Assembly (NCBI GenBank): GCA_013151865.1
Contig: JAADHN010000111.1
Coordinates: forward strand, 122,624-186,623
Length of the DNA stretch: 64,000 nucleotides
Reading direction: 5' to 3'
From: Kiritimatiellota bacterium
Lineage (GTDB): Bacteria > Verrucomicrobiota > Lentisphaeria > Oligosphaerales > JAADHN01
The notes under the pieces were generated by a model, which was not told the origin of the DNA, ran no database searches, and saw nothing but the letters and a program-made list of their open reading frames with translations. The translations under genes were made by a program, and so were the position numbers. Shown one piece after another: positions 1 through 64,000 of this stretch. Within the stretch, counting starts at the first letter, position 1; every line of letters begins with the position of its first letter.

Positions 1-608
1 GCCTGCAGAATTCGGTCGAAATCCCGGTGCGCAAACGGCTCGCCGCCCGAGAATGTAATTGAGAGCGTCCCCATTTCGGGCAGTTGCGCAAGCACGTCGA
101 GGGCCAGCGCCGTGTCAATCGGGCGCCCGGCGCCGCCGGGCGGGTAATAACAGTGAACGCATCGGAGGTTGCAGGCGGAGGTTACATCGATCTGCATGCC
201 GAAAACAGTGGGGCGTCGCTGAAAGTAATCGTAGAACCAGGCGGCGGAGTTCATCGGCACACCCACGGGGCCTCCGGCCGGCAGAATCACGGGAAAGTCG
301 TAAACGCGAGCGGACTTGCGAGCCAGTTCGTTCTCGTCGCGACCGGTCACGACGAATTTCTCGGCCTCCAGAATGGCGACAAACCGTTTGAAAGCAGCTT
401 CGACGTCAAAGCGGTGAATCCCCTCCAATTCCCTCGCAAGATCGTCGATGGCCGAGTCCAGGGTCCGCGGCGTGCGTGCCAAGCGTCGGAGATACGGTTG
501 CTCCGTCTCGTTGAAGAGGTGATCGACCTTGGTGCGCTGGTTCACCAGATAGGCGAAACCGTCGTAGAAGCGAGTGAACGAATCGTCATGCAGCTTTACG
601 AGAGTCAT
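1..608 (-). CDS. Radical SAM enzyme with N-terminal PqqD-like (RRE-type) peptide-binding domain; N-terminus complete, C-terminus runs off the left window edge
   Basis: Not in the supplied ORF track (no stop inside the window). Hand translation of the minus strand from ATG at 608 is open for all 202 codons: MTLVKLHDDSFTRFYDGFAYLVNQRTKVDHLFNETEQPYLRRLARTPRTLDSAIDDLARELEGIHRFDVEAAFKRFVAILEAEKFVVTG...VFGMQIDVTSACNLRCVHCYYPP...TLSITFSGGEPFAHRDF. CxxxCxxC (C146/C150/C153) and the GGEP motif are radical-SAM hallmarks. The first ~90 aa look like a PqqD/RRE domain (strands followed by three helices). Confidence 0.85.
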   Translation of the reverse strand, partial: MTLVKLHDDSFTRFYDGFAYLVNQRTKVDHLFNETEQPYLRRLARTPRTLDSAIDDLARELEGIHRFDVEAAFKRFVAILEAEKFVVTGRDENELARKSARVYDFPVILPAGGPVGVPMNSAAWFYDYFQRRPTVFGMQIDVTSACNLRCVHCYYPPGGAGRPIDTALALDVLAQLPEMGTLSITFSGGEPFAHRDFDRILQ

Positions 609-883
609 TCTTGTTCCGTTGTACTCGGGGCGCGGGGAACGCCGGCGGGAGAGGATCTCGGACTGAATCGACCGGGGCGGCTTTTCCTCTTCGTAGCCGT
701 CCCGCAGCGGGAGCGGGAGTGAAGGCTTGAACAACGGAACGCTGTCGAAAGCGCGGCGGCAAAAGACGGGAAAAGAGCGGACGTACCCGCGTCGGGCCCA
801 GACTTGCCCGAAGCCGGCGACGCGACGCCGTATTTCAGCTCAATCCTTCACATCGAGTCGGTGCGCCGGCCCATCGAACCGCG

Positions 884-899
884 AACCGGCGCACCGGTT
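884..899 (-). terminator. Stem-loop 11 nt downstream of the precursor stop codon (possible partial terminator or transcript stabiliser between precursor and rSAM gene)
   Basis: Perfect inverted repeat AACCGG-(4 nt)-CCGGTT. No adjacent U-run, so not a canonical intrinsic terminator. T-rich tracts (CTCTTTTCCCGTCTTTTG on the minus strand) follow about 100 nt further on. Confidence 0.3.
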
Positions 900-909
900 G
901 GCGGGCGGC

Positions 910-1128
910 TCATCCGCCGCCACCGCCGAAGATCGAAATGCCGCAGTTGGAACCGCCGTAAGACGCCCCGCCGCCACCGCCGCCGAAGATCGAAATGCCG
1001 CAGTTGGAACCGCCGTAAGACGCCCCGCCACCGCCGAAGATCGAGATGCCCCCGCCGCAGATGGCTTTCATCTCGTCGGCAGACACCGTAGTGTCCTCTG
1101 CCAAATCTGTGATCTTGATCCTGGCCAT
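910..1128 (-). CDS. RiPP/bacteriocin precursor peptide: double-glycine leader plus glycine-rich tandem-repeat core (72 aa)
   Basis: ATG at 1128 is preceded by AAAGGA 8 nt upstream. The supplied ORF 910..1323 is an upstream-extended version of this gene. Peptide: MARIKITDLAEDTTVSADEMKAICGG|GISIFGGGGASYGGSNCGISIFGGGGGGASYGGSNCGISIFGGGGG. Positions -12..-1 (VSADEMKAICGG) fit the double-glycine leader consensus LSxxELxxIxGG. High GC3. A C39-peptidase ABC exporter lies in the same locus. Confidence 0.85.
   Translation of the reverse strand: MARIKITDLAEDTTVSADEMKAICGGGISIFGGGGASYGGSNCGISIFGGGGGGASYGGSNCGISIFGGGGG
913..1050 (-). repeat. In-frame tandem DNA repeats encoding the precursor core (periods 57 and 51 nt)
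   Basis: 923-972 and 980-1029 are 50/50 nt identical. The third partial unit, 1031-1050, has 1 mismatch in 20 nt. The encoded units are GISIFGGGG(GG)ASYGGSNC. Confidence 0.9.
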
Positions 1129-1465
1129 GGGTCCGTTCCTTTCTGTCTTGCCGTGTCCGCACGGGGAACCACGGCGCTGCTCTGGTTCAACTCCAGCGAC
1201 GGCGTCTCGGAAATCCGGAGTCGACCGGCGCCGGCCCGACTTCAATCTCGCTTCCACGGGTCCGGTCGCACAAAAAACGCGCCGGCGCATTTCCGCCGAA
1301 ACCGAACGAATAATGTGCCGCAAGTTTCGTCTCCGGCACTTGGTGATACGTGGCGGCAGTTACTCCGTACCCGTCTTCAGTTCCGCTCGAAGTCGTGCGT
1401 CCTCTGGATGAGTCGGGACCGATTTCCACGGTCCACCCGACCGCATTTCGGTCCACCTTTCAATT

Positions 1466-1493
1466 AAAGTAACCAATTTGATCAATTTGTCAA
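1466..1493 (-). promoter_or_regulatory. Putative sigma70-type promoter for the precursor transcript
   Basis: An AT-rich patch in GC-rich DNA. The minus strand reads cTTGACAaattgatcaaattggtTACTTTaattg: a perfect -35 TTGACA (1488-1493), a 16-nt spacer, and -10 TACTTT (1466-1471, TAnnnT). The spacer contains the direct repeat CAAATTG-at-CAAATTG. Confidence 0.4.
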
Positions 1494-1592
1494 GTGCGCG
1501 CTGCCGGGAGACCGGTGTTTTCAAGCACAACGGCATCCGGCCGCACCGGCGTGATCGACCCGGTTCGACGCCGGGTGACGATCAGCGTTTTG

Positions 1593-2024
1593 TCATTCCT
1601 CTCCATCCAGTGCACCGCCGACGGCTTTGGCCAGCCAGTCCTGAAAAACCAATTCGCGGACCGTTTCCTTGACAGCCGGGGCGGCCATGTATGCCGCCGT
1701 GTCGGCCTCCGCCTCCAGCTTGTCCCGGAATTTGGAAATCAACAGGTTGGTTTCCAACCATTCTTCCCAGACCTCGGGGGTGAGACCGGAGATCTTGAGC
1801 CAAGCCATCGTGTCTTCCGCCTTGTTCAGTCCAGCCGCGGCGCGGGCCCCGTCGGCGGCCTTCTGCAACTCTTCGTCGCTGACCGACAAACCGGCTTCCT
1901 CGGCGGCGGCGCGGACCACCTTCCGTTGCACTACGTTACGCAGTGCAGTCGCGAACTGTCCGTTGATCCGCAGGCAGTTGAGCACCTCACCGACAGTGAC
2001 TTCCATCTCTTGGATTGCGGGCAT
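1593..2024 (-). CDS. SurA N-terminal-domain-like chaperone protein (143 aa), no PPIase domain, no signal peptide
   Basis: ATG at 2024 is preceded by AAGGAG 7 nt upstream. The sequence MPAIQEMEVTVGEVLNCLRINGQFATALRNVVQRKVVRAAAEEAGLSVSDEELQKAADGARAAAGLNKAEDTMAWLKISGLTPEVWEEWLE... aligns by eye with the N-terminal ~100 aa of the PpiC-type protein at 10092-10835 (shared SDEELQxAAD, TMAxL, GLT.E motifs). Confidence 0.7.
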   Translation of the reverse strand: MPAIQEMEVTVGEVLNCLRINGQFATALRNVVQRKVVRAAAEEAGLSVSDEELQKAADGARAAAGLNKAEDTMAWLKISGLTPEVWEEWLETNLLISKFRDKLEAEADTAAYMAAPAVKETVRELVFQDWLAKAVGGALDGEE

Positions 2025-2301
2025 GGTCTTTCTCCTTGATTTTGGCAAGCCCCGTGTTCCATTTGTGCTCCGGGCGGTCCGCCGGGGGCCCCACTTCGGA
2101 TCGCCGGGCCGGGAGCACAATAAAGAGCAGATCGATTACATTAATACAGTTTACGACGGTTTCACAAATTTGGCAACCCGGGACCAGAGGATTCTCTATG
2201 CCCCTCCCCGCCGGGACCGATGGATGTTGCGAACTTGTCCCGGCGGGACTGTCGCCCTCCCCCGAGTCCGAGCTTGTCCGCCGCCGTCGCACTTCCCGCC
2301 A

Positions 2302-3759
2302 CTACGGCATGAAAACACGCATCTCGCTGCGGAAATAAAAGATCCGAACAAGAACAAAAAGGTAATTGACCTGCGACCTCACATGGTTGAGCTTCGCGTT
2401 AAAATGGTCGGACTGAAACACCAACGTATCGAGCAGCAGACTGCGCCCGCCCCGGAGTCGGTCCAATTCCGCCTCCAAGTTCTTTGCGGTGATGTCCACC
2501 AGCTTCTCATCCAAGACGATTTCATCGGCAAGCCGTTTGAGTCTGACGAAGTCTTGGCTGAGCAGTTTTCGTATTTCATGTTCCCGATTCTTCTGGAGGA
2601 GCCGGTTCCGTTCCAGGGCGAGTTCGAGGGCCACGATCCGCTCTTGAATCGCCGTGTTCCCGACGGGCCAACTGAAATTCAATTCCACACCGATCAAGTA
2701 GTTCTGTGCGTCCAAGCCACTCACGGCGCGGACGGAATTGTCGTCATCGAAGCCGTAAACCGAGGCTTTCGCGGTCATGCCGAGACTTGGTCGGAGTTCG
2801 TCTCTGGCCTGCGTCAGGTCATAGAGCAATTGGTCCCCCTCGTTCCGAAGCGAGATCAACTGCTGGTCCCGCGCGCAAGCCAACCGGCAGCTCTCTTCCA
2901 ATGCGGGCATGGGCACTTGCGCTCTGATTCGTTCGAGATCGATGCGCGGCTTCACGTCGTCGAAAGCCCCGGTCGCGATTCTCGTGCGTACGGCGAATTG
3001 CAGTTGCTCAGCCAGGGTGCGAACCGCCTGCCTGCGCCTCAGGATGTCCTTCTCCTGTTCCAACACCACGGACTCAATCTTGTGCAGGTCGATGACGGGA
3101 ATGGCGTGCATTTCAAACTTTTCCTGGATGATCCGCAGGATTTCGCGCGAGTTTTTCAGGATTTCCTCGCCGATGACGAGATCTTGCCGAGCCTGGTAAA
3201 ACGCCAAATAGGCTTCCGCGACATCCCGAAGCACGGCGGATTCGATGGCCGCGCCGGTCTCCAGGTGGAAGCGCAACAGTCTGCGGGCCCGGGCGATATT
3301 CAATTCCGTGATGGTCCGCCCACGTCCTTTCAGGAGAGGTTGCGTGTAACTGATTCCCAATTCGGCTTGCGTCTCTTCGGCGCTGTCCGGAAACGAGAAA
3401 AGGCGGGAGGACTGGCGCGAAACCGTCATCCCCGCCGATGTTGTCCCACCGACCGAATTGAGTCGGTCGAGGCTCACGGTCCCGGAGTAGTTCCGCTGGT
3501 CACGGAGCCCGCTGAGCGCGAGTTCTCCATAGGTCCGACGGTCCCCGCTCACGTTTGACCGCAAGATCGGTTCGTAGATGGCCTGCTCCTCGACCAATCG
3601 GGCGGAAGCGCGTCGCACATCCAACTCCTGGACACGCAAGAGCTGATTCTCTCGCAACGCCTGTCGCAAGGCTTCGGCCAGAGAGAATTCCGGATTGCCG
3701 GCTGCTGCTTTGCCCATGAACACCGTCGCGCACGCGAAGAAAACCTGAAAACACGCCAC
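2302..3759 (-). CDS. TolC-like outer membrane efflux/channel protein (OMF); start uncertain (GTG 3759 or ATG 3717)
   Basis: Two-fold repeated coiled-coil/OEP-like sequence (LSLAEALRQALRENQLL..., TQPLLKGRGR..., LDLAQARDEL-type segments) of about 470-485 aa. Only the GTG at 3759 gives a hydrophobic N-terminus (ACFQVFFACATVFMGKAAAG). The part of ORF 2302..4212 upstream of that is Arg/Pro-rich junk. Confidence 0.8.
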   Translation of the reverse strand: MACFQVFFACATVFMGKAAAGNPEFSLAEALRQALRENQLLRVQELDVRRASARLVEEQAIYEPILRSNVSGDRRTYGELALSGLRDQRNYSGTVSLDRLNSVGGTTSAGMTVSRQSSRLFSFPDSAEETQAELGISYTQPLLKGRGRTITELNIARARRLLRFHLETGAAIESAVLRDVAEAYLAFYQARQDLVIGEEILKNSREILRIIQEKFEMHAIPVIDLHKIESVVLEQEKDILRRRQAVRTLAEQLQFAVRTRIATGAFDDVKPRIDLERIRAQVPMPALEESCRLACARDQQLISLRNEGDQLLYDLTQARDELRPSLGMTAKASVYGFDDDNSVRAVSGLDAQNYLIGVELNFSWPVGNTAIQERIVALELALERNRLLQKNREHEIRKLLSQDFVRLKRLADEIVLDEKLVDITAKNLEAELDRLRGGRSLLLDTLVFQSDHFNAKLNHVRSQVNYLFVLVRIFYFRSEMRVFMP

Positions 3760-4982
3760 GCGCCCGAATGCAGAAACGATGAACGGGAAAGGAGCCCTTG
3801 CGATACGAAGTGCGGTACGACAAACAACGAAAGACGGCGGAGTGCGGCGACCGTTCGAGGGGACAAACGGCAGGCGGCAGAGGCAGGAACAGCCCCGCCC
3901 GGAGAGAGCCGCGGACAGCGAACGGGGACACGCCGAATCTGAAGGACTTGCGCCTCCGACCCCGCCGTTTCTTTCCCCTGGGGCGCCGAAAGCGACGGTC
4001 GTCGCCAAGCCCCGACCGGGGCCGGTTAATCTGTCCGTGGCGTGCGTCATGAGGCGTCGGTTGGGTTCGGTGTCGGACTGGACGCAACCGGGCGTCCCTG
4101 CGGGTTCCGCGCCCCAGTGGGAACGGAGTACGCCTGATCGGTGGCATCCGGAAAATACTGGTGGCATTTGCGGAATACAAGGAACCCAACGCAAGTTCGA
4201 GCAACCGCACAATCCGATGGGGCAGGCCCCCCGTGAGGTCCGTCCGTCTCCAGGCCCGCTGTCGCGCCGTTTTGCACGAACGGTGTTCCCCGGCGCCGGG
4301 GGGGACGCGCCGTCAGCGACGCGTTACAAGTTCGAGTCCCTCGCATGCGCTGCGTACCTGGAGACCAAATTTGCATGAAGCATGAGCCATCTGCGCCAAT
4401 GCCGCTTTCAGACACCTTCAAGACATTGCTGCCGCCGCTGGCCGGGGCGGTGTTTCGATACGACCTCCTCCGGCGTTCGACGCAATGAGCCGGACTCGCA
4501 CAAACTGCGCTCCCTTGCAACGAAGTCCGTGAATGAATGAGACCCGACCCTTCTTATCTGAGACCGCAGGGCCCCCGCGAGCCTTTCGACAGAGTGGCCG
4601 TCCCATCGCGGGAGATGCGCCGGCGGGCATGTTCCAGCGCGGAAACCGCAGGCCTGCCGTCACACAGCAGCTGCCCGACGGTCTCGCCGCCCCGCGCTTT
4701 TGGAAGGGGGCGCGATCACTTGAATTCCGTCCGAAATGCAGCATACTTGAAAGTGCGGGGTCGGGGGTCGTATGCAGGCCGAATTCACCCCGCTCAGGTG
4801 CGAGCCATCTGGGTCGATGACCGGGCCGTAAAGACCGGAAAAGCAGCCGGGACCGTTTTTCGAGTCATGCAACAACTTGCCCGTGCGAAGGTTGCCTGCA
4901 CCCAGAACCGGCCCCTTCCAGGCTGCGAACGGGAACGTGCGGCACGAACTTGCAACCAGGTGTTAGAGCACACTGTTTTTTC

Positions 4983-7900
4983 ATGCAACACGCTGACCTG
5001 CTGTCTTTCATATCGGACCTCCCTCTCTTCTCGATCTACGATGAAGAGCGACTTGCCGCGTTCTTGGAGCAGATGTCCCTTGTCTCGTACAGCGCCGGGG
5101 AGGTGGTGTTCGAACAAGGCGATGCGGGGGACACTTTCTATGTGGTGTACAGCGGCCGCATCCGCATCCTCATGCGCCGGAACGGCAGCGATGTAAACCT
5201 CGGCGTCCTGCGCAAAGGCGACCACTTCGGCGAGTCTGCTCTCATCACCGACCACCCCCGCACTGCGACGGCTCGCGCTGTGGAAGACAGCGTGCTGCTT
5301 GTGGTCTCGCGCGAAGATTTCACCACCTTCCTTTTGGCGGAACCGGCACATCGCGACTACTTCGACAAGTTGATGCGCAGTGCGGCGATCGATCGGTTCC
5401 TCAAATCCACCTCGACCCTGGGGAAAGTGGGGCGCAACGAGGTGGCGGAACTGGTCCGGTGCTTCAAGCCGCAAACCTTTGGCGAAGGCGAGGCCGTATT
5501 TCGGCAGGGCTCAGTCGCCGACAAATTCTATCTGGTCGAAAGCGGGAAGCTCAAAGTCGTGCGCTGGACGGATCAAGAGCACGAAATCTTGAATTTCCTG
5601 CGCGAGGGCGACTTCTTCGGAGAGAAAGCCCTCGTGGAAGACACGACCCGGTACGCGGACGTGATCTGTCTGACGCCCTGCAAATTGTTTGCGATGCACA
5701 AAGACGACTTTGACGCGCTGATCCAGAAATCGCCGAAGCTGCGCCGTATCATCCAAGACCGCATCGAATCCTACAAAACCCCTCCTCCCATCCCCTATAA
5801 GGAGGTCATCAAGCAGGAGCTTGCCGCCCTGAAGGAGACGAAGGTGACGGCGGGGGAAGACGCCGAAAAGGCCGTGCGAGAGGACCGCGGCGCGGCGCAG
5901 AAAACCGCCCGTCGCCGTCGTTCCCGCAAGCCCGCCCGTCGGTTCCCTTTCATCCGGCAGTACGACGAGATGACGTGCGGCACCACCTGCCTTATGATGA
6001 TCTCCAGGTTCTATGGCAAGAACTTTGCCTCGGCCCGGTTGCGGGAACTGGCGCACGTGGACGTGAGCGGCGCATCGCTGGCGAACCTGGCGACGGCGGC
6101 CGAGCAACTGGGGTACACCACACGCGCCCTGAAACTGAAATACGACGGGCTTCGTTCCGTCCCGCTTCCCTGCATCGTGCACTGGCAAGGGTATCACTAC
6201 ATCGTGGTGCATAAAGTGTCGGACCGATACGTGTGGGTTGCGGACCCCGCAATCGGCTTGCGCAAGTACGACCGGGAGCACTTCGAAAAGAATTGGAGCG
6301 GCATCACCCTGACCCTGACCCCTACCGCCTCGCTGGAGGAACAGACTGACGACCGGTCTTCGCTGCGCAACTTCCTGCGGTTCGTTACCCCCCACCGGAA
6401 AACGTTGATTGAAGTCCTCATTGCTTCGGTACTGCTGAATATCTTCGGCCTGGCTACGCCCATCTTCACCCAGAATGTCGTGGATAAAGTGCTGACCCAC
6501 AACAATACATCTATGCTGAACATGCTGTTCATCGGCATGTTGCTGGTTTTGTTCTTCCGAATCATGGTCATGTTCGTGCGCCAGTACCTGATCGTCCACA
6601 TCAGCATGCAGATTGATCTGAAGATGCTCGTGGCATTCTACCGGCACATGCTCGCATTGCCGCTGGGATACTTTAAAGCTCGGAAGGTGGGTGATTTCGT
6701 CTCGCGATTCGGGGAAAACCAGAAGATTCGCGCCTTCATGACCCACACTGCCCTGAGTCTTATGTTGGACGTGGTCTTACTGGTGGTATACCTCGGAATG
6801 ATGTTTTACTACAACACCAAGATGGCCGCGTTGACGATGGTCTTCATCCCATTCGTCGCGGCAGTCACCCTGGTCTTCACGCCGATCCTCCGTCGACTCA
6901 ACATCGACGCCTTTCAAGCTCATGCGGAGGCCGATTCGCACTTGATCGAATCCATCACGGGCATCGACACGATCAAAGCCCTGCACGCCGAATCGCCTGT
7001 GCGTTGGAAGTGGGAAGACAAGTACATTCGCAGCATGAACATCGACTTCAAGCTGACCAATGCAGGCATGATGTTCAGTGCCTTCGGCGATCTGGTCGGC
7101 ACGCTCAGTGCGACCGTTCTGCTCTGGTTCGGTGCGCATCAAGTCATGGCGGGGGCCCTCACCGTCGGTGAACTGATGGCTTTCATGGCCCTGATGGGCA
7201 GTGTAATGGTCCCGGTCAACCGTGTGATCGGCGCCTGGGACGACATTCAGCAGACGCTGGTTTCAGTCGACCGCCTCAACGACGTTTTCAGCGCCAAGCG
7301 TGAGTTCGCCGACGCGGACGCCGGCCACAGCGGGGTCCCCCTGGAGGACGTGCCGTGCACAATCGAATTCAAGGACGTGTTTTTCCGTTATGGCGGCAAC
7401 GACGATCCATATATTCTCTCCAAGATCAACTTGAAACTCCCGGCGGGCAAATCCCTGGCCTTGGTCGGACGCAGCGGCTCGGGAAAAAGTACATTGGTCA
7501 AGCTGTTGGCACGTTTCTGGGACGTCACTGAAGGGCAGATTCTCATCAACGGCGTCAATGTTCGACATATCGATTTGAACTGCCTGCGGCGCATGATCGG
7601 ATTTGTATTGCAGGAGACCTTCATCTTCAACGGAACGGTTCGGGAGAACATTGCCTACGGCGAGCCGGAAATGGATTTCAGCCGAGTATTGCGAGCGGCG
7701 AAGATGGCCAATGCCCACGACTTCGTCACCACATTGCCCTTTGGCTACGACACGCGTGTCGGGGAAAGCGGCGTGCAACTGTCCGGCGGGCAAAAACAAC
7801 GCATCGGGATCGCCCGGGCACTGTATGCCGAACCCAGGGTCCTGGTCTTCGACGAAGCGACCAGTTCCCTCGATTCCGAGTCGGAGCAGGCCATTCAGAA

Positions 7901-8087
7901 GAATATGCAAGGCATTCTTGCGGACAAAACCTCCATCATCATAGCTCACCGTCTCAGCACAGTCCGGGATGCCGATGTGATCGCCGTACTGGACAATGGC
8001 GAGGTCGTCGAACAGGGCTCCCACACTGAATTGATGGAAAGCAAGGGCCTCTATCACTTCTTGGTGCACCAGCAGTTGAATCTGTGA
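4983..8087 (+). CDS. Bacteriocin-type ABC exporter: 2x cyclic-nucleotide-binding domain + C39 cysteine peptidase + TMD + NBD (1034 aa)
   Basis: cNMP phosphate-binding cassettes FGESALITDHPRTATARA and FGEKALVEDTTRYADVIC. C39 motifs QYDEMTCGTTC (Cys codon 5976-5978), HYIVVHK and ADPA. Six-helix TMD region. Walker A GRSGSGKST, signature LSGGQKQR, Walker B VLVFDEATSSLD, H-loop IIIAHRLS. ATG 4983 is chosen because the domain begins directly after it; no clear SD. Confidence 0.9.
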   Translation: MQHADLLSFISDLPLFSIYDEERLAAFLEQMSLVSYSAGEVVFEQGDAGDTFYVVYSGRIRILMRRNGSDVNLGVLRKGDHFGESALITDHPRTATARAVEDSVLLVVSREDFTTFLLAEPAHRDYFDKLMRSAAIDRFLKSTSTLGKVGRNEVAELVRCFKPQTFGEGEAVFRQGSVADKFYLVESGKLKVVRWTDQEHEILNFLREGDFFGEKALVEDTTRYADVICLTPCKLFAMHKDDFDALIQKSPKLRRIIQDRIESYKTPPPIPYKEVIKQELAALKETKVTAGEDAEKAVREDRGAAQKTARRRRSRKPARRFPFIRQYDEMTCGTTCLMMISRFYGKNFASARLRELAHVDVSGASLANLATAAEQLGYTTRALKLKYDGLRSVPLPCIVHWQGYHYIVVHKVSDRYVWVADPAIGLRKYDREHFEKNWSGITLTLTPTASLEEQTDDRSSLRNFLRFVTPHRKTLIEVLIASVLLNIFGLATPIFTQNVVDKVLTHNNTSMLNMLFIGMLLVLFFRIMVMFVRQYLIVHISMQIDLKMLVAFYRHMLALPLGYFKARKVGDFVSRFGENQKIRAFMTHTALSLMLDVVLLVVYLGMMFYYNTKMAALTMVFIPFVAAVTLVFTPILRRLNIDAFQAHAEADSHLIESITGIDTIKALHAESPVRWKWEDKYIRSMNIDFKLTNAGMMFSAFGDLVGTLSATVLLWFGAHQVMAGALTVGELMAFMALMGSVMVPVNRVIGAWDDIQQTLVSVDRLNDVFSAKREFADADAGHSGVPLEDVPCTIEFKDVFFRYGGNDDPYILSKINLKLPAGKSLALVGRSGSGKSTLVKLLARFWDVTEGQILINGVNVRHIDLNCLRRMIGFVLQETFIFNGTVRENIAYGEPEMDFSRVLRAAKMANAHDFVTTLPFGYDTRVGESGVQLSGGQKQRIGIARALYAEPRVLVFDEATSSLDSESEQAIQKNMQGILADKTSIIIAHRLSTVRDADVIAVLDNGEVVEQGSHTELMESKGLYHFLVHQQLNL

Positions 8088-8173
8088 GAAAAAGCCGCCC
8101 TGAAGAGGGGCGGCGCCTGCGGACGGAAGTTCCTTTCCTTCCGTGTCGGCTCAAACGAGAGGTACGTCGGTTC

Positions 8174-9523
8174 ATGCCGCCGGAGAAGAACACGACAAAT
8201 GACTCGCCGGAAGCTGCGGATGCGGGCATTTCCGAGGAAATGTCGTCGGAAAGTTTCTTGGTTACCGAGCAACTTCAGCGGGTTCCGAACCTGGTTGCAC
8301 GCGGGTTGATCTATATCGTGTCCCTTCTCGTGGTAACGATCCTGCTCTACACCCACTTTGTCCGGATCGACATTCTTTCCAGAGGGCAGGCAGTCGCTCG
8401 ACCCACGGCGCACAAGGTTCGAATTCTCGCCGACCGCCGGGGCTATGTCGACCGTGTGTTGGTGAAAGAAGGACAGCGAGTGGCTGCCGGCGACGCGCTT
8501 TTCGCGATCCGGTCCCGGGCGAACATTGACCGCGAAGCGCGCTACGCCGAACTGAAGATCACGATCCCGCTGAAAGAAGCTCACTTCAAACAGCGCCGGG
8601 CCCTAACGGCGGAGAAACTCCGAACCCTGCAGAATTCTTCCGCTTATCGCCGGAAGGTCCTCGCCTTGCGGAAAGAAAAGAACGCACTCGCCCGCGCCCG
8701 CGCCGAAATCGATATCCGTTATTGGACGCAACAGGTCGAAACGCTCGCCGAAAGCCTTGCCCGAGCCAGGAGCATGTTCGAAAAGAACATCACGACCCTG
8801 GAAGACTACAACGCCGCAAAGGGACGGCTCGAACACGCCAAGGCGCAACGGGATAAGTCGTCCAATGAACGCCAAACGTATCTGAAAGAAGCCGAGATCA
8901 TCGAAGCCGAAATCAAGGAGGAAGAAGCCAACCTTTCGAGTCAAACCGAAATCGTCCGGGGCGAAGGCCGCAGCATTGAGCTGGAGGCGCAAAGCACGTT
9001 GACAGCCATGCGCAACGAGATGAAGCTTTGCGAGGACATACTCTCGGTCCAGTCCCCCATCGGGACCACGGCCACGAAGCCGGAGGGCGTACTGACAATG
9101 ATCCGAACCGCAACGCCGGGCGCCATTTCGGAGTTGTTTGTCCGCGCCCCCGGTGCCTACGTGCGAGACGGCGACCTGTTGTGCACCGTGGTTCCGGCCG
9201 GCAGTCCCTTGTACATGGACATCGTCCTGGCCAATAAGGACATTGGTTTTATTACCGAGGGGATGCCGGTCAAGTTCAGGTTCGATGCATTCTCCTACAG
9301 AGACTACGGGGCGCTCGCGGGGCGGGTCGAATCCATCTCTCCGTCCGCCGTGGAAGACCCGACCATGGGGTTGGTGTACCACGTACGAGGCGTGCTCGAT
9401 CAACCCGGCTTCAAGATCGATGGAAAACTGTACCGGGTTAAACCCGGAATGACCGCCACAGCAGAACTCGTGACCGAACAAAGGACCTTGTTTTCTATTC
9501 TTGTCAGCAAACTCCGCAGGTGA
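8174..9523 (+). CDS. HlyD-family membrane fusion/adaptor protein of the exporter
   Basis: N-terminal TM helix (LIYIVSLLVVTILLY), lipoyl-like hairpin motifs (GYVDRVLVKEGQRVAAGDALF ... GAYVRDGDLLCTVVP), long coiled-coil middle, beta-barrel C-terminus. Immediately downstream of the ABC gene. GAGAGG lies upstream of ATG 8174. Confidence 0.85.
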   Translation: MPPEKNTTNDSPEAADAGISEEMSSESFLVTEQLQRVPNLVARGLIYIVSLLVVTILLYTHFVRIDILSRGQAVARPTAHKVRILADRRGYVDRVLVKEGQRVAAGDALFAIRSRANIDREARYAELKITIPLKEAHFKQRRALTAEKLRTLQNSSAYRRKVLALRKEKNALARARAEIDIRYWTQQVETLAESLARARSMFEKNITTLEDYNAAKGRLEHAKAQRDKSSNERQTYLKEAEIIEAEIKEEEANLSSQTEIVRGEGRSIELEAQSTLTAMRNEMKLCEDILSVQSPIGTTATKPEGVLTMIRTATPGAISELFVRAPGAYVRDGDLLCTVVPAGSPLYMDIVLANKDIGFITEGMPVKFRFDAFSYRDYGALAGRVESISPSAVEDPTMGLVYHVRGVLDQPGFKIDGKLYRVKPGMTATAELVTEQRTLFSILVSKLRR

Positions 9524-10091
9524 TCCCGAAAGGATCCCCAACAAGGCCGGGACGCTTCCCGACGGAACCGCCGCCGTTTTCCTGCACGACGCTGCAGTTG
9601 TCCCGCGACAACCTGAGCCGAAACACCAGGCACGCCAATTGTGGGACACGGCCCGACACCCCCGGCGGTGTCGGGAGAGTGATGTCGAGTTTTTATGCGC
9701 CTTGCACACTCCCCGCACAAGAGAACCACGTTTCTCGGCTCGCCCGGATGCACGCCCGCGGAAGCAGCCATATATTGAGCGTTGCGAAAGTTCCGTCGAA
9801 AACTGGCACAACTGGCCCCTTGATGGACGTCGACCGGGAAAAGACGTCGTGGAACGCGGCCGACCAACGCCCCGCAGCCGCAAGAACGGACTGCTTTGCG
9901 AACCGGCCCCAGGGCGCGGTCGAGCTGCCCGTGCGAAGACACCCCCTCCCATTCGGCCGCGTTCCGTCGAGGCGGAAGCAGCAGGACACAGACCGCTCAG
10001 GATTGTCGCGGCGATTGTGCGGAAGGCGCGGGTATCGCCCGTGCCCAGCTTGTTTCGAGGTGATCGGCCCCCCAACACCGGGAGATAAGTG

Positions 10092-10835
10092 ATGGAATTC
10101 AAGTATGCCCGTGGAAGCGTTACCAGCGAGGATCTCATTGGGTTGCTGGTGTTCTCGGGGCGGATGGACGCCTTGCTGAAAGAGGCCATCGAGAGGCGCG
10201 AAGTGCGGCGCAAGGCAATGGAATTGGACATCCGGGCGAGCGACGAGGAACTTCAGGCAGCCGCGGACCGGCTCCGGAAAGAGCTTGGTTTGGTCCGAGC
10301 GGACGTGACCATGGCTTTCCTTACCGGCTTCGGGCTCACGGTCGAGGACCTGCAGGAGTACTGCGAGTTCGAGGCGTTGCGGGAAAAGGTCCGGGAACGT
10401 CTGACGCCGGAAGCCAAGATCAACGAGTATTTTCTGAATTACCGTGCCGATTTCGACCGTGCCACCATCTCGATCATTACCGTCGACAGCGAGGAACTCG
10501 CCCGAGAGTTGATCATGCGGGTCGTGGAAGACGGCGAAGATTTCCACGAATTGGCGAGTGAGTATTCACTTGATGAAGGGACCCGCGAAAACGGCGGAAG
10601 GGTCGGCGCCGTCCCACGAAGCGCTTATTCGCCGGAAGTGAGCGCCAAAATATTCAACGCAGACCCGGGTGACGTGGTCGGACCGTTCTCGTTGGGCGAC
10701 CGCTCCCTTCTGATCTTGGTCGAGAAGGTGGAAAAAGGCGGGCTGACCGACGAAGCGAGGACCGCGGTCCGGGATCGGATTTATCAGGATTGGCTCCATG
10801 CATTCCTGCGCGCCGGGATCTCCGTCGCGTCCTGA
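10092..10835 (+). CDS. PpiC/parvulin-type peptidyl-prolyl isomerase with SurA_N-like N-terminal domain, no signal peptide
   Basis: GGAG lies 7 nt upstream of ATG 10092. The C-terminal half (ISIITVDSEELARELIMRVVEDGEDFHELASEYSLDEGTRENGGRVGAVPRSAYSPEVSAKIFNADPGDVVGPFSLGDRSLLILVEKV) has the rotamase/parvulin pattern. The N-terminal half is paralogous to the 1593-2024 product. Confidence 0.8.
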   Translation: MEFKYARGSVTSEDLIGLLVFSGRMDALLKEAIERREVRRKAMELDIRASDEELQAAADRLRKELGLVRADVTMAFLTGFGLTVEDLQEYCEFEALREKVRERLTPEAKINEYFLNYRADFDRATISIITVDSEELARELIMRVVEDGEDFHELASEYSLDEGTRENGGRVGAVPRSAYSPEVSAKIFNADPGDVVGPFSLGDRSLLILVEKVEKGGLTDEARTAVRDRIYQDWLHAFLRAGISVAS

Positions 10836-11095
10836 GGCGCGGAAGGAGGCCGACGTGGCGGGCACGGAGGAAATCGGATGACGGCCTGGGAAAAAGCCGA
10901 CCGCGGAGAACTCTGGCGCCGTCCACCGCGGCTCCCGCCGCCCTTTCGGACGCCCCCTTTCTTCAGCGCATGAGGCGGTAACGGCAACGCGCCCTTGAGG
11001 CGTCCGTTCGATTCACGGCGGGCTGAGCGGTCGCGCGTCCGGGCAGAAGGCCCGGCAACTCGCGATTGGAACGCCGGTGAAGGCGAGGAAGAACC

Positions 11096-11326
11096 ATGGC
11101 AAGAATCAAGTTTGAAGATTTGGAGGAAGTCACGGCGACAAAGGCAAAGATCAACCTTGGCGGCCTGCTTCACGAGACAGCCGTGAACGGACGCCAATTC
11201 GTTGTCAATCGGCAGGGCAAACCGGTGTCGGTAATCCTCAGCTACAACGACTACCGCGACCTGCTGGCTGAGCTGGAGCGGTTGCGCCGAATACGAGGAC
11301 CCGACACGCTCCCATCTCTTCGGTAA
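11096..11326 (+). CDS. Phd/YefM-family antitoxin-like protein (76 aa), no adjacent toxin gene
   Basis: GAGGAAG SD. VTATKAKINLGGLLHETAVNGRQFVVNRQGKPVSVILSYNDYRDLLAELE matches the Phd/YefM N-terminal fold pattern (compare YefM [47 protein letters not shown]). Confidence 0.7.
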   Translation: MARIKFEDLEEVTATKAKINLGGLLHETAVNGRQFVVNRQGKPVSVILSYNDYRDLLAELERLRRIRGPDTLPSLR

Positions 11327-11626
11327 AGCAACGACTCGGGACGCCGCCCCCCGGCCAAGCCGCCGGTCCCATATCCTATTCTCGGATGCCGGCCAAGAAC
11401 ACACGCCGAGGCGCGCACATGGAACATGCGCATGGGGCGACTTGTGAGTCTCGTGCGATCGACGTTTCGGTTCGCCCGCCGAGAGGCACGGCCCTCCCGC
11501 ACCGCGGGATCGCCCGCCACGGGCGAACGAATGACCGGACTGTGCGTTCGTCACGGAAATACGCGCGCCCGAGCGGGCATGGGTGAGTCCTGAAGTTTAT
11601 TTGTGAACACAAAAGGCACCTCGACG

Positions 11627-12133
11627 ATGACCGAGAACGGCGTTCGACCCGAGCGACATCGCCCGGCCTGGAACGAGTATTTCCTCAAGTTGGCTATGCT
11701 CGCCTCGGAGCGGGCCACCTGCCCGCGCATGCACTGCGGCTGCGTGCTGGTCCGCGACCGCTTCGTCCTGGCAACGGGATACAACGGCTCATTGCCCGGA
11801 GCACCTCACTGTGACGAGGTCGGTTGCATGGTCGTCAACGGACACTGCGTCCGCACGAACCACGCGGAGATCAACGCCATCTGTCAAGCCACACGTCACG
11901 GTGTGATCCTGACCGGCGCCACTGCGTACGTGACCAACATGCCCTGCACGGCCTGCGCCAAGGCCCTGATCGCCGCCGGAATCGAGCGGGTCATCGTGTT
12001 CTCCGAGTATCACGATACACTTGCAGAACGCTTTTTTAAGGAATCCGGCGTGCTCTTGGAACGTCTCCCGATGCCCGACCGGGAAATTCACTACGATTTG
12101 GACGCTTTTGCGTCTGCCGCCCCGCCTGTCTGA
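11627..12133 (+). CDS. dCMP/CMP deaminase (ComEB-like zinc deaminase)
   Basis: Zinc-binding motifs HAEINAI and PCTACAKAL. The WNEYFLKLAMLASERATC N-terminus is typical of dCMP deaminases. Confidence 0.85.
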   Translation: MTENGVRPERHRPAWNEYFLKLAMLASERATCPRMHCGCVLVRDRFVLATGYNGSLPGAPHCDEVGCMVVNGHCVRTNHAEINAICQATRHGVILTGATAYVTNMPCTACAKALIAAGIERVIVFSEYHDTLAERFFKESGVLLERLPMPDREIHYDLDAFASAAPPV

Positions 12134-12191
12134 GTTTTCGGCCGGCTCGGGGGGCACCCGACCGGCCCCGTCGAGGGACCACGGAGGTCTG

Positions 12192-14405
12192 ATGCTTTGG
12201 TGTTTCGCCAATAGGCTGGCACTCAAGGACGTCGGTCGCCCGGGCCGCCTCTTGGCCGCGGTCCTTTTGTGCTTGGCCTGGAGCGCGGTTGTCCGGAGCC
12301 GCGCACGTGCTTCCGGTCGAGATCCCGCCACGGACGGGCGCGGGACTCTCTCCCGGGAATCGCACTTGGACCCTCCCGCGAACAGCGCTGGTTTGCCGGA
12401 GGCGCACGGCGCGGCTTTTCTGTCCCGCCGACCCCGACCCGGCGCACCCCGACGGGCCGAATCGAAGTCGGTCGACCCCGTTGTCGTGCCGGACGCCACG
12501 GGGACCGCCACCCCCGCCGCCCGAAGATGCCCGAGGTTTGCGAAGTCCGCGCTGGGGACCGGACAGAGGGTCCTGTCAGGGCCATGGGCAGCAATCGGCC
12601 TGGTCGACACCCCGAGCGAGTCTCCCGACACGGAAATCACCGCCCGAGGCGATGCACCAAGGGAAAACACCGCGGTACTGAGCATATCGAGCCAGCCCGA
12701 TCCGGGGGTGTGGATCGAGTATCGGTTTCCGGACGGCACAATTGGAGCCCGTCCCACACCATTCGATCTGACCGTCGCGCCGGGGACAAGATTGGAACTG
12801 ACCGCGCCATGGTCATCCGGCGGGAAATACTTCCTGACGTGGGAATCGAGCGCGCTTCGGGAACGGGTCCTGCACATCACTCACAACGTCACGGTGGATG
12901 CCGACATCGCGGCTGTCGCCTCGTACGGAGTCGTGACCGATTTCTATGTAAACGACTCCGCGCCCGACCCGGAACTCGGGATTGCGGCGGGTTCCGATTC
13001 GTTTCCCGGCACATCCCCCGAGGCCCCCGCAGCCGGAATCCAGGCTTTGTTGGACCATTACCCCAGGCTGGGGAACGGCATCACGCTGCACGTGGCGCCC
13101 GGCACATATCCTGAGAATGTCGTACTCCGAAGCGGACACACGGGTCTGAAAGTGATCGGCGCCGGGGATGCCTCGATCATAGACGGCGGAGCTACAGGCC
13201 CCTGCCTGACCTTGACCGGCTTTGCCACGGGGACGGTCAGCGGCCTGCAGCTCCGCAACGGACTCGCCGAGTCCGGCGGCGGTCTGCTGTGCACCGACGG
13301 TTCTTCCCCGGACCTGATCGGCCTGCAGATAACGAGCAACAACGCCACGCGGGCCGGCGGGGGGACCATGATTCGGCAGAGCGGCCCCCACATGGTAAAC
13401 TGCGTGATCACCGGCAACACCGCCCCGACCGGCGGGGGGATCGCGTGCGAAGCAGGCGCTTTTCCGGCGTTCATCAACTGCACCTTCAGCGGAAATCGAG
13501 CGACCTTGTACGGCGGCGCCGTGTGGCTGGACGGTGCGTTGCCCGACTTTGCCAACTGCATTTTCTGGGGCGACACCGCCCCGGCGGGACTCGAGTTCGC
13601 CATGGGCAACTGGTCGGAACCATGGGTCTGGAACAGCGACGTGGCAGGCGGTGAGGCCGCGGCCTTGATCCTAGACGAGGGAGGCTCCCTGTTCGGACAA
13701 TACACCGCGAACAAGGACGCCGACCCGAGGTTCGTTCGACCGGGACAGTGGTCGGACAACGGCTGGACGGCGGGCGACTATCGCCTCCTGCCCGATTCTC
13801 CCGTTGTGGACAGCGGCGACAATTCGGCGCTCCCAACAGGACTGAATACCGACAAAGCGGGCGGTCCACGCATTCTGCCGGCGGACTCCGGCCTTGTGGA
13901 CATGGGCGCTTTCGAAGCCGACAGCGACACGCAGTGGCTCGATTTCACGCTGGCGCTCGATTTGGGTTGGAACTTGATCTCGGTTCCATTCGAACCGGCC
14001 GACGGAAGTCCGACGGCCGTACTCGGCCCCGACGTGGCGCTCCCGGTGTGGACATGGGACGGCGCCAGGTACACCCAGGCACAGTCTATTCAACCGGGAT
14101 GCGGGTATTGGGTGTTCGCGTTTTTGCCGGTCCAGCGGACGCTCTTCGGACAGGAGGCCGCGGCGGCGGTCGTTTCGGTCGAGACCGCCGGCTGGCGCCT
14201 CGCGGGGCCGGTGACCACGACGCCTTTCCCCGACCTGCCCCTCCCGCCGGTCGTTACTCCCGCAGTCGCGGTGGACTCGCGGTTCTGGGTATGGGAAACG
14301 AGCGGCCAACGCTACCGCCTCGCGCACAAGCTTCCTGCCGGTCAAGCTGTCTGGATTTACGTTTTTGGACCGTGCACCGTCGAACTTGCGCCGCCTTCCC
14401 CGTGA
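12192..14405 (+). CDS. Secreted right-handed parallel beta-helix repeat protein (function unknown)
   Basis: GGAGG SD. Signal-like N-terminus (LLAAVLLCLAWSAVV). Repeated G-x-x-x-GGG(I/L)/N-C-x-F turns (GGGLLCTDGSSPDLIGLQITSNNA, GGGIACEAGAFPAFINCTFSGNRA, GGAVWLDGALPDFANCIFWGDTA) are typical of beta-helix/PbH1 repeats. Confidence 0.6.
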   Translation: MLWCFANRLALKDVGRPGRLLAAVLLCLAWSAVVRSRARASGRDPATDGRGTLSRESHLDPPANSAGLPEAHGAAFLSRRPRPGAPRRAESKSVDPVVVPDATGTATPAARRCPRFAKSALGTGQRVLSGPWAAIGLVDTPSESPDTEITARGDAPRENTAVLSISSQPDPGVWIEYRFPDGTIGARPTPFDLTVAPGTRLELTAPWSSGGKYFLTWESSALRERVLHITHNVTVDADIAAVASYGVVTDFYVNDSAPDPELGIAAGSDSFPGTSPEAPAAGIQALLDHYPRLGNGITLHVAPGTYPENVVLRSGHTGLKVIGAGDASIIDGGATGPCLTLTGFATGTVSGLQLRNGLAESGGGLLCTDGSSPDLIGLQITSNNATRAGGGTMIRQSGPHMVNCVITGNTAPTGGGIACEAGAFPAFINCTFSGNRATLYGGAVWLDGALPDFANCIFWGDTAPAGLEFAMGNWSEPWVWNSDVAGGEAAALILDEGGSLFGQYTANKDADPRFVRPGQWSDNGWTAGDYRLLPDSPVVDSGDNSALPTGLNTDKAGGPRILPADSGLVDMGAFEADSDTQWLDFTLALDLGWNLISVPFEPADGSPTAVLGPDVALPVWTWDGARYTQAQSIQPGCGYWVFAFLPVQRTLFGQEAAAAVVSVETAGWRLAGPVTTTPFPDLPLPPVVTPAVAVDSRFWVWETSGQRYRLAHKLPAGQAVWIYVFGPCTVELAPPSP

Positions 14406-14634
14406 AGCCCAAATCCATCTTTCATCCACCGTGACGCGCGATCGTTTCCGGAGGCAGCATCGTGGCTGGACAATTTGAAATCCGGCCCATTTCGGTACAG
14501 GTTATCGATGGACGATGCGACGCAGTCCTCGCGGGGAACGGGGTCACGGTGGAGAAAAGCGGACAATCGTCCGGGGGGAGCCCCTTCGCCGGCTCGAAAC
14601 GGTGTTGGGTGTGGGACAGCATTGAACAGGGAGC

Positions 14635-15864
14635 GTGTCCGTGCACACACAATTCGAACGGTACCTCCGCGAACTGTTCCAACTGACTCTGGCACGTCCA
14701 CCGGAGGAGATGCTCAACCAGTGCCTGTGGTTCTGCATCGACCTGGCGGGCGCCGAAGGCGGCTCGATCCTGGCGGAAGAGGGTCCGGGCCTCAAGTTCC
14801 TCTTCTCCAACGTCGAGTCACTCATCGGCATGTCGGTCCCTTGGAGCAGCATTGCCGGCGAAACCGTCCGCCAAAACGTGGTCATCTACACGTATGCGCC
14901 CAAGGACAAGCGGCACTTCGACGGCATCGACCAGCAAACCCGACGGCAGACCGATTACCTGCTCAGTATTCCCATCCCGTCGGTTCACGCGGCCCGGGCC
15001 TCTCGGGCACAGAAGAACACAGGTGTGCTGCAACTGCTTTTCGCCCGGGATGTTCTGCCGGGCGTGGACTTGGAGCAAGCCCGGGAAGGGATCACCCTTG
15101 AAGCTCTGAAAGATCAAGGCTTCTACGCCGACCGATTGGCCGGGGTCTTCCTGATCCTGCCGACGATCTCCTTCATTTTCGAGGTGCTCCAATTGCGGGA
15201 AACTTCGTACCAGGTAATCCATGAGCTGAAAAACAAGCTCATCGCCGCAGAATCGTGGCTGAACTGCCTCCGTGAGGACGTCGAGGACGTTGAGCCGGAA
15301 ATATTCAAGGATGAGAGCATTATCGAGGACTTCGAGCTGGCCCACGGCGCCGCACACCACGGCGCACGCCTGGCCAGAGCCTATCTGCAGTTCACCAAGA
15401 TCTATGCTCCGGAAGCGGTGGAAACCAACATCAATGACGTGTTGAAGAAGACCGCGGCCAATGCCCGGGCCTTTGCCGCCGAGTTCCCCGGCGGGGACGT
15501 TGACATCGCCTTGGAACTCAGTGACGACATTCCGGTCCGCAGCTTCGATCCGGAACAGATGCAGATGGCCTTTTTCAACCTCGCCAAAAACGCGGTCGAA
15601 GCCCTGAAAGAATTCAAAGTCGACAACGCGGAAGTCCGATTTGTTTCCCGGTACGTGAACAATGGCATCGAAGTGGAAATCCGCGACAACGGACCGGGCA
15701 TGCCGGAAGAAATCGCTTCCAACCTTTTCGTGGCCTTTAAGACCAAGAAGGAAGGCGGCACGGGACTGGGCTTGACGATCGCCAAGAAGATCATCGACGT
15801 GCACGGCGGCTCCATCGATTGTCAAACAGGGCCTTCAGGCACTCGATTCATCATCCGTTTCTGA
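14635..15864 (+). CDS. Sensor histidine kinase (cytoplasmic, GAF-like N-terminal region)
   Basis: H-box IHELKNKL, N-box FFNLAKNAVEAL, G1 IRDNGPGMP, G2 GGTGLGLTIAKKIIDVHGG. Start is GTG 14635 or 14641 after AGGGAG. Confidence 0.85.
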   Translation: MSVHTQFERYLRELFQLTLARPPEEMLNQCLWFCIDLAGAEGGSILAEEGPGLKFLFSNVESLIGMSVPWSSIAGETVRQNVVIYTYAPKDKRHFDGIDQQTRRQTDYLLSIPIPSVHAARASRAQKNTGVLQLLFARDVLPGVDLEQAREGITLEALKDQGFYADRLAGVFLILPTISFIFEVLQLRETSYQVIHELKNKLIAAESWLNCLREDVEDVEPEIFKDESIIEDFELAHGAAHHGARLARAYLQFTKIYAPEAVETNINDVLKKTAANARAFAAEFPGGDVDIALELSDDIPVRSFDPEQMQMAFFNLAKNAVEALKEFKVDNAEVRFVSRYVNNGIEVEIRDNGPGMPEEIASNLFVAFKTKKEGGTGLGLTIAKKIIDVHGGSIDCQTGPSGTRFIIRF

Positions 15865-16001
15865 AATATGGGACGCCGCCCTTGCCGGACAATCGGCGGC
15901 GAAACCGATTGCAGCATGGAACGACGGAACGGACCCACCGGCTTGCCGGCCGGGGTCCGACTGTCCGACTCAGGTATGGCAAACCCAAGGAGGGAAGCGC
16001 A

Positions 16002-16553
16002 ATGGCAGGCAACGAATACCAGAGCACAGATCCGGAAAGCCAGGACACCAAAGAAGCGTACCATCAGTTACTGGACACCATCAAACAGCGGATGGACCCC
16101 ACGAGCAACACCGTGTTGCTGGTGGACGACGAGCGCGCCATTCGCCGGCGCGTGGCCCGGGACATCACCAAGAACGATCCCACGATCGTGATCCATGAGG
16201 CGGCCAACGGCCAGGAGGCATTGGACAAACTCGAAGAGATCCGTCGGACGTACAGCCGCGACCCGCTTTTCATTGTTCTGGATCTGAATATGCCGGTGAT
16301 GACGGGCTGGGAAGTCATTGACGTGTTGCGGAAAGAGTACGAAAGCCAGGGCAAGACACAAGGCATCCCAATCATCGTGCTATCGTCGACCACCGGGGAA
16401 AAAGGGCTGCTCTTCAAGAAGTCCGTCCACGGCGGCAAGGCGCGCTACGCTCCTCTGGTCACTGTGGCTAAGGAAGCGTGCATCGCGCCCAAACGCTATG
16501 ACGCCCGGGGAGAAAAGGGCCTGATGGCCTGGATCAAGTACTTCACCCGGTGA
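16002..16553 (+). CDS. Response regulator, receiver domain with short C-terminal extension (no recognisable DNA-binding output)
   Basis: AAGGAGG lies 7 nt upstream. VLLVDDE...LFIVLDLNMPVMTGWEV...IPIIVLSS give the canonical DD/D/T(S)/K receiver pattern. Confidence 0.85.
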   Translation: MAGNEYQSTDPESQDTKEAYHQLLDTIKQRMDPTSNTVLLVDDERAIRRRVARDITKNDPTIVIHEAANGQEALDKLEEIRRTYSRDPLFIVLDLNMPVMTGWEVIDVLRKEYESQGKTQGIPIIVLSSTTGEKGLLFKKSVHGGKARYAPLVTVAKEACIAPKRYDARGEKGLMAWIKYFTR

Positions 16554-16816
16554 GACGGGGAGGGAGGTTGCGCCCCGGTCTCCTGCCGATGCACGAAAAG
16601 AATACGTACCCGGCGGGCAGGCGCCGTTCCCCGCTGAACCTGATCCGGGTAACAGGCGTTGCAAGGTGCAACGAGTGAGGATGCCGTGCGCGACTGACGA
16701 CGCCCCAGCCGCAGTCGAGTGCGCAACCAAAACGAAACTAGGGTGTTGCGAAACCGTATGGCGCCGCACGGCAGGCAGCCAGGGATGCCGCGGTGCTTCT
16801 CCGGCGGGGACGGCGG

Positions 16817-17932
16817 CTACGAGAAGAATTTGCGGGCCTTGGCCATGAAGGTCCGCATGCGTGGGTATGAACTGTCCGCGGTCATTTCCTGAAACTCCCG
16901 GAGTTTTTCTTTCTGTTTCGCGGACAGGTGCACAGGCACCTCCACGATGACGCGGACATGCTGATCGCCCCTCCCGTAACCCCGCAATGACGGAATCCCC
17001 TTGCCACGCAACCTGAATACGGTTCCGCTCTGTGTTCCGGGCGGGACTCGGACCTCGGCCGTGCCGCTCACCGTGGGTACTTTGATCGTGCCCCCGAGCG
17101 CCGCGGTCGTGAAAGGGACCGGCACCTCGCAATACAAGTCGTTGTCTTCCCGCTGGAAGATTTCATGGTCGCGCACATGGAGGACCACATACAGGTCTCC
17201 GCGGCTCCCCCCGCGCCGTCCGGCCTCGCCTTCACCGGCGACCCGCAGACGAGCGCCTGTATCCACGCCGGCCGGGATGTGGATTTGAATCCGTTTGCGT
17301 TTCTGCACCCTCCCCTCGCCGCGGCAGTCACGACAGGGGGATTCGATTTTCTCTCCGGTCCCTGCACACACCGGACAACGCTGGCGGATGCTGAAGAACC
17401 CCTGGGCCATGGTGATCTGCCCGGTCCCGCCACATTGCGGACAACGCCGGCGCGAAGTACCTGGCTCGCACCCCGTTCCTTTGCAGCGTGTACAGGTTTC
17501 GGCTCGGGGAATGGAAATCTCTTTGTCCGCCCCGAACACCGCCTCTTCAAAATCGATCTGCAAATCGTACCGCAAATCCGCGCCGTCCCGGGCCGCTTCC
17601 CGAGAGCGCCCTCCCCCCATGAAACTCTCGAAAAAACTCCCCCCGAACACCTGCTGAAAAATGTCGAACGGGTCGAAACCGGCCCCCCTCCCCGCCCCAT
17701 GTTGGCCGCTGACAAATGCCTCGTGCCCGAACTGATCGTATTGGCTGCGCTTGGCCGGGTCGCTCAATACTTGGTAGGCCTCGGACGCTTCCTTGAAACG
17801 TTCCTCGGCCTCTTTGTCGCCCGGGTTCTTGTCCGGATGGTACTTGATCGCCAAGCGGCGATAAGCTTTCTTCAATTCTTCGGCCGTAGCCGAACGGTCG
17901 ACTCCGAGTACCTCGTAGTAATCCTTTGGCAT
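16817..17932 (-). CDS. dnaJ: Chaperone DnaJ
   Basis: J-domain (DYYEVLGV...YHPDKN), G/F region, four CxxCxGxG zinc-finger repeats, C-terminal substrate-binding domains. Confidence 0.95.
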
Positions 17933-18206
17933 GGAATGGCTTGTCCGTCTTCAAGCGAGGGCGTGCTCGTACGAGCCCGTCCCCCGAAATGTTGTTCGTG
18001 AAAGCGTGATTCCCGTCTGAAATCAAGAACGGCGGGACACCTCCTGACAAGACTCGAATCAACCGGCGCGGGTTCCGACAGCCGAGAGCGCCAAGCGTCA
18101 AAAAAGCTGCCGGCGCCAATCGTCCGCGCCCGGCTTCAATCTCGTCGCGACAGCGCAGCAACACCGGCGACCCGGGTCTGCCCGCGCCTGTCCGGAGGAT
18201 GACTTG

Positions 18207-18992
18207 TCACCCTTCTTCCCGGCGGTCGGGCGGACCGCTGCTGACAACCACCGACGCCGGCCTCAACAGCCTGTCGCCCAAGCGGAAACCGCATTTCCAC
18301 TGCTTCAGAACGCGGCCCGATGGGACCTCGGTCGAAGGCTCCTGGGCCACGGCCTCATGGAACCGTGGGTCGAATTCCATGCCTTCTGCCTCGATACGTT
18401 CCACGCCGAGTGTCTCGAAGGCCTTGCAGAATTCGGCCAGGATCATGTCCATGCCCTGTTTCAGCACATTGATATCCGAGGTCTTGTCTGCGTGGGCCAT
18501 GGCCATCTCGAAGTGATCGAAGACCCGCAGGAATTCCTCGATCACGGCCGTGGTCGAGGCTTGACGGACAGCCTGAAACTCCCGGGCAACCCGCTTCCTG
18601 TAGTTGTCCAGCTCCGCACGCGACCGCAAGTACCGGTCTTTAAACTCCTCCAACTGCGCACCGAGTTCTTTGAGTTTAACCCCCAATTCCTGGACCTGGG
18701 GACCAAGAACCTTGACCTGCTGGGAGAGGTCCCGCTGAGCCTTCATCGCTTTGCCGCCGCCCTTGGAACGGGACTTCCTGGTGGAACGCCCGCCGGCCGA
18801 ATCGACCTTGACGGCCGCATCCTGCTCGCCGGCGTCGACCTCCTGGGCATTTTGCGGTTCACGGCTCACCGCCTCGCGCGAAGCGCGGCCTTTTTCTTCG
18901 CTTTGGTTAGCCATCATGGTATTCTGTTCTCGTGTATCCTGCAACGTATCGTGTTCCGATTCACGGTCCGGTTGAACGTGTCTCTCTTCCAT
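18207..18992 (-). CDS. grpE: Nucleotide exchange factor GrpE
   Basis: The LRSRAELDNYRKRVAREF core and FDPRFHEAV...V..V.QxGY-like C-terminus are typical of GrpE. An acidic/low-complexity N-terminus makes the exact start uncertain. Confidence 0.9.
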   Translation of the reverse strand: MEERHVQPDRESEHDTLQDTREQNTMMANQSEEKGRASREAVSREPQNAQEVDAGEQDAAVKVDSAGGRSTRKSRSKGGGKAMKAQRDLSQQVKVLGPQVQELGVKLKELGAQLEEFKDRYLRSRAELDNYRKRVAREFQAVRQASTTAVIEEFLRVFDHFEMAMAHADKTSDINVLKQGMDMILAEFCKAFETLGVERIEAEGMEFDPRFHEAVAQEPSTEVPSGRVLKQWKCGFRLGDRLLRPASVVVSSGPPDRREEG

Positions 18993-19675
18993 GGTACGTC
19001 TATCTCTAACTTTTCCTGTTCCAGTGAGATTGCCGGGAACTCGAGGCCCGAGACTCGGCGGACGTCAAACGCACGCGACGACAACGGGAAGCACTTGCCT
19101 GCACGACAGCGCCCCGCCCATCCCAGTCGAAACCGGGCGGAGCGGACGTCCTGCTAACGCCCGATCCTTCCCGACGGACGCCGCCGCGCCAATCATGCCC
19201 GGCCCCGGCGTCTGCCCTGTTCAAGGCCGGCCAGACGGGGAATCGCGCGCGCCTCCCGCAAAGGGGTGCGGCGCAGCCGGCCTTTCTCGCGACGTTTCCG
19301 CGGATATTAGACACGCGAGAGTCGCGAAAGGAGAACCGAAATATGGTGTTTCTTACGTTTTTTTCCACCCCGCGCCGGTGCCTCCCGATCAGTCGGGCGA
19401 TAGACGATGACGTTGTTGCGCGCTGTCATGTCGGGCGGGGGCGAGGGCGACGGCCCCCGCCCCAGTGAAGCCCGCCGAGCAAACACGCTTCGGCGCCCCG
19501 ACAGGAAGCGGGCGTCCCTCTCGACAATGTTATGGCACACACTACAGTAACCGCCGACAGCCGGGGCCCCCTCCGGAGCCCCGTTCGGCGACCGACTCTC
19601 ACCGCCCCCCCTCTTGGAAAAGGGCGGGGACGCCGCCCCACGGATATAAAACCAATGCCAAAAAAGGAGTCTGTC

Positions 19676-20473
19676 ATGCGCCGAAGTCGAGTCCTTGAAA
19701 AGCTGCGTTCCGGGGAAGTTGCCCTGACCGTTAATGTCAGCTTGGCCCCTTCGCCCCTGGCCGTGCAACTGGTGGGGCGTTGTGGATTCGACGGCATTTG
19801 GATCGATACCGAGCACCGCCCCATGAACCAATGGCAGGTATCCGCCATGATCACAGCGGGCCGCTTGGTCGACGTCGACTGTTACGTGCGGATCCGCAAG
19901 GGGGAAGGCTATACAAGCTTCTTCCGCCCGCTCGAAGACGGGGCAGCCGGGATCATGGTCCCTCATGTCAAGACGCGCCAGGAAGCTGAATGGGTTGTCT
20001 GCAACTCAAAGTTCCCACCTGTCGGCCGTCGCGGCCTCGAAACCATGATGCCGGACGCCGACCTGGGGTTCAACGACCCGATCGAGTACACCCAGTTTGC
20101 CAATCGAGAGACCTTCGTCGCGATCCAAATCGAAGACGTGGAGGCCCTCGATCACATCGAGGAAATCGGGACGGTTCCGGGCATCGACGTTTTGTTCATC
20201 GGTCCGGCGGACCTGAGTTTCTCGATGGGTATCCCGCTCCAGCTCGACCACCCGCGTTTCAGGAAGGCCGTGGAGAGCATCGCCGCCGCGGCGGCGGAGA
20301 ACGGCAAGTGGTGGGGAATACCGGTCGGGACCGTCGAGACCGCCCGCGAGTATGCCGCCCAAGGGGCACGCTTCCTGAACGTGGGCGGCGATTACGGTCT
20401 GCTGCGAGATGGCTTCCAGCGGATAAAGACCGAGTTCTCGGAAGCGCTGGAAGAGTTTTCGTTGGGAAACTGA
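19676..20473 (+). CDS. HpcH/HpaI-family aldolase (2-keto-3-deoxy-acid aldolase-like)
   Basis: AAGGAG lies 6 nt upstream of ATG 19676. GFDGIWIDTEH, IMVPHV, QIEDVEAL and DVLFIGPADLS are family-typical motifs. Confidence 0.8.
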   Translation: MRRSRVLEKLRSGEVALTVNVSLAPSPLAVQLVGRCGFDGIWIDTEHRPMNQWQVSAMITAGRLVDVDCYVRIRKGEGYTSFFRPLEDGAAGIMVPHVKTRQEAEWVVCNSKFPPVGRRGLETMMPDADLGFNDPIEYTQFANRETFVAIQIEDVEALDHIEEIGTVPGIDVLFIGPADLSFSMGIPLQLDHPRFRKAVESIAAAAAENGKWWGIPVGTVETAREYAAQGARFLNVGGDYGLLRDGFQRIKTEFSEALEEFSLGN

Positions 20474-20629
20474 CGGCCGGCGATCCCCGCACGGGGAGAA
20501 CACGGCTGAGGGAAACGCCGGGCCCGCCCGGTAACAGCGGCGCGCGGGGATGTCTTGCTCCGCCTGGACCGACATTTCCGGCAAAGCGTTGAGACCACGC
20601 GGGGCGGCCGGCCGAAAAGGGATGGTGCC

Positions 20630-22078
20630 GTGATCAGAACGGACGCACTCGAAGCGGGGACGGAAGTCGAGACCACATCAACGGCGCACGTCGTGGAAGG
20701 GACCGATGTCCTGGTGGTCGGAGCCGGACCCGCCGGAGTGGCTGCAGCACTTGCCGCGGCCCGATCCGGCGCCCGCACCATCCTTGCGGAGGCTTCCGGG
20801 ATCGTGGGCGGAATGATGACCGGCGGCAACGCCGGACTGACCAACTTCATCGTTCACCAAAAGGACCCGGCTGTCCAGGAAGAAATCCTCGCACAACTGG
20901 CTCGCACCCCGGAGAAAGTCCGGATCGTCGGGGGTATCCCGCTGGAGATCGCCCATCGGCTCATTGAAAGCGACGCAGCCGTCGGCACGGCGGGGACCGC
21001 CGGCAGTTACGTCTTCGCTTCGCCGGTACCGTTCCGCTACCTGCTGCTGGATCTTCTCGAAGAGGCCGCAGTCAAGCTGATGCTCCGTGCGCTTGCGGTG
21101 GACGTCGTGCTTCGAGACCGTCGGATCGACGGGGTCGTCTTCGAGACCAAAGCCGGGCGGGTCATCGTGCCGGCAGACGTTGTTATCGACGCCTCGGGCG
21201 ACGGGGACGTCGCTGCCCGGGCCGGGTGCCCCTTCGTGCTCGGAATCGGACCGGACGACGCCGCGGCGCGTGCGGACCCATCCAAGCTTGGGGCAATGAG
21301 CGCAATGGGAATCATGTACCGGGTGGGAAATGTGGATTTCGGCCGTTGCTTCCAGTTTCTGTTCGAGCACCCCGAGCGTTTTCGTATTCAAAGCCTGGCG
21401 TTATACACCCTGGAGGAAGCTTGGACACGTTTCCAGCAGGGGGAAATGTTTACCATGGTGGTGAAGTGTCGGCAGTTCGGCTTGCAGGTCTACAACTCCC
21501 CCGATCCCGGCGTGGCAACCCTGTGCTGCCCGTGCTGGAACGGCAACGGACTCGATAATGACGACCGAGTCCGGGGCGAACTGGCCATGCGCGACCTGGT
21601 GCGCCGACAGCTCCGGGACATCCGTGGAATACCGGGGTTCGACCGGGCGTTTCTTCTGGATTGCCCGGACGTCCGCGTGCGGGAGACGCGGCGGGTCCGG
21701 GGGGAGTACGTTCTGACCGTCGAAGATGTGCTGACCGGACGCGACTTTCCCGACGCCATCGGTCGGGGGGCCCACACGGTGGACGCGAGCGACGTCCCGG
21801 AAGAAATCCGCAAGCGACCGATCCCGCGAGATTGGTGCTTTCACATCCCTTTCCGATGCCTCTTGCCCAAAGGCCCTCGAGGCCTACTCATGGCCGGACG
21901 ATGCGCATCCATGACGCATGAGGCGTTCGGCTGTACCCGGACCACGGTCCAGTGCATGGTCATGGGCGAAGCCGCCGGGACCGCAGCGGCGCTGGCGGCA
22001 ACCCGGAGAACAGACCCGCACTTGCTCGACATCAACGCCCTGCGCCGTGCTCTCGAAACCCACGGCGTATTGTTGTAG
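20630..22078 (+). CDS. FAD-dependent oxidoreductase (GIDA/FAD_oxidored-like)
   Basis: Dinucleotide-binding motif DVLVVGAGPAGVAAALAAARSG near the N-terminus. Start GTG 20630 was chosen for the AAAGGGA SD and is uncertain. Confidence 0.75.
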   Translation: MIRTDALEAGTEVETTSTAHVVEGTDVLVVGAGPAGVAAALAAARSGARTILAEASGIVGGMMTGGNAGLTNFIVHQKDPAVQEEILAQLARTPEKVRIVGGIPLEIAHRLIESDAAVGTAGTAGSYVFASPVPFRYLLLDLLEEAAVKLMLRALAVDVVLRDRRIDGVVFETKAGRVIVPADVVIDASGDGDVAARAGCPFVLGIGPDDAAARADPSKLGAMSAMGIMYRVGNVDFGRCFQFLFEHPERFRIQSLALYTLEEAWTRFQQGEMFTMVVKCRQFGLQVYNSPDPGVATLCCPCWNGNGLDNDDRVRGELAMRDLVRRQLRDIRGIPGFDRAFLLDCPDVRVRETRRVRGEYVLTVEDVLTGRDFPDAIGRGAHTVDASDVPEEIRKRPIPRDWCFHIPFRCLLPKGPRGLLMAGRCASMTHEAFGCTRTTVQCMVMGEAAGTAAALAATRRTDPHLLDINALRRALETHGVLL

Positions 22079-22238
22079 CCGACGTTCCAGACCCCATCCA
22101 GCGTCTTCTCAAGTGGTGCTGAACGGGCCGCAAACACAGCGCGAGTTTCCAGCCCGGATCGTGCATGAGCCATCCGCTGCGGTGACGTCTGTGAATCAAT
22201 CGGGAGAAAAACGGTGTGGCGCGCCTGCAGGGCCCGAC

Positions 22239-23180
22239 TCAATTCTTCGTCGCCGGGACAGGGCGTTTGGTTCGAACGAGGTGCGGGGTCAGGGTGATGG
22301 TCAACCGGTTGCCGTCAAACACGCGGCCGATGCCGAAGAGTCGCGTGTAGACGTCGCGTTTGCGTTGGTCCAACCCGCCGAGGCGTACGGTCTGACCGTC
22401 CCGAACCACGACCGTGGTGGTCAGTTCCTTCACGTCGACGCTCAGCGGTTCGGGGCCGCGAGCAGACAGCCGCGGATACACCTGGATCTCGATATTGCCG
22501 TCAGGCAAGACACGGGGGCGCACCTCGAGGGACGCGCCCAGACGACGCTTCGCCAGCTCCTGACGCCACCAGCCGTGCCGATAGCCGTATTCCCGCACCC
22601 ACACCGGGTCCGCGACTTCTTTCCCAACCCAGATGCGGGCGGCATGGCCGTTGAGGGTCAGGACGAATTGACGGGTGAGAGTGCGGCTGCGACGTTCCTC
22701 CGCCCCCGCCGACAACACCCCGGCCGCGCCGATCCGCGTCCGCCCGCCACGGCGCCGGACGGTGACTCCGCCGATTCTCACATCTGCGTCCGCACTCGAG
22801 TTCCGACGCGATTGGTCGAACGCCACGTCGATCCGGATATTCACAGGGGCCGTGTCCACTTTCTTTAAGATTCGACGAACAGCCTCGATGTTCTCCGGGT
22901 AATCGTGAATGATCAGCAGGTTTCGGGATTGCGCAAACCCGAGTCGTCCTTTCTCGGAGAGAAACGGGGCGACGATCTCCCGGGCTTCCGAGTAAGACAA
23001 AGATCGCAGGGTCACGAAGCCGGTGTCCGGCGGTTTGCGGATCACGCTGTTCTCCGCCTTTCCCGCCGGTGCGACCAACATCACTACGACCATGCACGCC
23101 GCCAGCCGGAGCCCGCCGGCCGTCCCGGACATCCGGAGTTTGAGCGCTTTTTCCGCTTCCGGTGTTCCGCAATGTTTCAT
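22239..23180 (-). CDS. Short secretin-family outer-membrane protein (NolW-like N-domain + secretin C-domain, 313 aa)
   Basis: Signal/TM segment LAACMVVVMLVAPAG. NolW-like domain LRSLSYSEAREIVAPFL...NLLIIHDYPENIEAVRRILKKVD. Secretin-type C-terminus TTTVVVRDGQTVRLGGL...LTITLTPHLV. Confidence 0.65.
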   Translation of the reverse strand: MKHCGTPEAEKALKLRMSGTAGGLRLAACMVVVMLVAPAGKAENSVIRKPPDTGFVTLRSLSYSEAREIVAPFLSEKGRLGFAQSRNLLIIHDYPENIEAVRRILKKVDTAPVNIRIDVAFDQSRRNSSADADVRIGGVTVRRRGGRTRIGAAGVLSAGAEERRSRTLTRQFVLTLNGHAARIWVGKEVADPVWVREYGYRHGWWRQELAKRRLGASLEVRPRVLPDGNIEIQVYPRLSARGPEPLSVDVKELTTTVVVRDGQTVRLGGLDQRKRDVYTRLFGIGRVFDGNRLTITLTPHLVRTKRPVPATKN

Positions 23181-23472
23181 GATATTGATCGCCTCGGAAA
23201 ACGCGGGAGTGCAAGCGGACGCCCCGTCTCGTCAGAGTCAACGGGACGAACCGAAGTCGATCCAGCGCCGGCATCCACGGCAACATCGCCTTTGCTGAGG
23301 AAACTCTACCGCGGCGGCCGCCGAAATGAAACCGGTCTCGGCCCGAATCGCGTCCTTCGGACACGGGATCGGATGCTCACGACGGCGACTGGGATGCGAG
23401 GGCCGGGGGACCGGTAGTCGGGGCACGGGGCATCGGCCCTCACCGCGTACGAGAATCTGAGGCGGCCACGTG

Positions 23473-25965
23473 TCAGCGGCCCGCTTTCCAGGCCGCGGCG
23501 GCCGTGGCGTCGAGGGCGTCCCAGCGGCGATGCCAACTGGTGTAGATGATGCCGAGGAAGGGCAGGTCCCGGTCGAGGGCCTTGCGGGCGACGCGGCCCC
23601 AGTTCTCGGCGCACGTACGGTTGTACCAGGGTGATCCGGTAGTCGTTATCCCCTGTTTTGCAAAAAATTCAAGACTTGACCAGCCTTTGCTCAACGGGTC
23701 GGACGGACCATAGAACCAGACGCATTGGATGATGTCTTTCGGGATATTCCCGAAGTCCGCGTCGTCGCGGAGCACTCGGCGTCCGTTGTGAAAAGGGTTC
23801 AGGGGATCGGCCCACATCATGAGCCGAACCCTGGGATCGACCTCGTGCGCGGCGGCGTTCCAGCGGGTGAGATCTTCGGCGATCAAGGCGGTTTCGGAGA
23901 GATCGCGCCGACGGCAACGGCTGTCGCCATTCATGCGCGTGGGTTCATCGTGGCCGATGTGAACATATCGGGGATGGACGAGCCGGATAGCCGCCTGCAA
24001 GGCGGGCAGGCAGATCCGATATACGGCCGGCTCGGACGGACAATAGCTGCCGCCTCCGCCCACAACATCGTACGAAGCCACCACCGCGGCGCCGCCCGGG
24101 ATGCGGCTACCGGGCAGGCGGCGCACGGCGAACGGGACGGCTTTGTCGGCATGGCGGTACTCGATGGTTCCGTCGACAACGGCATAGTCTTTGCCGAGGG
24201 CATACACCGTTTTGCCGTCGACTGAAGTCAAAACCACGTCGGTTGCCGAGGTTCGAATCACGTTGTGTTGCGCCAGGGGCACCGGATCCATGCCGTGCAA
24301 CTGGAGGTGTTCGCCCCGGACCCATTTTCCTTCCGCAACGCGCGGGTCGCGGACAATTTGCTGGCCGGCGTGTCCGAAACTCTGGAGTTCCGGTATGGGC
24401 TCGATCCCCCAGTCGCGGATGTCCCGGCACACGGCCCTCACCCGCTTCCGCACGTCGGCATTGCCGAGAGTGAACCAGGCGCTGTCTTCGATGACGAGGG
24501 CGTTCATTTTCAGGCGCACGAGTCGACGACACAATGCCGCACGGCGCTCGGGATCGAACGGTAGACCCGCCACATACGAGGCGCGGAGAGGCAGGTCGGG
24601 CCAGTCGTCGATCCGGCAAGCCGTAGCGTGCCAAGCTCGTGCGTCGGATGCCCCCAGCCCGAGCAAGGTCATTAGGGCCCAACGCACGCCGTCCGGACCG
24701 AAGGCTTCGATGCGCACGCCGTCGGCAGTCACTTGCAGCCGATAGCGCTCGGTCGCCGGCCAGGCCGGGTTGGGCGCCGGCTTCTGCAAGACGATTTCCA
24801 CCGGTGGTCCCTGGGGCGCAGCATCGGGGGCCGCGTGCAACGTCTCGCACAGGAGTTCCCAGGCTCGGCGCACGGAACGCGTATCCGGCAGGCCTGTCGC
24901 CTGAGGTGGGGCACCGGACTGCCAAACGAGGTCCGGCGCCCCGACCTGCTGCTCGAAGCGCCGGACCGGAAAGGGCGGAGTCCAGTTCCGGAGGCGGACG
25001 TTGTCGATCCGGACCAGGCCAATGGGGCCATGCCCCACCACGGCGACCTCGACGTCGCCGTGCTCGGGCATGCGGAAGTCCACCCGACAACGTTCCCATC
25101 CGGCGCCCCGACGTTCGGGGGTCCCGGCCGGAACGGCGGCCAGCAACTGTCCGGTATGCGCGTCCGCAACCTGGAGGCGCAGGACGCCGGCAGCCAAATC
25201 GACAAACATGACGGATGCTTCGAACACGGCGCGGCCGCGCAGTTTGGAAGTCAGTTTCTGAGAAACTTCTATTCGTCCGCCCTTGTCGGCGCGGAGCGCG
25301 AGGGCGTGTCGCCCGAATGGACCGGTCCCATCGTCCTGGACACGAAACCGGCGCGTGCTCCAGAACGGCCCGTGTTTTCCGTCCGTTTCCATGCCGTAGA
25401 CTTCCGCGTAGGCATTCATCGAACGGTCGCCCCGGGCCCAAACCGAAAACGTGAGATCTTGCCCCGGTTTGCATGGGATGTCCTGCCAGACCCGACTCAT
25501 GCCCTTGCGGTCTTTCTGCGAAATCCGCAGGCAGGTTTTGCCGCTGAAGGCCGCGCCGGACATATCGCGGAAGATGGTCCGGCCGGCGTTGTCTTGCCCC
25601 CAACCCGGAAAGCGGTTGCCGTCGGCCTGCTCGAACCCGGGGTTTTTCAAAGGGATGCCGGAGAGTCGTACCGCATCGAAGCGGACCGTCCCTGTATCGA
25701 ACTGAAGGCGGAGGTAGACGCGCAAACGAGTGTACTTGCCCGTATTGAAGGCCCGGGTCAGGCGCTGCCAAAACGGTCGTGATTCCACAGCGGCGGCGGC
25801 GCGTCGGCCACGCACCTTCCAGCAGGCCGGCCCTCCGTGCGGATCGATTTCTTCGAATCCCGGGTTGCGGAGTTCGCTCGCCGCCGGCGTCCGGAATGTG
25901 AGCAGAACACACGAGCAGACGAGGAAGCGAGCCATCGTACGACGCCGGTCGTGAAGCGTCTGCAT
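23473..25965 (-). CDS. Secreted glycoside hydrolase, GH20-like catalytic region with N-terminal CBM4/9-like modules
   Basis: Repeated NPGFE(E/Q) carbohydrate-binding-module openings. PELQSFGHAG and YVHIGHDEP resemble the GH20 PGH / H-x-G-x-DE motifs. AGGAG SD lies upstream of ATG 25965. The family assignment is tentative. Confidence 0.55.
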   Translation of the reverse strand: MQTLHDRRRTMARFLVCSCVLLTFRTPAASELRNPGFEEIDPHGGPACWKVRGRRAAAAVESRPFWQRLTRAFNTGKYTRLRVYLRLQFDTGTVRFDAVRLSGIPLKNPGFEQADGNRFPGWGQDNAGRTIFRDMSGAAFSGKTCLRISQKDRKGMSRVWQDIPCKPGQDLTFSVWARGDRSMNAYAEVYGMETDGKHGPFWSTRRFRVQDDGTGPFGRHALALRADKGGRIEVSQKLTSKLRGRAVFEASVMFVDLAAGVLRLQVADAHTGQLLAAVPAGTPERRGAGWERCRVDFRMPEHGDVEVAVVGHGPIGLVRIDNVRLRNWTPPFPVRRFEQQVGAPDLVWQSGAPPQATGLPDTRSVRRAWELLCETLHAAPDAAPQGPPVEIVLQKPAPNPAWPATERYRLQVTADGVRIEAFGPDGVRWALMTLLGLGASDARAWHATACRIDDWPDLPLRASYVAGLPFDPERRAALCRRLVRLKMNALVIEDSAWFTLGNADVRKRVRAVCRDIRDWGIEPIPELQSFGHAGQQIVRDPRVAEGKWVRGEHLQLHGMDPVPLAQHNVIRTSATDVVLTSVDGKTVYALGKDYAVVDGTIEYRHADKAVPFAVRRLPGSRIPGGAAVVASYDVVGGGGSYCPSEPAVYRICLPALQAAIRLVHPRYVHIGHDEPTRMNGDSRCRRRDLSETALIAEDLTRWNAAAHEVDPRVRLMMWADPLNPFHNGRRVLRDDADFGNIPKDIIQCVWFYGPSDPLSKGWSSLEFFAKQGITTTGSPWYNRTCAENWGRVARKALDRDLPFLGIIYTSWHRRWDALDATAAAAWKAGR

Positions 25966-26686
25966 TGCCTTGACTCCTGAAATAGGCCGGAAACGGCGCC
26001 TGCCCCTAGGACGCGAGGGGACCGGATTCGACTTGAAGATTGCCGCCGAAACTCTGACTCAAGAATTCCTCGGGGAGATTGGCCGGGCGCCAAACCGCGC
26101 GGTCCGCAACGCAAGGCACGACACCGGCGGCGAGCAGGCGCGAACCCAGATCCGGCAGAATCGAATTAGTCCCAAGTACGGAACGGTCGCAACCAGCCGT
26201 TTCCAACAGTGACGGGACGATTGAGATCGGCTTTCGGGTCCGATTTGCAATGCGTATATTCGGTGGATGGGGTTCTGTCAAGCGATGCCACGCCGGGAGA
26301 GCCTGTCAACCCGAGTGGTTTGATCAATCAGGGGTGTTTGGGGGCGCTCTCACCTCGGCATTGTACCAGACTCAGCCCACCGGGCGCTGATCTGCAGGGG
26401 GGGCGAGCCGCCTGCCGTGCGCGCTCGTCCGGCCCCGGTCAAAGGGCTCGACTTTCACCTCCTCGCGTCCCAATCCGCGTGCATCGATGTCTATCGGGGT
26501 TGAGAAAGAAAAGAACCGGGGATGAACGCAGATTAACGCGGATGCGAACCCCAGAGTAAAAACGGCGTCTCGCCGTTTCTCGGTACGCGACGAGACGCCG
26601 CACGCCGCGTCTACCGTGTCGCGCATGTCGCACCCAATGCCGCTATATTGCGCGGGTCCTGAGTTCTTTTGATCCGGAGGTTCGCC

Positions 26687-29600
26687 ATGCAACGCGACTT
26701 GAAGCCGTTCTGGATGTCTTGGATCGCGGTGGGCGCGATTGTTGCCGGTGCGACACGGGCGGCGACGGAACGCCCGCAATTCAGTGCCTGGTACCGGTTC
26801 GAAACCCCCGAAGCCCCGGGGCGCAGCACGGGATTGACGCCGTGGCCGGCCACGACGCGGGACGTGCGCCGGCTCCCGCGCGGTGCGGGACGGTTCGGAG
26901 GCGCGATCCGACTGCCCGGCACACGCGGCAACGGACTCTACCTTCCGAACCCCGTCGCGTTTTTCGGTAAAACGGCGCGGACAGGGACGATTGCGCTTTG
27001 GGCCAAGGCGAGCGATCCTCCCGGCCCGAAGCCACGCATTCTTTTCGATTTCATGGTTTCATCGCGCAACACGCTCGTGGACGGTTACGAAACGGTCATG
27101 TTCGTCCAGGCGGACAAACTGGTGACTTGGCCCGCCCTCGGACGGCGCATGGAATTGCCGAGTCCACTGGCAGCCGGCCAGTGGGTGCATCTGGCCCTGG
27201 CCTGGGACTGCATGGCGGGAGCGACCCTTTACGTGAACGGTAAGAAAGCGGTGGAACGCAAGGGCCGCTTCAAGCCCACGCCGTTGTCGCCGGTGTGGCC
27301 CGGCCGAATCGGCTCCCACACGGTCGGTGGGGGCTATGCCTTTGCGGGGGACATCGACGAACTGCGCTTGTTCAACCGCCGCCTGACCGATGGAGAGGTG
27401 GCGGCACTTCACGCTCTCGACCCGACGATACCTGCGGTTGCCGCACTGTTGCAGGACGACGGAACGGTCGACGTCTTGAACCGGACAAGCGGGCGTGTCA
27501 CCATCCGCTTCGACCGCTGGCTGCCGAGTCGGACACTGGCTCCGCCGTGGTACGGGTACACGCCGGCGGCTTTCAATCAAACGGTGTGGACTGCGGGCAT
27601 GAGTACCACGGAACCGCTGGGACCGCAGCAGATTGTTCCACCGGACGGGAGCGTCTCGCGGCGGCTGGACTTTCCGCACGATTGCTGGGGGCCGGGTCGG
27701 CTCCGCATCATGGTCGGGGCGGGTCTTGCCTTGCAGGAACTGCCTGTGACCCCGTTGAAACGTCGCTGGTTCTTCCGCCGGACCGCGGGAGCGCCGCAAT
27801 TCGGCCTGCTGGACCGACGCGGTCTCGCAGTGGAGGTGCTGCGGACCAAGCCCGTGGTGTTTTCGACGGGGCGCGACTTGTCGTTGCCGATCCGCATCGG
27901 GAGCGACCTCAAGCGCCGCGCGCGCGGCACGCTCGGATTCGTTGTTTCCGGTCCCGGTCCGGACGGCAAGGAGTGCGGCAGCCGTTCGGTGCCGGTGGAC
28001 CTTCAGCCGGGGAAGAGTCGGCGGTTGGAACTGACGTTTCCCGGGTTGCGACTTGAACCCGCCCGCTACGAGTTGCGCGTGACCTTCATACCGGCGTCCG
28101 GGGAACACGGGATCCCGCTGCAGCGCCTGCCTGTGTTCGGCTGCAGTGACGACACGTTGAGCACGATCTGCGCGCCGGGGGCGGCGTACGTGGGCAATCC
28201 CATGGACGACCATGTGTTGGCGCGCATGGCCGCCGATGGTGTGAAGGTGGTCCGGTTCGGCGCGAAGAAAGACGGCGCGTCGTTCCGACGGGCACTCGAA
28301 GCCGTTCTGGCCCATGGTATGAGAGTCTGGCATACGCCGGTGTTCTCGTACAGTCAGGTCTGTGCGGACCCCGCAAAACGCGCCACGCTCGAACGCTGGG
28401 CCTCCGAATTCGGCAAAGGCCTGCGCGACAACCGAGCCGTTATCGATCAGAGTATGGCGGGCGAGGGCTTGAGCTATCCGCCGTGCTACTGCGAACACTG
28501 CACGAGTGCCTTTCGCAACTGGCTGCGCCGGAAGTACGGGTCCATTGTGGAGCTGAACCGTGCCTGGGGCAGCCGGTACACGACCTGGGACGAAGTCGAG
28601 CAATTGGGCAGTCCGGCGGACGTGGACATGGCCGCCGAGCGCCTCAAGATGATGCAGGTGGCCCTGGAACTGCCCAAACGCAACACGGATCGGTGGAAAC
28701 GCCTGTTCGAACTGGACAAGCCGCGGGCCATGGCCTGGCGACGTTGGCATGACGAATTGCTGCTGGACTGGTACCGTGACTTTGCGAGCGCATTTCGGCG
28801 CGCCAACGGCGGGACCGTGCCGCTGAGCGAGCAGCCGTGTTGGCCGAACTTCAAGACCCACGTGTTCTTCCCGCTGGCCAAGATCGCCGACGCCGGCGGC
28901 ATGGATCTGTACCTGCCCGGAGAAATGAAGACCACGCTCGGATATGCCGCGGAACTGTTCTTGAACTTCGACATGAACGCGTCCGTGTATGCCAACGAGC
29001 GCAAGCCGGTGATGGTCCACGAACTCTATGTTCAGGACTTGTCGCCACCGGGACTGGCCGAGGCCCAGGGCTGGTGGCTGGTCGGCCGCGGCTACAACCT
29101 GATGACTTTCTTCACATACAATTATTACCACGAAGGCACCCGGGCCGGACTGCCGTTGGTCTTCGGTTTGTTCGACAAAGACTGGAGACCCTACCCGGCG
29201 TATGCCTCATTCAAAAGATTCGTTGCGGACCTCGCGCGTTTCCGCGAACGGGTTCGTGTGCCGGAGTTGCGTCGGGTCGAGCCGCGGATCGGTCAGTTTT
29301 TGGGTGACGACGTGTCCATCGCCAATATCCTCGAAACCGGCGGGTCCACCTGGGAGGCCATCGGGGTGAAAGGGCACAACGGCAGTTATTGGCTCACCGA
29401 GCGCAACGGATTCGGCGTCGAGTTCATCGGTGACGGGATGTTCGACCGCTTGGATCGCGAACGGGTGCTCGTCGTGCCGTGGTGTCACGTGATTCGTCCG
29501 GCGGCGGTCGGACGCATCCTCGACGTGGCGCGCGGCGGCGGACTGGTGGTGATCGACGGCGCGTTCGCGCAGTTTGACGGCGTGTACCGTGCGTATCCCG

Positions 29601-30274
29601 TGGTCCCGGGGGGAGGCGCGGCCGAAGCACTCGGGGTGCGCTGCACCGGGTTCGACCGCAACGCGGCGCGAATCGTATTGCCCGACGGCAGGAAACTCGA
29701 GGCCCGCGGTCGCCCACGCGGGTTGGTGCTCGAGAAAAGAGTGCGCGTCCTGGGCCGATACGAAGACGGCGGCCCGGCGGTCGTCGAGAGTGCCGTGGGC
29801 AAGGGCCGCGTGATTTGGCTGCTGAGCGCACTCGGTCCCGAGCATCGCTCGCGTGCGCCGGATCCGAACGCGGTGCGCTTTTGGGGCGGGCTCATCGCGC
29901 GGGCGGGCCTGGCGCCCCGAAGTCGATTCGAGCCGGACGCTGCTGGGGGTTTGCGCAGCGATTCCAAGACGCTCGATCACGGCGGCAAAGGCATCGCGGA
30001 CTCCGCACCGTTGCCGGACGTTTCCTGTCGGGTCCGCAGAGACCGCGACCTGTTCGTGTTCGCGGCCAACTTCTTCGCCCCGAGCCGAGGGCAGGTTCGT
30101 CTTGCTCTACCGGAGCGGGCGTTCACGGTGTCCGACGCCCTGACAGGCAAACCGGTGCGGGGCGCATGGCACGGACGTACGCTGAGCATCCCGCTCGAGC
30201 TGGGCGCGTTCGACGGCCGTGTTTTCGAATTGCGCTACACCGGCGCCCGGAAGGCGCCCTTGGCGGATTGGTGA
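26687..30274 (+). CDS. Secreted LamG-domain protein fused to a GH42-like (beta-galactosidase-like) region
   Basis: GGAGG lies 6 nt upstream, followed by a signal peptide. LamG signature GDIDELRLFNRRLTDGEVAAL. GH42-like segment CEHCTSAFRNWLRRKYGSIVELNRAWGSRYTTWDEV. Confidence 0.65.
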   Translation: MQRDLKPFWMSWIAVGAIVAGATRAATERPQFSAWYRFETPEAPGRSTGLTPWPATTRDVRRLPRGAGRFGGAIRLPGTRGNGLYLPNPVAFFGKTARTGTIALWAKASDPPGPKPRILFDFMVSSRNTLVDGYETVMFVQADKLVTWPALGRRMELPSPLAAGQWVHLALAWDCMAGATLYVNGKKAVERKGRFKPTPLSPVWPGRIGSHTVGGGYAFAGDIDELRLFNRRLTDGEVAALHALDPTIPAVAALLQDDGTVDVLNRTSGRVTIRFDRWLPSRTLAPPWYGYTPAAFNQTVWTAGMSTTEPLGPQQIVPPDGSVSRRLDFPHDCWGPGRLRIMVGAGLALQELPVTPLKRRWFFRRTAGAPQFGLLDRRGLAVEVLRTKPVVFSTGRDLSLPIRIGSDLKRRARGTLGFVVSGPGPDGKECGSRSVPVDLQPGKSRRLELTFPGLRLEPARYELRVTFIPASGEHGIPLQRLPVFGCSDDTLSTICAPGAAYVGNPMDDHVLARMAADGVKVVRFGAKKDGASFRRALEAVLAHGMRVWHTPVFSYSQVCADPAKRATLERWASEFGKGLRDNRAVIDQSMAGEGLSYPPCYCEHCTSAFRNWLRRKYGSIVELNRAWGSRYTTWDEVEQLGSPADVDMAAERLKMMQVALELPKRNTDRWKRLFELDKPRAMAWRRWHDELLLDWYRDFASAFRRANGGTVPLSEQPCWPNFKTHVFFPLAKIADAGGMDLYLPGEMKTTLGYAAELFLNFDMNASVYANERKPVMVHELYVQDLSPPGLAEAQGWWLVGRGYNLMTFFTYNYYHEGTRAGLPLVFGLFDKDWRPYPAYASFKRFVADLARFRERVRVPELRRVEPRIGQFLGDDVSIANILETGGSTWEAIGVKGHNGSYWLTERNGFGVEFIGDGMFDRLDRERVLVVPWCHVIRPAAVGRILDVARGGGLVVIDGAFAQFDGVYRAYPVVPGGGAAEALGVRCTGFDRNAARIVLPDGRKLEARGRPRGLVLEKRVRVLGRYEDGGPAVVESAVGKGRVIWLLSALGPEHRSRAPDPNAVRFWGGLIARAGLAPRSRFEPDAAGGLRSDSKTLDHGGKGIADSAPLPDVSCRVRRDRDLFVFAANFFAPSRGQVRLALPERAFTVSDALTGKPVRGAWHGRTLSIPLELGAFDGRVFELRYTGARKAPLADW

Positions 30275-30382
30275 CGGGTGGCCATGTGGACACTGGAAGT
30301 CCGCAGGATGCTTGCGGGTTGCCGGACTGTTCTCGGCACGCACCTGCCGGGTTTTGTGCTGTCCGCAGGGCGCCCGCGGCAG

Positions 30383-30436
30383 CCGCACAGCAAAACCGCG
30401 GGTATTCCCGCGAGCGGCCGGTCGTGCGGTTTTTTT
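30383..30436 (+). terminator. Rho-independent terminator after the LamG/GH42-like gene
   Basis: Nested GC stems (CCGCAC...GTGCGG outer; CGCGGG-tatt-CCCGCG inner) followed directly by T7 (30430-36). Confidence 0.55.
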
Positions 30437-30469
30437 CTGCTTTTCCACGAGTGAACAGGAGACAGGAAC

Positions 30470-31504
30470 ATGAGGGACAACGAATTGACGGGCGCGCCGT
30501 TCATGGCGCGGTTGCAGCCGGCCCCGGCAGGCGGGGGCTTCCGGCGCGACGGCTGGTGGGTGTGGGGGGGGTCTCCGATTCGCGGGGAGGACGGCCGATT
30601 CCACCTTTTTGCCTCGTGCTGGCCCAAGCGGTTTCCGTTTTTCGAAGGCTACATTGCCTACTCGCGGGTTGTCCGGGCCGTTTCCGACTCGCCGGCAGGG
30701 CCGTACACTTACGTTGAAGAAGTGCTGCCGCCCCGCGGTTCGGGATTTTGGGACGGGCGCATGACGCACAACCCCACGATCCGCCGTTGCGGCGACCGAT
30801 ACCTGTTGTTCTATATCGGGGCCACTCACGACGGACCCGACCCATCCCCCGAAGAACTGGGCATCGAGCAATTCCCGCCCGTCTGCAATGCCATTTACCG
30901 CACGGTCCGGATCGGCATGGCTGTGGCGGATTCGGTCGCCGGGCCCTGGCGTCGGCCCGAGCGCCCGGTGCTCCAACCGCGCCCGGAGAAATGGGACAAT
31001 ACCGTGGTGACCAATCCGGCCCCGGTCGTACTCGAAGACGGACGTATCCTATTGTACTACCGGTCGAATACGCCCCGGGGACTGCGGCTCGGCGTGGCGG
31101 CGGCCGCCGGTCCGGACGCCCCGTTCGAGCGTCTGCGCGACGACCCGGTACTGCAGCTTCCGGGCGGGAATTTCGTCGAAGACCCTTTTGTCTGGCGCAA
31201 CGACGGCCGTTATGAAATGCTGGCGAAAGACATGACCGGCGGGATCACCGGGGAACAACATGCCGGCGTGCACGCCCTTTCGCCGGACGCCCTGGATTGG
31301 CGGTTGGCTCCGCAACCCAAGGCCTGGTCCAAGCGCATCCGTTGGGACGATGGTTCCGAAACCGTCCAAGGGGCACTTGAGCGTCCTCAACTTCTGTTCG
31401 ACCAGTCCGGTGCACCGACGCACTTGTTCGCGGCCACCGCCGACGGGCCCGGAGGGTTCCGCAATGCGAAGAATACCTGGACGCTGGCGGTCCCGCTTCG
31501 ATGA
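30470..31504 (+). CDS. Five-bladed beta-propeller glycoside hydrolase-like protein (GH43/GH117-like), no signal peptide
   Basis: AGGAG SD. WGGSPIRGEDGRFHLF, NPTIRRCGDRYLLFY, VTNPAPVVLEDGRILLYY and EDPFVWRNDGRYEML are blade-like repeats typical of the GH43 clan. The family is not certain. Confidence 0.5.
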   Translation: MRDNELTGAPFMARLQPAPAGGGFRRDGWWVWGGSPIRGEDGRFHLFASCWPKRFPFFEGYIAYSRVVRAVSDSPAGPYTYVEEVLPPRGSGFWDGRMTHNPTIRRCGDRYLLFYIGATHDGPDPSPEELGIEQFPPVCNAIYRTVRIGMAVADSVAGPWRRPERPVLQPRPEKWDNTVVTNPAPVVLEDGRILLYYRSNTPRGLRLGVAAAAGPDAPFERLRDDPVLQLPGGNFVEDPFVWRNDGRYEMLAKDMTGGITGEQHAGVHALSPDALDWRLAPQPKAWSKRIRWDDGSETVQGALERPQLLFDQSGAPTHLFAATADGPGGFRNAKNTWTLAVPLR

Positions 31505-31897
31505 ACCGGGGCCGGCCGTGCAGCATGTCTTCGTTCGCGGACAGAATCGGTCCGGCGGCCTCCGCCTTGACCAACCCTTCATGGGGCGGCCGAAAGGCCT
31601 GTCGCTGTATTCGCCGGAACGCCGGGAGTCCGCCGCACTTGTCCCGAACGCGGACGAAAGGGACCTCGGTGGACAGGTCGTGCCGGGATTGCCGCGGGGA
31701 CCGCGGACTCCAATGCCCTTGGTCCCGGGAATTCGAATGAAGCGACCGACCCGTCGCGGGACTGTGCTGAGCCTGGACCGGGCGCAGGTAGGCGCAATCC
31801 CGGATGGACCGGGTTGCACCGGGCAGCCTGACGGCGTACATGTTCCATTCGCGTGCACCGAAAAGTCATGACATACACGGGATCGAGGACAAAGCCG

Positions 31898-32590
31898 ATG
31901 CTCCTTGTGGCGGATGCACATGTCAGCGTCGAGAACGGAAACGTCGATTCGTTCTTCGCCATGCTGGACCGCATCGCGGACACCGATGAGGGCGTGGTTT
32001 TCCTGGGCGACATCCTCGAACTCTGGATCGGCTTACCCCGCTACGAGACGGATCTGCACCGTCGCTTCCTGGCATGGTGCCGGAAGCAGTGCGACCGAAG
32101 GACAGTCGGATTTGTCGAAGGCAACCACGAGTTTTTCGTGGCTCGTCACCATGCCGACGCATTCTCGTGGTGCGCCGCACGGGAATACCGGGACGGCGAA
32201 TGTCTCTACGCCCACGGCGATTTGATCGATGCCGCGGACCGCGGCTACCGTCTGTTTCGGGCTTTGACCAAGAATGGAGCGGCCCATTGGTTGCTCGCCC
32301 ATGCCCCGGGCATCCCGGCCTTGGTCGGTCGGATCAAGAGCGGCATGGAACGAAGGTCGCGCCGGTGCGCGAAACATGTGCCCGAACGCGACGCAGCGCG
32401 CTTTGCCGAGGCATGTTTTGCCCAGGGTATTCGACTCGTTGCGACCGGGCATTTTCACCGCTTCCACCAGTATGTTTCGGGGAATGGGGTCAACCGGTTG
32501 ATCGTGACGCCGGCGTGGGGGGAGAGTGAATGTGTGGTCCGTGTGCGAACGGACGGCAAAGTGGAGGTCGTGCATGGGCGGGAAATTTGA
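31898..32590 (+). CDS. Calcineurin-like metallophosphoesterase (LpxH-like)
   Basis: Motifs VADAHV, GDILE(L), GNHE, HGD and GHFH in canonical order. GAGGA lies 7 nt upstream of ATG 31898. Confidence 0.7.
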   Translation: MLLVADAHVSVENGNVDSFFAMLDRIADTDEGVVFLGDILELWIGLPRYETDLHRRFLAWCRKQCDRRTVGFVEGNHEFFVARHHADAFSWCAAREYRDGECLYAHGDLIDAADRGYRLFRALTKNGAAHWLLAHAPGIPALVGRIKSGMERRSRRCAKHVPERDAARFAEACFAQGIRLVATGHFHRFHQYVSGNGVNRLIVTPAWGESECVVRVRTDGKVEVVHGREI

Positions 32591-32680
32591 AGAAACCGAC
32601 CGCCTTGCCGCGCCGCGAACTCGGATGGAACAGGACAGAGATATGAAGGGAGAGGCTTCCAGCCTGAATGATGCGTGAAA

Positions 32681-32787
32681 CCATCTGCTGCGATGACGTA
32701 TCTCAACCGTCTCCGGAACATTGGTGCAGCCTGCCGACCCAAGCGGCGCTCAATAGAACCCCGACCGGCGTTCGACACAATGATCTG
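32681..32787. repeat. Conserved ~107-nt intergenic element, copy A (upstream of CDS 33062)
   Basis: Shares an identical 22-mer CCATCTGCTGCGATGACGTATC, then CGGAACATTG, then the terminal box CGTTCGACACAATGA(T/C)CTG with copy B at 37406-37513. Overall length is 107 vs 108 nt. Confidence 0.75.
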
Positions 32788-33061
32788 AGCCCGTGTACAC
32801 CTGCACCCTCTCGCGACAAAGGTGATGGATTCATCAGGGCAGCGGGACCGCCTTGGTGCGAAACGCGCCGAGCAGGCGAGCGATGTCTGGAGGCGCCAAA
32901 CGCCTGCCCGACGTTTTTCCATGACCCGGCTTGATTCAAGCAGGAACGCCGGTCGTGCAAAGACGTTGAAGCGGATGATTTCCGCCGGGGCGATCCCGGG
33001 CGAACTTGCGGAGTCCGCAGCTGATAGTTTCTCGGGGTTCACGTCAACAAGGGGCATCTGT

Positions 33062-35512
33062 ATGAAACGAATTCGCTGTCGATTGTCGACCGGGACGTTC
33101 CCGTCTTTTGCCGCACTCGCAGTCGCCGTCACCCTATCCGGGGCCCCGGCCGCACCGGCTCCCACGGCGGTCCACCGCCCGCCGCCGACTCCCCGAGGCC
33201 GGAGATCGGTCGGGTCGACCCGCGACATCTTTGCGGACACGTGGGTTGCCGCGGACGCGCTCGGACGCGTCCTGCCCGGCGCCGAAACGTGCGGTCCGCC
33301 CCGGCCGGGAAAAATCGTCGCCATGTTCTACTGGACCTGGCACCTGCCGAAAATCAATCCCGGCGTCCGCGGCGACGTATACGACAACAGTCGCATCATC
33401 GGCGAGGCCTTGGCCGAAGGGACACCGCCTCGGTGGCCCAGAGTTCGTGCAAACCATTTTTGGGGAGAGCCGGAACTGGGGTATTACCGGACCACGGATT
33501 CGTTCGTCCTCCGGAAACACGCCTCGATGCTCGCGGATGCGGGCGTGGACGTCATCGTCTTCGACACCACCAACCCGCCGTTCACCTGGAAGGAAGGCTA
33601 CCTGGCCCTCTGTCGCGAGTTCAGTGCCATGCGCAAAGCGGGGAACCGAACGCCGTCCATCGCGTTCATGTGTCCATTCGGCGACCCGACCGTGGTTGTC
33701 GAGCGCGTGTTCGATGAACTCTATCGGCCGGGCCTCTACGCGGATCTTTGGTTCCGGTGGGAGGGCAAGCCGTTGATCCTGGCGAACCCCAAATACTTCC
33801 GAAAGAAGCGGGAAATTCGCGAGTTCTTCACTTTTCGCGCTCCCATTCCCGGGTACTGGACCCGACCGAGCGGTCCGGGCCAGTGGCCCTGGCTCCAGGT
33901 CTACCCGCAGCACGGGTTCCCGGATGCGACGGGACACATCGAATGCGTGGCCGTGGGCGTGGCGCAGAACGCCATCCCCGGATATTTCGGCCCCGCTCCC
34001 ATGAGCCACAAGAAGGGCGCCATGGGGCGGAGCTGGCACGACCTCGCCCGCGATCCCAACGCCGAGGCCGTACTCTATGGTCCCAACTTTCGCGAACAAT
34101 GGGGCCGCGCCCTCGAACTCGATCCGCAGGTGGTATTCGTTACCGGTTGGAACGAGTGGACGGCCAGCCGCCTTCCCAAATTCGGCCCGTTCAACGAACA
34201 CGACGACGCAGTCTATCCCGGCGGCCTGTTCATCGATGAATACAACGAGGAATACAGTCGCGACATCGAGCCCATGAAGGGCGGGTTCGGCGACAGCTAT
34301 TACTATCAGCTTGTGGCTTGGGTCCGGATGTTCAAAGGCGTCCGTTCCCGTGCTTTGCCCAAGGGGCCGGCCGCTATCCGCATCGACGGCCGCTTTGACG
34401 ACTGGACGGCGGTCCGACCCGAGTTTCGGGACACCGTAGGCGACACCCTCCACCGCCGCGAACCGGGCTACGACGGGCGGGTCTATGTGAACGACACTGG
34501 ACGCAACGACATCGTGCGCTGCAAAGCCGCGTACGACGCCGAGAGCGTCTTTTTCTTCGTCGAGACCCGCCGCGCGCTCACCCCGGTCTCGGACCGGAAT
34601 TGGATGCTCCTGTTCGTCGACGCGGACCAGGACCCCGCCACGGGCTGGAACGGCTACGACTTTCTGATCGATGCTTCGCGCAGCGGCTCGACGCAGCGTG
34701 CATCGGTGGTGCGGCCATCCGATTCGACGACTTGGCAGGAAGCGGGGGGGGCGGAGTTTCGTGTCGCCGGCAATCGTCTCGAACTGCGGATTTCGCGGTC
34801 GGTTCTCGGCCTGGACGGGGTGGAGCCGCCCGCCTTCGATTTTCATTGGGCCGACAACATCCAACGGATTGCGATCGACGAATTCGGGGTCAATGGCGAC
34901 AGTGCGCCGAACCGGCGGTTCAATTACCGGTTCGGCCCCGATCCCGCGCCGTCGAAAGAACGGCGACGTCCCATCGGGTATTTTCCAAGAGACCTGCGCC
35001 GAGGCAAGTCCGGGCGTGTGGTGCTCCCGCCCCCGAGCCTGCAGGGACTTCCGCAGGCGTGGTGGGTTTGGCGGCGGGGAGGGCCGGACGCGATGGCCGC
35101 CGCCCCCGGTGAGACGACTCGTTTCCGCCGCCGCTTGACGGTCGCCGAACTCGGGAAAGGGGACGGCGCGTTCATGGCCGCGGCCGTGGACGATTCAGCC
35201 GAAGTTTTTGTGAACAAGGCATCCTGCGGCGTACTCACGGGCTGGACGCCGCCGGCGGTGTTTCCCATTGTGCTGCAGGCCGGGGAAAATCTGATCGAGA
35301 TCGTTGTGAAAAACGCCGGCGACGCCCCCAACCCGGCCGGACTTGCCGCCGAGATCGCCCTCAGAAAGTCCGATGGGTCTGTAAAGATCCTCGCCCGCAC
35401 CGGGGACGGCAAATGGGAAGCGGCACTCGATAAGGCGGGGACCGTCCGGGAATGGGCCCGGCCCCGGCGGATCGGACGCGTCGGTTGCGAACCTTGGGGT
35501 TCGCTCCCCTGA
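33062..35512 (+). CDS. Secreted putative glycoside hydrolase (TIM-barrel, GH99/GH71-like pattern) with C-terminal beta-sandwich domains
   Basis: Signal peptide MKRIRCRLSTGTFPSFAALAVAVTLSG. ELGYYRTTDSFVLRKHASMLADAGVDVIVFDTTN resembles glycosidase families that open with YY..D..V...H...M..AGI. Family unknown. Confidence 0.5.
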   Translation: MKRIRCRLSTGTFPSFAALAVAVTLSGAPAAPAPTAVHRPPPTPRGRRSVGSTRDIFADTWVAADALGRVLPGAETCGPPRPGKIVAMFYWTWHLPKINPGVRGDVYDNSRIIGEALAEGTPPRWPRVRANHFWGEPELGYYRTTDSFVLRKHASMLADAGVDVIVFDTTNPPFTWKEGYLALCREFSAMRKAGNRTPSIAFMCPFGDPTVVVERVFDELYRPGLYADLWFRWEGKPLILANPKYFRKKREIREFFTFRAPIPGYWTRPSGPGQWPWLQVYPQHGFPDATGHIECVAVGVAQNAIPGYFGPAPMSHKKGAMGRSWHDLARDPNAEAVLYGPNFREQWGRALELDPQVVFVTGWNEWTASRLPKFGPFNEHDDAVYPGGLFIDEYNEEYSRDIEPMKGGFGDSYYYQLVAWVRMFKGVRSRALPKGPAAIRIDGRFDDWTAVRPEFRDTVGDTLHRREPGYDGRVYVNDTGRNDIVRCKAAYDAESVFFFVETRRALTPVSDRNWMLLFVDADQDPATGWNGYDFLIDASRSGSTQRASVVRPSDSTTWQEAGGAEFRVAGNRLELRISRSVLGLDGVEPPAFDFHWADNIQRIAIDEFGVNGDSAPNRRFNYRFGPDPAPSKERRRPIGYFPRDLRRGKSGRVVLPPPSLQGLPQAWWVWRRGGPDAMAAAPGETTRFRRRLTVAELGKGDGAFMAAAVDDSAEVFVNKASCGVLTGWTPPAVFPIVLQAGENLIEIVVKNAGDAPNPAGLAAEIALRKSDGSVKILARTGDGKWEAALDKAGTVREWARPRRIGRVGCEPWGSLP

Positions 35513-35647
35513 CCGTCCCAGCGAGAGGCTTCGGACGGACCGGCAGGCGCGACGTTTCCACGCTCGCCGCAGCCGCGCCGACAGGTAGGCCGAGGCGATC
35601 GCCATGGATCGGGTTGCGTAATGCGAATAGGAAAGGGAACCTGTAAA

Positions 35648-37183
35648 ATGTCAAAACGTCCGAACGTCCTGTTGCTCATGACCGATCAGCACCGATTCGA
35701 CTGCCTCGGCTGCGCCGGAAACCCGGCCGTCGAGACCCCGAACCTGGACTGGCTGGCTGCGACCGGCACGCTCTTCACGAAAGCCTACACAGCCTGTCCG
35801 TCGTGCGTCCCGGCCCGGGCCAGCCTGATTACAGGCATGGACCAATGGCATACGGGGATCCTGGGCATGGGGCGGGGCCAGGGCCCCATGGGCGTGGGGT
35901 TCCGCCATACTCTTGCCGGGGAACTGGCCCGGGCCGGATATCACACCCAGGGCGTGGGCAAGATGCACTTTCACCCCCAGCGCTCGCTCAACGGCTTTCA
36001 CAACACGATCCTGGACGAATCGGGGCGGACCGTCGATCCCGGCTTCGTCTCCGATTACCGGGCTTGGTTCGACGCCAACAAGACCGGCGATTATGGCATC
36101 ACCGATCACGGGATCGACTGGAATTCCTGGATGGCGCGTCCGTACCACGCCCCCGAATTCCTGCACCCCACCAACTGGACCGTCAACGAATCGATCCGGT
36201 TCCTGCAAAAACGCGATCCGACGGCGCCGTTTTTTCTGAAAACGTCGTTCGCGCGTCCGCATTCGCCGTACGATGCGCTGCCCTACTATTTCGAGATGTA
36301 CGAACGCCGAGACCTGCCCGCCCCGAGTGTGGGGAGCTGGGCCGCCTGCCATGATGTGCCGCAAGACGCGGCCCGCCCCGATGCTTGGCGCGGAGTCCGC
36401 ACACCCGAGGAGATTCGCCGGGCCCGGGCCGGTTATTACGGGCAGGTCAATCATATCGACCATCAGATCGGACGCCTGCTGATGGCGCTGCGCAAAGCGG
36501 GAGAACTCGAGAATACCGTGATTCTGTTTACCGCGGACCACGGCGACATGCTGGGGGACCACAATCTGTGGCGAAAGACCTACGCTTACGAAGGCTCCGC
36601 CCATGTCCCCATGATCCTCCGCCTGCCCGCCGCGATGCGGGCGCCCCGCGGCCAACGGCTGGATGCGCCGGTCATGCTGCGGGACGTCATGCCCACCCTG
36701 CTCGACGCCGTGGGAGTGGAGATCCCGGCGACCGTGGACGGTTCGAGTATGACGCCCCTGGCCCTCGGAAAAACCGACGTGGCCTGGCGGACGTACGTGC
36801 ACGGCGAACACTGCACCTGCTACTCCGAGGAACAGGAAATGCAATACCTGACCGACGGGCGGATGAAGTACATCTGGTTCCCGCGCCTGGGGACGGAACA
36901 GCTCTTTGATCTGGCAGCGGACCCGGGCGAGATGCAAAACCTGGCCGACGATCCGGCCGCCGCGCCCTTGCTCCGGCGCTGGCGGGAGAACATGGTTCGA
37001 GAACTCGAGCCGCGCGGACTGGGTTTGACCGACGGAGACCGACTGGTGTGCCAGAAGGGGCGGCCGCCCATAGTCTCACCCTATTATCGGCAACGGATGG
37101 AACGGACAGGCTTGGATCTGGCGTCGTACCGGCAGCCCGTCGCCGGCCGCATTCGCGAGTCGAGCCGATCCCGCGATGCCTGA
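35648..37183 (+). CDS. Arylsulfatase (formylglycine-dependent, type I sulfatase)
   Basis: PNVLLLMTDQHR metal-binding start. FGly signature SCVPARASLITG (C-x-P-x-R). GKMHF and FTADHGD motifs. Confidence 0.9.
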   Translation: MSKRPNVLLLMTDQHRFDCLGCAGNPAVETPNLDWLAATGTLFTKAYTACPSCVPARASLITGMDQWHTGILGMGRGQGPMGVGFRHTLAGELARAGYHTQGVGKMHFHPQRSLNGFHNTILDESGRTVDPGFVSDYRAWFDANKTGDYGITDHGIDWNSWMARPYHAPEFLHPTNWTVNESIRFLQKRDPTAPFFLKTSFARPHSPYDALPYYFEMYERRDLPAPSVGSWAACHDVPQDAARPDAWRGVRTPEEIRRARAGYYGQVNHIDHQIGRLLMALRKAGELENTVILFTADHGDMLGDHNLWRKTYAYEGSAHVPMILRLPAAMRAPRGQRLDAPVMLRDVMPTLLDAVGVEIPATVDGSSMTPLALGKTDVAWRTYVHGEHCTCYSEEQEMQYLTDGRMKYIWFPRLGTEQLFDLAADPGEMQNLADDPAAAPLLRRWRENMVRELEPRGLGLTDGDRLVCQKGRPPIVSPYYRQRMERTGLDLASYRQPVAGRIRESSRSRDA

Positions 37184-37405
37184 TTGCCGATTGTATTCTT
37201 GCCCCAATGGGTGGCGGCGGAAGAATACCGGGCGAGATTGGGAGAGGAAAACGACCGACGGCATCGCTGTCCCTCCGCCCTGCCCGTGCAATCGGTCGCA
37301 TGTCGAAACACGTTCCGAACCGGGATTGCCGTGAACGACGTTCCCCGATCCCACAGCGGGACATTCGAAGAACACCGACCGCTTGAGCCGAATACCGCAC
37401 ATGGC

Positions 37406-37513
37406 CCATCTGCTGCGATGACGTATCGCAATTGCGTTCGGAACATTGCAGCGACCCGCCGGCCCGGGCGATGTTTTGACGCAGCTTTGTACGTCGTTCG
37501 ACACAATGACCTG
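37406..37513. repeat. Conserved ~107-nt intergenic element, copy B (65 nt upstream of GH5 start)
   Basis: See copy A. About 75% identity over the first ~60 nt, a variable ~45 nt, then a conserved 19-nt terminal box. Confidence 0.75.
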
Positions 37514-37578
37514 TAACCGTATAAGTTGCGTCATTTCGCGGCGAAGGTTATGACTGAACCGGGGTGAAGGAGAATGAA

Positions 37579-39177
37579 ATGCTGCGCAGATTCCTGTTTG
37601 CCGCGACCCTGACTTGGCGTGCCGTCGCGGTCGAGGCGGCGGCCCAAGACCGCGCCGTTCCCGGGCAGGTGGTTTTTCAAGCAGATTTCGAAAGCCCGAC
37701 GGCCCTCGAAGGCTGGACCGGTTCGCCCGGACTGGGCCCCGGTCGAAACGGCGGCCATGCTCTGTTCATCGAACGCTCTCCCGCGGCGGGCCCGGGATCG
37801 ACCGTGGCCCAGTTGAAACTGCCCGTGGAGCAGGTTCGGGGCTGTCTCGTCAATCTCACCGGATGGGTCCGGGCCGAAGGCGTGACCGAGAAACCCGAGT
37901 CCTGGAACGGCATCAAGTACATGGCCCCCGTTGTGGCCCCGGGCAAGCGCTCCTATCCTCAGGCCGGCATCGGGGTGGGCTCGTTCGGCTGGCGGCGGGT
38001 CGCGTTTGCCGTGCGCATACCCGAGAACGCCACGGACTGGCGTCTGTACATGGGCCTTGAGGCCGTCACCGGAAGCGTCTGGTTCGATGACTTGCGGATC
38101 GTGGTTCGGAAGGGACCGTTCGTGCGGAAGCCGCCGGCGGCGTCGGGGGCCGTCTACACCGGGCATCCGGCGGGAATGCGGCTCCGAGGGGCCATGGTAA
38201 GTCCCAACATCGGAAAAGACAGCCTGCGAGTGCTCGGCGTGGAATGGAAGGCCAACCTGGTTCGCTGGCAACTGGTGGGCTATCGACCGCCGAAAGGCGG
38301 GTTTTCCCCAAAGCACTACAACGCCTGGCTCGAACAGCGGTTGCAGCAACTGGACGCGGCTTTGCCGGTTTGTCGCGAATACGGAATGTATGTCGTGATC
38401 GACGTGCACTCTCCGCCTCGGGGCGGGCCCGACTCCGGGGCGAACCTGTTCACGGATCGGGAGTGTCAGCGCGGTTTCGTCGACAACTGGAAAAGAATGG
38501 CGCGGCGCTATAAAGACTCGGAGGTGGTCTGGGCGTACGATCTGGTCAATGAGCCTAATGAACGTTTTGTGCCGGAGGATTGCCTGGACTGGCAGGCCCT
38601 GGCTGAAACCACGGCGAAAGCCGTCCGTGAGATCGACCCTGACCACGCCATTATCGTCGAGACGCCCGTGGGCGGTGGTCCGGGCGGCTTCAAGTACATG
38701 AACCCGATTGACGCACCGGGAGTGGTGTATAGCCTGCACATGTACGAGCCCCACGCATTCACGCACCAAGGGGTACGGCCCCAGTGGAACGCCGCACAGA
38801 CCTATCCGGGCGTGATCGGCGGCAAGAAATGGGACAAGGCGCAGATCGAGAAAACCCTTGCACCCGCCGTCGAGTTCTCTCGGCGGTACAATGTCCAGAT
38901 CTTCGTGGGGGAATTCAGCGCCGTCCGCTGGGCGCCGAACCACAGCGCCTTCCGTTACCTGCGCGATTGCATCGACGTGTTTGAAGAACACGGATGGGAC
39001 TGGACATACCATGCTTTTCGGGAATGGCCCGGCTGGAGCGTGGAGCGCGGACCGGTCAAAGAGGACACGACCCGGCCCCCCAACCCCACGGACCGCGAGA
39101 AACTCCTGCGCCGATGGTTCGCCAAGAACCGGAATCCACCGTTTGCCCCCGCACCCGACGCCGTTCGCGGAGAATAA
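37579..39177 (+). CDS. Secreted glycoside hydrolase family 5 (cellulase/mannanase-type) with N-terminal beta-sandwich module
   Basis: GAAGGAG lies 6 nt upstream, followed by a signal peptide. Acid/base motif YDLVNEPNE. Nucleophile motif IFVGEFSA. HMYEPH. Confidence 0.8.
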   Translation: MLRRFLFAATLTWRAVAVEAAAQDRAVPGQVVFQADFESPTALEGWTGSPGLGPGRNGGHALFIERSPAAGPGSTVAQLKLPVEQVRGCLVNLTGWVRAEGVTEKPESWNGIKYMAPVVAPGKRSYPQAGIGVGSFGWRRVAFAVRIPENATDWRLYMGLEAVTGSVWFDDLRIVVRKGPFVRKPPAASGAVYTGHPAGMRLRGAMVSPNIGKDSLRVLGVEWKANLVRWQLVGYRPPKGGFSPKHYNAWLEQRLQQLDAALPVCREYGMYVVIDVHSPPRGGPDSGANLFTDRECQRGFVDNWKRMARRYKDSEVVWAYDLVNEPNERFVPEDCLDWQALAETTAKAVREIDPDHAIIVETPVGGGPGGFKYMNPIDAPGVVYSLHMYEPHAFTHQGVRPQWNAAQTYPGVIGGKKWDKAQIEKTLAPAVEFSRRYNVQIFVGEFSAVRWAPNHSAFRYLRDCIDVFEEHGWDWTYHAFREWPGWSVERGPVKEDTTRPPNPTDREKLLRRWFAKNRNPPFAPAPDAVRGE

Positions 39178-39280
39178 CTCGGAGAGCGAGTGGAGGCCCC
39201 ACGCACCTTCGGTTTTCACGAGCAGCCCCTCGCTCTCGGGACCCCGGCTGCAGCGAGGCCCGGCCTTCGGAGATGCACCC

Positions 39281-40402
39281 ATGACCCAGCGAGAGCGCAT
39301 TCTGTGCGTGTACCGGGGAAAAAGGCCGGATGTCGTGCCCTTCATGCTCGATCTGTCGCACTGGTTTTATCACCGGACCGGCACGCCCTGGGATTTGAGC
39401 AGGGCGTATACCGAGCCGGAATGGGACTTGATCGCCTACCACAAGAAAGTCGGCGCCGGATTCTACCTCGCGAATTTGGCGGCCTTCTACAGCGTCGAGT
39501 ACCGTCCCGGCGTCCGAGTCGGGACCACGAAAAAACGGCGCAACGGCAACCCCGAGATCACCTGGCGCATCGAAACGCCGCTGGGCAATATCGAGAGGTC
39601 CCGAATCTGGGAACCGAGGACATACGCATGGGCCGTCAGTCGTTGGGGCATTGCCACAGAACAGGACTTGCGGGTCTTCCAGTACGCCATGAGTGGTCGC
39701 ACGTATCGTCCCCTTTGGGACCGGTACCGTGCGTGGAGAGAGGCTGTGGGCGACATCGGCGCGGTGTATGTGTCCCCAGGCTACAGCGCCATGGGACACT
39801 TGCTGCATTACTGGATGGGCGTCGAGAAAACAGTGTATGCAACCGTGGACTGGCCGGACACACTACGGGCCGTGGTCGACGCGGTGAACGCCAATGTGCT
39901 CGACTTGGTCGACCTCCTGGCGCAGTCCCCGGCCGAGATCGTGATTCTCGGCGACAATTTCTCCAGCGATATTCAGCCGCCGCGATTCTTCGAGGCCTGG
40001 GCGCGACCTTTCTACGTGGAGGCCGTGCGGCGACTGCACGCCTCGGGCAAATTCGTGGCCGTGCATATCGACGGCAGATTGCGCAGCGCGGTCCGCATGA
40101 TCCGGGAGACCGGAGCCGATTGCGGGGATGCGATCACGCCGGCGCCCATGGGCGACCTGACGCCTGCGGAATGTCGTGCAGAGGCCGGACCGGACTTCAT
40201 TCTGTCGGGGGGCGTTTCACCGGATCTCTGGCTGCCCAACGCGCCCGTGGCAGCGTTCCGGGCCAAAGTCCTCGAGTGGCTCGAACTCAGACGCGCCAGT
40301 CCACGCCTGATCGCGAATGCCGGCGATCAAGTGCCGCCCGGCGCTGAGGAAGATAGAATCCGCATAATGCGGGACTTGGTCGAGGAACACGGACGGTTCT
40401 GA
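39281..40402 (+). CDS. Uroporphyrinogen-decarboxylase (URO-D)-like family protein
   Basis: ILCVYRGKRPDVVPF start and the IVILGDNFSSDIQPPRFFEAWARPFY...VAVHIDG...GADCGDAITP pattern are typical of URO-D/MtaA-like TIM barrels. The track ORF 38858.. is an upstream artefact overlapping the GH5 gene. Confidence 0.7.
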   Translation: MTQRERILCVYRGKRPDVVPFMLDLSHWFYHRTGTPWDLSRAYTEPEWDLIAYHKKVGAGFYLANLAAFYSVEYRPGVRVGTTKKRRNGNPEITWRIETPLGNIERSRIWEPRTYAWAVSRWGIATEQDLRVFQYAMSGRTYRPLWDRYRAWREAVGDIGAVYVSPGYSAMGHLLHYWMGVEKTVYATVDWPDTLRAVVDAVNANVLDLVDLLAQSPAEIVILGDNFSSDIQPPRFFEAWARPFYVEAVRRLHASGKFVAVHIDGRLRSAVRMIRETGADCGDAITPAPMGDLTPAECRAEAGPDFILSGGVSPDLWLPNAPVAAFRAKVLEWLELRRASPRLIANAGDQVPPGAEEDRIRIMRDLVEEHGRF

Positions 40403-40596
40403 TGGCTTAAACTCCCTTCGCCGGCCGGCAGTGTTGCCGGCCCCGTCGGCCCGAGGCGACGGCTCCGACCAATCTGTCGGAAAGTTTACCGACCGCTTCG
40501 CCGCCTCCTTGGGGATTGGTATATTCGTCGCGCCTGCCGGGTTTCCGGCAAGGCGGAGCCGGTTCGCATTCTCAGCATTTGAAAGACACAATCGCC

Positions 40597-42309
40597 ATGC
40601 ACTCGACGCCCGCAGTCGTCCTTTTCTTGGCAGCGGCCGCTTTCGCTGCCGCAGGCCCGGCCTGGCGGCGCGACGATTTCAATGATCCCGCGCACCTGCC
40701 CCTGGCCGTTCCGAACAACCCGCGCCTGCACGCGGAAATCAGGGACGGCAAGCTGCTGCTGGCGGACCGGGGCACACAGCCCGGCGACATGCTTGTCTGC
40801 ACCAAGCAGTGGGGGGCGCACCCCGAGAAGGGCGCCTCCTGCCGCGCCCGGGTCAAGGTCGTTCGCTGCAAGGGCCTTGCCGGTGTCATGATCGGCTTCA
40901 GCGACGGGGTGCACGAGGACATCCTGACGCTCTATCCGGAGCGGATCAAGCTGTATCGCGCCGGGCTCGAATACGCCATGGACACCACGGACGACTTTCA
41001 CGAGTACCGCATCGACATTCGCGGCACAGACGTCCATGTCACAGTGGATTCCGCACCGGCTATCGACGGCCCGGGCGCGTTCACGTTTCCCGCTTACCGC
41101 GGCCGAAACCGACTGAGCATCGGGGGTGGAGCCAGCGCCAGCGTGGGCGAGGCTTGGTGGGACTGGCTCAGTTGGACCGACGGGCTCGAAACCTGGATGA
41201 AGACCTATCCCGTCATTTCCGGGGCCGAACACGTCGTGGTATTCAAAGAACCCGGTGTTTATGCGCCCTTTCCCAGCCTGCGTCGCGATCCGAAGACCGG
41301 CTTTTTCTACACGACCTTTCAGAAAAAGCGGAAAAGGACGCATTACGAGACGACCGCCGCCGTCCGGGGCGTCATGGAGAGTCGCGACGGGGGGCGCACC
41401 TGGCACGCCGTGCCCCGACTCCCAAAAGGGGTGGTCGGTCCGCGCCCGGGGGAAGTCTTCCGCTGCCCGGACGGTGCGCTCGTCACCATTCGGCAGAACT
41501 GGCGCAGGTGGTTCCCACCCCAACGGCTGAAAGAATTCAAGGGCCGATATCGCACGTCCACTCAAGGGGCGGAAAAACCGGGTTGGTTCTCGGTCCTCAG
41601 CGGCGGTCGGCTTGCCCGGTCCGAAGACGGCGGCAAGACGTGGAAGGAATCCGCCATACCCGAGTTGGACACGTACGTCTCGTGTTCGTCCGGATGGTCG
41701 ATCCTGCAACTTCGCGACGGTCGGATCCTGCGCGCCTTCATGCTGCGACGCAACGCCCACGATTCCGGAGACGTTTACGCGGTGATTACCGCCGACGGGA
41801 AAAGGGCAGACATGGTGCGCGTCATGGGTGATCCCGAGGAAAAACTACGTTTTACGGAAGAAACCTTGGTGCACGAGACCTCAAAGGGCGTCGTTTGGAT
41901 GTTGACGCGCGTGGAAGGCGGCGACGACCATCTCTGGCAGGCGATTTCACGCGACGGCGGTTCGACCTGGACTTCGAGAAGAACCCGGATCAAAGGGCAT
42001 CCGCCAAGCGGTCTGGTGAAGCTGCCGGACGGACGCCTCGTGCTGACGTACGGTTACCGGCATTTGCCCTACGGTATTCGCGCCGTACTTTCCCGAGACG
42101 AGGGATTGACCTGGGACACGAAACACATCGTCACACTGCGCAACGACGGCGCCAATTTCGATCTGGGCTACCCGCGGAGCATGCTGCTTGATGACGGCAG
42201 GGTCTTGACCATCTATTACTTCGTGACCGACGCCGACCACATCACACACATCGCCTGCACCCGCTGGCAGCCGCCGCCGGCGGCGGGCTCCAGGACACGA
42301 GCCGAATAA
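40597..42309 (+). CDS. Secreted BNR/Asp-box beta-propeller protein (sialidase GH33-like) with N-terminal LamG/DUF1080-like domain
   Basis: Signal peptide. Four Asp-boxes: SRDGGRTW, SEDGGKTW, SRDGGSTW, SRDEGLTW. Confidence 0.75.
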   Translation: MHSTPAVVLFLAAAAFAAAGPAWRRDDFNDPAHLPLAVPNNPRLHAEIRDGKLLLADRGTQPGDMLVCTKQWGAHPEKGASCRARVKVVRCKGLAGVMIGFSDGVHEDILTLYPERIKLYRAGLEYAMDTTDDFHEYRIDIRGTDVHVTVDSAPAIDGPGAFTFPAYRGRNRLSIGGGASASVGEAWWDWLSWTDGLETWMKTYPVISGAEHVVVFKEPGVYAPFPSLRRDPKTGFFYTTFQKKRKRTHYETTAAVRGVMESRDGGRTWHAVPRLPKGVVGPRPGEVFRCPDGALVTIRQNWRRWFPPQRLKEFKGRYRTSTQGAEKPGWFSVLSGGRLARSEDGGKTWKESAIPELDTYVSCSSGWSILQLRDGRILRAFMLRRNAHDSGDVYAVITADGKRADMVRVMGDPEEKLRFTEETLVHETSKGVVWMLTRVEGGDDHLWQAISRDGGSTWTSRRTRIKGHPPSGLVKLPDGRLVLTYGYRHLPYGIRAVLSRDEGLTWDTKHIVTLRNDGANFDLGYPRSMLLDDGRVLTIYYFVTDADHITHIACTRWQPPPAAGSRTRAE

Positions 42310-42560
42310 AGCGACAGGTTCTTCAGGTGGCGGAATCTGGCGGGACCCCAAGCAAGACCGGAACCCTTTTCCCCGCAAGTTCTGGCGAATGTCTCCTCTC
42401 CATACACCACAAGAGGGCACAACGTGGAAGGGTCGCACCTACCGGGAGGGCAAGCGTTCCAGCTTGCCTGTCGTCCGTGGCCTCCAGCGGGCGCGAATCG
42501 CCTTTGCGCACAGGCCGCCTCCCGGCAAACACGCCGGCAATGGAGCGGCGACAGCGGACA

Positions 42561-44132
42561 TCACCCCTCGGGCTTCCGCTCCGGCCTCTTTTCCGCATCC
42601 GACACCCCTTCAGCTCCCGGGGCCAAGCTCGGAAACAACGTCGAAAACGCAGCTCGGACCTCGGCCACGTCGTCGAACGGCCTGCAGCGGTCTCCAATGA
42701 GCTGGTAGGTTTCGTGCCCTTTCCCGGCCACCAAAACCACATCCGCCGGCTCGGCGATCTCAAGGGCCCGTCGAATGGCTTTCCGTCGGTCCGGCTCCAC
42801 CACGCAGGGGGCGCATTCCGGCATACCCGATCGAATCTCGCTCAGGATGGCGGCGGGCGCCTCGGTGCGCGGATTGTCGTTGGTCAGGACCGTCAGGTCC
42901 GCCAGGTCCGCGGCCACCCGCCCCATGCGGGGACGCTTGCTCCGGTCCCGGTCTCCGCCGCATCCGAAAACGACGATGACTCTCCGTGGCCCCAACTCCC
43001 GAAGGGCCCCAAGAGCTTTGGCCAAAGCGTCGTCGGTATGGGCATAGTCCACCACGACGAGACGCCGGGCGGGACCGTAAACAGCCTGCATTCGACCCGG
43101 GGCCCCCCGGAATCCTCTCACTGCATCCGCAATGACGTTGAACGAAACCCCGGACGCCGCGGCAAGCGTCGCGGCGCCCGCAATGTTCATGGCGTTGAAC
43201 CGGCCGATGAGCGGACTGGCAAGGGCAAGGGCCTCGACACACCCCGGAAAATGGAGACGGCAACGCAGCCCTTCGAGCGAGGCGCGGTCGATCGCCAAGC
43301 GCGCGTCTGCCCACTGCCCCGTTCCGAAACCGACAACCTGTAAATCGGAACGCTCCCGGCGAAGACGCTCGAGCAGTTTCCGACCGAATGGACCGTCGGT
43401 GCCGATGACGGCGAGTCCCGCAGGGGCCAGACGCTCGACAAAAAGCCGAGCTTTGGCGGCAAAATACCGGTCCATTCCCGCATGGTAATCCTGGTGTTCC
43501 GGCGTCAAATGCGTAAAGAGGGCGGCTCGGGGGCGCGTGCGCCCGAGCCTGTTCTGGGCAAGTGCGTGACTCGATACTTCCATGACTACGGTATCCGCAC
43601 CTTGGTCGCGCATCCGGGCGAGCAAACGCTGCAAGAGGAACGGCGGCGGGGTGGTTCGGTCCGCGGCAATCGCGCCGCCGGGGGTCTCGTAACGGACCGT
43701 GCTGATGAGACCGGGCGTGCGACCTGCGGCGGCAAGAATCGCCTGCAACAACATGACAGTAGTGGTCTTGCCGTTGGTCCCGGTAACGGCAACGACCTGC
43801 AATTCACGGGCAGGAGAACCATGCAGGACTTCGGCGACCCGGGCTGCGGCCGCATACGTATCCGAAACGACGGCCACGGGAAAAGCCGGCGGAAGATCGG
43901 CAGGGAGCGCGGCGGCAATCAAGGCGACGGCGCCGCGACGGCGGGCCTCGGACAAATGGCAGAGCCCGTCCTCTTTTGAACCTCGGACCGCGACGAACAG
44001 GCAGCCGGGCAGGACTTCTCGCGAATCGCAAACCGCGCCCCGGATCGGAGTGCCGGGTTCGCCCCGGACCGTCAGGAGCAGTTCGCCGAGGGCTTCAAGG
44101 TAGTTTCGAAAAGGTTGTGCCATCCGGTGCAA
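42561..44132 (-). CDS. murE: UDP-N-acetylmuramoyl-L-alanyl-D-glutamate--2,6-diaminopimelate ligase
   Basis: ATP-binding loop VTGTNGKTT. Mur ligase middle and C domains. DNPR motif (LTNDNPRTE) diagnostic for DAP-adding MurE. Position in the dcw cluster. Confidence 0.9.
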   Translation of the reverse strand: MHRMAQPFRNYLEALGELLLTVRGEPGTPIRGAVCDSREVLPGCLFVAVRGSKEDGLCHLSEARRRGAVALIAAALPADLPPAFPVAVVSDTYAAAARVAEVLHGSPARELQVVAVTGTNGKTTTVMLLQAILAAAGRTPGLISTVRYETPGGAIAADRTTPPPFLLQRLLARMRDQGADTVVMEVSSHALAQNRLGRTRPRAALFTHLTPEHQDYHAGMDRYFAAKARLFVERLAPAGLAVIGTDGPFGRKLLERLRRERSDLQVVGFGTGQWADARLAIDRASLEGLRCRLHFPGCVEALALASPLIGRFNAMNIAGAATLAAASGVSFNVIADAVRGFRGAPGRMQAVYGPARRLVVVDYAHTDDALAKALGALRELGPRRVIVVFGCGGDRDRSKRPRMGRVAADLADLTVLTNDNPRTEAPAAILSEIRSGMPECAPCVVEPDRRKAIRRALEIAEPADVVLVAGKGHETYQLIGDRCRPFDDVAEVRAAFSTLFPSLAPGAEGVSDAEKRPERKPEG

Positions 44133-45879
44133 ACGGCATTGCCGCGGCTTGCGGAGACTGCAGTCCGGTCAATTCAGGGCGTTCCGGTGCAATGTCCAGG
44201 TACCTCAGGGTCCGCTCGGCGATCCTGCTGAAGGCGGGCGCCGCCACGGTCCCGCCATAATGACCGCCCCGTCGGGGTTCGTCCACCATGACCAGAAGCA
44301 CGAATGCCGGGTCCGCAGCGGGCACGAAACCGATGAAGGAGGCCACATACCGACTGTGCGAGTACGTGCCGTCGACCACCTTCTGCGCGGTCCCGGTCTT
44401 TCCCGCAACCTCGAACCCCTCGACCGCTGCTTTGGGCGCCGTTCCGCCGTCCCGGGTCACCAATTTGAGGGCCTGCACTATAGCATGGACAGCGGCAGGC
44501 CGCACGGCGCGACCGACGGCTTCGGGCTTGAAGGTCTCGCGCAGCCCGGTATTCGGGTCCTCAAGCCGCTGCACCACGTGCAGCCTCATGATCACGCCGT
44601 CATTGGCCAGGGCGGCGTAGGCCTGGACCAATTGCAGCGGAGTGACCAGAATGCCCTGCCCGATGGGAAACCGGGTAATGGACAAGCCGTCCCATTTCGC
44701 GAGTGGACGAAAGATCCCCGGCGCCTCGCCCGAGAGCCCGATGCCCGTCGGGCGGCCGAAACCAAAGCGACGCAAGACCTGATACAATCGTACCGGCCCC
44801 ATTCTCAAGGCAATTTTGGCCGCCCCGATGTTGCTCGATTTCTGAATGATCTCGCGTACGGTCAATTTCCCGTATCGGTGACCGCTGTCGCGCAACGGTC
44901 GCCCCAGGTAGTACCAGCAGCCGTCCTCGCAGTCGAATACGGTGTCCAAGGTGACCACGCCGAAATCAAGCGCCCCGGCCACTGCCATGGCTTTCATCAC
45001 GGATCCGGGCTCGAACCCGGTGAGCAGTAAACGGTTCTGAACGTAAGGGAGGTCTTCCGGCGCGATTCGATTGGGATCGAAACCCGGCTTTTGGGCCATC
45101 GCCATGATCTCGCCGGTGCGCGGATTGGCCATCACGGCAAAAGCGGCCTTAGGCTGGAATTCCTCCATCAGCGCGTCCAACTCGGACTCTACGATGTGCT
45201 GAATCGGTTCCTCGATGGTCAGGAAGAGATTGGCGCCGTCTCGGGCCCGTCGCCGACGGAGAGCGTTCATCCGCAGAGGGCGCCCTCGGCGGTCCCGTTC
45301 GTATACCACCTCGCCGGCCGAAGGACGCAAACGGCTGTCGAATTCCTTTTCGATGCCCGCCACCCCCACACCGCCGGCGTTGACAAACCCGAGCAAGGCC
45401 GCCAACATACGCCCTTTGGGATAAGTCCGCCGGTAGCTGTCCACGAACCGGAGGCCGTGAAGCCGATACGCCCGCAGGCGCTCGACGCGCTCCAAATCCA
45501 CACCGTACTTGACTGGGACTTCGATCTTCCCCGCAGTCAGAGCACGCCGGAACCGGCGCAACAGGTCGACCCTCGAGACACCCAGCTCACGGCTCAGAAT
45601 GCTCACCGTGCCCGGCAGGTCGGCGACAAACGCACGGGGCTCGGCCAACACATCGCGACAGGCGCGATTGCCCGCCAGCAGATACCCGTTGCGGTCCAGG
45701 ATCAACCCGCGCTGACCGGGAACGCGCCGACGAGATGTGTACGTGCGCTTCGCCTTGGAAAACAATTCGTTATGCCGGACGACCTGCAATTCGTAAAAAT
45801 GCGCCAGCAACAGCGAAAACGCCGCAGTCGTCGCCACGAACACGCACAGCACACGGACCATGTAGATGTCGCGCTGCAT
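44095..45879 (-). CDS. ftsI: Peptidoglycan D,D-transpeptidase (class B PBP, FtsI-like)
   Basis: N-terminal TM helix and PBP dimerisation domain. SxxK (SVMK), SxN (SSN) and KTG (KTGTA) motifs. Position in the dcw cluster. Confidence 0.9.
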   Translation of the reverse strand: MQRDIYMVRVLCVFVATTAAFSLLLAHFYELQVVRHNELFSKAKRTYTSRRRVPGQRGLILDRNGYLLAGNRACRDVLAEPRAFVADLPGTVSILSRELGVSRVDLLRRFRRALTAGKIEVPVKYGVDLERVERLRAYRLHGLRFVDSYRRTYPKGRMLAALLGFVNAGGVGVAGIEKEFDSRLRPSAGEVVYERDRRGRPLRMNALRRRRARDGANLFLTIEEPIQHIVESELDALMEEFQPKAAFAVMANPRTGEIMAMAQKPGFDPNRIAPEDLPYVQNRLLLTGFEPGSVMKAMAVAGALDFGVVTLDTVFDCEDGCWYYLGRPLRDSGHRYGKLTVREIIQKSSNIGAAKIALRMGPVRLYQVLRRFGFGRPTGIGLSGEAPGIFRPLAKWDGLSITRFPIGQGILVTPLQLVQAYAALANDGVIMRLHVVQRLEDPNTGLRETFKPEAVGRAVRPAAVHAIVQALKLVTRDGGTAPKAAVEGFEVAGKTGTAQKVVDGTYSHSRYVASFIGFVPAADPAFVLLVMVDEPRRGGHYGGTVAAPAFSRIAERTLRYLDIAPERPELTGLQSPQAAAMPFAPDGTTFSKLP

Positions 45880-45886
45880 GACGACC

Positions 45887-46321
45887 TCACCAGTTTTGGA
45901 CGACCAGCGCCGTTTCTTCGGCGCGTTCCTTCCCCGGGCCGGTCACGCGAGACTCCGGCGAGCCGTGCCGCCGGATGCAGTAAACCTGCCCGTAGTAGGG
46001 TTCATGGAGTTCTAATCCAAACCGCGAAACAGCGGCCCGAATGTAGTCGCCTCCGGTGTAACTCTCATAGTCGACACGTAGGTTCTCGTACTGTTTTGTC
46101 CCCTGAACCATTGCGGTCCGCAATTCTTGGGCCAGCCGGGCCCGTTTCTGGGATGCACTCTGCAACCACGTGAACGCCAAGGCGCCGGCCAGCAGCAAGA
46201 GCACGGCAAGCGAAAGGAAAACCAACGTGGCCGGCGAGAAGGCCGGGCCGGACGGTGGCTTGGCAGCCATCTCGTGAAACGGATGGTGTGTGCTGTACCG
46301 AGCATTTCGCATGGAGTTCAT
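45887..46321 (-). CDS. FtsL-like small bitopic cell-division protein
   Basis: Position between rsmH and ftsI. Single TM helix (LVFLSLAVLLLLAGALAF) followed by a short coiled-coil-like segment. Start uncertain. Confidence 0.55.
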   Translation of the reverse strand: MNSMRNARYSTHHPFHEMAAKPPSGPAFSPATLVFLSLAVLLLLAGALAFTWLQSASQKRARLAQELRTAMVQGTKQYENLRVDYESYTGGDYIRAAVSRFGLELHEPYYGQVYCIRRHGSPESRVTGPGKERAEETALVVQNW

Positions 46322-46430
46322 CCTTCCGCACGTCTTTTTCGCAGCACGACTCGAAAATGCCCCGACGAACCCGACAAGGTCCGCGCGTCGCTGCATCTGT
46401 CAACTCCTCCCGGACCAGCACCGGAGCAGC

Positions 46431-47423
46431 TCAGGCGGGCCCGATCTTCTCCGCAGCCCGCAACCGGGCCGGGCGGGCGCGCCGGTTCCGCGCCTCCTCC
46501 GCAGGCCCGGGTCGGAGCGGACGTCGCGTCAGTATCTTGAGCGTGGGCTTCTTCCCGCAACGACACTCGGGAAACCACTCCGGACACGTACAGCCCCGGG
46601 CTCGATTCCGGAAGAAATGCTTGACGATCCGGTCCTCCAACGAGTGAAACGATATGGCCACGATCCGCCCGCCGGGACGGATCAGTTCGACGCAGGGATC
46701 GAGGACTTCCCGCAACTCTTGCAACTCGTTGTTCAGGGCAATCCGCAACGCCTGAAAAACCCGGGTGGCCCGCGGCAGCCCCGAACGCCGGTCTCTGCCG
46801 AGCACGGCGGCTGCGAACTCCGCAAACTCCCGGGTCCGCTCCCAGGGACGCTCGCGTCGGCGCCTCACCACGGCGCGCGCCAGACGCCGAGCCTGAGGCT
46901 CCTCGCCGTATTCCCGAAAAATGCGGGTCAGTTCTTCCTCGGACTCACGATTGAGGAGCGTGGCCGCTGTGATGCGCCCGGCACGGTCCATCCGCATATC
47001 CAGGGGACCGTCGAACCGCAGAGAAAAGCCGCGGCGGGCGTCGTCCAGTTGCGGCGAGGACACCCCAAGATCGAGAAGCACGCCATCCACTCGGTCCCAG
47101 CCGACTTCGCGCACACAACTTGTCATTTGGCTGTATACATTGCGGAAAAGATGCACCCTCGCACCGAACCTCTCCAAGCGCACCGCAGCAGCATCCAAGG
47201 CCTGATCGTCCCGATCGATACCGAGCAACTCGACGCCCGGGGACGCGCTCAACAGCGCTTCGGCATGGGCGCCGAATCCCACGGTGGCGTCGATGAAACG
47301 CCCGCCCCGCTCAGGCCGCAAGAAACCGAGTACTTCGGCGACCATGACAGGTACGTGCACTGGAGAGGTCACATCGGCTCCTGTTGTTCCGCGCTTCCCG
47401 CTCCCGCTCAGCGGACGCCACAT
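46431..47423 (-). CDS. rsmH: 16S rRNA (cytosine1402-N4)-methyltransferase
   Basis: HVPVMVAEVL...FIDATVGFGAHAE...GVLLDLGVSSPQLD...SFHSLEDR are hallmark RsmH/MraW motifs. Start uncertain (ATG 47423, or further upstream to 47537). Confidence 0.9.
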   Translation of the reverse strand: MWRPLSGSGKRGTTGADVTSPVHVPVMVAEVLGFLRPERGGRFIDATVGFGAHAEALLSASPGVELLGIDRDDQALDAAAVRLERFGARVHLFRNVYSQMTSCVREVGWDRVDGVLLDLGVSSPQLDDARRGFSLRFDGPLDMRMDRAGRITAATLLNRESEEELTRIFREYGEEPQARRLARAVVRRRRERPWERTREFAEFAAAVLGRDRRSGLPRATRVFQALRIALNNELQELREVLDPCVELIRPGGRIVAISFHSLEDRIVKHFFRNRARGCTCPEWFPECRCGKKPTLKILTRRPLRPGPAEEARNRRARPARLRAAEKIGPA

Positions 47424-47537
47424 CCGGACCGGCGCCGGAATCGAACCACCCCCGTTGTCACTCGGGCTGCGACCCGCTATGTTGGACCGTGCCGAAAAAA
47501 CGCCTCGACCCCGGAACGACCCCGCCCCGCCCGTCAA

Positions 47538-48038
47538 TCAGTCCGACCGCGGTGCAGGTCCCCCGAAAAGGTCCCGCAACATTTCCGCCACCCCGGCCGA
47601 CGGCCCGGAGGCTTGCTGAAGAACGTTCAAGCTCTCGTCCTGGTCTTTGGGACGGGCCTGCCAATTCGCCGGGGCAAATACCTGGATCGTGGTGATGCCG
47701 CCGACCAACACAACTTTCGCCTGCGGTTCGAGGCCCGCGTGCTCCATGAGCTGCGGCGTTAGACTGATCCGCCCCTGCGTGTCGCACGTGCTGTCGTGCC
47801 CTTTGGACCCAACGAAGGCCAAGGCGTCCGCCACCTTCGCGTCCCCAAAAGGTGCACGCCGAAGTTTCTGGACCAATTCCTCGAACATGCTCGCGGGAAT
47901 CACGTGGATCCCCCGATTCGGACCCGGCATGAGAATGAAGCGATTCTTCGAACGGTCCGCCTCACGCCAAGCGCTGGGAATGGCCACGCGTCGCTGGCGG
48001 TCAAGCACGTATTCGTATTGTCCGAGAAACCACTTCAT
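47538..48038 (-). CDS. mraZ: Transcriptional regulator MraZ
   Basis: Two SpoVT/AbrB-like repeats (D..RRVAIP... and D.QGRISL.P). First gene of the dcw cluster. Confidence 0.9.
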   Translation of the reverse strand: MKWFLGQYEYVLDRQRRVAIPSAWREADRSKNRFILMPGPNRGIHVIPASMFEELVQKLRRAPFGDAKVADALAFVGSKGHDSTCDTQGRISLTPQLMEHAGLEPQAKVVLVGGITTIQVFAPANWQARPKDQDESLNVLQQASGPSAGVAEMLRDLFGGPAPRSD

Positions 48039-48065
48039 GTCGGCCCACGGCCCCGTGCCCCTACA

Positions 48066-48101
48066 CCCCCCTGATTAACCCTATTCTCACCTTTTCACCA
48101 C
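48066..48101 (-). promoter_or_regulatory. Possible MraZ operator: G-rich pentamers phased every 10 nt upstream of mraZ
   Basis: The minus strand reads GTGGTgaaaa GGTGAgaata GGGTTaatca GGGGGgtgta GGGGcac... ending 5 nt before the ATG. It resembles the 10-nt-phased (G)TGGG direct repeats bound by MraZ in E. coli. Confidence 0.3.
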
Positions 48102-48251
48102 ATATTACGCCTGGACACCCCGGTTTGCAAACCCGATCCAGCTTTTTTTGCAAAAAAAAACGCCGCAGGCCGGCGAACCCCGGACCGACGCGGCGTGTCA
48201 AACCCGGACAGCCTTGGAGGACGCTTTGGATCAGAAAGGAAGCAGGACCAC

Positions 48252-49187
48252 ATGGATGCAGAAACGTTGGTAATCGTGGGCACAGGGCCGGCGGGCCTGA
48301 CCTGCGCTGTTTACGCGGCCCGGGCCAATCTCCGCCCCCTGCTGATCGACGGCACGCTTCCCGGAGGTCAATTGACGCAAACCACTGAAGTGGAGAACTA
48401 CCCGGGGTTTCCGGAAGGCATTTCCGGTTTCGTGCTCATGCAAAACATGCGGCAGCAGGCCGAACGTTTCGGGACCAGGTCCCTCAGCGATACAGTGGCA
48501 CGCGGCGAGCTGTCCCCCGGTGGCCCGCACAAATTGTTCCTGGGCGGCGGCAAGACGATCGAGACGCAGGCCCTGGTCATTGCCACCGGCGCACGACCGC
48601 GCTGGCTGGGCGTCCCGGGCGAAGAAGAATTGAAGAACAAGGGCGTATCGGCCTGCGCCACCTGCGACGGCGCTTTTTTCCGGGACGTCCCCATCGCGGT
48701 CGTCGGCGGCGGCGATTCCGCCATTGAGGAAGCCCTGTTCCTGACGCGGTTCGGCTCCAAGGTCTTCGTCGTGCATCGCCGGAAGGAACTCCGCGCCTCG
48801 AAGATCATGCAGGAGCGGGCCTTCGCGAATCCGAAAATCGCGTTCTGCTGGGACTCGGTGGTTGACGAAATCCTGGGCGTGGACGCGGACCGGGTCACCG
48901 GCGTGCGGTTGCGAAATGTCGAAACGGGCGAGCTGTCCACGCTCGATTGCGGAGCGGTGTTTATGGCCATTGGCCACACTCCGAGCACGGAACCTTTTCG
49001 CGACCAGGTGGAAATGGACGAGCGGGGCTATATTCGGCTGCAGGGGCAGAGCAGTCGAACCAGCATCGAAGGGGTTTTTGCAGCGGGGGATTGCGCGGAC
49101 AGCGCGTATCGCCAAGCCGTCACGGCCGCCGGTATGGGCTGTCGCGCGGCCATCGATGCCGAACGGTGGCTGGCCGAGCGCGAATGA
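48252..49187 (+). CDS. trxB: Thioredoxin-disulfide reductase
   Basis: FAD motif VIVGTGPAGLTCAVYAAR. Redox-active CATCDG. NADPH motif VVGGGDSAIEEA. Confidence 0.95.
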   Translation: MDAETLVIVGTGPAGLTCAVYAARANLRPLLIDGTLPGGQLTQTTEVENYPGFPEGISGFVLMQNMRQQAERFGTRSLSDTVARGELSPGGPHKLFLGGGKTIETQALVIATGARPRWLGVPGEEELKNKGVSACATCDGAFFRDVPIAVVGGGDSAIEEALFLTRFGSKVFVVHRRKELRASKIMQERAFANPKIAFCWDSVVDEILGVDADRVTGVRLRNVETGELSTLDCGAVFMAIGHTPSTEPFRDQVEMDERGYIRLQGQSSRTSIEGVFAAGDCADSAYRQAVTAAGMGCRAAIDAERWLAERE

Positions 49188-49286
49188 TTCCCGGGCCGAG
49201 TAGGGGCGGAGCAATGGGGGCCCGAAAAGAAGGCCCGCAAGACTGCTCGTGGACGCACACCCCCACCAAGAGAGCCAAAACCGGCG

Positions 49287-50120
49287 TCACGCCAGCGATT
49301 TCTTGCTGCGCGTCTTCTGAAGTTGATTCTCCGGGATCCGGCGATAGATGAAATCAAGAGAAAGGTCGATGTCCTCCCGGGCCTCGTCCGGGGTCGATAC
49401 CCCGACAGTCACCATGTCGCAGTCTCGAATCGTGTTCCATACGAACGCCAGCCCCACCGGCGGCAGCAAGCGGCCGGCTGCCAGCGGCTTGATCGTCATC
49501 ACCGGTTTCGCGGCATGACGGATCACGCGCATTGCCCAATCCGCTTCAACGGACATGAGGAATCCCGCCGCGTTGTACATCTGGATGTAAGTCTCAATGT
49601 CCGCGCCGGTTCGATCCGCATACACGACGGATTCCGGGGCATGAGTGGACAGGCCGGGAATCATGCCTCGTTCCCGAATCATGGTGGTATACTTGTCGAT
49701 ATCCCGGATTCTCTGGAACATCTTGTCCAAGAGCCGGTCCGTGACGCACTGGTGCGGGAAGCAGAAAGTCCCCCCCTGTTCCCGGCAATGGTCGAAAACG
49801 CTGTCCGGTTCCTGTTCGGGGGGACCGCCCGGGAGGATGTTGAAGTGCGGCGTGAAGATCATGTGCATCTTGCTCCCGACCCGGTCCTCGGCATCGTGCA
49901 CCGCATCGACCAGCATGGGCAGGGGCATCCCCATCACCGCGTTCACACCGTGTTCGAGAAACGTGGTCAGAATGTCCGCGATCTTTTCACGGGTCTGAAT
50001 GCTTTTGATGAAATTGTCCTTGGCCACACTGGTATGAGACCAACCGAAAAACCAATTCGTGCCGACGATCATTCGCGAGATCGAGACACCCCCCACTGTC
50101 GTGCGCGGAAATTCGTCCAT
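49287..50120 (-). CDS. Conserved hypothetical protein (function unknown)
   Basis: Protein-like composition. AAGGGAAG SD lies upstream of ATG 50120. I recognise no diagnostic motif. Confidence 0.65.
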   Translation of the reverse strand: MDEFPRTTVGGVSISRMIVGTNWFFGWSHTSVAKDNFIKSIQTREKIADILTTFLEHGVNAVMGMPLPMLVDAVHDAEDRVGSKMHMIFTPHFNILPGGPPEQEPDSVFDHCREQGGTFCFPHQCVTDRLLDKMFQRIRDIDKYTTMIRERGMIPGLSTHAPESVVYADRTGADIETYIQMYNAAGFLMSVEADWAMRVIRHAAKPVMTIKPLAAGRLLPPVGLAFVWNTIRDCDMVTVGVSTPDEAREDIDLSLDFIYRRIPENQLQKTRSKKSLA

Positions 50121-50392
50121 GAGAGCGGCTTCCCTTTGGCGACCGTCCCGAAACACAGTGCGCCCGGAAAAGTCCGGGCGATATTACGGAGACGGCACGG
50201 AACCGAGACCGGCGGCGGTAGGACCGCCCGCACCACGCGGGTGGACAGGGGCGAGCGGGCAACGACCGGGACGGGGTCCGGGCCTGAACTGCCTGTAATA
50301 TGTCGCCGTGCCTCCCGAGCGCCAATGCGTTCGGGGACGGGCGGCTCGGCGACGCCCGTCCGGCTCCACCGAAACGAACAGAGGGTCACGAA

Positions 50393-50989
50393 ATGACACG
50401 AGTACTCGCAAAATGGCCCGCAGCCATCGGACTTGCTTGCGGCCTTCTGGGGTGCAGCCACCTGCCGACGTGGTTCTTGAAGGCGCCGCCGAACCGTGGT
50501 GACACTTTTCCGTCCGTGGTCCTCGAGGCCCCGTCCGATCCGAGTGCACGGACCTATCTCGGATTGAAACCGGGCGCAACAACATTCGCGGTCCAGGACA
50601 TTCGGGCCGACATGGTCATCATCGAGGTCTTGGACATGTACTGCCGATTCTGCCAGCAGGGCGCACCGGCGGCAAACGAGCTGCGAAAAATGCTCGAAAG
50701 CCGCGGTGTGGCGGACCGGGTCAAAATGATCGGGATAGCGATAGGAAACTCCCGGTTCGAAGCGGCGCTTTTCGCCGACCGGTTCCGCGTGCGTTTCCCG
50801 GTCGTGCCCGACCCGGACTCGACGGTGCGCCACGCACTCGGCCGAGTCGGGACCCCGGCGTTCTACGCCGTGCGCATTACAGACGGCAACGCCGTTATCG
50901 TGGCCCGACACAACGGGCTCCCGAAACACGACGATACGGCGCGCTTCCTGGACCGGGCACTCTCCCGTGCCGGGCTCCGCACGCCATGA
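50393..50989 (+). CDS. TlpA/redoxin-like thiol-disulfide oxidoreductase lipoprotein
   Basis: Lipobox LLGC after a signal sequence. Thioredoxin-fold CxxC (YCRFCQ) preceded by a beta-strand (MVIIEVLDM). Confidence 0.75.
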   Translation: MTRVLAKWPAAIGLACGLLGCSHLPTWFLKAPPNRGDTFPSVVLEAPSDPSARTYLGLKPGATTFAVQDIRADMVIIEVLDMYCRFCQQGAPAANELRKMLESRGVADRVKMIGIAIGNSRFEAALFADRFRVRFPVVPDPDSTVRHALGRVGTPAFYAVRITDGNAVIVARHNGLPKHDDTARFLDRALSRAGLRTP

Positions 50990-51442
50990 CTCAACGCCTT
51001 TTCGTCCGGCAAAATGGTGCGCGCGCCCGACGCCGCCGTGGTATCGCCGCACGGGACGTCGACGCCGGTAATCCCGGCCTCTTGATCGCGCGCATTTCGC
51101 AGGACGAAACCGTGCGTGATCGCAGCCCGATAGACCACCACGCCAAAGCGGTGTACGGGCGCGTCGTACACGACCCGGGGCGCCCCGCCGCAGACCGGGA
51201 ACAGCACATCCCCGGGAACGCCGCCAGCAGGCCGTAGGCCCGGACGCGCGTCCACCACCACCACCGCGAAAGCCGGAAACCCTTGCGTTGGGGGCCGACC
51301 CCGTTTTTCTGCACCCTCTCGGGGCCTTCCGCCGAGACCGAGACCGAGACCGGAATTGGCGGCAAGCATCCGTTTTTCCGGCCCGGCCCGGGGCTTTTCC
51401 GGTTGAATTCAGCGGCACTGACGCCTATGTTATGAGCCGGTT

Positions 51443-51518
51443 GCCAATGTAGCTCAGTTGGTAGAGCAGCTCACTCGTAATGAGCAGGTCGTCGGTTCGA
51501 GTCCGACCGTTGGCTCCA
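51443..51518 (+). tRNA. tRNA-Thr (anticodon CGU), CCA encoded
   Basis: Cloverleaf read by hand: acceptor GCCAATG/CGTTGGC (one G-U pair), D-arm GCTC/GAGC, anticodon stem GCTCA/TGAGC with loop CTCGTAA, T-arm GTCGG-TTCGAGT-CCGAC, discriminator T plus CCA. Followed by T8. Confidence 0.95.
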
Positions 51519-51536
51519 TTTTTTTTGCCCTGATCA

Positions 51537-51568
51537 GGCCCCGCGCCGCCCCGAAGCGGTCGCGGGCC
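51537..51568. terminator. GC-rich hairpin between the tRNA-Thr 3' end and the dxr stop (possible bidirectional terminator)
   Basis: GGCCCCGCGCCGC-cccgaa-GCGGTCGCGGGCC, an imperfect 13-bp stem. It is flanked by T8 on the upstream plus side; only a weak U-tract follows. Confidence 0.35.
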
Positions 51569-51575
51569 GTTTCCC

Positions 51576-52742
51576 CTACCGCACCGCACCGGTTGCGACC
51601 AGCTCACGCGCCACCCGCCGGGCATTGTAGTCGGCCGCCTGGACGGCCCGGATCGAGTCTGCGGACTCCGCAACGCAACGTTCCATCACGGCTTGAACGA
51701 GACGCGAGATGCCGGGCAGGGTCACCTTACCGGCGAGGAAACTCTCCACACCGATTTCGGTTGCTGCATTGAACACGGCGGTCATGGTCCCGCCTGCTTC
51801 GAGGGCACTGCGAGCCAACCGCAGCGCGGGAAAACGGTTTTCGTCCAAGGCCTCGAACTCCAATCGGCCGAGCGCGACCAAGTCCAATCGGGACACGACG
51901 CCCGAGCGCCGCTCGGGCCAAGTCAGAGCGTATTGGATCGGCATGGCCATGTCGGGCATCCCCAGCTGAGCCAGAACGCCCCCGTCCACGAACTCGATCA
52001 TCGAGTGAACGATGGATTGGGGGTGCACCACCACGTCAACGGCGCTCGACGGCACGGAGAAGAGACGGCAGGCCTCGATCAATTCGAGCCCTTTGTTCAG
52101 CAGGCACGCAGATTCCACGGTAACCTTGACGCCCATGCGCCAAGTGGGATGGGCCAGGGCCTGCTCGGGAGTGACTCTTTCCAAGGCTTGGCCCGGCGTT
52201 TTCCGGAAAGGGCCCCCACTGGCTGTCAGGATCAGGCGCCGCACGTCCCGAAGACGATGCCCTTGAAGGCATTGGAAAATCGCCGAGTGCTCGCTGTCCA
52301 CGGGCAGAATGCGGACTCCGCACCGACCGGCCTCGGCCATGACCAGTTCACCGGCCATGACCAGCACTTCCTTGGTGGCCAGAGCCACGTTTTTCCGGGC
52401 CCGCACGGCGGCGAGCACCGGATCGAGCGCCCGGGCATCGGGCATGGCGCACAAGATCATGTCGGCATCCGAGGCCGCGGCCAGAGAACAGAGCGCATTC
52501 GGACCGGCTTCGACCCGGCAGCCGGCCGGAACCAGGGCCCGCAGTTCCGCCAAGCGGCCGGGATCGGCCACGACAACAGTGCGACATCCGCACTGAGCGA
52601 CCTGTTCGGCCAGGAGGCCGGGCCGGCCGCCGCCGGAAGCGAGACCGACAACCTCGAATTCCGGCCCCAAGCGCCGGACCACGCGCACGGCGGCAGCGCC
52701 GACCGAGCCGGTCGAGCCGAGTATGACGATTCGCTTGCCCAC
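51576..52742 (-). CDS. dxr: 1-deoxy-D-xylulose 5-phosphate reductoisomerase
   Basis: N-terminal ILGSTGSVG NADPH motif. LPVDSEHSAIFQCL, HPTWxMG and full-length colinearity with Dxr. Confidence 0.95.
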   Translation of the reverse strand: MGKRIVILGSTGSVGAAAVRVVRRLGPEFEVVGLASGGGRPGLLAEQVAQCGCRTVVVADPGRLAELRALVPAGCRVEAGPNALCSLAAASDADMILCAMPDARALDPVLAAVRARKNVALATKEVLVMAGELVMAEAGRCGVRILPVDSEHSAIFQCLQGHRLRDVRRLILTASGGPFRKTPGQALERVTPEQALAHPTWRMGVKVTVESACLLNKGLELIEACRLFSVPSSAVDVVVHPQSIVHSMIEFVDGGVLAQLGMPDMAMPIQYALTWPERRSGVVSRLDLVALGRLEFEALDENRFPALRLARSALEAGGTMTAVFNAATEIGVESFLAGKVTLPGISRLVQAVMERCVAESADSIRAVQAADYNARRVARELVATGAVR

Positions 52743-53011
52743 GGCAATTTCTTTCAGCGAGAACCGGCGGACGCCGGGCCTGTCGTTACGAAAAACAGCG
52801 GACTCACAGCAACGTCCGCGAACGTACCGAATCCGGCGACGAAGCTATGGGTCGGCCCGACCCCGGTGCGAGCCGGTTAACGGCGGGCGTGTCGGCCCGC
52901 GCACGGTCCCCGCGAGCGGGGCACGACCCCGGGTGCGGCCGCAGTCCCCGCAACGAAGGCACGGCACCATGCTCTGAACACGGCTGCCGGGCCCCGTGCC
53001 GATCCCCTGCC

Positions 53012-55456
53012 TCAGGGCCCGGCGCCGGTCTGGGGCACGTCCACCTTCGCCGCGGCGGCTGTTTCCCGGCGCATGGCTGCGCCGCTTTCCGCCTCGGTCA
53101 CGCCCTCACCGGCGGCCGCCTGCATTCGCACCAGATCGGCCAGCACATGCAGGGCTTCCTCCATGACCAAATCCTTGCCGTCCTCGTCCTCGGCTTTCTT
53201 CTTCCGGCCCCGGGATCGACTGCGCGTGATCTTGACGCTGCGGATCCGCCGGGCCCATTCCTCTTCTTCTTTCTGATACTTGACCCGTTTGGCGCGGTTG
53301 AGCGTCAGCGTCTTCTTGCTGCGGCGCTCTCCGAACTGGTGGATGTCCGTCACCAGGGCCTGGAACTCCGGGTCACGGGACCGCCGGCGCTCGGACCTGA
53401 CCCGCAACGGGCCACGAAACCGCTCGACATCCACGGTGCGGACGACGTCCAGAGGCGTAATCTCATCCCAGGGCATAACGTGCGGCAGGTGCGCCTCGCC
53501 GAGTTCCATGTAATCGGTGAAAGACGGCAGCACGATATCGGGCGTGACCCCTTTTTTCTGGGTCGATCCGCCGCTGACCCGATAGAACTTGGCCATGGTA
53601 AACTTGAGTGACCCGGGCTTCTGCTTCTTGAAAATGGGAGAATATCGAAGCGTCCGGTCCAAATGATAAACCGTCTGAACGGTGCCCTTTCCGTGTGTCG
53701 AAGCTTCACCCACAAGGATGCCGCGGTGGTAGTCTTGGATCGCGGCGGCCACAATCTCGGAAGCCGAGGCGCTCAGGCGGTTCACGAGTACGACCAGCGG
53801 ACCGTCGTAGTACGTCTTGCCGTCGTCATCGGCTCGGACTCTGACCTTCCCCGACCCCTGACGCACCTGCACGACCGGCCCTTTGGGAATGAAGAGCCCG
53901 GTGATCCCGATGGCCTCGTCCAGACTGCCTCCGCCATTGGAGCGCAGGTCGAGAATCATTCCGGCAAGCGGGGTTTCCTTCTCCGCTTTTTCGATCAGGC
54001 GGCGCACGTCCCGGGTGGAGCTTTTGTAGTTGGGGTCGTGTCGGCGACGGGCCTCGAAATCGGAATAGAACGAGGGGAGCGAGACGACCAGGGCTTTTCC
54101 GAGAGGGGCGGCCGGAGCGGGAGGCTGAGGCAATTCCCGCAACTCGCTTCGGGCCGCCTGGTCCGTCAATTTCACCTCCCCGCGCGTGATATCGATCACG
54201 ACCGGCGCGCTGCCCAGACCTTTGGCCGCCTCGATCACTGTCAGGAGTACTTTCGTTCCTTTGGGCCCGCGGATCAATCGCACCACGCGGCGCAAGGGCA
54301 TGTTGACCACATCCACCGGCTCCTTGTCTTTCTCCTGGGCCACGGCAACGATGCGGTCGCCTTCCTTGAGCCGACCGTCCCGGTCGGCAGGTCCACCCGG
54401 AATAATGCCGGCGACTTTAACGTACTCATCCTCGGTGGTCAGCAGGGCGCCGATCCCCTGGAGCGACAGTTTCATGGAAATATCGAAGTCCTCTTCCGTG
54501 TCCGGGGCCATGTAAGCGGAGTGCGGATCGTAAACCCGCGTCATGGTGGAGAGGTAGATTTCGAGCACGTCCATGCTGTCGTTCTCTTCGAGTCGCCGGA
54601 GGTATCTCCGGTAGTTTCGCAACACGCGTTCCCGGGGTGTCAAGTCCTGGGAAGACGACGCCTCGCGCGGCTTGTCCGGCGGCGTCGTCACGGTCTCTTT
54701 CTGTTGGGGACCCGTGCGCCCGGCATCCGCCCCAGGCGGCGCTTTCTCGGCCGGTCCGTTTCCTTTCGCCGGCGGCGCCTCGGGCGCCTCCTTCTTTTTC
54801 GTCTCCGGCGCGACGGACGTGGTTTTTTCGCGGTTTTTCTTCTGCTTGGCCTTTTTTTCCTCGTCCATCAACTCGTAAGTCAACAGATTGTTCTTGAGGC
54901 GCTTGCGCCACAGGGCGTCGAGTTCCTCTTTGGACGCGGGCCAAGGAGCCTTGGACCGGTCGAGAAGGATGGATTCATCCTTATTGAAATCAAAAGGCTC
55001 CGGCAATCGTTTCTCGCAGTACTCGAGGCGGTCCCGAACGCGCTCCACCAGTCGGCGATAGACTTCGTAGGCGAAATCCACGTTCCCCTGTAGGAGCAGG
55101 TCGTCCAGGATCAGGCGATAGCTCTGGAACTCCTGGATATCGGAGGCCAGGAAATAGCTGTGATTGGGATCCAGCCGACTGAAGTAATCATTGAAAAGCT
55201 GCTTCGAAATCTCGTCGTCGAGCGGATGTCGGCTGTAGTGGTAGCGCGACATCAATTGGGCCACGACCTTGGCAACGACACGTCCGACGGCCGTGGCTTC
55301 GGGCGTTCGAACGACAGGCGCCGGCGCGGCGGCATACGAGGCCGCCGATATCCAGGCCAAGACGAGGGCCATGGCCGTTGTTCGACATGCGCCGTGCAGT
55401 GCGTCGACCCGGGACAAAGCGATTCTTGCGCGAATTGTCACTGCAAACTCCTTCAC
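53012..55456 (-). CDS. prc: Tail-specific (C-terminal processing) protease, S41 family, Prc-like
   Basis: PDZ (GIGALLTTEDEYVKVAGIIPGGPADRDGRLKEGDRIVAV). S41 catalytic region (LVVLVNRLSASASEIVA...GKGTVQ). Lys/Glu-rich insert. Start uncertain (GTG 55456 / GTG 55441 / ATG further in). Confidence 0.9.
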   Translation of the reverse strand: MKEFAVTIRARIALSRVDALHGACRTTAMALVLAWISAASYAAAPAPVVRTPEATAVGRVVAKVVAQLMSRYHYSRHPLDDEISKQLFNDYFSRLDPNHSYFLASDIQEFQSYRLILDDLLLQGNVDFAYEVYRRLVERVRDRLEYCEKRLPEPFDFNKDESILLDRSKAPWPASKEELDALWRKRLKNNLLTYELMDEEKKAKQKKNREKTTSVAPETKKKEAPEAPPAKGNGPAEKAPPGADAGRTGPQQKETVTTPPDKPREASSSQDLTPRERVLRNYRRYLRRLEENDSMDVLEIYLSTMTRVYDPHSAYMAPDTEEDFDISMKLSLQGIGALLTTEDEYVKVAGIIPGGPADRDGRLKEGDRIVAVAQEKDKEPVDVVNMPLRRVVRLIRGPKGTKVLLTVIEAAKGLGSAPVVIDITRGEVKLTDQAARSELRELPQPPAPAAPLGKALVVSLPSFYSDFEARRRHDPNYKSSTRDVRRLIEKAEKETPLAGMILDLRSNGGGSLDEAIGITGLFIPKGPVVQVRQGSGKVRVRADDDGKTYYDGPLVVLVNRLSASASEIVAAAIQDYHRGILVGEASTHGKGTVQTVYHLDRTLRYSPIFKKQKPGSLKFTMAKFYRVSGGSTQKKGVTPDIVLPSFTDYMELGEAHLPHVMPWDEITPLDVVRTVDVERFRGPLRVRSERRRSRDPEFQALVTDIHQFGERRSKKTLTLNRAKRVKYQKEEEEWARRIRSVKITRSRSRGRKKKAEDEDGKDLVMEEALHVLADLVRMQAAAGEGVTEAESGAAMRRETAAAAKVDVPQTGAGP

Positions 55457-55486
55457 ATTCCTTGAGGCGCGACGGCCGCAGGGCGC

Positions 55487-56794
55487 CTATGGCGCCGGGG
55501 ACGTCTTTTCGGCAAAAAGTTCCCGGCGCGCCCAAAGCCCCAGGCCGGGGTGGCTGATATAGAACACCTTTTCTCCGCCGGGCAACTCGTTGAAGCCGTC
55601 GCGGAGTTTTTCCGGGTCATATCGTTCGAGCATGGGGGCCAACTCGGCGGCCTCGAACCCCACGGCCCGGATTTCGTCGTGACTGACGCCGCTCCCCGGG
55701 CAATAGACAATGCGGAACCGCCCCTCGCTCGATCCGTGAATGAGGTGGGCCGCCGCGCTGAGATTGGCACGCAGGTCGTCGTTCGCCCGGACGGCTGCGA
55801 GCGTGGCCGGCGTGCCGCGGTACCCATATTTGCGGATGAGACGGTCGATTTCCCCGTCCTCGCCGAATTCCCGGAGACCGGGTGCGAGCACGATCAGCTC
55901 TCCGCCGTCCCCGATGGCCATGCGGGTCCGATACACCGCCTTGTTCCCCAACCAAGTGCTCTTGAACTCTTCCGGATCCAAGTATACCACCACCTTTTGG
56001 AGGGGCGCGCCCAGAAGGTCGAGGTTGACCGCCCGACTCAGGCGGGCGCCGGCAACGAACACCTCCTCGCCGTCGCCTACGAACAGCCCCTTCATCTGCA
56101 TTCGGCGCGTCTCGGGAGCGCGGGCCATGACGGTGAGGACATAAACGATGGGCAGTTCCGCCAGAAACCGGTCTGCCACGTAATTGAAAAGTCGACGCAC
56201 GGGCGTGTCGGTCCGGCCCATGATTCGCTCCATCCCGTAAACGGCGCCGAGAAAGTGGGATTTGTTGATCATGTCCGCCCCGCCGACGCCGACGCAGACA
56301 TTCTTGGTGTAATTGGCCATCCCCACCACTTCGTGCGGTACGATCTGGCCGACGGAAAGGATCAGATCGTACCCGGCGAACAGCAACCGGTTGACCTCGG
56401 CGCGAACGGCATAGTCGACCCTGCCCTCGGACCACTCGTCCAGTAGGGCGCCGGGCACTTCCCCGAGCTGCGTCAGGCTGCTCCGCCAATCATGGATCCG
56501 AAACCGGGCAAGAGGAATGTCCGGCCCGAACATGGCGCGGATTTCCTTCGCGGTCATCGGGGCATGTGTCCCCAGGGCGGGCATGATGTCGATCTCAGCG
56601 GTGGCCCCAAGCAGGTCGTAAAGAATGGCGGTCAATTCGCCCGCGTTTGAATAGAACCGGGTATAATCCGGCGGCAGAATGAGCACTTTCCGGAACGGTC
56701 CGCCGATCCGGGCCAGGGCCCCGGCAAGCAATTCCCGCTTCCGAGCGGCGTTCAGGGCAATGTTCTCGCCGGCTTCCTGGGCAAAAACGGCCAT
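55487..56794 (-). CDS. LarA-like (lactate racemase N-terminal domain / DUF2088) family protein
   Basis: GGAG lies 8 nt upstream of ATG 56794. VLILPPDYTRF...MPALGTHAPMTAKEI resembles the LarA_N pattern (D.TR ... GTH..mt.eE). Tentative. Confidence 0.55.
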   Translation of the reverse strand: MAVFAQEAGENIALNAARKRELLAGALARIGGPFRKVLILPPDYTRFYSNAGELTAILYDLLGATAEIDIMPALGTHAPMTAKEIRAMFGPDIPLARFRIHDWRSSLTQLGEVPGALLDEWSEGRVDYAVRAEVNRLLFAGYDLILSVGQIVPHEVVGMANYTKNVCVGVGGADMINKSHFLGAVYGMERIMGRTDTPVRRLFNYVADRFLAELPIVYVLTVMARAPETRRMQMKGLFVGDGEEVFVAGARLSRAVNLDLLGAPLQKVVVYLDPEEFKSTWLGNKAVYRTRMAIGDGGELIVLAPGLREFGEDGEIDRLIRKYGYRGTPATLAAVRANDDLRANLSAAAHLIHGSSEGRFRIVYCPGSGVSHDEIRAVGFEAAELAPMLERYDPEKLRDGFNELPGGEKVFYISHPGLGLWARRELFAEKTSPAP

Positions 56795-56877
56795 GATGAT
56801 TCTCCGCAACTGTCGGGGATCGAGTCCGCAACGGGGGAACGCCACAGTAGCGTGAACGGAGCGGTGAGGCGCCGCAG

Positions 56878-57378
56878 TCAGTGCACTCCCGGCGACCGGC
56901 GGCCGGCCGGAACGAACGAAACATCGCGGACTTGGTCGCCGGCGCACGATTGCACCGCCCCCAAAATATCCTGCTTCTGGAAGTTCGCCAATGAGTACAT
57001 CCAGCCGGGGTCGCGAACCTCGATCACCAAGCAACGATTCCGCAGGGCCACGGGCCAGGTCTGCCGCGCCAATTCTCCGCCGCAAATGCGTGGCCAGGCG
57101 TTTTGCAGGGACGTGACCGTCAAGTCCTCGTGCCTGCGCAGTTCGCGGAACAGCTCGGGGACGACCTCACCCACGGAGCGGGCCGGGACTTCCCGGGCAC
57201 GGATCTCGCCGGCCGTACGTTCCGGACCGTACCAGTCGGCCATGACCTGACGCCGGGACGCCTCGATCCGACTCGGCCGCCGGGCGAAGTGTGTCCTCAG
57301 GCGATTCCGCCGCAAGGCCATCCAGTAGCGCGCGTCGCCACTGGGCCGAGGGCGACCGGGTTTTGATCCGCCAGACAT
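56878..57378 (-). CDS. DUF721/DciA-like protein
   Basis: GGAGGTG lies 8 nt upstream of ATG 57378. LQNAWPRICGGELARQTWPVALRNRCLVIEVRDPGWMYSL matches the DUF721 pattern (W..ivG..la..t.p..l..g.L.v.v.s..W..eL). Confidence 0.6.
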   Translation of the reverse strand: MSGGSKPGRPRPSGDARYWMALRRNRLRTHFARRPSRIEASRRQVMADWYGPERTAGEIRAREVPARSVGEVVPELFRELRRHEDLTVTSLQNAWPRICGGELARQTWPVALRNRCLVIEVRDPGWMYSLANFQKQDILGAVQSCAGDQVRDVSFVPAGRRSPGVH

Positions 57379-57973
57379 GAAAACACACCTCCACTCGAGG
57401 GGGGGCAAATGCGCCGCAACCGCGGTGTGCCTGGAAATCAGAGGAGACCGTCAGACTCGAATGCGATCCGGCAAATCGGACTTGGGCGGCGCGCCCGGCA
57501 CGTCATGCGAGCCCCACACTCTCCGCGAGGATGCCCGAGCCTGCCGGCCTCATCCGAAACGGCGACGGACGTGCCGACCCTTCGGGAATGTCGGGACAAT
57601 TCCGGCACGCGCCTTACAATACCACGCCGAAACGCACGCCGCACGCGCCGGTTTGCAGGCATCTCGGTTTCGGATTGCCGGCAAACCGAGGACCGGACGC
57701 CGACGCGCCGCACGGCGAGAAGAAAAAGCGAACATCCGGCTCGTTTTCGGCTTCCGGCAAGTTGAAATCTCGACGCCAGGCATTTTGTTCCTGACTGCTC
57801 GCCTTTCGCTGTCGACGACCGCGGGATGCGGCCAAGCCTGGTCCGAATCGAGCCTACTGTCGTCTCGAAACAACTCTGGAGCGCAGCGCTTGCAGGCCCT
57901 GCACGATTCTCCGGGCAATCCTGAGACGTTTTGTCAAAATCACGAGGTCTTCAGAAACAAAGGAAATCGAACC

Positions 57974-59104
57974 ATGGCGCTCAAAGTTGGTGTGGTCGGA
58001 TTGCGCGGCATCGGGAACCGGCACGCGGACTGCCATGCGGCCGATGCCCTGGCCGAGTTGGTCGCCGTCTGCGACATCGTGAAGCAGCGCGCGGACGAGA
58101 CGGCAAAAAAACACGGCGTCCCCGCTTACTATTCTCTGAAGGATATGCTGCAAAACGAAGAACTGGACATCGTGGACGTCTGCACCGGTGGTCCCGAGAA
58201 CGGCGGGTGGCACTACGAGCCGGTCATGGAGGCCCTGGACGCCGGCCGCAACGTCCTGGTCGAGAAGCCGATCAGCAACGACATCGAAAAAGCGCGGGAA
58301 ATGGTGGCGTACGCACAGGAAAAGGACGTCTACCTCGGCTGCAACCTGAACCATTACTTCACCGAGCCGGCGCGCCAAGCCCGCAAGTACATGGACGACG
58401 GACGCGTCGGCGAACAGATTTATTGCCTGCACCGCATGGGCTTCCCAGGCGGAGTGTCCACCTATTCTCCCGGAGCGGCCCCCAATGCCAAAGGGTTTCC
58501 GTATTTCCACGTCAAGGCGTTCCTGAGTCACCCGTTCAGCATCATGCGCTATTTCTGCGGCGATATTACGCATGTCCAGGCATTCATGGGCCGACCGAGT
58601 TTCCGGATCGCGGCTGGCGACCCGATGGTATCGGTCAACAGCATCCATGTTCGATTCCAGAGCGGCGCGGTCGGGTACCTGTTCAGCCAGCGTGGGGATA
58701 CGACCATGGGACTGGGCGGCTGGTGGAGCGTCGAGGTCGGCGGTACGAAAGGCACGTTCTGCATCGAGAACTGCGTCGAAAAGTGCACCTTCTTCCCGGC
58801 GCCCGGCAGCGAGGGCGCGGCCCAACCTGAGAAGCTCGGTTTGGGCCAAGCCCCCGAACCGGTGGTGCACAACACTGGGGAAACGGACTTCGGGGCCACA
58901 TTTCCGCAGCGCATCCATGCCTTCCTCGAAGACGTGACCGATCGTGTCCCCAAACACGAATTGCGGGCTTCCGGGCGCGACGCCCTGGCGACCCTCGAGT
59001 ACACGTTTGCGGCCATTGAATCGTACGAAGAAGGCGGCATCTTGGTGCGGCCTTTTCCCCTGCCCCTGGTGGAACACATCCCCGCGGAACGGGAAGGGAC
59101 CTGA
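57974..59104 (+). CDS. Gfo/Idh/MocA-family NAD(P)-dependent oxidoreductase
   Basis: MALKVGVVGLRGIGNRHA Rossmann start and the EKP motif (LVEKPIS). The track ORF 57377.. carries a long junk N-terminal extension. Confidence 0.85.
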   Translation: MALKVGVVGLRGIGNRHADCHAADALAELVAVCDIVKQRADETAKKHGVPAYYSLKDMLQNEELDIVDVCTGGPENGGWHYEPVMEALDAGRNVLVEKPISNDIEKAREMVAYAQEKDVYLGCNLNHYFTEPARQARKYMDDGRVGEQIYCLHRMGFPGGVSTYSPGAAPNAKGFPYFHVKAFLSHPFSIMRYFCGDITHVQAFMGRPSFRIAAGDPMVSVNSIHVRFQSGAVGYLFSQRGDTTMGLGGWWSVEVGGTKGTFCIENCVEKCTFFPAPGSEGAAQPEKLGLGQAPEPVVHNTGETDFGATFPQRIHAFLEDVTDRVPKHELRASGRDALATLEYTFAAIESYEEGGILVRPFPLPLVEHIPAEREGT

Positions 59105-59399
59105 GGAACAATCCCGGCGCGGCGGGTTGGGCTGGATCGTGCACGGAGTCGAGTCATCGCGTCAAACGGCCGGCAAGCGGCACGGGTGTGTTGAACACCG
59201 GTTCGCTCCGGCGGTTGGCGGCAATGCTCTGAAGATACAACGTGTCTGAGAATAGTCCGGGAAACGCTGTAGCGCTGTAGTGTAGGGCCTGCGGGTTGGC
59301 GTGGGTCCCGGATTCTTTGGAGACGAGCCATGTGTGCAATGCGCCAACATGGCGGACGGTTCGTGAATTGTTCGGGGTAGCGCAGCGAGGAGTCCGGTG

Positions 59400-60221
59400 A
59401 TGCAACTGGGAGTCAACACGGTCCTCTTCGGCGGCCACGACTTCCGGACTGCCGTGCAACACATCAGGTGGGCCGGATACGATGCTGTCGAAATCTCCGC
59501 GCTCGATGGCCTGGGCGCTTTTGGCGACCCATTGGGCGAACACCTCCACCTGGACCGCTGGGAGGAAGACGTGCCGGGCATTCGGGCCGTACTCGCGGAA
59601 TTCGAGTTGCCGCTCTCGGCAATGGAAGTGGGGCCGCTGGACGAGAAACGCTGCCTGGCCGCCTTCGAGGCCGCTGCCGCGCTCGGTATTCCGGTGGTGA
59701 ACATCGGTCCCAGCGGCAAGAGCGGGGCGCCGGGCGATCTGGACGCCTGCATCGAGCGTATGAGGCGACTTGCCGAACGGGCCGAGGCATGGGGTGTGGT
59801 TCTGTGTGTGAAAGCCCACATCGGCGCGTCCATGTACGACACTGCCACCACGCTCGAAGTTATGAACAGGATTTCCTGCCCTGCGTTCGGGATCGACATG
59901 GACCCCAGTCACATCTACCGGGGCGGCGAAGATCCGGCCGAGGCGTTGCGCCAAGTGATTTCCCGGGTCCGGCATGTGCACATCCGTGATTCCGGCCCCG
60001 GCCCGGCGCCGGGCGCGGCCGAGGAACAGGCCTGCGGTCGAGCCGAGGTGGACCTGCCGGGGTACCTCCGGGTTTTGGTCGAATCCGGTTACGACGGTCC
60101 CGTGAACCTCGAGGTCATCGGGGCATCCCGGTATCCGGTGAGCCGCAGCGCCATAATCGCGGCCGAAAGCCGCGGATACCTGAATGCCTGCCTGAAATCC
60201 ATTGGCGGGAAGGGGACGTGA
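59400..60221 (+). CDS. Xylose-isomerase-like TIM-barrel protein (sugar phosphate isomerase/epimerase family), paralogue 1
   Basis: LGVNTVLFGGHDFRTAVQHIRWAGYDAVEI..., VKAH, GIDMDPSHI, HVHIRD and NLEV are family-typical metal-ligand motifs. Confidence 0.85.
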   Translation: MQLGVNTVLFGGHDFRTAVQHIRWAGYDAVEISALDGLGAFGDPLGEHLHLDRWEEDVPGIRAVLAEFELPLSAMEVGPLDEKRCLAAFEAAAALGIPVVNIGPSGKSGAPGDLDACIERMRRLAERAEAWGVVLCVKAHIGASMYDTATTLEVMNRISCPAFGIDMDPSHIYRGGEDPAEALRQVISRVRHVHIRDSGPGPAPGAAEEQACGRAEVDLPGYLRVLVESGYDGPVNLEVIGASRYPVSRSAIIAAESRGYLNACLKSIGGKGT

Positions 60222-60366
60222 ACGGCGGCGGCGCACGCGGAGAGGCCAAGCGACACCGCGGTCCGGGCCGTCCCGCGCCACCACGGGGCCGCCGCACGCG
60301 GAGGGGCCGGGCGGTCCGTCCGAGGCGGCCGACTTCTTCTCAACCAACAACGGAGACTCGAACACC

Positions 60367-61152
60367 ATGATCAAGCTCGGTGTGAATACAGTTTTGTTCG
60401 GCAAGCACGATTTTCGGACCGCGGTCCAGCATATTAAGTGGGCCGGATACGATGCGGCGGAGATTTCCGCTTTGCCGGGAATGGCCGATCACTTGCCTCT
60501 GGACAACTGGCGGGCCGTTGCCGGTGAAATCAAAGCCATCTGCAGCGATTTCGAACTGCCGCTCACGGCGGTCGAAGTCGGGGCACTCGCCCCGGAGCGA
60601 CTCCTGCCCGCCTTTGAGGCCGCCGCAGAGATCGGCATTCCCGTGGTAAACGTGGGGCCGGGACGGGACGAACTGTCGGCGGTGCTCGACAAGCTGCAGG
60701 AAATGTCCGAAAAAGCGGCGGAGTACGGCGTGATCTTGTGCGTAAAAGCCCACGTGAACACGGCGATTTTCAACACTCCGACCACGCTCCAGGCCATGGA
60801 AAAAGTCACTTCCCCCGCCTTCGGGATCGACATGGATCCCAGCCACATCCATCGCGGCGGCGAAATCCCCAAGGACGCCCTGCAACAAGTGGTCTCTCGG
60901 GTCCGGCACGTCCACATTCGGGATTGCGCCGGTCCCGGCCCCCGGCCGGGCGCACCCGAAATGCAGGCCTGCGGTCGGGGCGACATCGATTTGTTGGGCT
61001 ACTGCCGTGTCCTGGTCGAAGCCGGATACGACGGCCCCGTCAACCTCGAAGTGATCGGGGCGCGCGACTACGAACTCAGCCGTCAGGCCATCATCGCCGC
61101 GGAAAGTTACGGCTATCTGAATGCATGTCTCAAGATGGCCGGCGGGCGATGA
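60367..61152 (+). CDS. Xylose-isomerase-like TIM-barrel protein, paralogue 2 (about 60% identical to 59400-60221 by eye)
   Basis: MIKLGVNTVLFGKHDFRTAVQHIKWAGYDAAEI... colinear with paralogue 1 to the C-terminus (YLNACLK). Confidence 0.85.
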   Translation: MIKLGVNTVLFGKHDFRTAVQHIKWAGYDAAEISALPGMADHLPLDNWRAVAGEIKAICSDFELPLTAVEVGALAPERLLPAFEAAAEIGIPVVNVGPGRDELSAVLDKLQEMSEKAAEYGVILCVKAHVNTAIFNTPTTLQAMEKVTSPAFGIDMDPSHIHRGGEIPKDALQQVVSRVRHVHIRDCAGPGPRPGAPEMQACGRGDIDLLGYCRVLVEAGYDGPVNLEVIGARDYELSRQAIIAAESYGYLNACLKMAGGR

Positions 61153-61248
61153 AGGGCAATTGGGCGGCGGAATGATCCGTCGAATCGGACAGATCATCCC
61201 TCCCGGCGCACGACGCCGGAGGGAAAGTAAACCGGAGACAACACGATC

Positions 61249-62310
61249 ATGACTATCCAGGTCGGCATTCTCGGGTTCGCCCACGGGCATGTAAACGCCT
61301 ACTGCAGCCGGTGGCGCGAGCACCCGGAGTTCGGGGTAACGGTCACGGCCGGCTGGGACCATGACGCCGCACGGCTCGAGAAAGCGGCGTCGGGCCATGG
61401 CGTGGCGCCCTGCACCACGGTGGAGGCATTGCTCGAACGCCGGGATGTCGAGGCGGTAGTGGTCGCCTCCGAGACCTCTTTGCACGCGGACCTGGTCGAG
61501 CAGGCGGCCCGGGCGGGAAAGGCCGTGGTGCTGCAGAAGCCCATCGCGTTGACCTTGGCCGAGGCGGACCGAATCGTCGCCGCGATCAAGGAAACCGGCG
61601 TCCCGTTCACCATGGCCTGGCAAATGCGCGTGGACCCGCAGAACTTGAAGATCAAGGAATTGCTCGATAACGGGGAACTGGGCCAAGTGTTCATGGCGCG
61701 TCGACGGCACGGCCTGAGCACACACCTGTGGCCTTGGCTCGCGGAGAGTTGGCATGTGGACCCCAGGTACAACCGGGACATCTGGGCCGACGACGCGGCC
61801 CACGCGGTCGATTTCATCTACTGGCTTTTCGGAAAACCTCTGTCCGTTACGGCCGAAATCGAATCCCTGTACAGTCCGAAAATCCCCATGGACAACGGCA
61901 TCGCAATCTACCGGTATGCGGGCGGACCGCTTACGGAAGTGGTATCGTCATTCACCAACCCTGCCGGCGAAAACACCGTCGAAATCGTCTGCGAAAAAGG
62001 TACGATCATTCAGAATTACGGCGACGGGCCCAGTTGCGGTTTGCCGCGTCCCGAAGGCGCCCCCGGCCTGAAGTGGTACCTTACAGAACGGAAGGAATGG
62101 GTGCACAGCGACATTCCCACGCCGCCGGGACACGGTCACCGCATCGCCGGTTTGGCCGGTCCCATCGGAGAATTCCTGCGCGGCGAGCGCGACCCCATTG
62201 CCACCGCGGAAGAAGGCCGGACCGTACTGCGCATGATTCTGGCCTGCTACGTCTCGACGCGCCAGGGACGCCGCGTCGACCTCGACGACCCGGCGGTCGC
62301 CGATGTCTGA
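61249..62310 (+). CDS. Gfo/Idh/MocA-family oxidoreductase
   Basis: MTIQVGILGFAHGH start and the LQKP(I) EKP-like motif. C-terminal alpha/beta dimerisation domain. Confidence 0.85.
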   Translation: MTIQVGILGFAHGHVNAYCSRWREHPEFGVTVTAGWDHDAARLEKAASGHGVAPCTTVEALLERRDVEAVVVASETSLHADLVEQAARAGKAVVLQKPIALTLAEADRIVAAIKETGVPFTMAWQMRVDPQNLKIKELLDNGELGQVFMARRRHGLSTHLWPWLAESWHVDPRYNRDIWADDAAHAVDFIYWLFGKPLSVTAEIESLYSPKIPMDNGIAIYRYAGGPLTEVVSSFTNPAGENTVEIVCEKGTIIQNYGDGPSCGLPRPEGAPGLKWYLTERKEWVHSDIPTPPGHGHRIAGLAGPIGEFLRGERDPIATAEEGRTVLRMILACYVSTRQGRRVDLDDPAVADV

Positions 62311-62390
62311 ACACCGAAGCCGGTGAATGATGTACGACAAACCCGGCGACCGCCCCGGTCGCCGCAGGAACCAACGAAAGGATTTCTGCC

Positions 62391-63803
62391 ATGGCCCCCG
62401 CCACCAAGACCAAGAACGGGAAACCGAACCTTCTGCTGATCGGCGTGGATTCTCTGGTGCCGACGCACATGAGCGCCTACGGCTACCCGCGCCTGACCAC
62501 CCCGCACATCGACCGATTCGCAAGAGACGGCGTGCTGTTCGAGAACACGTTCTGCCCGCACGTCCCCACCACGCCGGGGTACGGATCCATGCTGACGGGA
62601 CGAGACTGTTTCGGGACCAACTGCGTGGCGCTCCGGCACAAGGGACCGTTGTGGGACCGAGTCAAGACTCTCCCCGAGGTCCTCGGTGAAAACGGGTACA
62701 ACACCACCATCGTCGGCTTCACCGGCAACCCCGCCTCCCGGGGCTTTCAGAACTACCTGAACTATTCCGGCTGGGGTGCCTCCGAGGACGGACGCATGGC
62801 CAAAGCCCAAAAACTCAATGAGGTCACAGTCCCCGAAATCGAGCGGCTCGCCGCCGAAGACAAGCAGCCGTTTTTCCTCATGCTTCGGCACATGGATCCG
62901 CACTCCCCCTACCTGCCGCCAGCCCCGTTCGAGCGCATTTTCTACCACGGCAACGAATGCGATCCCAGCAACAATTCCATGAGACCGGTCATGGAATTCA
63001 AACCGTTCCGCGACTACTTCGCGACCTGGATGCCTCCCGGCATTACGGACAAGGACTACGTGATCGCCCAGTACGACGGCGCCGTGGCCTACATGGATGC
63101 CTGCCTCCAGACTCTTTTCGCCGAACTCGAACGCCTCGACTTGGTGGAGAACACGATCGTGGTCTTGAACGCGGACCACGGCGAGACCCTTTACGATCAC
63201 GAGTGCTGGTTCGATCATCACGGCACGTACGACAACACGCTGCGCGTGCCCTTGATCATTCGGTACCCGGGCAAGGTCCCGTCCGGAATGCGTATTGCGG
63301 GGTACAACCAACACAAGGACTTGGTCCCGACTCTCCTCGAACTTATGGAGATCGAAACCGACCTCGAGTTCGACGGCCAATCCCTCATGCCGCTGGTCCG
63401 CGGCGAAAAGGACCAGCTCGATACCGAATTCTACATCACCGAATGCACCTGGATGCGCAAGCATGGTTGGCGCACCCCGGAGTGGAAGCTCATCGTCGCC
63501 CTGGAACCCGACTTCCATTTCAAGCCGCCGGTCGAGCTCTACAACCTGGTCCAGGATCCCGAGGAGAACCGCAACCTTGCCGAAGCCGAACCGGATGTGG
63601 TCGCCCTCCTCAAGAAACGGATGGAAGCCTTCATCGCCCGGCGCGAAAAGGAAATGGGGATCACCAACCCCATGCTCACACAAGGCGCCTGGCACGGTCA
63701 CCCGGAAGTCGGTCCGGCCTTCAAGAGCAGTCAACAGGCCTACGACACGCTGCACATTGGAGATCCGCAGCAGGCCGCGAAGCTGCAGGCCAAACCCCGT
63801 TGA
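62391..63803 (+). CDS. Sulfatase-fold (alkaline phosphatase superfamily) hydrolase lacking the C/S-x-P-x-R formylglycine motif
   Basis: PNLLLIGVDSL metal-site start and LNADHGE, characteristic of the fold. The nucleophile segment reads TTPGYGSMLTG where type I sulfatases have C-x-P-x-R-x-x-x-x-T-G. Confidence 0.8.
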   Translation: MAPATKTKNGKPNLLLIGVDSLVPTHMSAYGYPRLTTPHIDRFARDGVLFENTFCPHVPTTPGYGSMLTGRDCFGTNCVALRHKGPLWDRVKTLPEVLGENGYNTTIVGFTGNPASRGFQNYLNYSGWGASEDGRMAKAQKLNEVTVPEIERLAAEDKQPFFLMLRHMDPHSPYLPPAPFERIFYHGNECDPSNNSMRPVMEFKPFRDYFATWMPPGITDKDYVIAQYDGAVAYMDACLQTLFAELERLDLVENTIVVLNADHGETLYDHECWFDHHGTYDNTLRVPLIIRYPGKVPSGMRIAGYNQHKDLVPTLLELMEIETDLEFDGQSLMPLVRGEKDQLDTEFYITECTWMRKHGWRTPEWKLIVALEPDFHFKPPVELYNLVQDPEENRNLAEAEPDVVALLKKRMEAFIARREKEMGITNPMLTQGAWHGHPEVGPAFKSSQQAYDTLHIGDPQQAAKLQAKPR

Positions 63804-63920
63804 TTCCGTCCATTCTCGGACGCGGCGGTCGGCTCCGGGGACGCATCCCTGGGATCCGCCGGCCGCGGTGATGCATCTGAACGTTCGCCGATCGTTCGAC
63901 GAAATCGGAGGTCCGAAACC

Positions 63921-64000
63921 ATGCCTCTCAGAGCCGCCGTTATCGGCTGCGGTCCGATCGGAAACCGACATGCGGACATCTACCGGGAAGATCCGCTGGC
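63921..64000 (+). CDS. Gfo/Idh/MocA-family oxidoreductase, N-terminal fragment (continues beyond the right edge)
   Basis: GGAGG lies 9 nt upstream. MPLRAAVIGCGPIGNRHADIYREDPL is a Rossmann start very like that of 57974. Confidence 0.7.
   Translation, partial: MPLRAAVIGCGPIGNRHADIYREDPL

What the first reader, a model, noticed from the sequence alone, without database searches (positions are those of the whole stretch)
1..10835. Candidate novel RiPP system: rSAM/RRE maturase + Gly-rich repeat precursor + cytoplasmic SurA-like pair + dedicated C39-ABC/HlyD/TolC exporter
Seen: two divergent gene sets lie within 10.8 kb. On the minus strand the order is TolC-like channel (2302-3759), SurA_N-like 143-aa protein (1593-2024), 72-aa precursor (910-1128), then a radical SAM enzyme with a PqqD-like N-domain (608 to beyond the left edge). 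On the plus strand the order is an ABC exporter with two cNMP-binding domains and a C39 protease domain (4983-8087), a HlyD adaptor (8174-9523), then a parvulin PPIase with a SurA_N-like N-domain (10092-10835). Established: C39-ABC exporters cleave double-glycine leaders concomitantly with export, PqqD-like RRE domains fused to rSAM enzymes bind RiPP leaders, and ABC+MFP+OMF together span both membranes. Inference: the precursor is modified by the rSAM enzyme, cleaved after Gly-Gly and secreted. I do not recognise this full combination as a characterised RiPP class. I recall only a computationally defined 'rSAM-associated glycine-rich repeat' pairing, and C39/HlyD/SurA-type bacteriocin loci, both from cyanobacteria. 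These memories should be checked against this locus.
Basis: partly seen in the sequence, partly recalled or inferred. Interest (0 to 1): 0.9.

Follow-up and report, generated by a model that had tools for sequence, protein, structure and literature searches.

The report
Glycine-rich peptide maturation-and-export gene cluster
This is a real but uncharacterised bacterial gene cluster that most likely makes a small glycine-rich peptide, chemically cross-links it with a radical-SAM enzyme, cuts off its leader and pumps it out of the cell. It is one member of a large, apparently undescribed family of secreted-peptide loci that share one leader sequence.

Summary
The 72-aa ORF has a textbook double-glycine leader. 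Its 46-aa core is 48% Gly and carries a repeated motif, GSNCGISIFGGGG.

The truncated radical-SAM gene belongs to a populated but uncurated family of about 487 aa (RRE + rSAM + SPASM). A 54%-identical homologue again sits directly downstream of a related CGIS-motif precursor in an independent metagenome contig, so the pair is conserved.

The leader (MARIKIKDLPKDxKISxEEMKKvxGG) defines a much larger family: 76 metagenome loci, 163 precursor genes, hypervariable cores. The canonical cassette is [TolC]–cNMP/C39/ABC–HlyD–PrsA-like protein–SurA_N protein–Phd-like protein–precursor(s). Different loci add LanM, B12-rSAM, SPASM-rSAM, YcaO or glycosyltransferase maturases.

The window therefore holds a rearranged copy of a shared export and chaperone platform with an rSAM/CGIS plug-in. 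It is not the GRRM system (TIGR04260/04261).

The exporter architecture matches cyanobacterial group I/II bacteriocin clusters. The SurA-like proteins have a 2026 experimental precedent as RiPP partner proteins (MirC).

The chemistry is unknown. Thioether cross-linking at Cys is my best guess. Verdict: a new variant of a known kind, of moderately high interest.

The parts
1..608 (-). 5' part (202 codons) of a radical-SAM peptide maturase. It has an N-terminal RRE/PqqD-like domain (about residues 1-100), then the CX3CX2C motif (CNLRCVHC). The gene runs off the left edge of the window; the SPASM domain is expected beyond it.
   Evidence: Translation. Radical_SAM 4e-10. Family of about 487-aa RRE + rSAM + SPASM proteins. 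AF2 model with Foldseek hits to SuiB, TbiB1 and PqqD. 54% identical to the L003 gene that follows a CGIS precursor.
910..1128 (-). 72-aa precursor. The 26-aa double-glycine leader is MARIKITDLAEDTTVSADEMKAICGG. The 46-aa core is 48% Gly, with two GASYGGSNCGISIFGGGG(G) repeats plus a leader-proximal CGG|GISIFGGGG copy.
   Evidence: Related peptides P0005-P0009 share the leader and the (S/N)CGIS(I/Y/V)xGxG motif.
777..790 (-). Weak terminator-like hairpin between the precursor and the rSAM gene. It could be an attenuator that sets the precursor-to-enzyme ratio.
   Evidence: Consensus scan only. Low confidence.
1593..2024 (-). 143-aa cytoplasmic stand-alone SurA_N-type chaperone-domain protein, a candidate leader-binding or partner protein.
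   Evidence: SurA_N_3 5e-6 and TIGR04500 1.9e-14, below cut-off. Homologues at 45-56% identity in 19 loci, usually directly upstream of the Phd-like gene and precursors. The same domain is fused to an RRE-less rSAM/SPASM enzyme in L018. No signal peptide.
2302..3759 (-). TolC-family outer-membrane channel.
   Evidence: OEP 5e-22 and TIGR01844 4.7e-14. 29% identical to the homologue at the head of the cassette in L027. Hydrophobic N-terminus.
3760..4982 (.). 1.2-kb divergent intergenic region between the two operons. It presumably holds the promoters and regulatory sites.
   Evidence: No Pfam-positive ORF and no Rfam hit. The function is inferred.
4983..8087 (+). 'Long-type' peptidase-containing ABC transporter (PCAT): two cNMP-binding domains, C39 protease, TMD and NBD.
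   Evidence: PCAT1 (4ry2) scores 494 bits over residues 318-1028. Catalytic Q/C/H/D and ATPase motifs are intact. 62-66% identical to homologues in 7 loci.
8174..9523 (+). HlyD-family membrane-fusion protein.
   Evidence: TIGR01843 8.8e-44 and HlyD_3. One TM segment near residue 40. Homologues in 8 loci.
10092..10835 (+). 247-aa cytoplasmic PrsA/SurA-like protein: a SurA_N-type chaperone domain plus a parvulin domain that lacks both catalytic histidines.
   Evidence: Rotamase 1e-10 and TIGR04500 4.9e-22, below cut-off. PrsA 5htf 2e-8. Alignment with PpiC shows ISIITV and LLILVE in place of LHILV and YHIIKV, in all 6 cassette homologues.
11096..11326 (+). 76-aa Phd/YefM-type protein with no toxin partner. 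Its first 9-11 residues (MARIKFEDLEE) copy the start of the precursor leader. Probably the regulator of the system.
   Evidence: phd_fam 7e-9. Homologues in 24 loci, within 600 nt of a precursor in 19 of 76 loci. The leader profile hits them (E about 3e-3 among 9,701 ORFs; hhalign P = 2.5e-6 over 11 columns). Alignments.

Best explanation
The locus is a biosynthesis-and-export system for a radical-SAM-modified, ribosomally made peptide (a RiPP, or modified microcin-like bacteriocin).

**Proposed pathway**
- Step 1 (inferred): the 72-aa precursor is made with a bipartite leader.
  - The N-terminal strand-like segment (MARIKIxDL) is the recognition sequence for the maturase's RRE and/or the SurA_N-type chaperone proteins.
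  - The C-terminal amphipathic segment ending in Gly-Gly is the PCAT signal.
- Step 2 (inferred from conserved pairing; chemistry unknown): the RRE-rSAM-SPASM enzyme modifies the repeated GSNCGIS(I/Y)(F/N)GxG motifs. The most likely reaction is a Cys-derived thioether (sactionine or ranthionine-type) cross-link in each repeat.
- Step 3 (inferred, with an experimental precedent in MirC): the two cytoplasmic SurA-like proteins act as non-catalytic partner or holding chaperones for the maturase and/or the very Gly-rich substrate.
- Step 4 (established for the protein families): the C39 domain cuts after G25-G26, and the ABC/HlyD/TolC complex exports the 46-aa core across both membranes. The two cNMP-type domains gate the transporter in response to a nucleotide ligand.
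- Step 5 (inferred): the toxin-less Phd-like protein regulates transcription.

**Platform and plug-in**
The exporter, the chaperones, the Phd-like protein and the leader form a platform shared by many loci. The rSAM enzyme and the CGIS core are one plug-in module on it.
For: - **Genes intact:** all domains and catalytic motifs are present.
- **Leader:** it fits the LSxxELxxIxGG consensus, and it is the only such ORF in the window.
- **Conserved rSAM-precursor pairing:** in L003/L001 the precursor P0008, with two GSNCGISYNG repeats, is followed 122 nt later by a 54%-identical rSAM.
- **Other CGIS precursors:** two others with downstream sequence are also followed at once by an rSAM gene. In L005 its best partial matches are thioether-forming maturases (SCIFF, PapB, GggB, CcpM). 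In L007 only a 55-aa fragment with a CX3CX2C motif is held.
- **RRE:** it is supported by family Pfam hits, and by the AF2 model with its Foldseek matches.
- **Exporter cassette next to same-leader peptides:** seen in L013, L024, L027, L029, L031, L039, L062 and L086. Four of the 8 loci with at least 6 kb upstream carry it.
- **SurA_N domain fusion:** L018 has this domain fused to an RRE-less rSAM/SPASM enzyme right after a precursor.
- **Partner-protein precedent:** the TIGR04500 protein MirC is an essential, co-purifying partner of a RiPP maturase in a PCAT-containing cluster (PMC13097080).
- **Long-type PCAT precedents:** long-type PCAT + HlyD + SurA clusters occur in cyanobacteria (PMC3140520). 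HetC's cNMP domain binds ppGpp in vitro and is required in vivo (PMC10986499).
Against: - No modification has been observed. The rSAM gene is truncated by the window edge, so its intactness and its left neighbours are unknown.
- The closest full-length relative (P0010) is paired with a Nif11-leader precursor whose core has no Cys. Bacteroidales and Kiritimatiellota relatives pair with unrelated short Cys peptides plus an Amidohydro_2 protein. The clade's chemistry therefore cannot be read from homology and need not involve Cys.
- One Cys lies in the leader at position -3 (AICGG|G). It cannot be cross-linked to the core if the leader is to be released.
- The rSAM is separated from the precursor by 300 nt and a weak terminator-like hairpin.
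- Most loci of the leader family have no rSAM of this type.
- The partner-protein role of the SurA-like pair and the regulatory role of the Phd-like protein rest on context only.
Confidence: 0.68

Rival explanations
1. The peptide is an unmodified class II microcin-like bacteriocin, or a biofilm/matrix peptide of the EbfG type. It is simply cleaved and exported by the PCAT/HlyD/TolC system, and the neighbouring rSAM serves another substrate or is inactive.
For: - Gly-rich peptides with a GG leader, exported by PCAT + MFP + TolC, are the architecture of colicin V-type microcins (established knowledge).
- Most loci of this leader family lack this rSAM. Some cores look like unmodified helical or amyloid-like peptides.
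- Long-type PCATs export non-antibiotic GG-motif proteins in cyanobacteria (PMC4997328, abstract).
Against: - The same rSAM family follows a CGIS precursor in an independent contig.
- All three CGIS-precursor contexts that have downstream sequence carry an rSAM gene immediately downstream.
- The enzyme has an RRE, the hallmark of leader-dependent peptide maturases.
- No other precursor-like ORF exists in the window.
Confidence: 0.1
2. The rSAM does modify the core, but not through Cys thioethers. It might form C-C or C-O cyclophane links from Phe/Tyr, epimerise residues, or modify Ile/Ser within the invariant G-I-S.
For: - The closest full-length relative (P0010) sits next to a Cys-free Nif11-type core rich in Lys, Gly, Pro and aromatic residues.
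- The best structural match is SuiB, a Lys-Trp C-C cross-linker, although this mostly reflects the shared RRE + rSAM architecture.
- G-I-S is conserved as strictly as Cys.
- Every repeat has an aromatic or hydrophobic residue after GIS.
Against: - Cys is invariant in every repeat of six divergent precursors.
- The rSAM that follows the CGIS peptide in L005 is most similar to thioether-forming maturases.
- SPASM enzymes acting on Cys-containing repeats usually form thioethers (established knowledge, for example PapB).
Confidence: 0.2
3. The locus is a member of Haft's GRRM system: the 'rSAM-associated Gly-rich repeat protein' TIGR04260 paired with the rSAM TIGR04261.
For: Only a superficial resemblance: a Gly-rich repeat peptide next to an rSAM/SPASM enzyme.
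Against: - The precursor hits no NCBIfam model at E <= 0.01.
- TIGR04261 is not among the 25 best-scoring families for either sequence. For the rSAM fragment the highest score is 39.6 bits; for its 389-aa homologue it is 88 bits. All scores are far below the cut-offs.
- No family member reaches any curated cut-off.
Confidence: 0.02

Closest known systems
Cyanobacterial group I/II bacteriocin gene clusters (Wang, Fewer & Sivonen 2011, PMC3140520)
   Same: They share the 'long-type' ABC transporter with an N-terminal CAP_ED/cNMP domain and a C39 peptidase, together with HlyD, a rotamase-domain 'SurA' protein and double-glycine precursors. Group II adds modification enzymes.
   Different: - The leader family differs: it is not NHLP, Nif11 or HetP-like.
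- There is a second, stand-alone SurA_N protein.
- There is a Phd-like gene.
- TolC is encoded in the locus.
- The maturase is an RRE-rSAM-SPASM enzyme.
- The source is non-cyanobacterial, about 60% GC; relatives come from sediment metagenomes.
Rosaritide (mir) cluster: MirC, a TIGR04500 SurA-like partner protein, with a PCAT (Carter et al. 2026, PMC13097080)
   Same: A cytoplasmic protein annotated as a PpiC/SurA-like PPIase sits in a RiPP cluster with a PCAT. Experimentally it is an essential, co-purifying partner or chaperone of the maturase, not an isomerase. Both SurA-like proteins of the window match the chaperone part of TIGR04500.
   Different: - The maturase there is an ATP-grasp ligase, not an rSAM.
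- MirC has its own RRE-like N-domain; here the RRE is on the rSAM.
- The window proteins score below the TIGR04500 cut-off (53.7 and 78.6 bits against 180).
- Here there are two paralogues.
RRE-dependent rSAM/SPASM RiPP maturases (sactipeptides, ranthipeptides, streptide: CteB, AlbA, PapB, SuiB)
   Same: The architecture is the same: an N-terminal RRE, a CX3CX2C radical-SAM core and, in homologues, a C-terminal SPASM domain. The enzyme is encoded next to a precursor with repeated short motifs, as PapB acts on six CX3D repeats.
   Different: - No curated family is matched above its cut-off.
- The substrate motif GSNCGIS(I/Y)xGxG is new.
- The chemistry is unknown.
Class II microcins (colicin V / CvaAB-TolC)
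   Same: A Gly-rich core of about 45-90 aa, a double-glycine leader, and export with cleavage by PCAT + HlyD-type MFP + TolC in a Gram-negative cell (established knowledge).
   Different: - There is no sequence similarity.
- Microcin V is not rSAM-modified.
- Microcin loci lack cNMP domains, SurA-like proteins and Phd-like proteins.
- No immunity gene is identified here.
NHLP/Nif11 leader families with a shared transport cassette (Haft 2010, as cited in PMC3140520)
   Same: One strongly conserved leader is shared by many paralogous precursors with hypervariable cores. These are served by different maturase classes and a common PCAT/HlyD export cassette. The start of the leader also resembles part of a real protein.
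   Different: - The leader is short (26 aa).
- It resembles only the N-terminal 9-11 residues of a Phd-like protein.
- The transport cassette is different, and it adds chaperones.
HetC and PteB (cyanobacterial long-type PCATs)
   Same: HetC is a PCAT with an N-terminal cNMP-type domain. That domain is required in vivo and binds ppGpp in vitro (PMC10986499). Four GG-motif EbfG proteins are needed for Synechococcus biofilm formation (PMC4997328 abstract). That PteB is their long-type PCAT exporter is from my recollection, not checked here.
   Different: Their substrates are developmental or biofilm proteins, and no maturase is involved.

Membership tests
Peptidase-containing ABC transporter (PCAT; TIGR01193 bacteriocin_ABC) | The whole protein scores above the curated cut-off, with the domain order C39, TMD, NBD. 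| tested here: met
   530.5 bits against a cut-off of 523.85. Pfam finds C39, ABC_membrane and ABC_tran. PCAT1 (4ry2) aligns over residues 318-1028.
Peptidase-containing ABC transporter (PCAT) | Catalytic Gln/Cys/His/Asp of the C39 domain and the ATPase motifs are present. | tested here: met
   Q326, C332, H405, D421, Walker A GRSGSGKS and LSGGQ.
Double-glycine leader peptide | The leader matches LSxxELxxIxGG, ends about 15-30 residues from the N-terminus, and is encoded near a PCAT. | tested here: met
   VSADEMKAICGG at residues 15-26. Weak similarity of family members to TIGR04149 and NF047798 leaders.
RRE-dependent radical-SAM/SPASM RiPP maturase | CX3CX2C radical-SAM motif. | tested here: met
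   CNLRCVHC; Radical_SAM 4e-10.
RRE-dependent radical-SAM/SPASM RiPP maturase | N-terminal PqqD-like RiPP recognition element. | tested here: met
   Not found by Pfam on the window sequence. However, 21 of 40 homologues hit PF05402, and the AF2 model matches TbiB1, lasso B1, SuiB and PqqD.
RRE-dependent radical-SAM/SPASM RiPP maturase | C-terminal SPASM domain with auxiliary Fe-S clusters. | not testable with these tools
   The gene is cut by the window edge. 40 of 40 full-length homologues have SPASM. The L003 homologue shows the start of the domain.
Sactipeptide / ranthipeptide | A thioether from Cys sulfur to the alpha carbon (sacti) or to the beta/gamma carbon (ranthi) of another residue. 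| not testable with these tools
   This needs MS/NMR of the product. The only evidence is indirect: an invariant Cys in each repeat, and thioether-type rSAM neighbours of related precursors.
GRRM system (TIGR04260 Gly-rich repeat protein + TIGR04261 rSAM) | The precursor matches TIGR04260 and the enzyme matches TIGR04261 above their cut-offs. | tested here: not met
   No NCBIfam hit for the precursor. TIGR04261 is absent from the 25 best-scoring families for the enzyme and its 389-aa homologue.
TIGR04500 'putative peptide maturation system protein' (MirC-like) | Score above the 180-bit cut-off, with an RRE-like N-domain plus a SurA-like chaperone domain. | tested here: not met
   53.7 and 78.6 bits; only profile positions 95-196 and 115-327 of 340 are matched. 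The proteins are related through the chaperone domain but are not members.
Active parvulin PPIase | The two conserved catalytic histidines (His8 and His84 of E. coli PpiC). | tested here: not met
   Alignment shows Ile and Leu at these positions in the window protein and 5 cassette homologues.
Type II toxin-antitoxin system (Phd/YefM-Doc/YoeB) | The antitoxin gene is adjacent to a cognate toxin gene. | tested here: not met
   The Phd domain is present, but the next gene is a dCMP deaminase. In other loci the next gene is a precursor.
Cyanobacterial group I/II bacteriocin cluster architecture (Wang 2011) | Long-type (CAP_ED + C39) ABC transporter, HlyD, a rotamase 'SurA' protein and GG precursors in one locus. 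| tested here: met
   This is an architectural match only; the organism is not shown to be a cyanobacterium.

The most novel reading that the evidence does not exclude
The window samples a previously undescribed, widespread RiPP 'platform' of bacteria whose relatives were recovered from sediment metagenomes. It is defined by the MARIKIKDL double-glycine leader.

- **Scaffold:** dedicated cytoplasmic SurA_N/PrsA-like proteins (catalytically dead parvulin) act as the leader-docking scaffold between interchangeable maturases and a nucleotide-gated PCAT. At least six maturase classes are seen.
- **Docking tag:** the 9-11-residue N-terminal strand of the leader serves as a portable docking tag. It is also carried by the system's Phd-like regulator and, as a GG-less tail, by some maturases.
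- **Feedback:** the shared tag would couple transcription and enzyme recruitment to how fully the chaperone is occupied.
- **Product:** within this platform, the CGIS-repeat peptide and its rSAM would give a structurally new class of Gly-rich, cross-linked peptide.
Probability: 0.3. Interest if true: 0.8.

Novelty: new variant of a known kind. Interest (0 to 1): 0.6.

Why it matters
- **A testable precursor-enzyme pair.** The locus offers a new substrate motif, GSNCGIS(I/Y)xGxG, in a core that is nearly half glycine. The enzyme belongs to an uncurated RRE-rSAM-SPASM clade with hundreds of members, including gut Bacteroidales. Solving one member would annotate many.
- **A new leader family.** The locus led to a leader family comparable in logic to NHLP/Nif11: 136 distinct peptides in 76 loci, next to LanM, B12-rSAM, SPASM-rSAM, YcaO and glycosyltransferase enzymes. 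I found no curated model for it and no mention in the searchable literature.
- **A second context for SurA-like partner proteins.** Partner-protein dependence on SurA-like chaperone-domain proteins was shown experimentally only in 2026, for one graspetide. This system provides a different setting, plus a natural domain fusion, to test whether such proteins are general leader-handling modules.
- **A possible regulatory or recruitment principle.** The leader-like N-terminus on a Phd-type protein and on maturase tails could be tested directly with peptide-binding assays.

Tried and rejected
**Extending the window leftwards**
- An exact 60-mer from the window start found nothing in genome contigs or metagenome contigs.
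- Exact-protein look-ups of the precursor, the SurA_N protein and the Phd-like protein found nothing.
- The source contig is therefore not in these collections, and the rest of the rSAM gene and its left neighbours could not be read.

**Searches that gave little**
- A word-index search with the 202-aa rSAM fragment gave only 4 weak hits. The exhaustive HMMER search was needed to find the family.
- A scan of GTDB species genomes with the rSAM alignment used only two N-terminal patterns and confirmed nothing.
- The first AF2 run with a 2-sequence alignment was unusable, with pLDDT 40.7.

**Family and literature checks**
- GRRM membership is rejected.
- A Pfam PqqD hit on the window sequence was sought and not obtained.
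- No paper contains the leader strings, and none was found that links Phd/YefM proteins to RiPP leaders, or this rSAM + Amidohydro_2 arrangement to a named system.

**Other negatives in the window**
- The intergenic ORFs at 3779-4744, 9400-10092 and 1187-1456 have no Pfam domains.
- There are no Rfam elements in the locus.
- No repeats are notable apart from the 57-nt core repeat.
- I considered a classical toxin-antitoxin pair for the Phd-like gene and rejected it, because there is no toxin gene.

Full report
**1. Observation**

On the minus strand:
- A TolC-family gene at 2302-3759 (Pfam OEP 5e-22).
- A 143-aa SurA_N-type protein at 1593-2024. SurA_N_3 scores 5e-6, and TIGR04500 scores 1.9e-14, below its cut-off.
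- A 72-aa ORF at 910-1128.
- A radical-SAM gene that starts at 608 and runs off the left edge. It contains CNLRCVHC, and Radical_SAM scores 4e-10.

On the plus strand:
- A 1034-aa transporter at 4983-8087 with two cNMP_binding domains, Peptidase_C39, ABC_membrane and ABC_tran. TIGR01193 scores 530.5 bits, above its cut-off of 523.85.
- A HlyD adaptor at 8174-9523.
- A 247-aa rotamase-domain protein at 10092-10835.

Further checks on these genes:
- The C39 Gln/Cys/His/Asp residues and the ATPase motifs are intact.
- HlyD has one membrane segment, and TolC has a hydrophobic N-terminus.
- Neither SurA-like protein has a signal-like segment, so both are cytoplasmic.
- The transporter aligns with the solved PCAT1 over residues 318-1028.

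The 72-aa ORF:
- It has a Shine-Dalgarno-like GAAAGGA upstream.
- Its leader ends VSADEMKAICGG.
- Its 46-aa core has 22 Gly.
- The core is built from a 57-nt tandem repeat whose copies are 96% identical.
- It is the only double-glycine-leader ORF in the 64 kb window.

**2. The radical-SAM enzyme**

Pfam does not see PqqD in the N-terminal 100 residues, even at E = 10. No NCBIfam model comes near its cut-off. A word-index search found almost nothing.

An exhaustive HMMER search of 1.84 billion representatives found 94 proteins with E < 1e-10. Most are 460-495 aa long and align from residue 1. Forty of them were scanned:
- All 40 have Radical_SAM + SPASM, and 21 hit PqqD.
- None reaches a curated NCBIfam cut-off. 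The best match is about 1e-39, to AhbD/NirJ2-type models.

With a 46-sequence alignment, AlphaFold2 gave pLDDT 84.9, with residues 1-100 above 90. Foldseek against the PDB returned SuiB, the TbiB1-leader complex (TM 0.84, rmsd 2.4 Å), lasso-peptide B1, CteB and PqqD.

The enzyme is therefore an RRE + rSAM (+ SPASM, inferred) peptide maturase from a populated but uncurated clade. The window fragment is 36-41% identical to its nearest full-length relatives.

**3. Is the precursor-enzyme pair conserved?**

A search with the precursor found five related peptides, P0005-P0009. They share the leader MARIKIxDL...EMKAvCGG and a core motif (S/N)CGIS(I/Y/V)xGxG in one to four copies.

- On contigs L003/L001, P0008 has two GSNCGISYNG repeats. 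It is followed 122 nt later by a gene whose product is 54% identical to the window enzyme from the first residue.
- Two other CGIS peptides are also followed directly by an rSAM gene. In L005 its best partial matches are the SCIFF, PapB, GggB and CcpM thioether-forming maturases. In L007 only a 55-aa fragment with a CX3CX2C motif is held.

So every CGIS precursor with readable downstream sequence is paired with an rSAM.

**4. The leader defines a much larger system**

Scanning JGI metagenomes with the precursor alignment returned 76 loci. They hold 163 precursor genes and 136 distinct peptides, with up to 8 per locus. The leader is nearly invariant (MARIKIKDLPKDxKISxEEMKKvxGG) and the cores are hypervariable.

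BLAST of the window proteins against all ORFs of these loci shows a conserved cassette: [TolC]-cNMP/C39/ABC-HlyD-PrsA-like protein-SurA_N protein-Phd-like protein-precursor(s).
- It is complete or partial in L013, L024, L027, L029, L031, L039, L062 and L086.
- The transporter is 62-66% identical, HlyD about 40%, the PrsA-like protein 40-45%, and the SurA_N protein 45-56%.
- Of the 8 loci with at least 6 kb upstream of the first precursor, 4 carry the cassette.

Next to the precursors lie very different maturases:
- LanM-like enzymes.
- B12-binding rSAM enzymes.
- SPASM rSAM enzymes.
- YcaO enzymes.
- GT2-TPR glycosyltransferases.
- A short-chain dehydrogenase.

The window is thus a rearranged copy of this platform. 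TolC-SurA_N-precursor-rSAM lies on one strand, and ABC-HlyD-PrsA-like-Phd-like lies on the other. The rSAM/CGIS pair is one rare plug-in.

No NCBIfam model covers the leader. Only 14 of 48 members hit Bacteroidetes-type GG-leader models, and weakly. No paper in the library contains the leader strings.

**5. The SurA-like pair**

The 247-aa protein resembles PrsA foldases, with a chaperone domain plus a parvulin domain. Aligned with E. coli PpiC, both catalytic histidines are replaced: ISIITV for LHILV, and LLILVE for YHIIKV. The same holds in five cassette homologues. I infer a non-catalytic role.

The 143-aa protein is the chaperone domain alone.

Two observations suggest what these proteins do:
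- In L018, an RRE-less rSAM/SPASM enzyme immediately downstream of a precursor carries a C-terminal SurA_N domain. That domain is 43% identical to the window protein.
- Carter et al. 2026 showed that MirC, a TIGR04500 protein annotated as a PPIase with a SurA-like chaperone domain, is essential for graspetide formation. It co-purifies with the synthetase, and its cluster also contains a PCAT (PMC13097080).

Both window proteins match the chaperone part of TIGR04500, below its cut-off. I therefore read them as partner or holding chaperones. This is an inference.

**6. The Phd-like protein**

A 76-aa Phd/YefM-domain protein at 11096-11326 follows the PrsA-like gene and has no toxin partner.

- Homologues occur in 24 loci, within 600 nt of a precursor in 19 of 76 loci. 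Among the 39 loci with at least 1 kb upstream, 14 have one.
- All carry an N-terminal extension, (M)AKIKIKDLEP, in front of the Phd domain. This copies the start of the leader.
- In the window the two genes share 27 of the first 33 coding nucleotides, but no upstream sequence.
- The leader HMM picks out the Phd-like proteins as its best non-precursor hits: about 16 bits, E about 3e-3 among 9,701 ORFs.
- hhalign gives P = 2.5e-6 over 11 columns.
- MAFFT aligns the whole leader to the first 23 residues with one 3-residue gap.

Whether this reflects common descent (as for NHLP/Nif11 leaders) or a shared binding epitope is open.

**7. Mechanism**

I propose a bipartite leader.
- The alternating hydrophobic/charged pattern RIKIKDL suits a beta-strand that docks onto an RRE or chaperone domain. 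This is inferred.
- The ISxEEMKxvxGG part is the PCAT signal. This is established for the family.

The remaining steps are:
- The rSAM modifies the CGIS repeats.
- The C39 domain cuts after G26.
- ABC/HlyD/TolC export the core.
- The cNMP-type domains gate transport. In HetC this domain binds ppGpp in vitro and is required in vivo (PMC10986499).

My best guess for the chemistry is one Cys thioether per repeat. The reasons are the invariant Cys, the SPASM-type enzyme, and the thioether-type rSAM next to a related CGIS peptide.

The guess is weak for two reasons:
- The closest full-length relative, P0010, neighbours a Nif11-leader precursor with a Cys-free core.
- The abundant Bacteroidales/Kiritimatiellota relatives pair with unrelated peptides (MKKQYKKPxVVAKxQPxGSYVAGCP...CxxCER) and an Amidohydro_2 protein.

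**8. Comparison with known systems, and novelty**

- The export architecture equals the cyanobacterial group I/II clusters: long-type CAP_ED + C39 transporter, HlyD and SurA (PMC3140520).
- The overall logic equals that of class II microcins plus an RRE-rSAM maturase.

The new elements are:
- The leader family.
- The CGIS substrate motif and its enzyme subclade.
- The second chaperone-domain protein.
- The Phd-like component with its leader-like N-terminus.

None of these changes the kind of system. I rate it a new variant of a known kind, with interest 0.6.

**9. Limits**

- The source contig could not be found in any collection. The rSAM gene is therefore incomplete, its left neighbours are unknown, and the organism is unidentified.
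- No chemistry, binding or regulation has been tested.

Noticed in passing
window 11096-11326 (+); L010 116-301, L013 1938-2141, L039 6066-6299 and 6742-6930, and others: A toxin-less Phd/YefM-type protein is conserved next to the precursors. Its N-terminal extension (MAKIKIKDLEP; MARIKFEDLEE in the window) copies the first 9-11 residues of the precursor leader. In L039 Phd-like genes and precursor genes alternate.
   Followed up: partly
L035 4261-6402, L051 916-3039, L042 1-1692, L060 463-1854 (B12-rSAM); L035 6644-8005, L045 2243-3604 (GT2-TPR): Several maturase ORFs end in a leader-like segment that lacks the Gly-Gly site (for example ...MKRTKMHDLPRDKKIGKEELHKAMEIKRD). The segment lies just before the next precursor gene. 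It may be a natural leader carried in cis.
   Followed up: no
L018 10391-11662: An rSAM + SPASM enzyme without an N-terminal RRE carries a C-terminal SurA_N_3 domain. It lies directly downstream of a MARIKI-leader precursor. This is a domain fusion that links the SurA_N module to maturase function.
   Followed up: partly
L087 558-3194, L090 3354-6223, L093 516-2911: Relatives of the window rSAM in a Kiritimatiellota MAG, in Bacteroidales-like contigs and in a Logan contig form a conserved trio. It consists of a 41-44-aa peptide (MKKQYKKPxVVAKxQPxGSYVAGCP...CxxCER), the rSAM, and an Amidohydro_2 protein. None of the three has an NCBIfam model. One member, P0218, is seen on 191 contigs.
   Followed up: partly
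L088 1248-4181: The closest full-length relative of the window rSAM (P0010) lies between a SAM-dependent methyltransferase and a Nif11-leader precursor. That precursor's core has no cysteine.
   Followed up: no
window 1051-1059 (codons for C24-G25-G26) and the same position in P0005-P0007: In 4 of the 6 CGIS-type precursors the leader ends in CGG|GISI(F/L)GGG. The cleavage site therefore sits inside an imperfect copy of the CGIS motif, which puts a Cys at position -3. It is unclear whether this Cys is modified.
   Followed up: no
L018 5784-5987, L030 2343-2531 and 8423-8725, L085 50-262, L086 6421-6636: A second, longer leader subtype (MARIKIKDLNVSLEELKKKDPQILKKIRGG) carries Cys-rich cores. 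In L086 and L030 it lies next to LanM-like genes whose LanC-like domain precedes the DUF4135 region in the ORF.
   Followed up: no
window 3760-4982: The divergent intergenic region between the TolC gene and the ABC gene is unusually long, at 1.2 kb. It has no Pfam-positive ORF and no Rfam match. In L027 the two genes are adjacent.
   Followed up: partly
L001 1663-4931: In L001 a resolvase and Tn3-family transposase genes lie immediately upstream of the CGIS precursor-rSAM pair. This suggests the module can be mobile.
   Followed up: no
window 11603-12133 (+) and 12021-14405 (+): Downstream of the system lie a ComEB-like dCMP deaminase and a 794-aa ORF with right-handed beta-helix and Chlamydia-PMP-type repeats. 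They are probably unrelated to the cluster.
   Followed up: no

What the first reader, a model, noticed from the sequence alone, without database searches (positions are those of the whole stretch)
1..608. Key maturase is invisible in the ORF track: rSAM enzyme with fused PqqD-like domain truncated by the window edge
Seen: the minus-strand frame from ATG 608 is open to base 1 (202 codons). It contains CNLRCVHC (CxxxCxxC) and SGGEP, preceded by a ~90-aa domain resembling PqqD. The plus-strand ORF 84..722 in the track is its antisense shadow. Because the C-terminal part lies outside the window, I cannot tell whether it carries a SPASM/twitch auxiliary-cluster domain. That domain would separate thioether/crosslinking maturases from other rSAM classes. 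Further cluster genes may also lie to the left.
Basis: seen in the sequence. Interest (0 to 1): 0.75.

Follow-up and report, generated by a model that had tools for sequence, protein, structure and literature searches.

The report
Edge-truncated radical SAM peptide maturase
The left edge of the window holds the first 202 codons of a 480-residue iron-sulfur enzyme that modifies the small glycine-rich peptide encoded next to it; the enzyme type is well known, but this subfamily and its conserved target motif have not been characterised.

Summary
The minus-strand frame from ATG 608 to base 1 is a real gene fragment of 202 codons, with CNLRCVHC at residues 146-153 and SGGEP at 187-191. It is 100% identical to the N-terminus of NOY81796.1, a 480-aa "radical SAM protein" from a Kiritimatiellota MAG, so the missing C-terminus could be read. 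It carries a full SPASM domain: C366/C374/C384, C424-x2-C427-x5-C433-x2-C436 and C456.

Residues 1-104 give no direct Pfam PqqD hit. They model at pLDDT 92-98 as a leader-binding RRE fold (TM 0.82-0.84 to the lasso-peptide RRE TbiB1). The full-length model is closest to CteB, SuiB, SkfB and PqqE. No curated NCBIfam cut-off is reached.

In six related loci the enzyme sits beside peptides carrying an invariant [N/H]-C-G-I-S motif. Two peptide classes carry it: export-type double-glycine-leader peptides such as window 910..1128, and a conserved ~90-aa peptide just downstream of the enzyme. A homolog of the latter sits on a contig of the same length as the source contig, so cluster genes probably lie to the left.

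The chemistry is unknown; my best guess is a cysteine cross-link. The plus-strand ORF 84..722 is an antisense shadow. This is a new member of a known kind, of moderate interest.

The parts
1..608 (-). 5' part (codons 1-202 of 480) of the RRE-radical SAM-SPASM maturase gene; the remaining 278 codons lie left of the window
   Evidence: Open frame; Pfam Radical_SAM E 4.1e-10; 100% identical to residues 1-202 of P0156/NOY81796.1
297..608 (-). N-terminal RRE (PqqD-like leader-binding) domain, residues 1-104
   Evidence: AF2 pLDDT 92-98, four strands followed by helices; Foldseek matches TbiB1 (TMt 0.82-0.84), the lasso-peptide B1 protein 6jx3, SuiB and CteB; Pfam PqqD matches homologs P0008 and P0017 above the gathering score and P0010 just below it
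150..173 (-). [quoted passage not shown]
   Evidence: Seen in the sequence; invariant in 46- and 69-sequence family alignments
36..50 (-). SGGEP (the GGE SAM-binding motif), residues 187-191
   Evidence: Seen in the sequence; G188, G189 and E190 are invariant in the 69-sequence alignment; in the 46-sequence alignment G188/G189 are invariant and E190 nearly so
84..722 (+). Antisense shadow ORF (212 aa, TTG start); not a gene
   Evidence: No Pfam hit at E<=0.1; GC1 exceeds GC3, the mirror image of the minus-strand frame
910..1128 (-). Precursor peptide (72 aa): MARIKITDLAEDTTVSADEMKAICGG | GISIFGGGGASYGGSNCGISIFGGGGGGASYGGSNCGISIFGGGGG. A double-glycine leader is followed by a repeat core with two N-C-G-I-S motifs
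   Evidence: ORF; 57-nt tandem repeat; homologous precursors lie beside orthologous enzymes in L006, L020, L021 and L022
859..896 (-). Inverted repeat (11-bp perfect arms, extended to 17 pairs in the fold) directly after the precursor stop codon; possibly a hairpin that sets the precursor-to-enzyme ratio
   Evidence: Sequence; local stem in the MFE and centroid folds. There is no U-run, and the intergenic region as a whole is no more structured than shuffles (z -0.68)
1593..2024 (-). SurA_N-like small protein, related below cut-off to the TIGR04500 'peptide maturation system' family
   Evidence: TIGR04500 at 2e-14, 53.6 bits against a cut-off of 180; 48% identical to the 137-aa protein that follows the B12 radical SAM gene in L021
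2302..3717 (-). TolC-like outer-membrane efflux protein; the start is uncertain (the ORF runs to 4212)
   Evidence: Pfam OEP 1.6e-21; TIGR01844 1.5e-13
4950..8087 (+). Peptide cleavage/export ABC transporter: two cNMP-binding domains, a C39 peptidase domain, a membrane domain and an ATPase domain (ATG at 4983)
   Evidence: Pfam cNMP_binding x2, Peptidase_C39, ABC_membrane, ABC_tran; TIGR01193 at 530.5 bits against a cut-off of 523.85
8084..9523 (+). HlyD-family periplasmic adaptor
   Evidence: TIGR01843 1.1e-43; Pfam HlyD_3
10089..10835 (+). PpiC-type rotamase-like protein, related below cut-off to TIGR04500
   Evidence: Pfam Rotamase families; TIGR04500 5e-22; syntenic in L020 and L021

Best explanation
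Window 608..1 (minus strand) encodes residues 1-202 of a 480-residue peptide maturase with three domains: RRE, radical SAM core and SPASM.

Shown:
- Residues 1-104 form an RRE (winged-helix, PqqD-like) fold.
- The radical SAM core starts near residue 133, with the CX3CX2C cluster site (146-153) and the GGE SAM-binding motif (188-190).
- The part outside the window, read from the identical database protein NOY81796.1, completes the barrel and adds a full SPASM domain whose eight conserved Cys can ligate two auxiliary [4Fe-4S] clusters.
- The enzyme always co-occurs with peptides that carry an invariant [N/H]-C-G-I-S motif and a shared N-terminal leader motif of the M-x-R/K-I/V-K-I/V-x-D-L type.

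Inferred:
- The RRE binds that leader.
- The SAM cluster generates a 5'-deoxyadenosyl radical that abstracts a hydrogen atom in or next to the NCGIS motif.
- The auxiliary clusters carry off the electron.
- The product is an intramolecular cross-link, one per motif. Most likely it is a thioether from the invariant Cys to a nearby carbon, as in sacti- and ranthipeptides. I put this chemistry at about 0.4.
- The double-glycine leader of the window's peptide is then cut at CGG|G by the C39 domain of the cNMP-regulated ABC exporter, and the peptide leaves through the HlyD/TolC-like proteins.

The confidence of 0.8 applies to the identity, architecture and substrate pairing, not to the thioether sub-claim.
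For: Identity of the gene:
- Pfam Radical_SAM hit.
- 100% identity over 202 aa to P0156/NOY81796.1.

SPASM domain:
- Pfam SPASM at residues 366-427.
- C366-x17-C384 with G379-x4-C384, C424-x2-C427-x5-C433-x2-C436, and C456.
- These Cys are conserved in 65-69 of 69 relatives.

RRE domain:
- AF2 pLDDT is 89 for the fragment and 92.8 (pTM 0.92) for the full-length protein.
- Foldseek matches TbiB1, the lasso-peptide B1 protein 6jx3, SuiB and CteB.
- Pfam PqqD matches family members.

Class:
- The family profile hits SkfB 7.8e-34, PqqE 7.7e-26, SuiB 6.4e-22 and CteB 1.2e-17 first in the PDB.
- The full-length model hits CteB, SuiB, SkfB and PqqE first.

Substrate link:
- The window holds the precursor 300 nt upstream on the same strand.
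- Orthologs of 49-73% identity in L006, L020, L021 and L022, plus L004 (P0007, 51% over its partial overlap), all sit beside NCGIS peptides. There are 16 motif instances in 9 peptides.
- In L004 such a peptide is fused to the enzyme's C-terminus.

Export:
- The C39-ABC, HlyD and TolC-like genes are adjacent, and the first two are syntenic in L020 and L021.

Wider family:
- More distant members (37-42% identity) sit in RiPP clusters with Nif11 or NHLP precursors.
Against: - The chemistry is not shown by any computation here.
- No thioether-forming family model reaches its cut-off: AlbA 66/850, StsB 89/625, PapB 64/340.
- The closest non-orthologous relatives (P0005, P0012) neighbour cores without Cys, so the wider family is not restricted to cysteine chemistry.
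- Auxiliary cluster I appears fully Cys-ligated (C366, C374, C384, C436, by analogy with anSME). It does not show the open site that CteB is thought to use to bind the substrate Cys. This rests on sequence pattern and my recollection of the anSME and CteB structures.
- The C-terminal 278 residues were read from a database protein, not from the window.
- Leader-RRE binding was not modelled.
- Relatives carry additional radical SAM enzymes (B12 C-methyltransferases in L021/L022; PapB/SCIFF-like in L006/L004) that could be the ones acting on Cys.
Confidence: 0.8

Rival explanations
1. The enzyme class and substrates are as above, but the reaction is not a thioether. Candidates are a C-C cross-link, cyclopropanation of the conserved Ile (as TigE does in TIGSVS repeats), C-alpha epimerisation, or a new transformation of the Asn-Cys-Gly unit.
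For: SuiB and PqqE, both C-C bond formers, are as close as CteB and SkfB. Relatives act beside Cys-free cores. Ile and Ser in the motif are as invariant as Cys. TigE modifies an Ile in a short repeated Gly/Ser-rich motif (PMC10878394). Auxiliary cluster I looks fully ligated.
Against: The GYW motif that is strictly conserved in cyclopropyl synthases is absent from 69 of 69 family members, which have GYR, GYK, GYT or GYN instead. Proteusin epimerases have a C-terminal RRE and no auxiliary clusters (PMC8326336), which is a different architecture. An aromatic residue at position -5 is not conserved (L021 and L022), and the third residue after F or Y is Gly, which argues against a three-residue cyclophane. 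An invariant Cys is most simply explained as the reacting group.
Confidence: 0.35
2. The enzyme's primary substrate is the conserved ~90-aa peptide encoded directly downstream of the enzyme in relatives, and the double-glycine-leader repeat peptide in the window is a secondary client. The product would then have a conserved role, such as a signal or a peptide-derived factor, rather than being a variable bacteriocin.
For: The ~90-aa peptide overlaps the enzyme's stop codon in L021 and L022 and is fused to the enzyme in L004. Its last ~45 residues are much more conserved than the export-type cores. Homologs sit on contigs whose lengths match those of P0159, P0160 and the source contig.
Against: The window's own precursor is adjacent, carries the same motif twice, and is paired with a dedicated cleavage/export system. 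The two readings are not mutually exclusive. The position of P0269 on the source contig was not seen.
Confidence: 0.25
3. It is a non-RiPP SPASM enzyme of cofactor metabolism (NirJ/AhbD heme pathway, PqqE, MoaA-like), and the nearby peptide is coincidental.
For: The top NCBIfam hits by score for the full-length protein include NirJ2 (113 bits) and AhbD (104 bits).
Against: All these scores are far below their cut-offs of 381-500. Those enzymes lack an N-terminal RRE. No heme d1, PQQ or Moco genes are adjacent. NCGIS peptides are syntenic in six loci.
Confidence: 0.02
4. The plus-strand ORF 84..722 is the real gene and the minus-strand frame is the shadow.
For: It is the ORF that a mechanical ORF list shows.
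Against: It has no family hit and inverted GC phase. The minus frame matches a database protein at 100% identity and a large family.
Confidence: 0.01

Closest known systems
CteB (PDB 5WGG/5WHY), thioether-forming RRE-rSAM-SPASM maturase of Clostridium thermocellum
   Same: It has the same three-domain order (N-terminal RRE, radical SAM barrel, full SPASM) and is the best Foldseek match of the full-length model, E 5.7e-16. Its substrate also carries Cys.
   Different: Only 17% identical, and the related SCIFF and PapB family models are far below cut-off. CteB is thought to leave one site on auxiliary cluster I open for the substrate Cys (recalled from the literature); this family has a fourth Cys (C374) in 65 of 69 members. 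The substrates differ: SCIFF-type peptides versus NCGIS repeats.
SuiB (PDB 5V1Q-T), streptide Lys-Trp C-C cross-linking maturase
   Same: RRE + rSAM + SPASM. It aligns across both domains of the window fragment (207 columns) and gives the best TM-score for the full-length model (0.58-0.65).
   Different: 17-18% identical. The substrate has no Lys-Trp pair, and the leader is of a different type.
SkfB (PDB 6EFN) and sactisynthases AlbA/StsB
   Same: SkfB is the best sequence-profile hit in the PDB (7.8e-34). These enzymes have an N-terminal RRE and make Cys-to-C-alpha thioethers.
   Different: SkfB has a Twitch domain, not a full SPASM. AlbA, StsB and SkfB NCBIfam scores for homologs of this enzyme are 62-100 bits against cut-offs of 300-850; AlbA and StsB score 66 and 89 for the full-length protein.
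PqqE with PqqD
   Same: SPASM radical SAM enzyme that needs a PqqD/RRE to bind its peptide. It is the best PDB hit of the fragment alone.
   Different: In PqqE systems PqqD is usually a separate protein. TIGR02109 scores 85 bits against a cut-off of 381. No pqq genes are present, and the substrate lacks the Glu-x3-Tyr pair.
TigE/TvgB cyclopropyl synthases (PMC10878394)
   Same: rSAM-SPASM enzymes that act once per unit on short repeated motifs rich in Gly, Ser and Ile/Val (TIGSVS, TVGG).
   Different: The family-defining GYW motif is absent (0 of 69). The repeat motif here contains an invariant Cys.

Membership tests
Radical SAM superfamily (PF04055) | CX3CX2C cluster motif and a Pfam score above the gathering threshold | tested here: met
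   CNLRCVHC at residues 146-153. PF04055 scores 40.5 bits (cut-off 29.5) on the fragment and 92.1 bits on the full-length protein.
RRE-rSAM-SPASM RiPP maturases (architecture of CteB, SuiB, AlbA) | N-terminal RiPP recognition element (PqqD-like winged helix) | tested here: met
   There is no direct Pfam hit. The AF2 model (pLDDT 92-98) matches TbiB1 at TMt 0.82-0.84, and also 6jx3, SuiB and CteB. PF05402 matches homologs.
RRE-rSAM-SPASM RiPP maturases | C-terminal SPASM domain with the Cys set for two auxiliary [4Fe-4S] clusters | tested here: met
   This part is not in the window. It was read from P0156, which is 100% identical over the 202-aa overlap. PF13186 scores 35.3 bits (cut-off 21.5). 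The Cys are C366/C374/C384, C424/C427/C433/C436 and C456.
RRE-rSAM-SPASM RiPP maturases | Adjacent precursor peptide with a leader and a core | tested here: met
   The window's 72-aa peptide lies at 910..1128. Homologous peptides sit beside the orthologs in L006, L020, L021, L022 and L004.
RRE-rSAM-SPASM RiPP maturases | SAM-dependent modification of the peptide | not testable with these tools
   This needs co-expression or in vitro reconstitution followed by MS.
Sactipeptide/ranthipeptide thioether synthases (NCBIfam AlbA, StsB, PapB, SCIFF maturase, SkfB) | Score above the curated family cut-off | tested here: not met
   For P0156: AlbA 66/850, StsB 89/625, PapB 64/340. SkfB scores 63.5-84.6 against a cut-off of 300 for homologs.
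Sactipeptide/ranthipeptide thioether synthases | Conserved Cys donor in the core peptide | tested here: met
   Cys is invariant in all 16 motif instances.
PqqE (TIGR02109) | Score above cut-off and a pqq gene context | tested here: not met
   84.8 bits against a cut-off of 381.35. No pqq genes are among the neighbours.
Heme d1 / heme b radical SAM enzymes (NirJ, NirJ2, AhbC, AhbD) | Score above cut-off | tested here: not met
   NirJ2 112.9/500, AhbD 104.3/500, NirJ 79/515.
Cyclopropyl synthases TvgB/TigE | Strictly conserved GYW motif, whose Tyr ligates auxiliary cluster I (PMC10878394) | tested here: not met
   0 of 69 family members contain GYW. P0156 has GYR at the position following YPCSGFM. 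That this GY aligns with TigE's GYW is assumed, not checked.
Proteusin epimerases (PoyD type) | A radical SAM cluster only, with a C-terminal RRE (PMC8326336) | tested here: not met
   Here the RRE is N-terminal and a full SPASM domain is present.

The most novel reading that the evidence does not exclude
The enzyme and its NCGIS-motif peptides define a RiPP family not described in the literature searched. One RRE-rSAM-SPASM enzyme would install a previously unseen modification on an invariant Asn-Cys-Gly-Ile-Ser unit. It would do so in two classes of substrate that share a leader motif: exported repeat peptides, and a conserved, translationally coupled ~90-aa peptide that is fused to the enzyme in one metagenomic contig.
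Probability: 0.3. Interest if true: 0.7.

Novelty: new member of a known kind. Interest (0 to 1): 0.48.

Why it matters
It turns a half-visible ORF into the anchor of a complete peptide-modification cluster: precursor, maturase, cleavage/export machinery and probably more genes off-window. It also gives a clear experimental handle, because the enzyme is invariably paired with a short sequence motif. Radical SAM-SPASM maturases have repeatedly yielded new peptide chemistries, including thioethers, C-C cross-links and cyclopropanes. A subfamily with no curated model, found in poorly studied lineages (Kiritimatiellota and Myxococcia MAGs, and unassigned metagenome contigs), is a reasonable genome-mining target. 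For the scan itself, it shows that genes cut by the window edge are missed by ORF lists, and that shadow ORFs can stand in for them.

Tried and rejected
Attempts to extend the sequence leftwards:
- Scans of genome contigs and metagenome contigs with the fragment found no relative.
- Exact look-ups of the precursor, of P0156 and of the longer JGI call P0250 found no contig. The left flank could therefore not be read as DNA.

Searches that missed or failed:
- The first word-index protein search missed the identical protein and returned only four generic hits. P0156 appeared only when an alignment of orthologs was used.
- A direct Pfam PqqD test of the N-domain found nothing.
- Alignments A1 and A2 were too divergent for locus scanning.
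- The last metagenome scan, with A3, gave only 22-33% identical radical SAM enzymes.
- Motif and keyword literature searches found nothing on this family.

Hypotheses considered and rejected:
- Cyclopropyl synthase: no GYW motif.
- PoyD-type or EpeE-type epimerase: wrong architecture.
- Three-residue cyclophane (triceptide): the aromatic residue at -5 is missing in L021 and L022, and the third residue after F or Y is Gly.
- GRRM glycine-rich-repeat system: the precursor hits no NCBIfam model.
- Cofactor-type rSAM: all scores are far below cut-offs.
- A terminator or attenuator between precursor and enzyme: there is a strong local hairpin, but no U-run and no overall excess of structure.

Also checked: no B12 radical SAM gene, second SPASM enzyme or ~90-aa peptide is encoded anywhere in the 64-kb window.
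Full report
**Observation.** The minus-strand frame starting at ATG 608 runs open to base 1, giving 202 codons. It contains CNLRCVHC at residues 146-153 (window 150..173) and SGGEP at residues 187-191 (window 36..50). Pfam Radical_SAM matches residues 142-201 at E 4.1e-10. The best NCBIfam and PDB sequence hits of the fragment are SPASM-type enzymes such as ScmE, PqqE, StsB and MoaA, and only through the ~65 core residues present.

The plus-strand ORF 84..722, which a mechanical ORF list shows instead, has no family hit at E<=0.1. Its base composition is phase-inverted (GC1 0.742 > GC3 0.653). The minus frame has GC3 0.728 with GC2 lowest, like the well-supported ABC, HlyD and TolC-like genes nearby.

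**Recovering the missing part.** The source sequence could not be found by scanning genome or metagenome contigs with the fragment. The first word-index protein search also returned nothing useful.

An exhaustive HMMER search found a family of 460-490-aa proteins that align from their first residue across query residues 1-201. There were 94 hits at E<=1e-10. All ten that I scanned carry Radical_SAM plus SPASM, and Pfam PqqD matches three of them, two above the gathering score.

A scan with the neighbouring precursor peptide found an orthologous cluster in a Myxococcia MAG, locus L006. Its enzyme is 50% identical to the fragment over 201 residues without a gap.

Searching with an alignment of orthologs then returned P0156. 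P0156 is 100% identical to all 202 residues of the fragment. It is NOY81796.1, annotated "MAG: radical SAM protein [Kiritimatiellaeota bacterium]", 480 aa, on a 208,253-bp contig. I take it as the full-length product of this gene. That inference rests on the 100% overlap, with the next-best homolog at 73%.

P0156 has Pfam SPASM at residues 366-427, scoring 35.3 bits against a cut-off of 21.5. It has the complete cysteine pattern: C366-x7-C374-x9-C384 (with G379-x4-C384), C424-x2-C427-x5-C433-x2-C436, and C456, plus C279 upstream. These Cys are conserved in 65-69 of 69 relatives. The enzyme therefore has a full SPASM domain able to hold two auxiliary clusters, not a Twitch domain.

**The N-domain.** Pfam finds no PqqD match in residues 1-135 directly. 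The AlphaFold model built with the family alignment is confident: pLDDT is 89 overall and 92-98 for residues 1-100, with four strands followed by helices. Foldseek against the PDB returns solved leader-binding domains:
- SuiB across both domains (207 columns);
- the lasso-peptide RRE TbiB1 (TMt 0.82-0.84, rmsd 1.7-2.3 A over 82-88 columns);
- the lasso-peptide B1 protein 6jx3;
- TruD, CteB, MibB, MccB and NisB.

Pfam PqqD is precomputed on a number of the relatives, and NCBI names one of them a "PqqD family peptide modification chaperone". The N-domain is an RRE.

**Class.** No curated NCBIfam model is reached by the full-length protein. The best scores are ScmE 116/400, GeoRSP 114/400, NirJ2 113/500, AhbD 104/500, MftC 94/265, StsB 89/625, PqqE 85/381, AlbA 66/850 and PapB 64/340.

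The family profile hits SkfB, PqqE, SuiB and CteB first among solved structures. The full-length model (pLDDT 92.8, pTM 0.92) hits CteB, SuiB, SkfB and PqqE first, ahead of DesII, anSME and MoaA. That condition is not met.

**Substrates and context.** The window encodes a 72-aa peptide 300 nt upstream on the same strand (910..1128):

MARIKITDLAEDTTVSADEMKAICGG|GISIFGGGGASYGGSNCGISIFGGGGGGASYGGSNCGISIFGGGGG

It has a typical double-glycine leader and a core built from a 57-nt tandem repeat. Beyond it lie:
- a SurA_N-like protein;
- a TolC-like protein;
- an ABC exporter carrying two cNMP-binding domains and a C39 peptidase domain;
- a HlyD adaptor;
- a PpiC-like protein.

Orthologous enzymes were placed in context in five further loci:

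| Locus | Enzyme | Identity to fragment | What lies beside it |
|---|---|---|---|
| L020 | P0157 | 73% | Same transporter set; a precursor with four [YF]GGSNCGIS[IV]F units |
| L021 | P0158 | 56% | Double-glycine-leader precursor with G[ST]NCGIS |
| L022 | P0161 | 49% | Double-glycine-leader precursor with G[ST]NCGIS |
| L006 | P0155 | 50% | Precursor with YPQGNCGISIFGGGG |
| L004 | P0007 | 51% over 134 aa | See below |

Across 16 instances in 9 peptides the unit [N/H]-C-G-I-S is invariant. The aromatic residue five positions upstream is not.

A second peptide class appears directly downstream of the enzyme. It overlaps the enzyme's stop codon in L021 and L022 and is a separate ORF in L006. 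It is ~90 aa long, and its N-terminus resembles the same leader motif. Its C-terminal half is well conserved: GGFAHVGSI..GR.SY.KLTAVF...YPGSNCGISILG.

In L004 this peptide is fused in frame to the enzyme's C-terminus. Twenty such peptides exist in the protein database. Several sit on contigs whose lengths match those of the orthologs' contigs (9,796 and 5,024 bp). One of them, P0269, ends ...RYPGSNCGISILGTGA and is recorded on a 208,253-bp contig, the same length as the contig of P0156. This is indirect but good evidence that the gene lies just left of the window.

In L021 and L022 the next genes are a B12 radical SAM C-methyltransferase and a 137-aa SurA_N-like protein. The methyltransferase matches TIGR03975 at 555 and 505 bits against a cut-off of 282. 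The 137-aa protein of L021 is 48% identical to the window's ORF at 1632..2015.

L006 and L004 instead carry PapB/SCIFF-like or TIGR04463-like SPASM enzymes. None of these extra genes is in the 64-kb window. The enzyme studied here is the only one that accompanies the NCGIS motif in all six loci.

**Mechanism.** The following are shown: the domain architecture, the cofactor-binding motifs, and the exclusive co-occurrence with NCGIS peptides that share a leader motif. The following are inferred:
- The RRE binds the leader.
- A 5'-deoxyadenosyl radical abstracts a hydrogen atom in or next to the motif.
- The auxiliary clusters take up the electron.
- The result is one intramolecular modification per motif.

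I favour a thioether from the invariant Cys, at about 0.4, for three reasons. Cys is invariant in the motif. Two of the four closest characterised enzymes (CteB, SkfB) make thioethers. Sactisynthases share this architecture.

Several points weigh against it. SuiB and PqqE, which form C-C bonds, are equally close. Auxiliary cluster I seems fully Cys-ligated. More distant family members neighbour Cys-free Nif11 or NHLP-type cores. Other radical SAM enzymes are present in the relatives' clusters.

Cyclopropanation of the conserved Ile was considered because of TigE and its TIGSVS repeats (PMC10878394). The family-defining GYW motif is absent in 69 of 69 members. PoyD-type epimerisation is unlikely, because those enzymes have a C-terminal RRE and no auxiliary clusters (PMC8326336).

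After modification, cleavage at the double glycine and export through the C39-ABC/HlyD/TolC-like proteins follow from established knowledge of such transporters. TIGR01193 is above its cut-off.

**Novelty and verdict.** The protein is already in GenBank as an unnamed "radical SAM protein". The architecture is well known. The subfamily has no curated model. The motif string was absent from the full text of the paper library. I rate this a new member of a known kind. There is roughly a 0.3 chance that the chemistry or the dual-substrate arrangement is new. Interest is moderate.

Noticed in passing
L004 46..1491 (P0007), compared with L006 3476..3781 and L021 5667..5942: In one metagenomic contig the ~90-aa NCGIS-tailed peptide is fused in frame to the C-terminus of the maturase (...GGGFAHVGAIGPQGRETYQKLSAVFGPNPYPASNCGISILGAGAKSKPHKLLPDG). 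This is either a natural enzyme-substrate fusion or an assembly or frameshift artefact.
   Followed up: partly
window 914..1050: The precursor core is a 57-nt tandem repeat (2.2-2.6 copies, 88-93% matches). The 73%-identical relative in L020 has four NCGIS units where the window has two, so repeat number varies between close relatives.
   Followed up: partly
window 859..896: A perfect 11-bp inverted repeat (CGGTGCGCCGG...CCGGCGCACCG) lies directly after the precursor stop codon. It forms the dominant local stem in the predicted fold, but no U-run follows it.
   Followed up: partly
window 11096..11326 (+); L020 9039..9242; L021 1227..1418: A PhdYeFM-type antitoxin-like gene lies next to the cluster in the window and in two relatives. 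No toxin partner was looked for.
   Followed up: no
window 4950..8087: The C39-peptidase ABC exporter carries two N-terminal cyclic-nucleotide-binding domains. This suggests export is gated by a cNMP signal. The same architecture is found in L020 and L021.
   Followed up: no
window 1593..2024 (-) and 10089..10835 (+): Two SurA_N/PpiC-like proteins match TIGR04500 ('putative peptide maturation system protein') below its cut-off. They are syntenic with the cluster in L020, L021 and L022. Their role is unknown.
   Followed up: partly
L005 1698..2196 (Latescibacterota MAG): Two peptides share the MARIKITD...RIRGG leader but have unrelated cores without NCGIS. The leader type is therefore wider than this enzyme's substrates.
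   Followed up: no
L006 364..1884; L004 1502..2911 and 2976..3902; L021 1633..3690 and 5950..8037: Relatives carry different additional radical SAM enzymes: PapB/SCIFF/nif11-like, TIGR04463-like, or one to two TIGR03975 B12 C-methyltransferases. The tailoring set around the conserved enzyme-peptide pair is variable.
   Followed up: partly
method note: Neither the single-sequence word-index search nor the 50%-representative search listed the identical database protein. It surfaced only when an alignment of orthologs was used as the query.
   Followed up: yes

What the first reader, a model, noticed from the sequence alone, without database searches (positions are those of the whole stretch)
910..1128. 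Precursor with textbook double-glycine leader and a 48%-glycine, 2.5x tandem-repeat core kept nearly identical at DNA level
Seen: the 26-aa leader ends VSADEMKAICGG (consensus LSxxELxxIxGG). The 46-aa core is GISIFGGGG-ASYGGSNC / GISIFGGGGGG-ASYGGSNC / GISIFGGGGG. It has 22 Gly, 7 Ser, 2 Cys (plus one Cys at -3), 3 Phe, 2 Tyr and no charged residue. DNA units 923-972 and 980-1029 are 50/50 identical, which implies recent duplication or gene conversion, and the Gly run differs in length between units (4/6/5). Inference: the repeat is either the recognition unit for iterative rSAM chemistry (Cys-to-acceptor thioethers or aromatic C-C crosslinks at F/Y are the obvious candidates), or a slippage-prone cassette that generates length variants. 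Gly-rich double-glycine-leader peptides recall class II microcins, but those are not rSAM-modified.
Basis: partly seen in the sequence, partly recalled or inferred. Interest (0 to 1): 0.9.

Follow-up and report, generated by a model that had tools for sequence, protein, structure and literature searches.

The report
Glycine-rich repeat peptide with radical-SAM maturase
This is a real, selected gene for a small secreted peptide whose repeated Cys-Gly-Ile-Ser units are almost certainly modified by the neighbouring radical-SAM enzyme; it belongs to a rare, unstudied branch of a large, uncatalogued family of exported bacterial peptides, and its chemistry is unknown.

Summary
Window 910..1128 (minus strand) encodes a 72-aa peptide with a 26-aa double-glycine leader and a 46-aa core that is 48% glycine. 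The core has 2.5 tandem units, and 50/50 bases are identical between two of them. It is a true gene: against its ortholog in a related genome, 17 of 20 differing codons are synonymous, and the ribosome-binding site is conserved.

The same-strand neighbour is an RRE-radical SAM-SPASM enzyme, cut by the window edge; its full length is NOY81796.1 from a Kiritimatiellota MAG. Around it lie genes for a cNMP-gated C39 peptidase/ABC exporter, HlyD, TolC, two SurA/PpiC-like proteins and a Phd/YefM-like protein.

The leader (MARIKIxDL...GG) defines a large metagenomic family with hypervariable cores and no curated model. Only about ten members carry the invariant unit [S/N]-C-G-I-S, with 1-5 copies each. 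All five loci with this enzyme clade have such a peptide directly upstream. Phe and Tyr are not conserved, so aromatic crosslinks are unlikely; a Cys-based thioether within each unit is the best guess (about 0.4) and is untested.

It is a new variant of a known kind (radical-SAM RiPP). Interest is moderate, not 0.9.

The parts
910..1128 (-). Precursor peptide gene, 72 aa. Leader is codons 1-26 (1051..1128), core is codons 27-72 (913..1050), stop is 910..912.
   Evidence: Translation. Composition and codon-position GC. Against the L133 ortholog, 17 synonymous and 3 nonsynonymous codon differences in the first 43 codons. Homologs P0001-5, P0011 and P0012.
914..1050 (-). Tandem repeat, period 57 (51 nt in the first unit). 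It encodes GISIFG(4-6)ASYGGSNC twice plus a terminal GISIFGGGGG. The family-invariant unit is [S/N]-C-G-I-S.
   Evidence: TRF. 50/50 identity of 923-972 and 980-1029. Unit identity matrix, W1-W2 50/51 against W1-R1 40/51. Invariant C43 G44 I45 S46 in alignment A1.
1136..1143 (-). Shine-Dalgarno-like GAAAGGAA, 7 nt upstream of the ATG.
   Evidence: Sequence. The same GAAAGGA lies upstream of the L133 ortholog.
859..896 (-). GC-rich hairpin (11-nt perfect arms, 16-nt loop) starting 14 nt after the precursor stop. Possible attenuator between the precursor and the enzyme gene; function not shown.
   Evidence: Inverted repeat I2. It appears in the MFE fold, but the whole region is not significantly more stable than shuffles, z = -1.36.
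1..608 (-). First 202 codons of an RRE-radical SAM-SPASM peptide maturase, cut by the window edge. Identical to residues 1-202 of P0161 = NOY81796.1 (480 aa).
   Evidence: CxxxCxxC at C146/C150/C153 and an invariant 7-Cys SPASM pattern. PF04055 and PF13186 in P0161, PF05402 PqqD in 31 of 49 aligned relatives. AF2 model pLDDT 92.2. Best solved folds are CteB, SuiB and SkfB.
1272..1299 (-). Terminator-like hairpin plus T-run between the SurA_N-like gene and the precursor. It suggests the precursor has its own promoter.
   Evidence: Consensus scan only; the number of such sites is not above the shuffle expectation.
1593..2024 (-). SurA_N-like 143-aa protein (NOY81798.1), no signal peptide. A conserved partner encoded just upstream of precursors in this leader family.
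   Evidence: PF13624 at 26.9 bits, just under its 27.2 cutoff; TIGR04500 at 53.6 bits. tblastn hits in 25 loci. Accession.
2302..4212 (-). TolC-type outer-membrane channel. The ORF is listed from 4212; a likely start is the Met at 3717.
   Evidence: PF02321 OEP 1.6e-21, TIGR01844 1.5e-13. Start position.
4983..8087 (+). Exporter (NOY81800.1) with two cyclic-nucleotide-binding domains, a C39 peptidase, ABC membrane domains and an ATPase. The peptidase keeps Q326/C332 (QYDEMTCG), His (GYHYIVV) and Asp (VADPA).
   Evidence: PF00027 x2, PF03412 8.7e-38, PF00664, PF00005. TIGR01193 at 530.5 bits passes its 523.85 cutoff. Motifs read. Accession.
8084..9523 (+). HlyD-family membrane fusion protein; its start overlaps the exporter stop by 4 nt.
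   Evidence: TIGR01843 1.1e-43, PF13437. Syntenic in L026, L033, L058, L079, L131 and L133.
10089..10835 (+). PpiC/SurA-like 248-aa protein, no signal peptide. Related to the TIGR04500 'peptide maturation system' family but below its cutoff.
   Evidence: PF13616, PF00639, PF13145; TIGR04500 at 78.6 bits against a 180 cutoff. Syntenic in 16 loci.
11096..11326 (+). Phd/YefM-fold 76-aa protein (NOY81803.1). Its first 9 residues, MARIKFEDL, copy the start of the precursor leader.
   Evidence: PF02604 at 38.6 bits, starting only at residue 11. 78% identical to the L133 protein that sits directly upstream of the precursor there. Homologs in 30 loci.

Best explanation
The ORF is the precursor of a ribosomally made, post-translationally modified, secreted peptide (a RiPP, bacteriocin-like). 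The steps below are marked as shown or inferred.

1. Shown by sequence and comparison: the 72-aa peptide is translated and is under purifying selection.
2. Inferred: its leader (MARIKITDL...VSADEMKAICGG) is bound by the N-terminal PqqD-like recognition domain of the downstream radical SAM/SPASM enzyme. The cytoplasmic SurA_N-like and PpiC-like proteins probably help as chaperone partners.
3. Inferred: the enzyme works iteratively, once per [S/N]-C-G-I-S unit. My leading guess (about 0.4) is a short-range thioether from the unit's Cys sulfur to a carbon of a residue in the same unit, for example Cys(i) to Ser(i+3), as in streptosactin.
4. Inferred from homology: the C39 peptidase domain of the cNMP-gated ABC exporter cuts after Gly26. 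The exporter, HlyD and TolC then carry the uncharged, glycine-rich 46-aa product across both membranes.
5. The repeats expand and contract by ordinary unequal recombination. Relatives therefore carry 1-5 units, and units are homogenised within a genome.
For: Translation and selection:
- 17 synonymous against 3 nonsynonymous codon differences versus L133, with a conserved SD.
- Third-position GC (0.77) like the window's real genes.

Pairing with the enzyme:
- In all five independent loci where DNA upstream of this enzyme clade is visible, a CGIS peptide is the upstream same-strand neighbour. These are the window, L001-3, L006, L131 and L133 (enzymes 53-72% identical; L006 holds only the first 13 residues of its enzyme, so its identity was not measured).

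Enzyme type:
- CxxxCxxC plus an invariant 7-Cys SPASM pattern.
- PqqD domain in 31 of 49 full-length relatives.
- AF2 pLDDT 92.2.
- Best solved folds are the RRE-bearing peptide maturases CteB (thioether), SuiB and SkfB (thioether).

One unit, one event:
- C, G, I and S are invariant in every unit. The number of Cys in the core is 0, 1, 2, 3 or 4 in different members, so pairing between Cys residues is not conserved.

Thioether precedent:
- GggB makes Cys25-Ser28 and Cys31-Gly34 sactionine rings (PMC8172795; PMC9389541).
- The different rSAM that follows the CGIS peptide P0005 scores best against thioether-forming families (SCIFF, PapB, GggB, QhpD).

Export:
- TIGR01193 passes its cutoff; C39 catalytic motifs are present; HlyD and TolC are adjacent.
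- The leader has GG at -2/-1, I at -4, M at -7, E at -8 and V at -12.

Chaperone role:
- The TIGR04500 protein MirC is an obligatory partner of a RiPP enzyme in a cluster with a PCAT (PMC13097080).

Repeat dynamics.
Against: - No mass spectrometry, expression or activity data exist for any member.
- The enzyme fits no curated family: best 116 bits against a 400 cutoff; StsB 89 against 625; PapB 64 against 340; AlbA 66 against 850. Fold similarity to SuiB, a C-C crosslinker, is as good as to CteB. Thioether chemistry is therefore only a guess.
- Six of six precursors whose core starts with GIS have a Cys at leader position -3. A thioether there would tie leader to core across the cleavage site, which fits poorly.
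- In the distant relative L131 the cluster also has two B12-radical SAM C-methyltransferases. The window's cluster is cut at the enzyme, so further modifications cannot be excluded.
- The closest peptide homolog on a short contig (P0001, L004) is followed by a different rSAM.
- No immunity gene was identified, and the product's biological role (toxin or signal) is not known.
Confidence: 0.72

Rival explanations
1. The precursor, enzyme and export route are the same, but the radical SAM enzyme does something other than a thioether at each C-G-I-S unit. Examples are epimerisation of Ile or Ser, conversion of Cys into a heterocycle (as radical SAM SbtM does), a C-C or C-O crosslink, or a reaction in which Cys only anchors the substrate to an auxiliary Fe-S cluster.
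For: The enzyme is in no curated thioether family. Fold matches include SuiB (C-C) and EpeE (epimerase) as well as CteB and SkfB. SbtM is among the weak hits at 59.6 bits. The leader Cys(-3) that co-occurs with a core starting GIS fits an 'anchor' role better than a permanent crosslink.
Against: An invariant Cys in every unit, next to an RRE-rSAM-SPASM enzyme, is the usual signature of sacti/ranthipeptides. Short Cys(i)-Xaa(i+3) rings have direct precedent. Nothing here points to any specific alternative.
Confidence: 0.35
2. The peptide is an unmodified class II microcin-like bacteriocin that only uses the exporter. The radical SAM enzyme serves another substrate.
For: A glycine-rich, uncharged core and a GG leader with PCAT/HlyD/TolC are what class II microcins look like. 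Most members of the wider MARIKIKDL leader family in the fetched loci have no SPASM enzyme of this clade nearby.
Against: The peptide-then-enzyme order is kept in five loci despite 49-76% peptide identity and rearranged surroundings. This enzyme clade was found only next to CGIS peptides among 133 loci. The enzyme family carries a peptide-recognition (PqqD) domain. The invariant four-residue unit is hard to explain without an enzyme reading it.
Confidence: 0.06
3. It is a multi-core precursor: each repeat is cut out to give several copies of one small modified peptide, as in cyanobactins.
For: Units are near-identical and the copy number is variable.
Against: No second protease is present in the window cluster, L131 or L133. 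There is no conserved cleavage signal between units. The first and last units are truncated differently. Known radical SAM repeat substrates such as PapA and NxxcA stay in one piece (my own knowledge, and PMC9389541).
Confidence: 0.06
4. The repeat is a contingency locus: slippage in the GGN runs or the 57-nt units is selected to generate length variants within a population.
For: Gly runs of 4/6/5 and a perfect 50-nt duplicate. Copy number differs between two related genomes.
Against: The Gly runs use mixed GGC/GGT/GGG/GGA codons, so homopolymeric triplet tracts are short. All observed differences keep the reading frame and the unit intact, as expected from ordinary unequal recombination under purifying selection. 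No population data are available.
Confidence: 0.05
5. It is not a gene: a chance ORF in GC-rich DNA, or the antisense of the 246-aa plus-strand ORF 727..1467.
For: High-GC DNA gives many long spurious ORFs. None of the tried start variants of the peptide is in the protein collection.
Against: 17 synonymous against 3 nonsynonymous changes versus the ortholog, and a conserved SD. Family-wide conservation of the leader. Third-position GC is elevated as in real genes on the minus strand and flat on the plus strand.
Confidence: 0.02

Closest known systems
Streptosactin (GggA/GggB), a type 2 sactipeptide
   Same: An rSAM/SPASM enzyme makes short, un-nested rings from Cys(i) to Ser or Gly(i+3). The C-x-x-S spacing equals C-G-I-S. 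The precursor is glycine-rich.
   Different: It is Gram-positive and quorum-regulated, has a 14-aa product with two rings, and uses a separate protease. GggB is not among the 25 best NCBIfam hits of the window enzyme. Chemistry is not shown here.
Freyrasin (PapA/PapB) and NxxcA/NxxcB: repeat-motif thioether RiPPs (ranthipeptide type)
   Same: One rSAM/SPASM enzyme acts iteratively on a short Cys-containing motif repeated along the core (PMC9389541; PapA repeat structure from my own knowledge).
   Different: The motifs are C-x3-D and N-x-x-C, with Asp or Asn as acceptors. No acidic or fixed Asn acceptor at those spacings is present here. PapB model scores 64 bits against a 340 cutoff.
CteB (thermocellin maturase), SuiB, SkfB: solved RRE-rSAM-SPASM/twitch maturases
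   Same: Best structural matches over the whole length, including the N-terminal recognition domain.
   Different: Sequence identity is 16-18%. The three do different chemistry, so the fold does not tell the reaction.
ACGX-repeat peptide system (TIGR04340 enzyme), uncharacterised
   Same: An rSAM/SPASM enzyme named for a target with a repeated Cys-Gly-containing tetrapeptide. It is among the better weak hits at 90 bits. The nature of its target is recalled from memory.
   Different: Score is far below the 400 cutoff. The precursor hit no NCBIfam model at E<=1.
Class II microcins (e.g. microcin V/L/N)
   Same: Double-glycine leader, glycine-rich core with few charges, and C39-ABC/HlyD/TolC export in a Gram-negative (export genes).
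   Different: Microcins are unmodified or siderophore-tagged and enterobacterial (PMC10233263 abstract). Here there is a dedicated radical SAM maturase, the host is Kiritimatiellota, and the exporter has cNMP-binding domains.
Rosaritide cluster (MirA-D): a TIGR04500 SurA-like partner protein with a PCAT
   Same: A cytoplasmic SurA/PpiC-like protein is encoded with a RiPP enzyme and a peptidase-ABC exporter. MirC is required for modification.
   Different: There the enzyme is an ATP-grasp ligase. Here the SurA-like function is split over two genes that score below the TIGR04500 cutoff, and the role is untested.
TIGR03975 B12-radical SAM C-methyltransferase RiPP clusters (PoyC as a member is from my own knowledge)
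   Same: Relatives of this leader family, and the CGIS cluster L131, carry one or two such enzymes.
   Different: None is visible in the window; the cluster is cut at the left edge. tblastn of L131 proteins found none in the 64 kb.

Membership tests
Double-glycine-leader peptides processed by C39 peptidase-ABC exporters | Leader ending in GG with hydrophobic residues at -4, -7 and -12 and an acidic residue at -8 | tested here: met
   The leader ends V(-12)SADE(-8)M(-7)KAI(-4)CGG. The generic model TIGR01847 passes for relative P0004 (16.0 against 15.7). For the window peptide no model reaches E<=1.
Double-glycine-leader peptides processed by C39 peptidase-ABC exporters | A cognate ABC exporter with a catalytically complete C39 domain in the same cluster | tested here: met
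   PF03412 8.7e-38; TIGR01193 at 530.5 against 523.85. Gln/Cys/His/Asp motifs were read.
Double-glycine-leader peptides processed by C39 peptidase-ABC exporters | Cleavage after GG and export of the core | not testable with these tools
   Needs biochemistry.
RRE-dependent radical SAM/SPASM peptide maturases | CxxxCxxC radical SAM cluster motif | tested here: met
   C146/C150/C153 are invariant in 49 sequences. PF04055 at 92 bits.
RRE-dependent radical SAM/SPASM peptide maturases | C-terminal SPASM domain with the 7-Cys pattern | tested here: met
   PF13186 at 35.3 bits. C366, C384, C424, C427, C433, C436 and C456 are invariant. This part lies outside the window and is known from the identical public protein P0161.
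RRE-dependent radical SAM/SPASM peptide maturases | N-terminal PqqD-like recognition element | tested here: met
   P0161 itself is below Pfam threshold, but 31 of 49 full-length aligned relatives hit PF05402 (best 2.7e-10). The AF2 model shows strands followed by helices at residues 3-89. Foldseek aligns more than 460 columns to CteB and SuiB. Direct sequence tests on the domain alone were inconclusive.
RRE-dependent radical SAM/SPASM peptide maturases | Conserved adjacency to its substrate gene | tested here: met
   Five loci (and the window).
Sactipeptides / ranthipeptides | Cys donors in the core | tested here: met
   There is one invariant Cys per unit.
Sactipeptides / ranthipeptides | Maturase belongs to a characterised thioether-forming family (AlbA, StsB, PapB, SCIFF, GggB, QhpD) | tested here: not met
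   StsB 88.8 against 625, PapB 64.4 against 340, AlbA 66.4 against 850.
Sactipeptides / ranthipeptides | S-to-C(alpha/beta/gamma) thioether in the product | not testable with these tools
   Needs MS/NMR.
Class II microcins | Unmodified (or C-terminally siderophore-modified) core, enterobacterial | tested here: not met
   A dedicated maturase is conserved next to the peptide. The host is a Kiritimatiellota MAG.
Triceptides / glycine-rich-repeat (GRR) cyclophane peptides | Conserved aromatic-X-X three-residue motif whose third residue has a beta-carbon | tested here: not met
   FGG and YGG end in Gly. The aromatic positions are not conserved across the family. The precursor hits no NCBIfam model.
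TIGR04500 'putative peptide maturation system protein' | Score above the curated cutoff (180 bits) over the full three-part profile | tested here: not met
   78.6 bits (profile positions 115-327) for 10089..10835, and 53.6 bits (positions 93-199) for 1593..2120. They are related but split and divergent.

The most novel reading that the evidence does not exclude
The enzyme may install a modification not yet described for radical SAM RiPPs on a Cys-Gly-Ile-Ser unit. The Cys, including the one at leader position -3, would then serve as a handle rather than as a permanent crosslink partner. The system may also handle its precursors in a new way, through a Phd/YefM-fold protein that carries a copy of the leader's first nine residues, together with two cytoplasmic SurA-like chaperones. 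This module is shared by a very large, uncatalogued family of hypervariable secreted peptides in anaerobic sediment bacteria.
Probability: 0.25. Interest if true: 0.8.

Novelty: new variant of a known kind. Interest (0 to 1): 0.6.

Why it matters
Radical SAM RiPPs are a main source of new peptide chemistry and of narrow-spectrum antimicrobials.

- This finding gives a clean, small test system: one 72-aa substrate with 2-3 identical target units, and one enzyme whose full sequence is public (NOY81796.1).
- Neither the substrate nor the enzyme belongs to any curated family.
- The host phylum, Kiritimatiellota, had no hit in a full-text search combining the phylum name with RiPP, radical SAM and bacteriocin terms.
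- The finding also exposes a much larger system. More than 120 metagenomic stretches were found before the search hit its limit, and 371 cluster representatives matched. The system comprises the leader MARIKIKDL...GG, a cNMP-gated exporter, HlyD, two SurA/PpiC-like proteins and a leader-mimicking Phd/YefM-like protein. Cores are hypervariable and often sit in tandem arrays, frequently with B12-radical SAM methyltransferases. This would be a rich target for genome mining.
- If the chemistry turns out to be an ordinary sactionine, the finding is one more family. If not, it is new enzymology.

Tried and rejected
1. Exact look-ups of the window peptide, of four longer start variants and of four overlapping ORFs found nothing in the collection. 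L133's correctly called peptide is absent too, so this says little about annotation.
2. The first homolog search with the 202-aa enzyme fragment found only weak hits. The word index missed the family. The full-length L131 enzyme later found 341.
3. Genome contigs: the scan with the enzyme alignment confirmed nothing. My second scan used a leader pattern with one N too many, so its zero result is invalid and must not be read as absence.
4. The window's source contig could not be fetched through the exporter, P0161 or P0277. What lies beyond the enzyme remains unseen. L133's contig also ends 37 nt after the enzyme.
5. A single-sequence AF2 model of the enzyme fragment was useless, at pLDDT 36.
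6. hhalign of the N-domain against one PqqD-bearing protein, and a PDB profile search, gave nothing.
8. Rfam on 1..12000 gave no hit.
9. Literature searches for the leader string, for TIGR03975/TIGR04500, for cNMP-PCAT RiPPs, for Kiritimatiellota RiPPs and for YefM with RiPP found no description of this system.
10. Rejected: triceptide/GRR membership, because the aromatic positions are not conserved and X3 is Gly.
11. Rejected: a conserved disulfide, because odd and zero Cys counts occur in cores.
12. Rejected: the long repeat proteins P0010, P0013, P0019 and P0126, which are spurious profile hits.
13. Rejected: the 246-aa plus-strand ORF, because its GC is flat across codon positions.
Full report
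**1. The observation**

Window 910..1128 on the minus strand translates to MARIKITDLAEDTTVSADEMKAICGG followed by GISIFGGGGASYGGSNC, GISIFGGGGGGASYGGSNC and GISIFGGGGG, then a stop. The core is 46 aa with 22 Gly, 7 Ser, 2 Cys, 3 Phe, 2 Tyr and no charged residue. A further Cys sits at leader position -3. Bases 923-972 and 980-1029 are 50/50 identical, and the Gly runs are 4/6/5.

Tandem Repeats Finder gives period 57, 2.2 copies, 93% matches and score 225. A GAAAGGAA ribosome-binding site lies 7 nt before the ATG. GC by codon position is 0.49/0.63/0.77 for the ORF and 0.46/0.46/0.77 for the leader alone. Its third-position GC matches the 0.63-0.81 range of the 41 genes I called in the window. 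The 246-aa plus-strand ORF that overlaps it is flat at 0.64/0.63/0.61.

**2. It is a real gene**

The closest relative I could fetch is L133 (GCA_024276635.1, contig JAJRWV010000219.1). It encodes MARIKISDLAEDAKVSADEMKAICGG followed by four full units and a terminal one, 109 aa in all. Over the first 43 codons, 20 codons differ between the two genes. Seventeen of these are synonymous, and the three replacements fall in the variable middle of the leader. The GAAAGGA upstream is kept. That is purifying selection on the peptide.

**3. Surroundings**

- On the same strand, 301 nt downstream, a gene starts at 608 with MTLVKLHDDSF..., carries CNLRCVHC and runs off the left edge.
- A perfect 11-nt-arm hairpin lies just after the precursor stop.
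- Upstream on the same strand are a terminator-like hairpin, a 143-aa SurA_N-like protein (1593..2024) and a TolC-type channel (2302..4212).
- Divergently transcribed are an exporter with two cNMP-binding domains, a C39 peptidase, ABC membrane domains and an ATPase (4983..8087). TIGR01193 'peptide cleavage/export ABC transporter' passes its cutoff for this protein.
- After the exporter come HlyD (8084..9523), a PpiC/SurA-like protein (10089..10835) and a Phd/YefM-fold protein (11096..11326).
- The C39 domain keeps its Gln, Cys, His and Asp motifs.
- From 11.6 kb onward the genes are housekeeping: dCMP deaminase, a two-component system, DnaJ and GrpE.

**4. Source organism and the full enzyme**

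The 202 residues visible in the window are identical to the start of P0161. This is NOY81796.1, 480 aa, 'MAG: radical SAM protein [Kiritimatiellaeota bacterium]', on a 208,253-bp contig. The neighbours are NOY81798.1, NOY81800.1 and NOY81803.1 on the same contig.

The family has 341 members with E<=1e-10, mostly 470-500 aa and aligned end to end. In a 49-sequence alignment the three radical SAM cysteines and seven SPASM cysteines are invariant. All 49 hit PF04055 and PF13186, and 31 hit PF05402 (PqqD, the RiPP recognition element). RefSeq names the Desulfosarcina ovata member a 'PqqD family peptide modification chaperone'.

An AlphaFold model built on that alignment has pLDDT 92.2 and pTM 0.91, with an N-terminal strand-then-helix domain. 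Its best solved matches over the whole length are CteB, SuiB and SkfB, the three RRE-bearing peptide maturases with structures. No NCBIfam equivalog comes close: the best is 116 bits against a cutoff of 400. The enzyme is therefore an RRE-radical SAM-SPASM peptide maturase of an uncharacterised clade.

**5. The leader is common; the core is rare**

A degenerate DNA pattern for the leader was validated on the window and on ten loci. The roughly 170 peptides extracted share MARIKIKDLPKDxKISxEEMKKVxGG. Their cores are unrelated to one another and often sit in tandem arrays. A profile search of 1.84 billion cluster representatives gave 371 hits. Curated models see only a sub-threshold generic GG leader, and the leader string is in no paper of the library.

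tblastn of the window's proteins against the loci shows a conserved module. It consists of the cNMP-C39-ABC exporter, HlyD, a PpiC-like protein, a SurA_N-like protein, a Phd/YefM-like protein and one or more precursors. B12-radical SAM C-methyltransferases (TIGR03975) are frequent neighbours.

Cores with the unit [S/N]-C-G-I-S occur in only a handful of members:

| Member | C-G-I-S units (leader-junction C-GG-GIS in brackets) |
|---|---|
| Window peptide | 2 (+1) |
| L133 ortholog | 4 (+1) |
| P0001 | 1 (+1) |
| P0002 | 3 (+1) |
| P0003 | 3 (+1) |
| P0004 | 2 |
| P0011 | 2 |
| P0005 | 1 |
| P0012 | 0 (+1) |
| 91-aa ORF in L131 | 1 |

A partial peptide upstream of P0002 in L006 also carries a unit. 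C, G, I and S are invariant. The next two positions vary (I/Y/V, then F/L/P/N), and the 'ASY' Tyr becomes Phe or is absent.

**6. Peptide and enzyme travel together**

The enzyme clade is 53-72% identical to the window's (L006 holds only the first 13 residues of its enzyme). It was found in the window, in L001-3 (after P0004), in L006 (after P0002, where only the first residues lie before the contig end), in L131 (after P0011) and in L133. In every case it lies directly downstream of a CGIS peptide. It was found next to no other core among 133 loci.

Two CGIS peptides on short contigs are followed by other radical SAM enzymes. After P0005 comes one whose best matches are the thioether-forming SCIFF, PapB, GggB and QhpD families. 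After P0001 comes an unclassified fragment.

L131 shows a fuller cluster: a B12-rSAM C-methyltransferase, the precursor, the SPASM enzyme, a translationally coupled 91-aa ORF ending PGSNCGISILGA, a second B12-rSAM C-methyltransferase, and then the SurA/PpiC/HlyD/exporter set. Whether the window's cluster has such genes beyond its left edge cannot be seen. The 64 kb that is visible has none.

**7. Mechanism**

Shown: the gene is selected; it is paired with an RRE-rSAM-SPASM enzyme; a complete GG-leader export set is present.

Inferred:
- The enzyme's N-domain binds the leader.
- The enzyme acts once per unit. One invariant Cys per unit, together with core Cys counts of 0-4, argues against Cys-Cys pairing and for chemistry inside each unit.
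- The C39 domain cuts after Gly26, and the exporter, HlyD and TolC secrete the product.
- The two signal-peptide-less SurA/PpiC-like proteins act as cytoplasmic partners. MirC, a TIGR04500 protein, is required for a RiPP enzyme in a cluster with a PCAT (PMC13097080).

For the reaction itself I favour a short thioether, at about 0.4. Cys(i)-Ser(i+3) is exactly what GggB makes in streptosactin (Cys25-Ser28 and Cys31-Gly34). However, neither the sequence nor the fold of the enzyme singles out thioether chemistry.

One fact fits a permanent crosslink badly. All six precursors whose core begins with GIS have a Cys at leader position -3, giving C-GG-GIS. None of the three whose core begins otherwise has one.

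**8. The repeats**

Units are more alike within a genome than between orthologous positions. W1-W2 share 50 of 51 aligned bases and R2-R3 share 54 of 57, but W1-R1 share only 40 of 51. This indicates recent duplication or gene conversion in each lineage, always in frame. It supports 'copy number varies' but gives no sign of programmed slippage. The glycine runs use mixed codons.

**9. Comparison and verdict**

In kind, this is a radical SAM-modified, double-glycine-leader RiPP. That kind is known. Neither the precursor nor the maturase belongs to any curated or published family that I could find. The repeated C-G-I-S unit is not one of the characterised radical SAM motifs. The accessory set, and especially the leader-mimicking Phd/YefM-like protein, is unusual.

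I rate it a new variant of a known kind with interest 0.6. It is real and worth an experiment. The leader and export half is ordinary, and nothing yet shows that the chemistry is new.

Noticed in passing
window 11096..11326 (+); also L133 9039..9242, L131 1227..1418 (-), and 30 loci: A Phd/YefM-fold protein of 63-76 aa is a conserved member of the cluster, usually about 100 bp upstream of the first precursor. Its first 9 residues (MARIKFEDL) copy the start of the precursor leader (MARIKITDL). The Pfam domain begins only at residue 11, so this is an added tag. Synonymous codons differ, so the conservation is at protein level. No toxin partner is next to it. Its role is unknown; it could be a regulator, a leader mimic or a chaperone.
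   Followed up: partly
window 1051..1059 (leader codons 24-26) and 1042..1050 (core codons 1-3); L133, P0001, P0002, P0003, P0012: A Cys at leader position -3 occurs in 6 of 6 precursors whose core starts with GIS, and in 0 of 3 whose core starts otherwise. C-GG-GIS therefore imitates the internal C-GIS unit across the predicted cleavage site. This is unexplained.
   Followed up: partly
L011-L130 (e.g. L026 5576..10572, L034/L046, L047/L080, L127): The leader MARIKIKDLPKDxKISxEEMKKVxGG heads a very large metagenomic peptide family. Cores are unrelated to one another (Pro-rich, GCGCMGMxQD, ...AVAGVRG tails, helical Q/N-rich ones and others), often with 2-4 different precursors in tandem. The module is exporter, HlyD, PpiC-like, SurA_N-like, Phd-like. 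No curated model or paper was found.
   Followed up: partly
L131 1633..8434: A distant CGIS cluster has two TIGR03975 B12-radical SAM C-methyltransferases (516 and 555 bits) flanking the precursor and the SPASM enzyme. A 91-aa ORF overlaps the enzyme's stop by 4 nt and ends in PGSNCGISILGA. This may be a second substrate with a different, long N-terminal region.
   Followed up: partly
L001 1663..4931: A resolvase and a Tn3-family transposase lie immediately upstream of the P0004 precursor and its enzyme, hinting that the peptide-enzyme pair moves on transposons.
   Followed up: no
window 9524..10088: There is a 566-bp gap between HlyD and the PpiC-like gene, against 54 bp in L133. No frame has coding-like codon-position GC, and there is no Rfam hit. 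Its content is unexplained.
   Followed up: partly
window 727..1467 (+): A 246-aa ORF antisense to the precursor has flat GC across codon positions and is not coding. Such an ORF could displace the small real gene in automatic annotation. None of the variants I tried is in the protein collection.
   Followed up: yes
L133 11443..11480: The related genome's contig ends 37 nt after the enzyme gene, so the far side of this cluster is unseen in both close relatives. This may reflect an assembly break at a repeat.
   Followed up: no
window 4983..5900: The exporter carries two N-terminal cyclic-nucleotide-binding domains, as do its homologs in L033, L058, L131 and L133. This suggests that secretion or processing is gated by cAMP or cGMP.
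   Followed up: no
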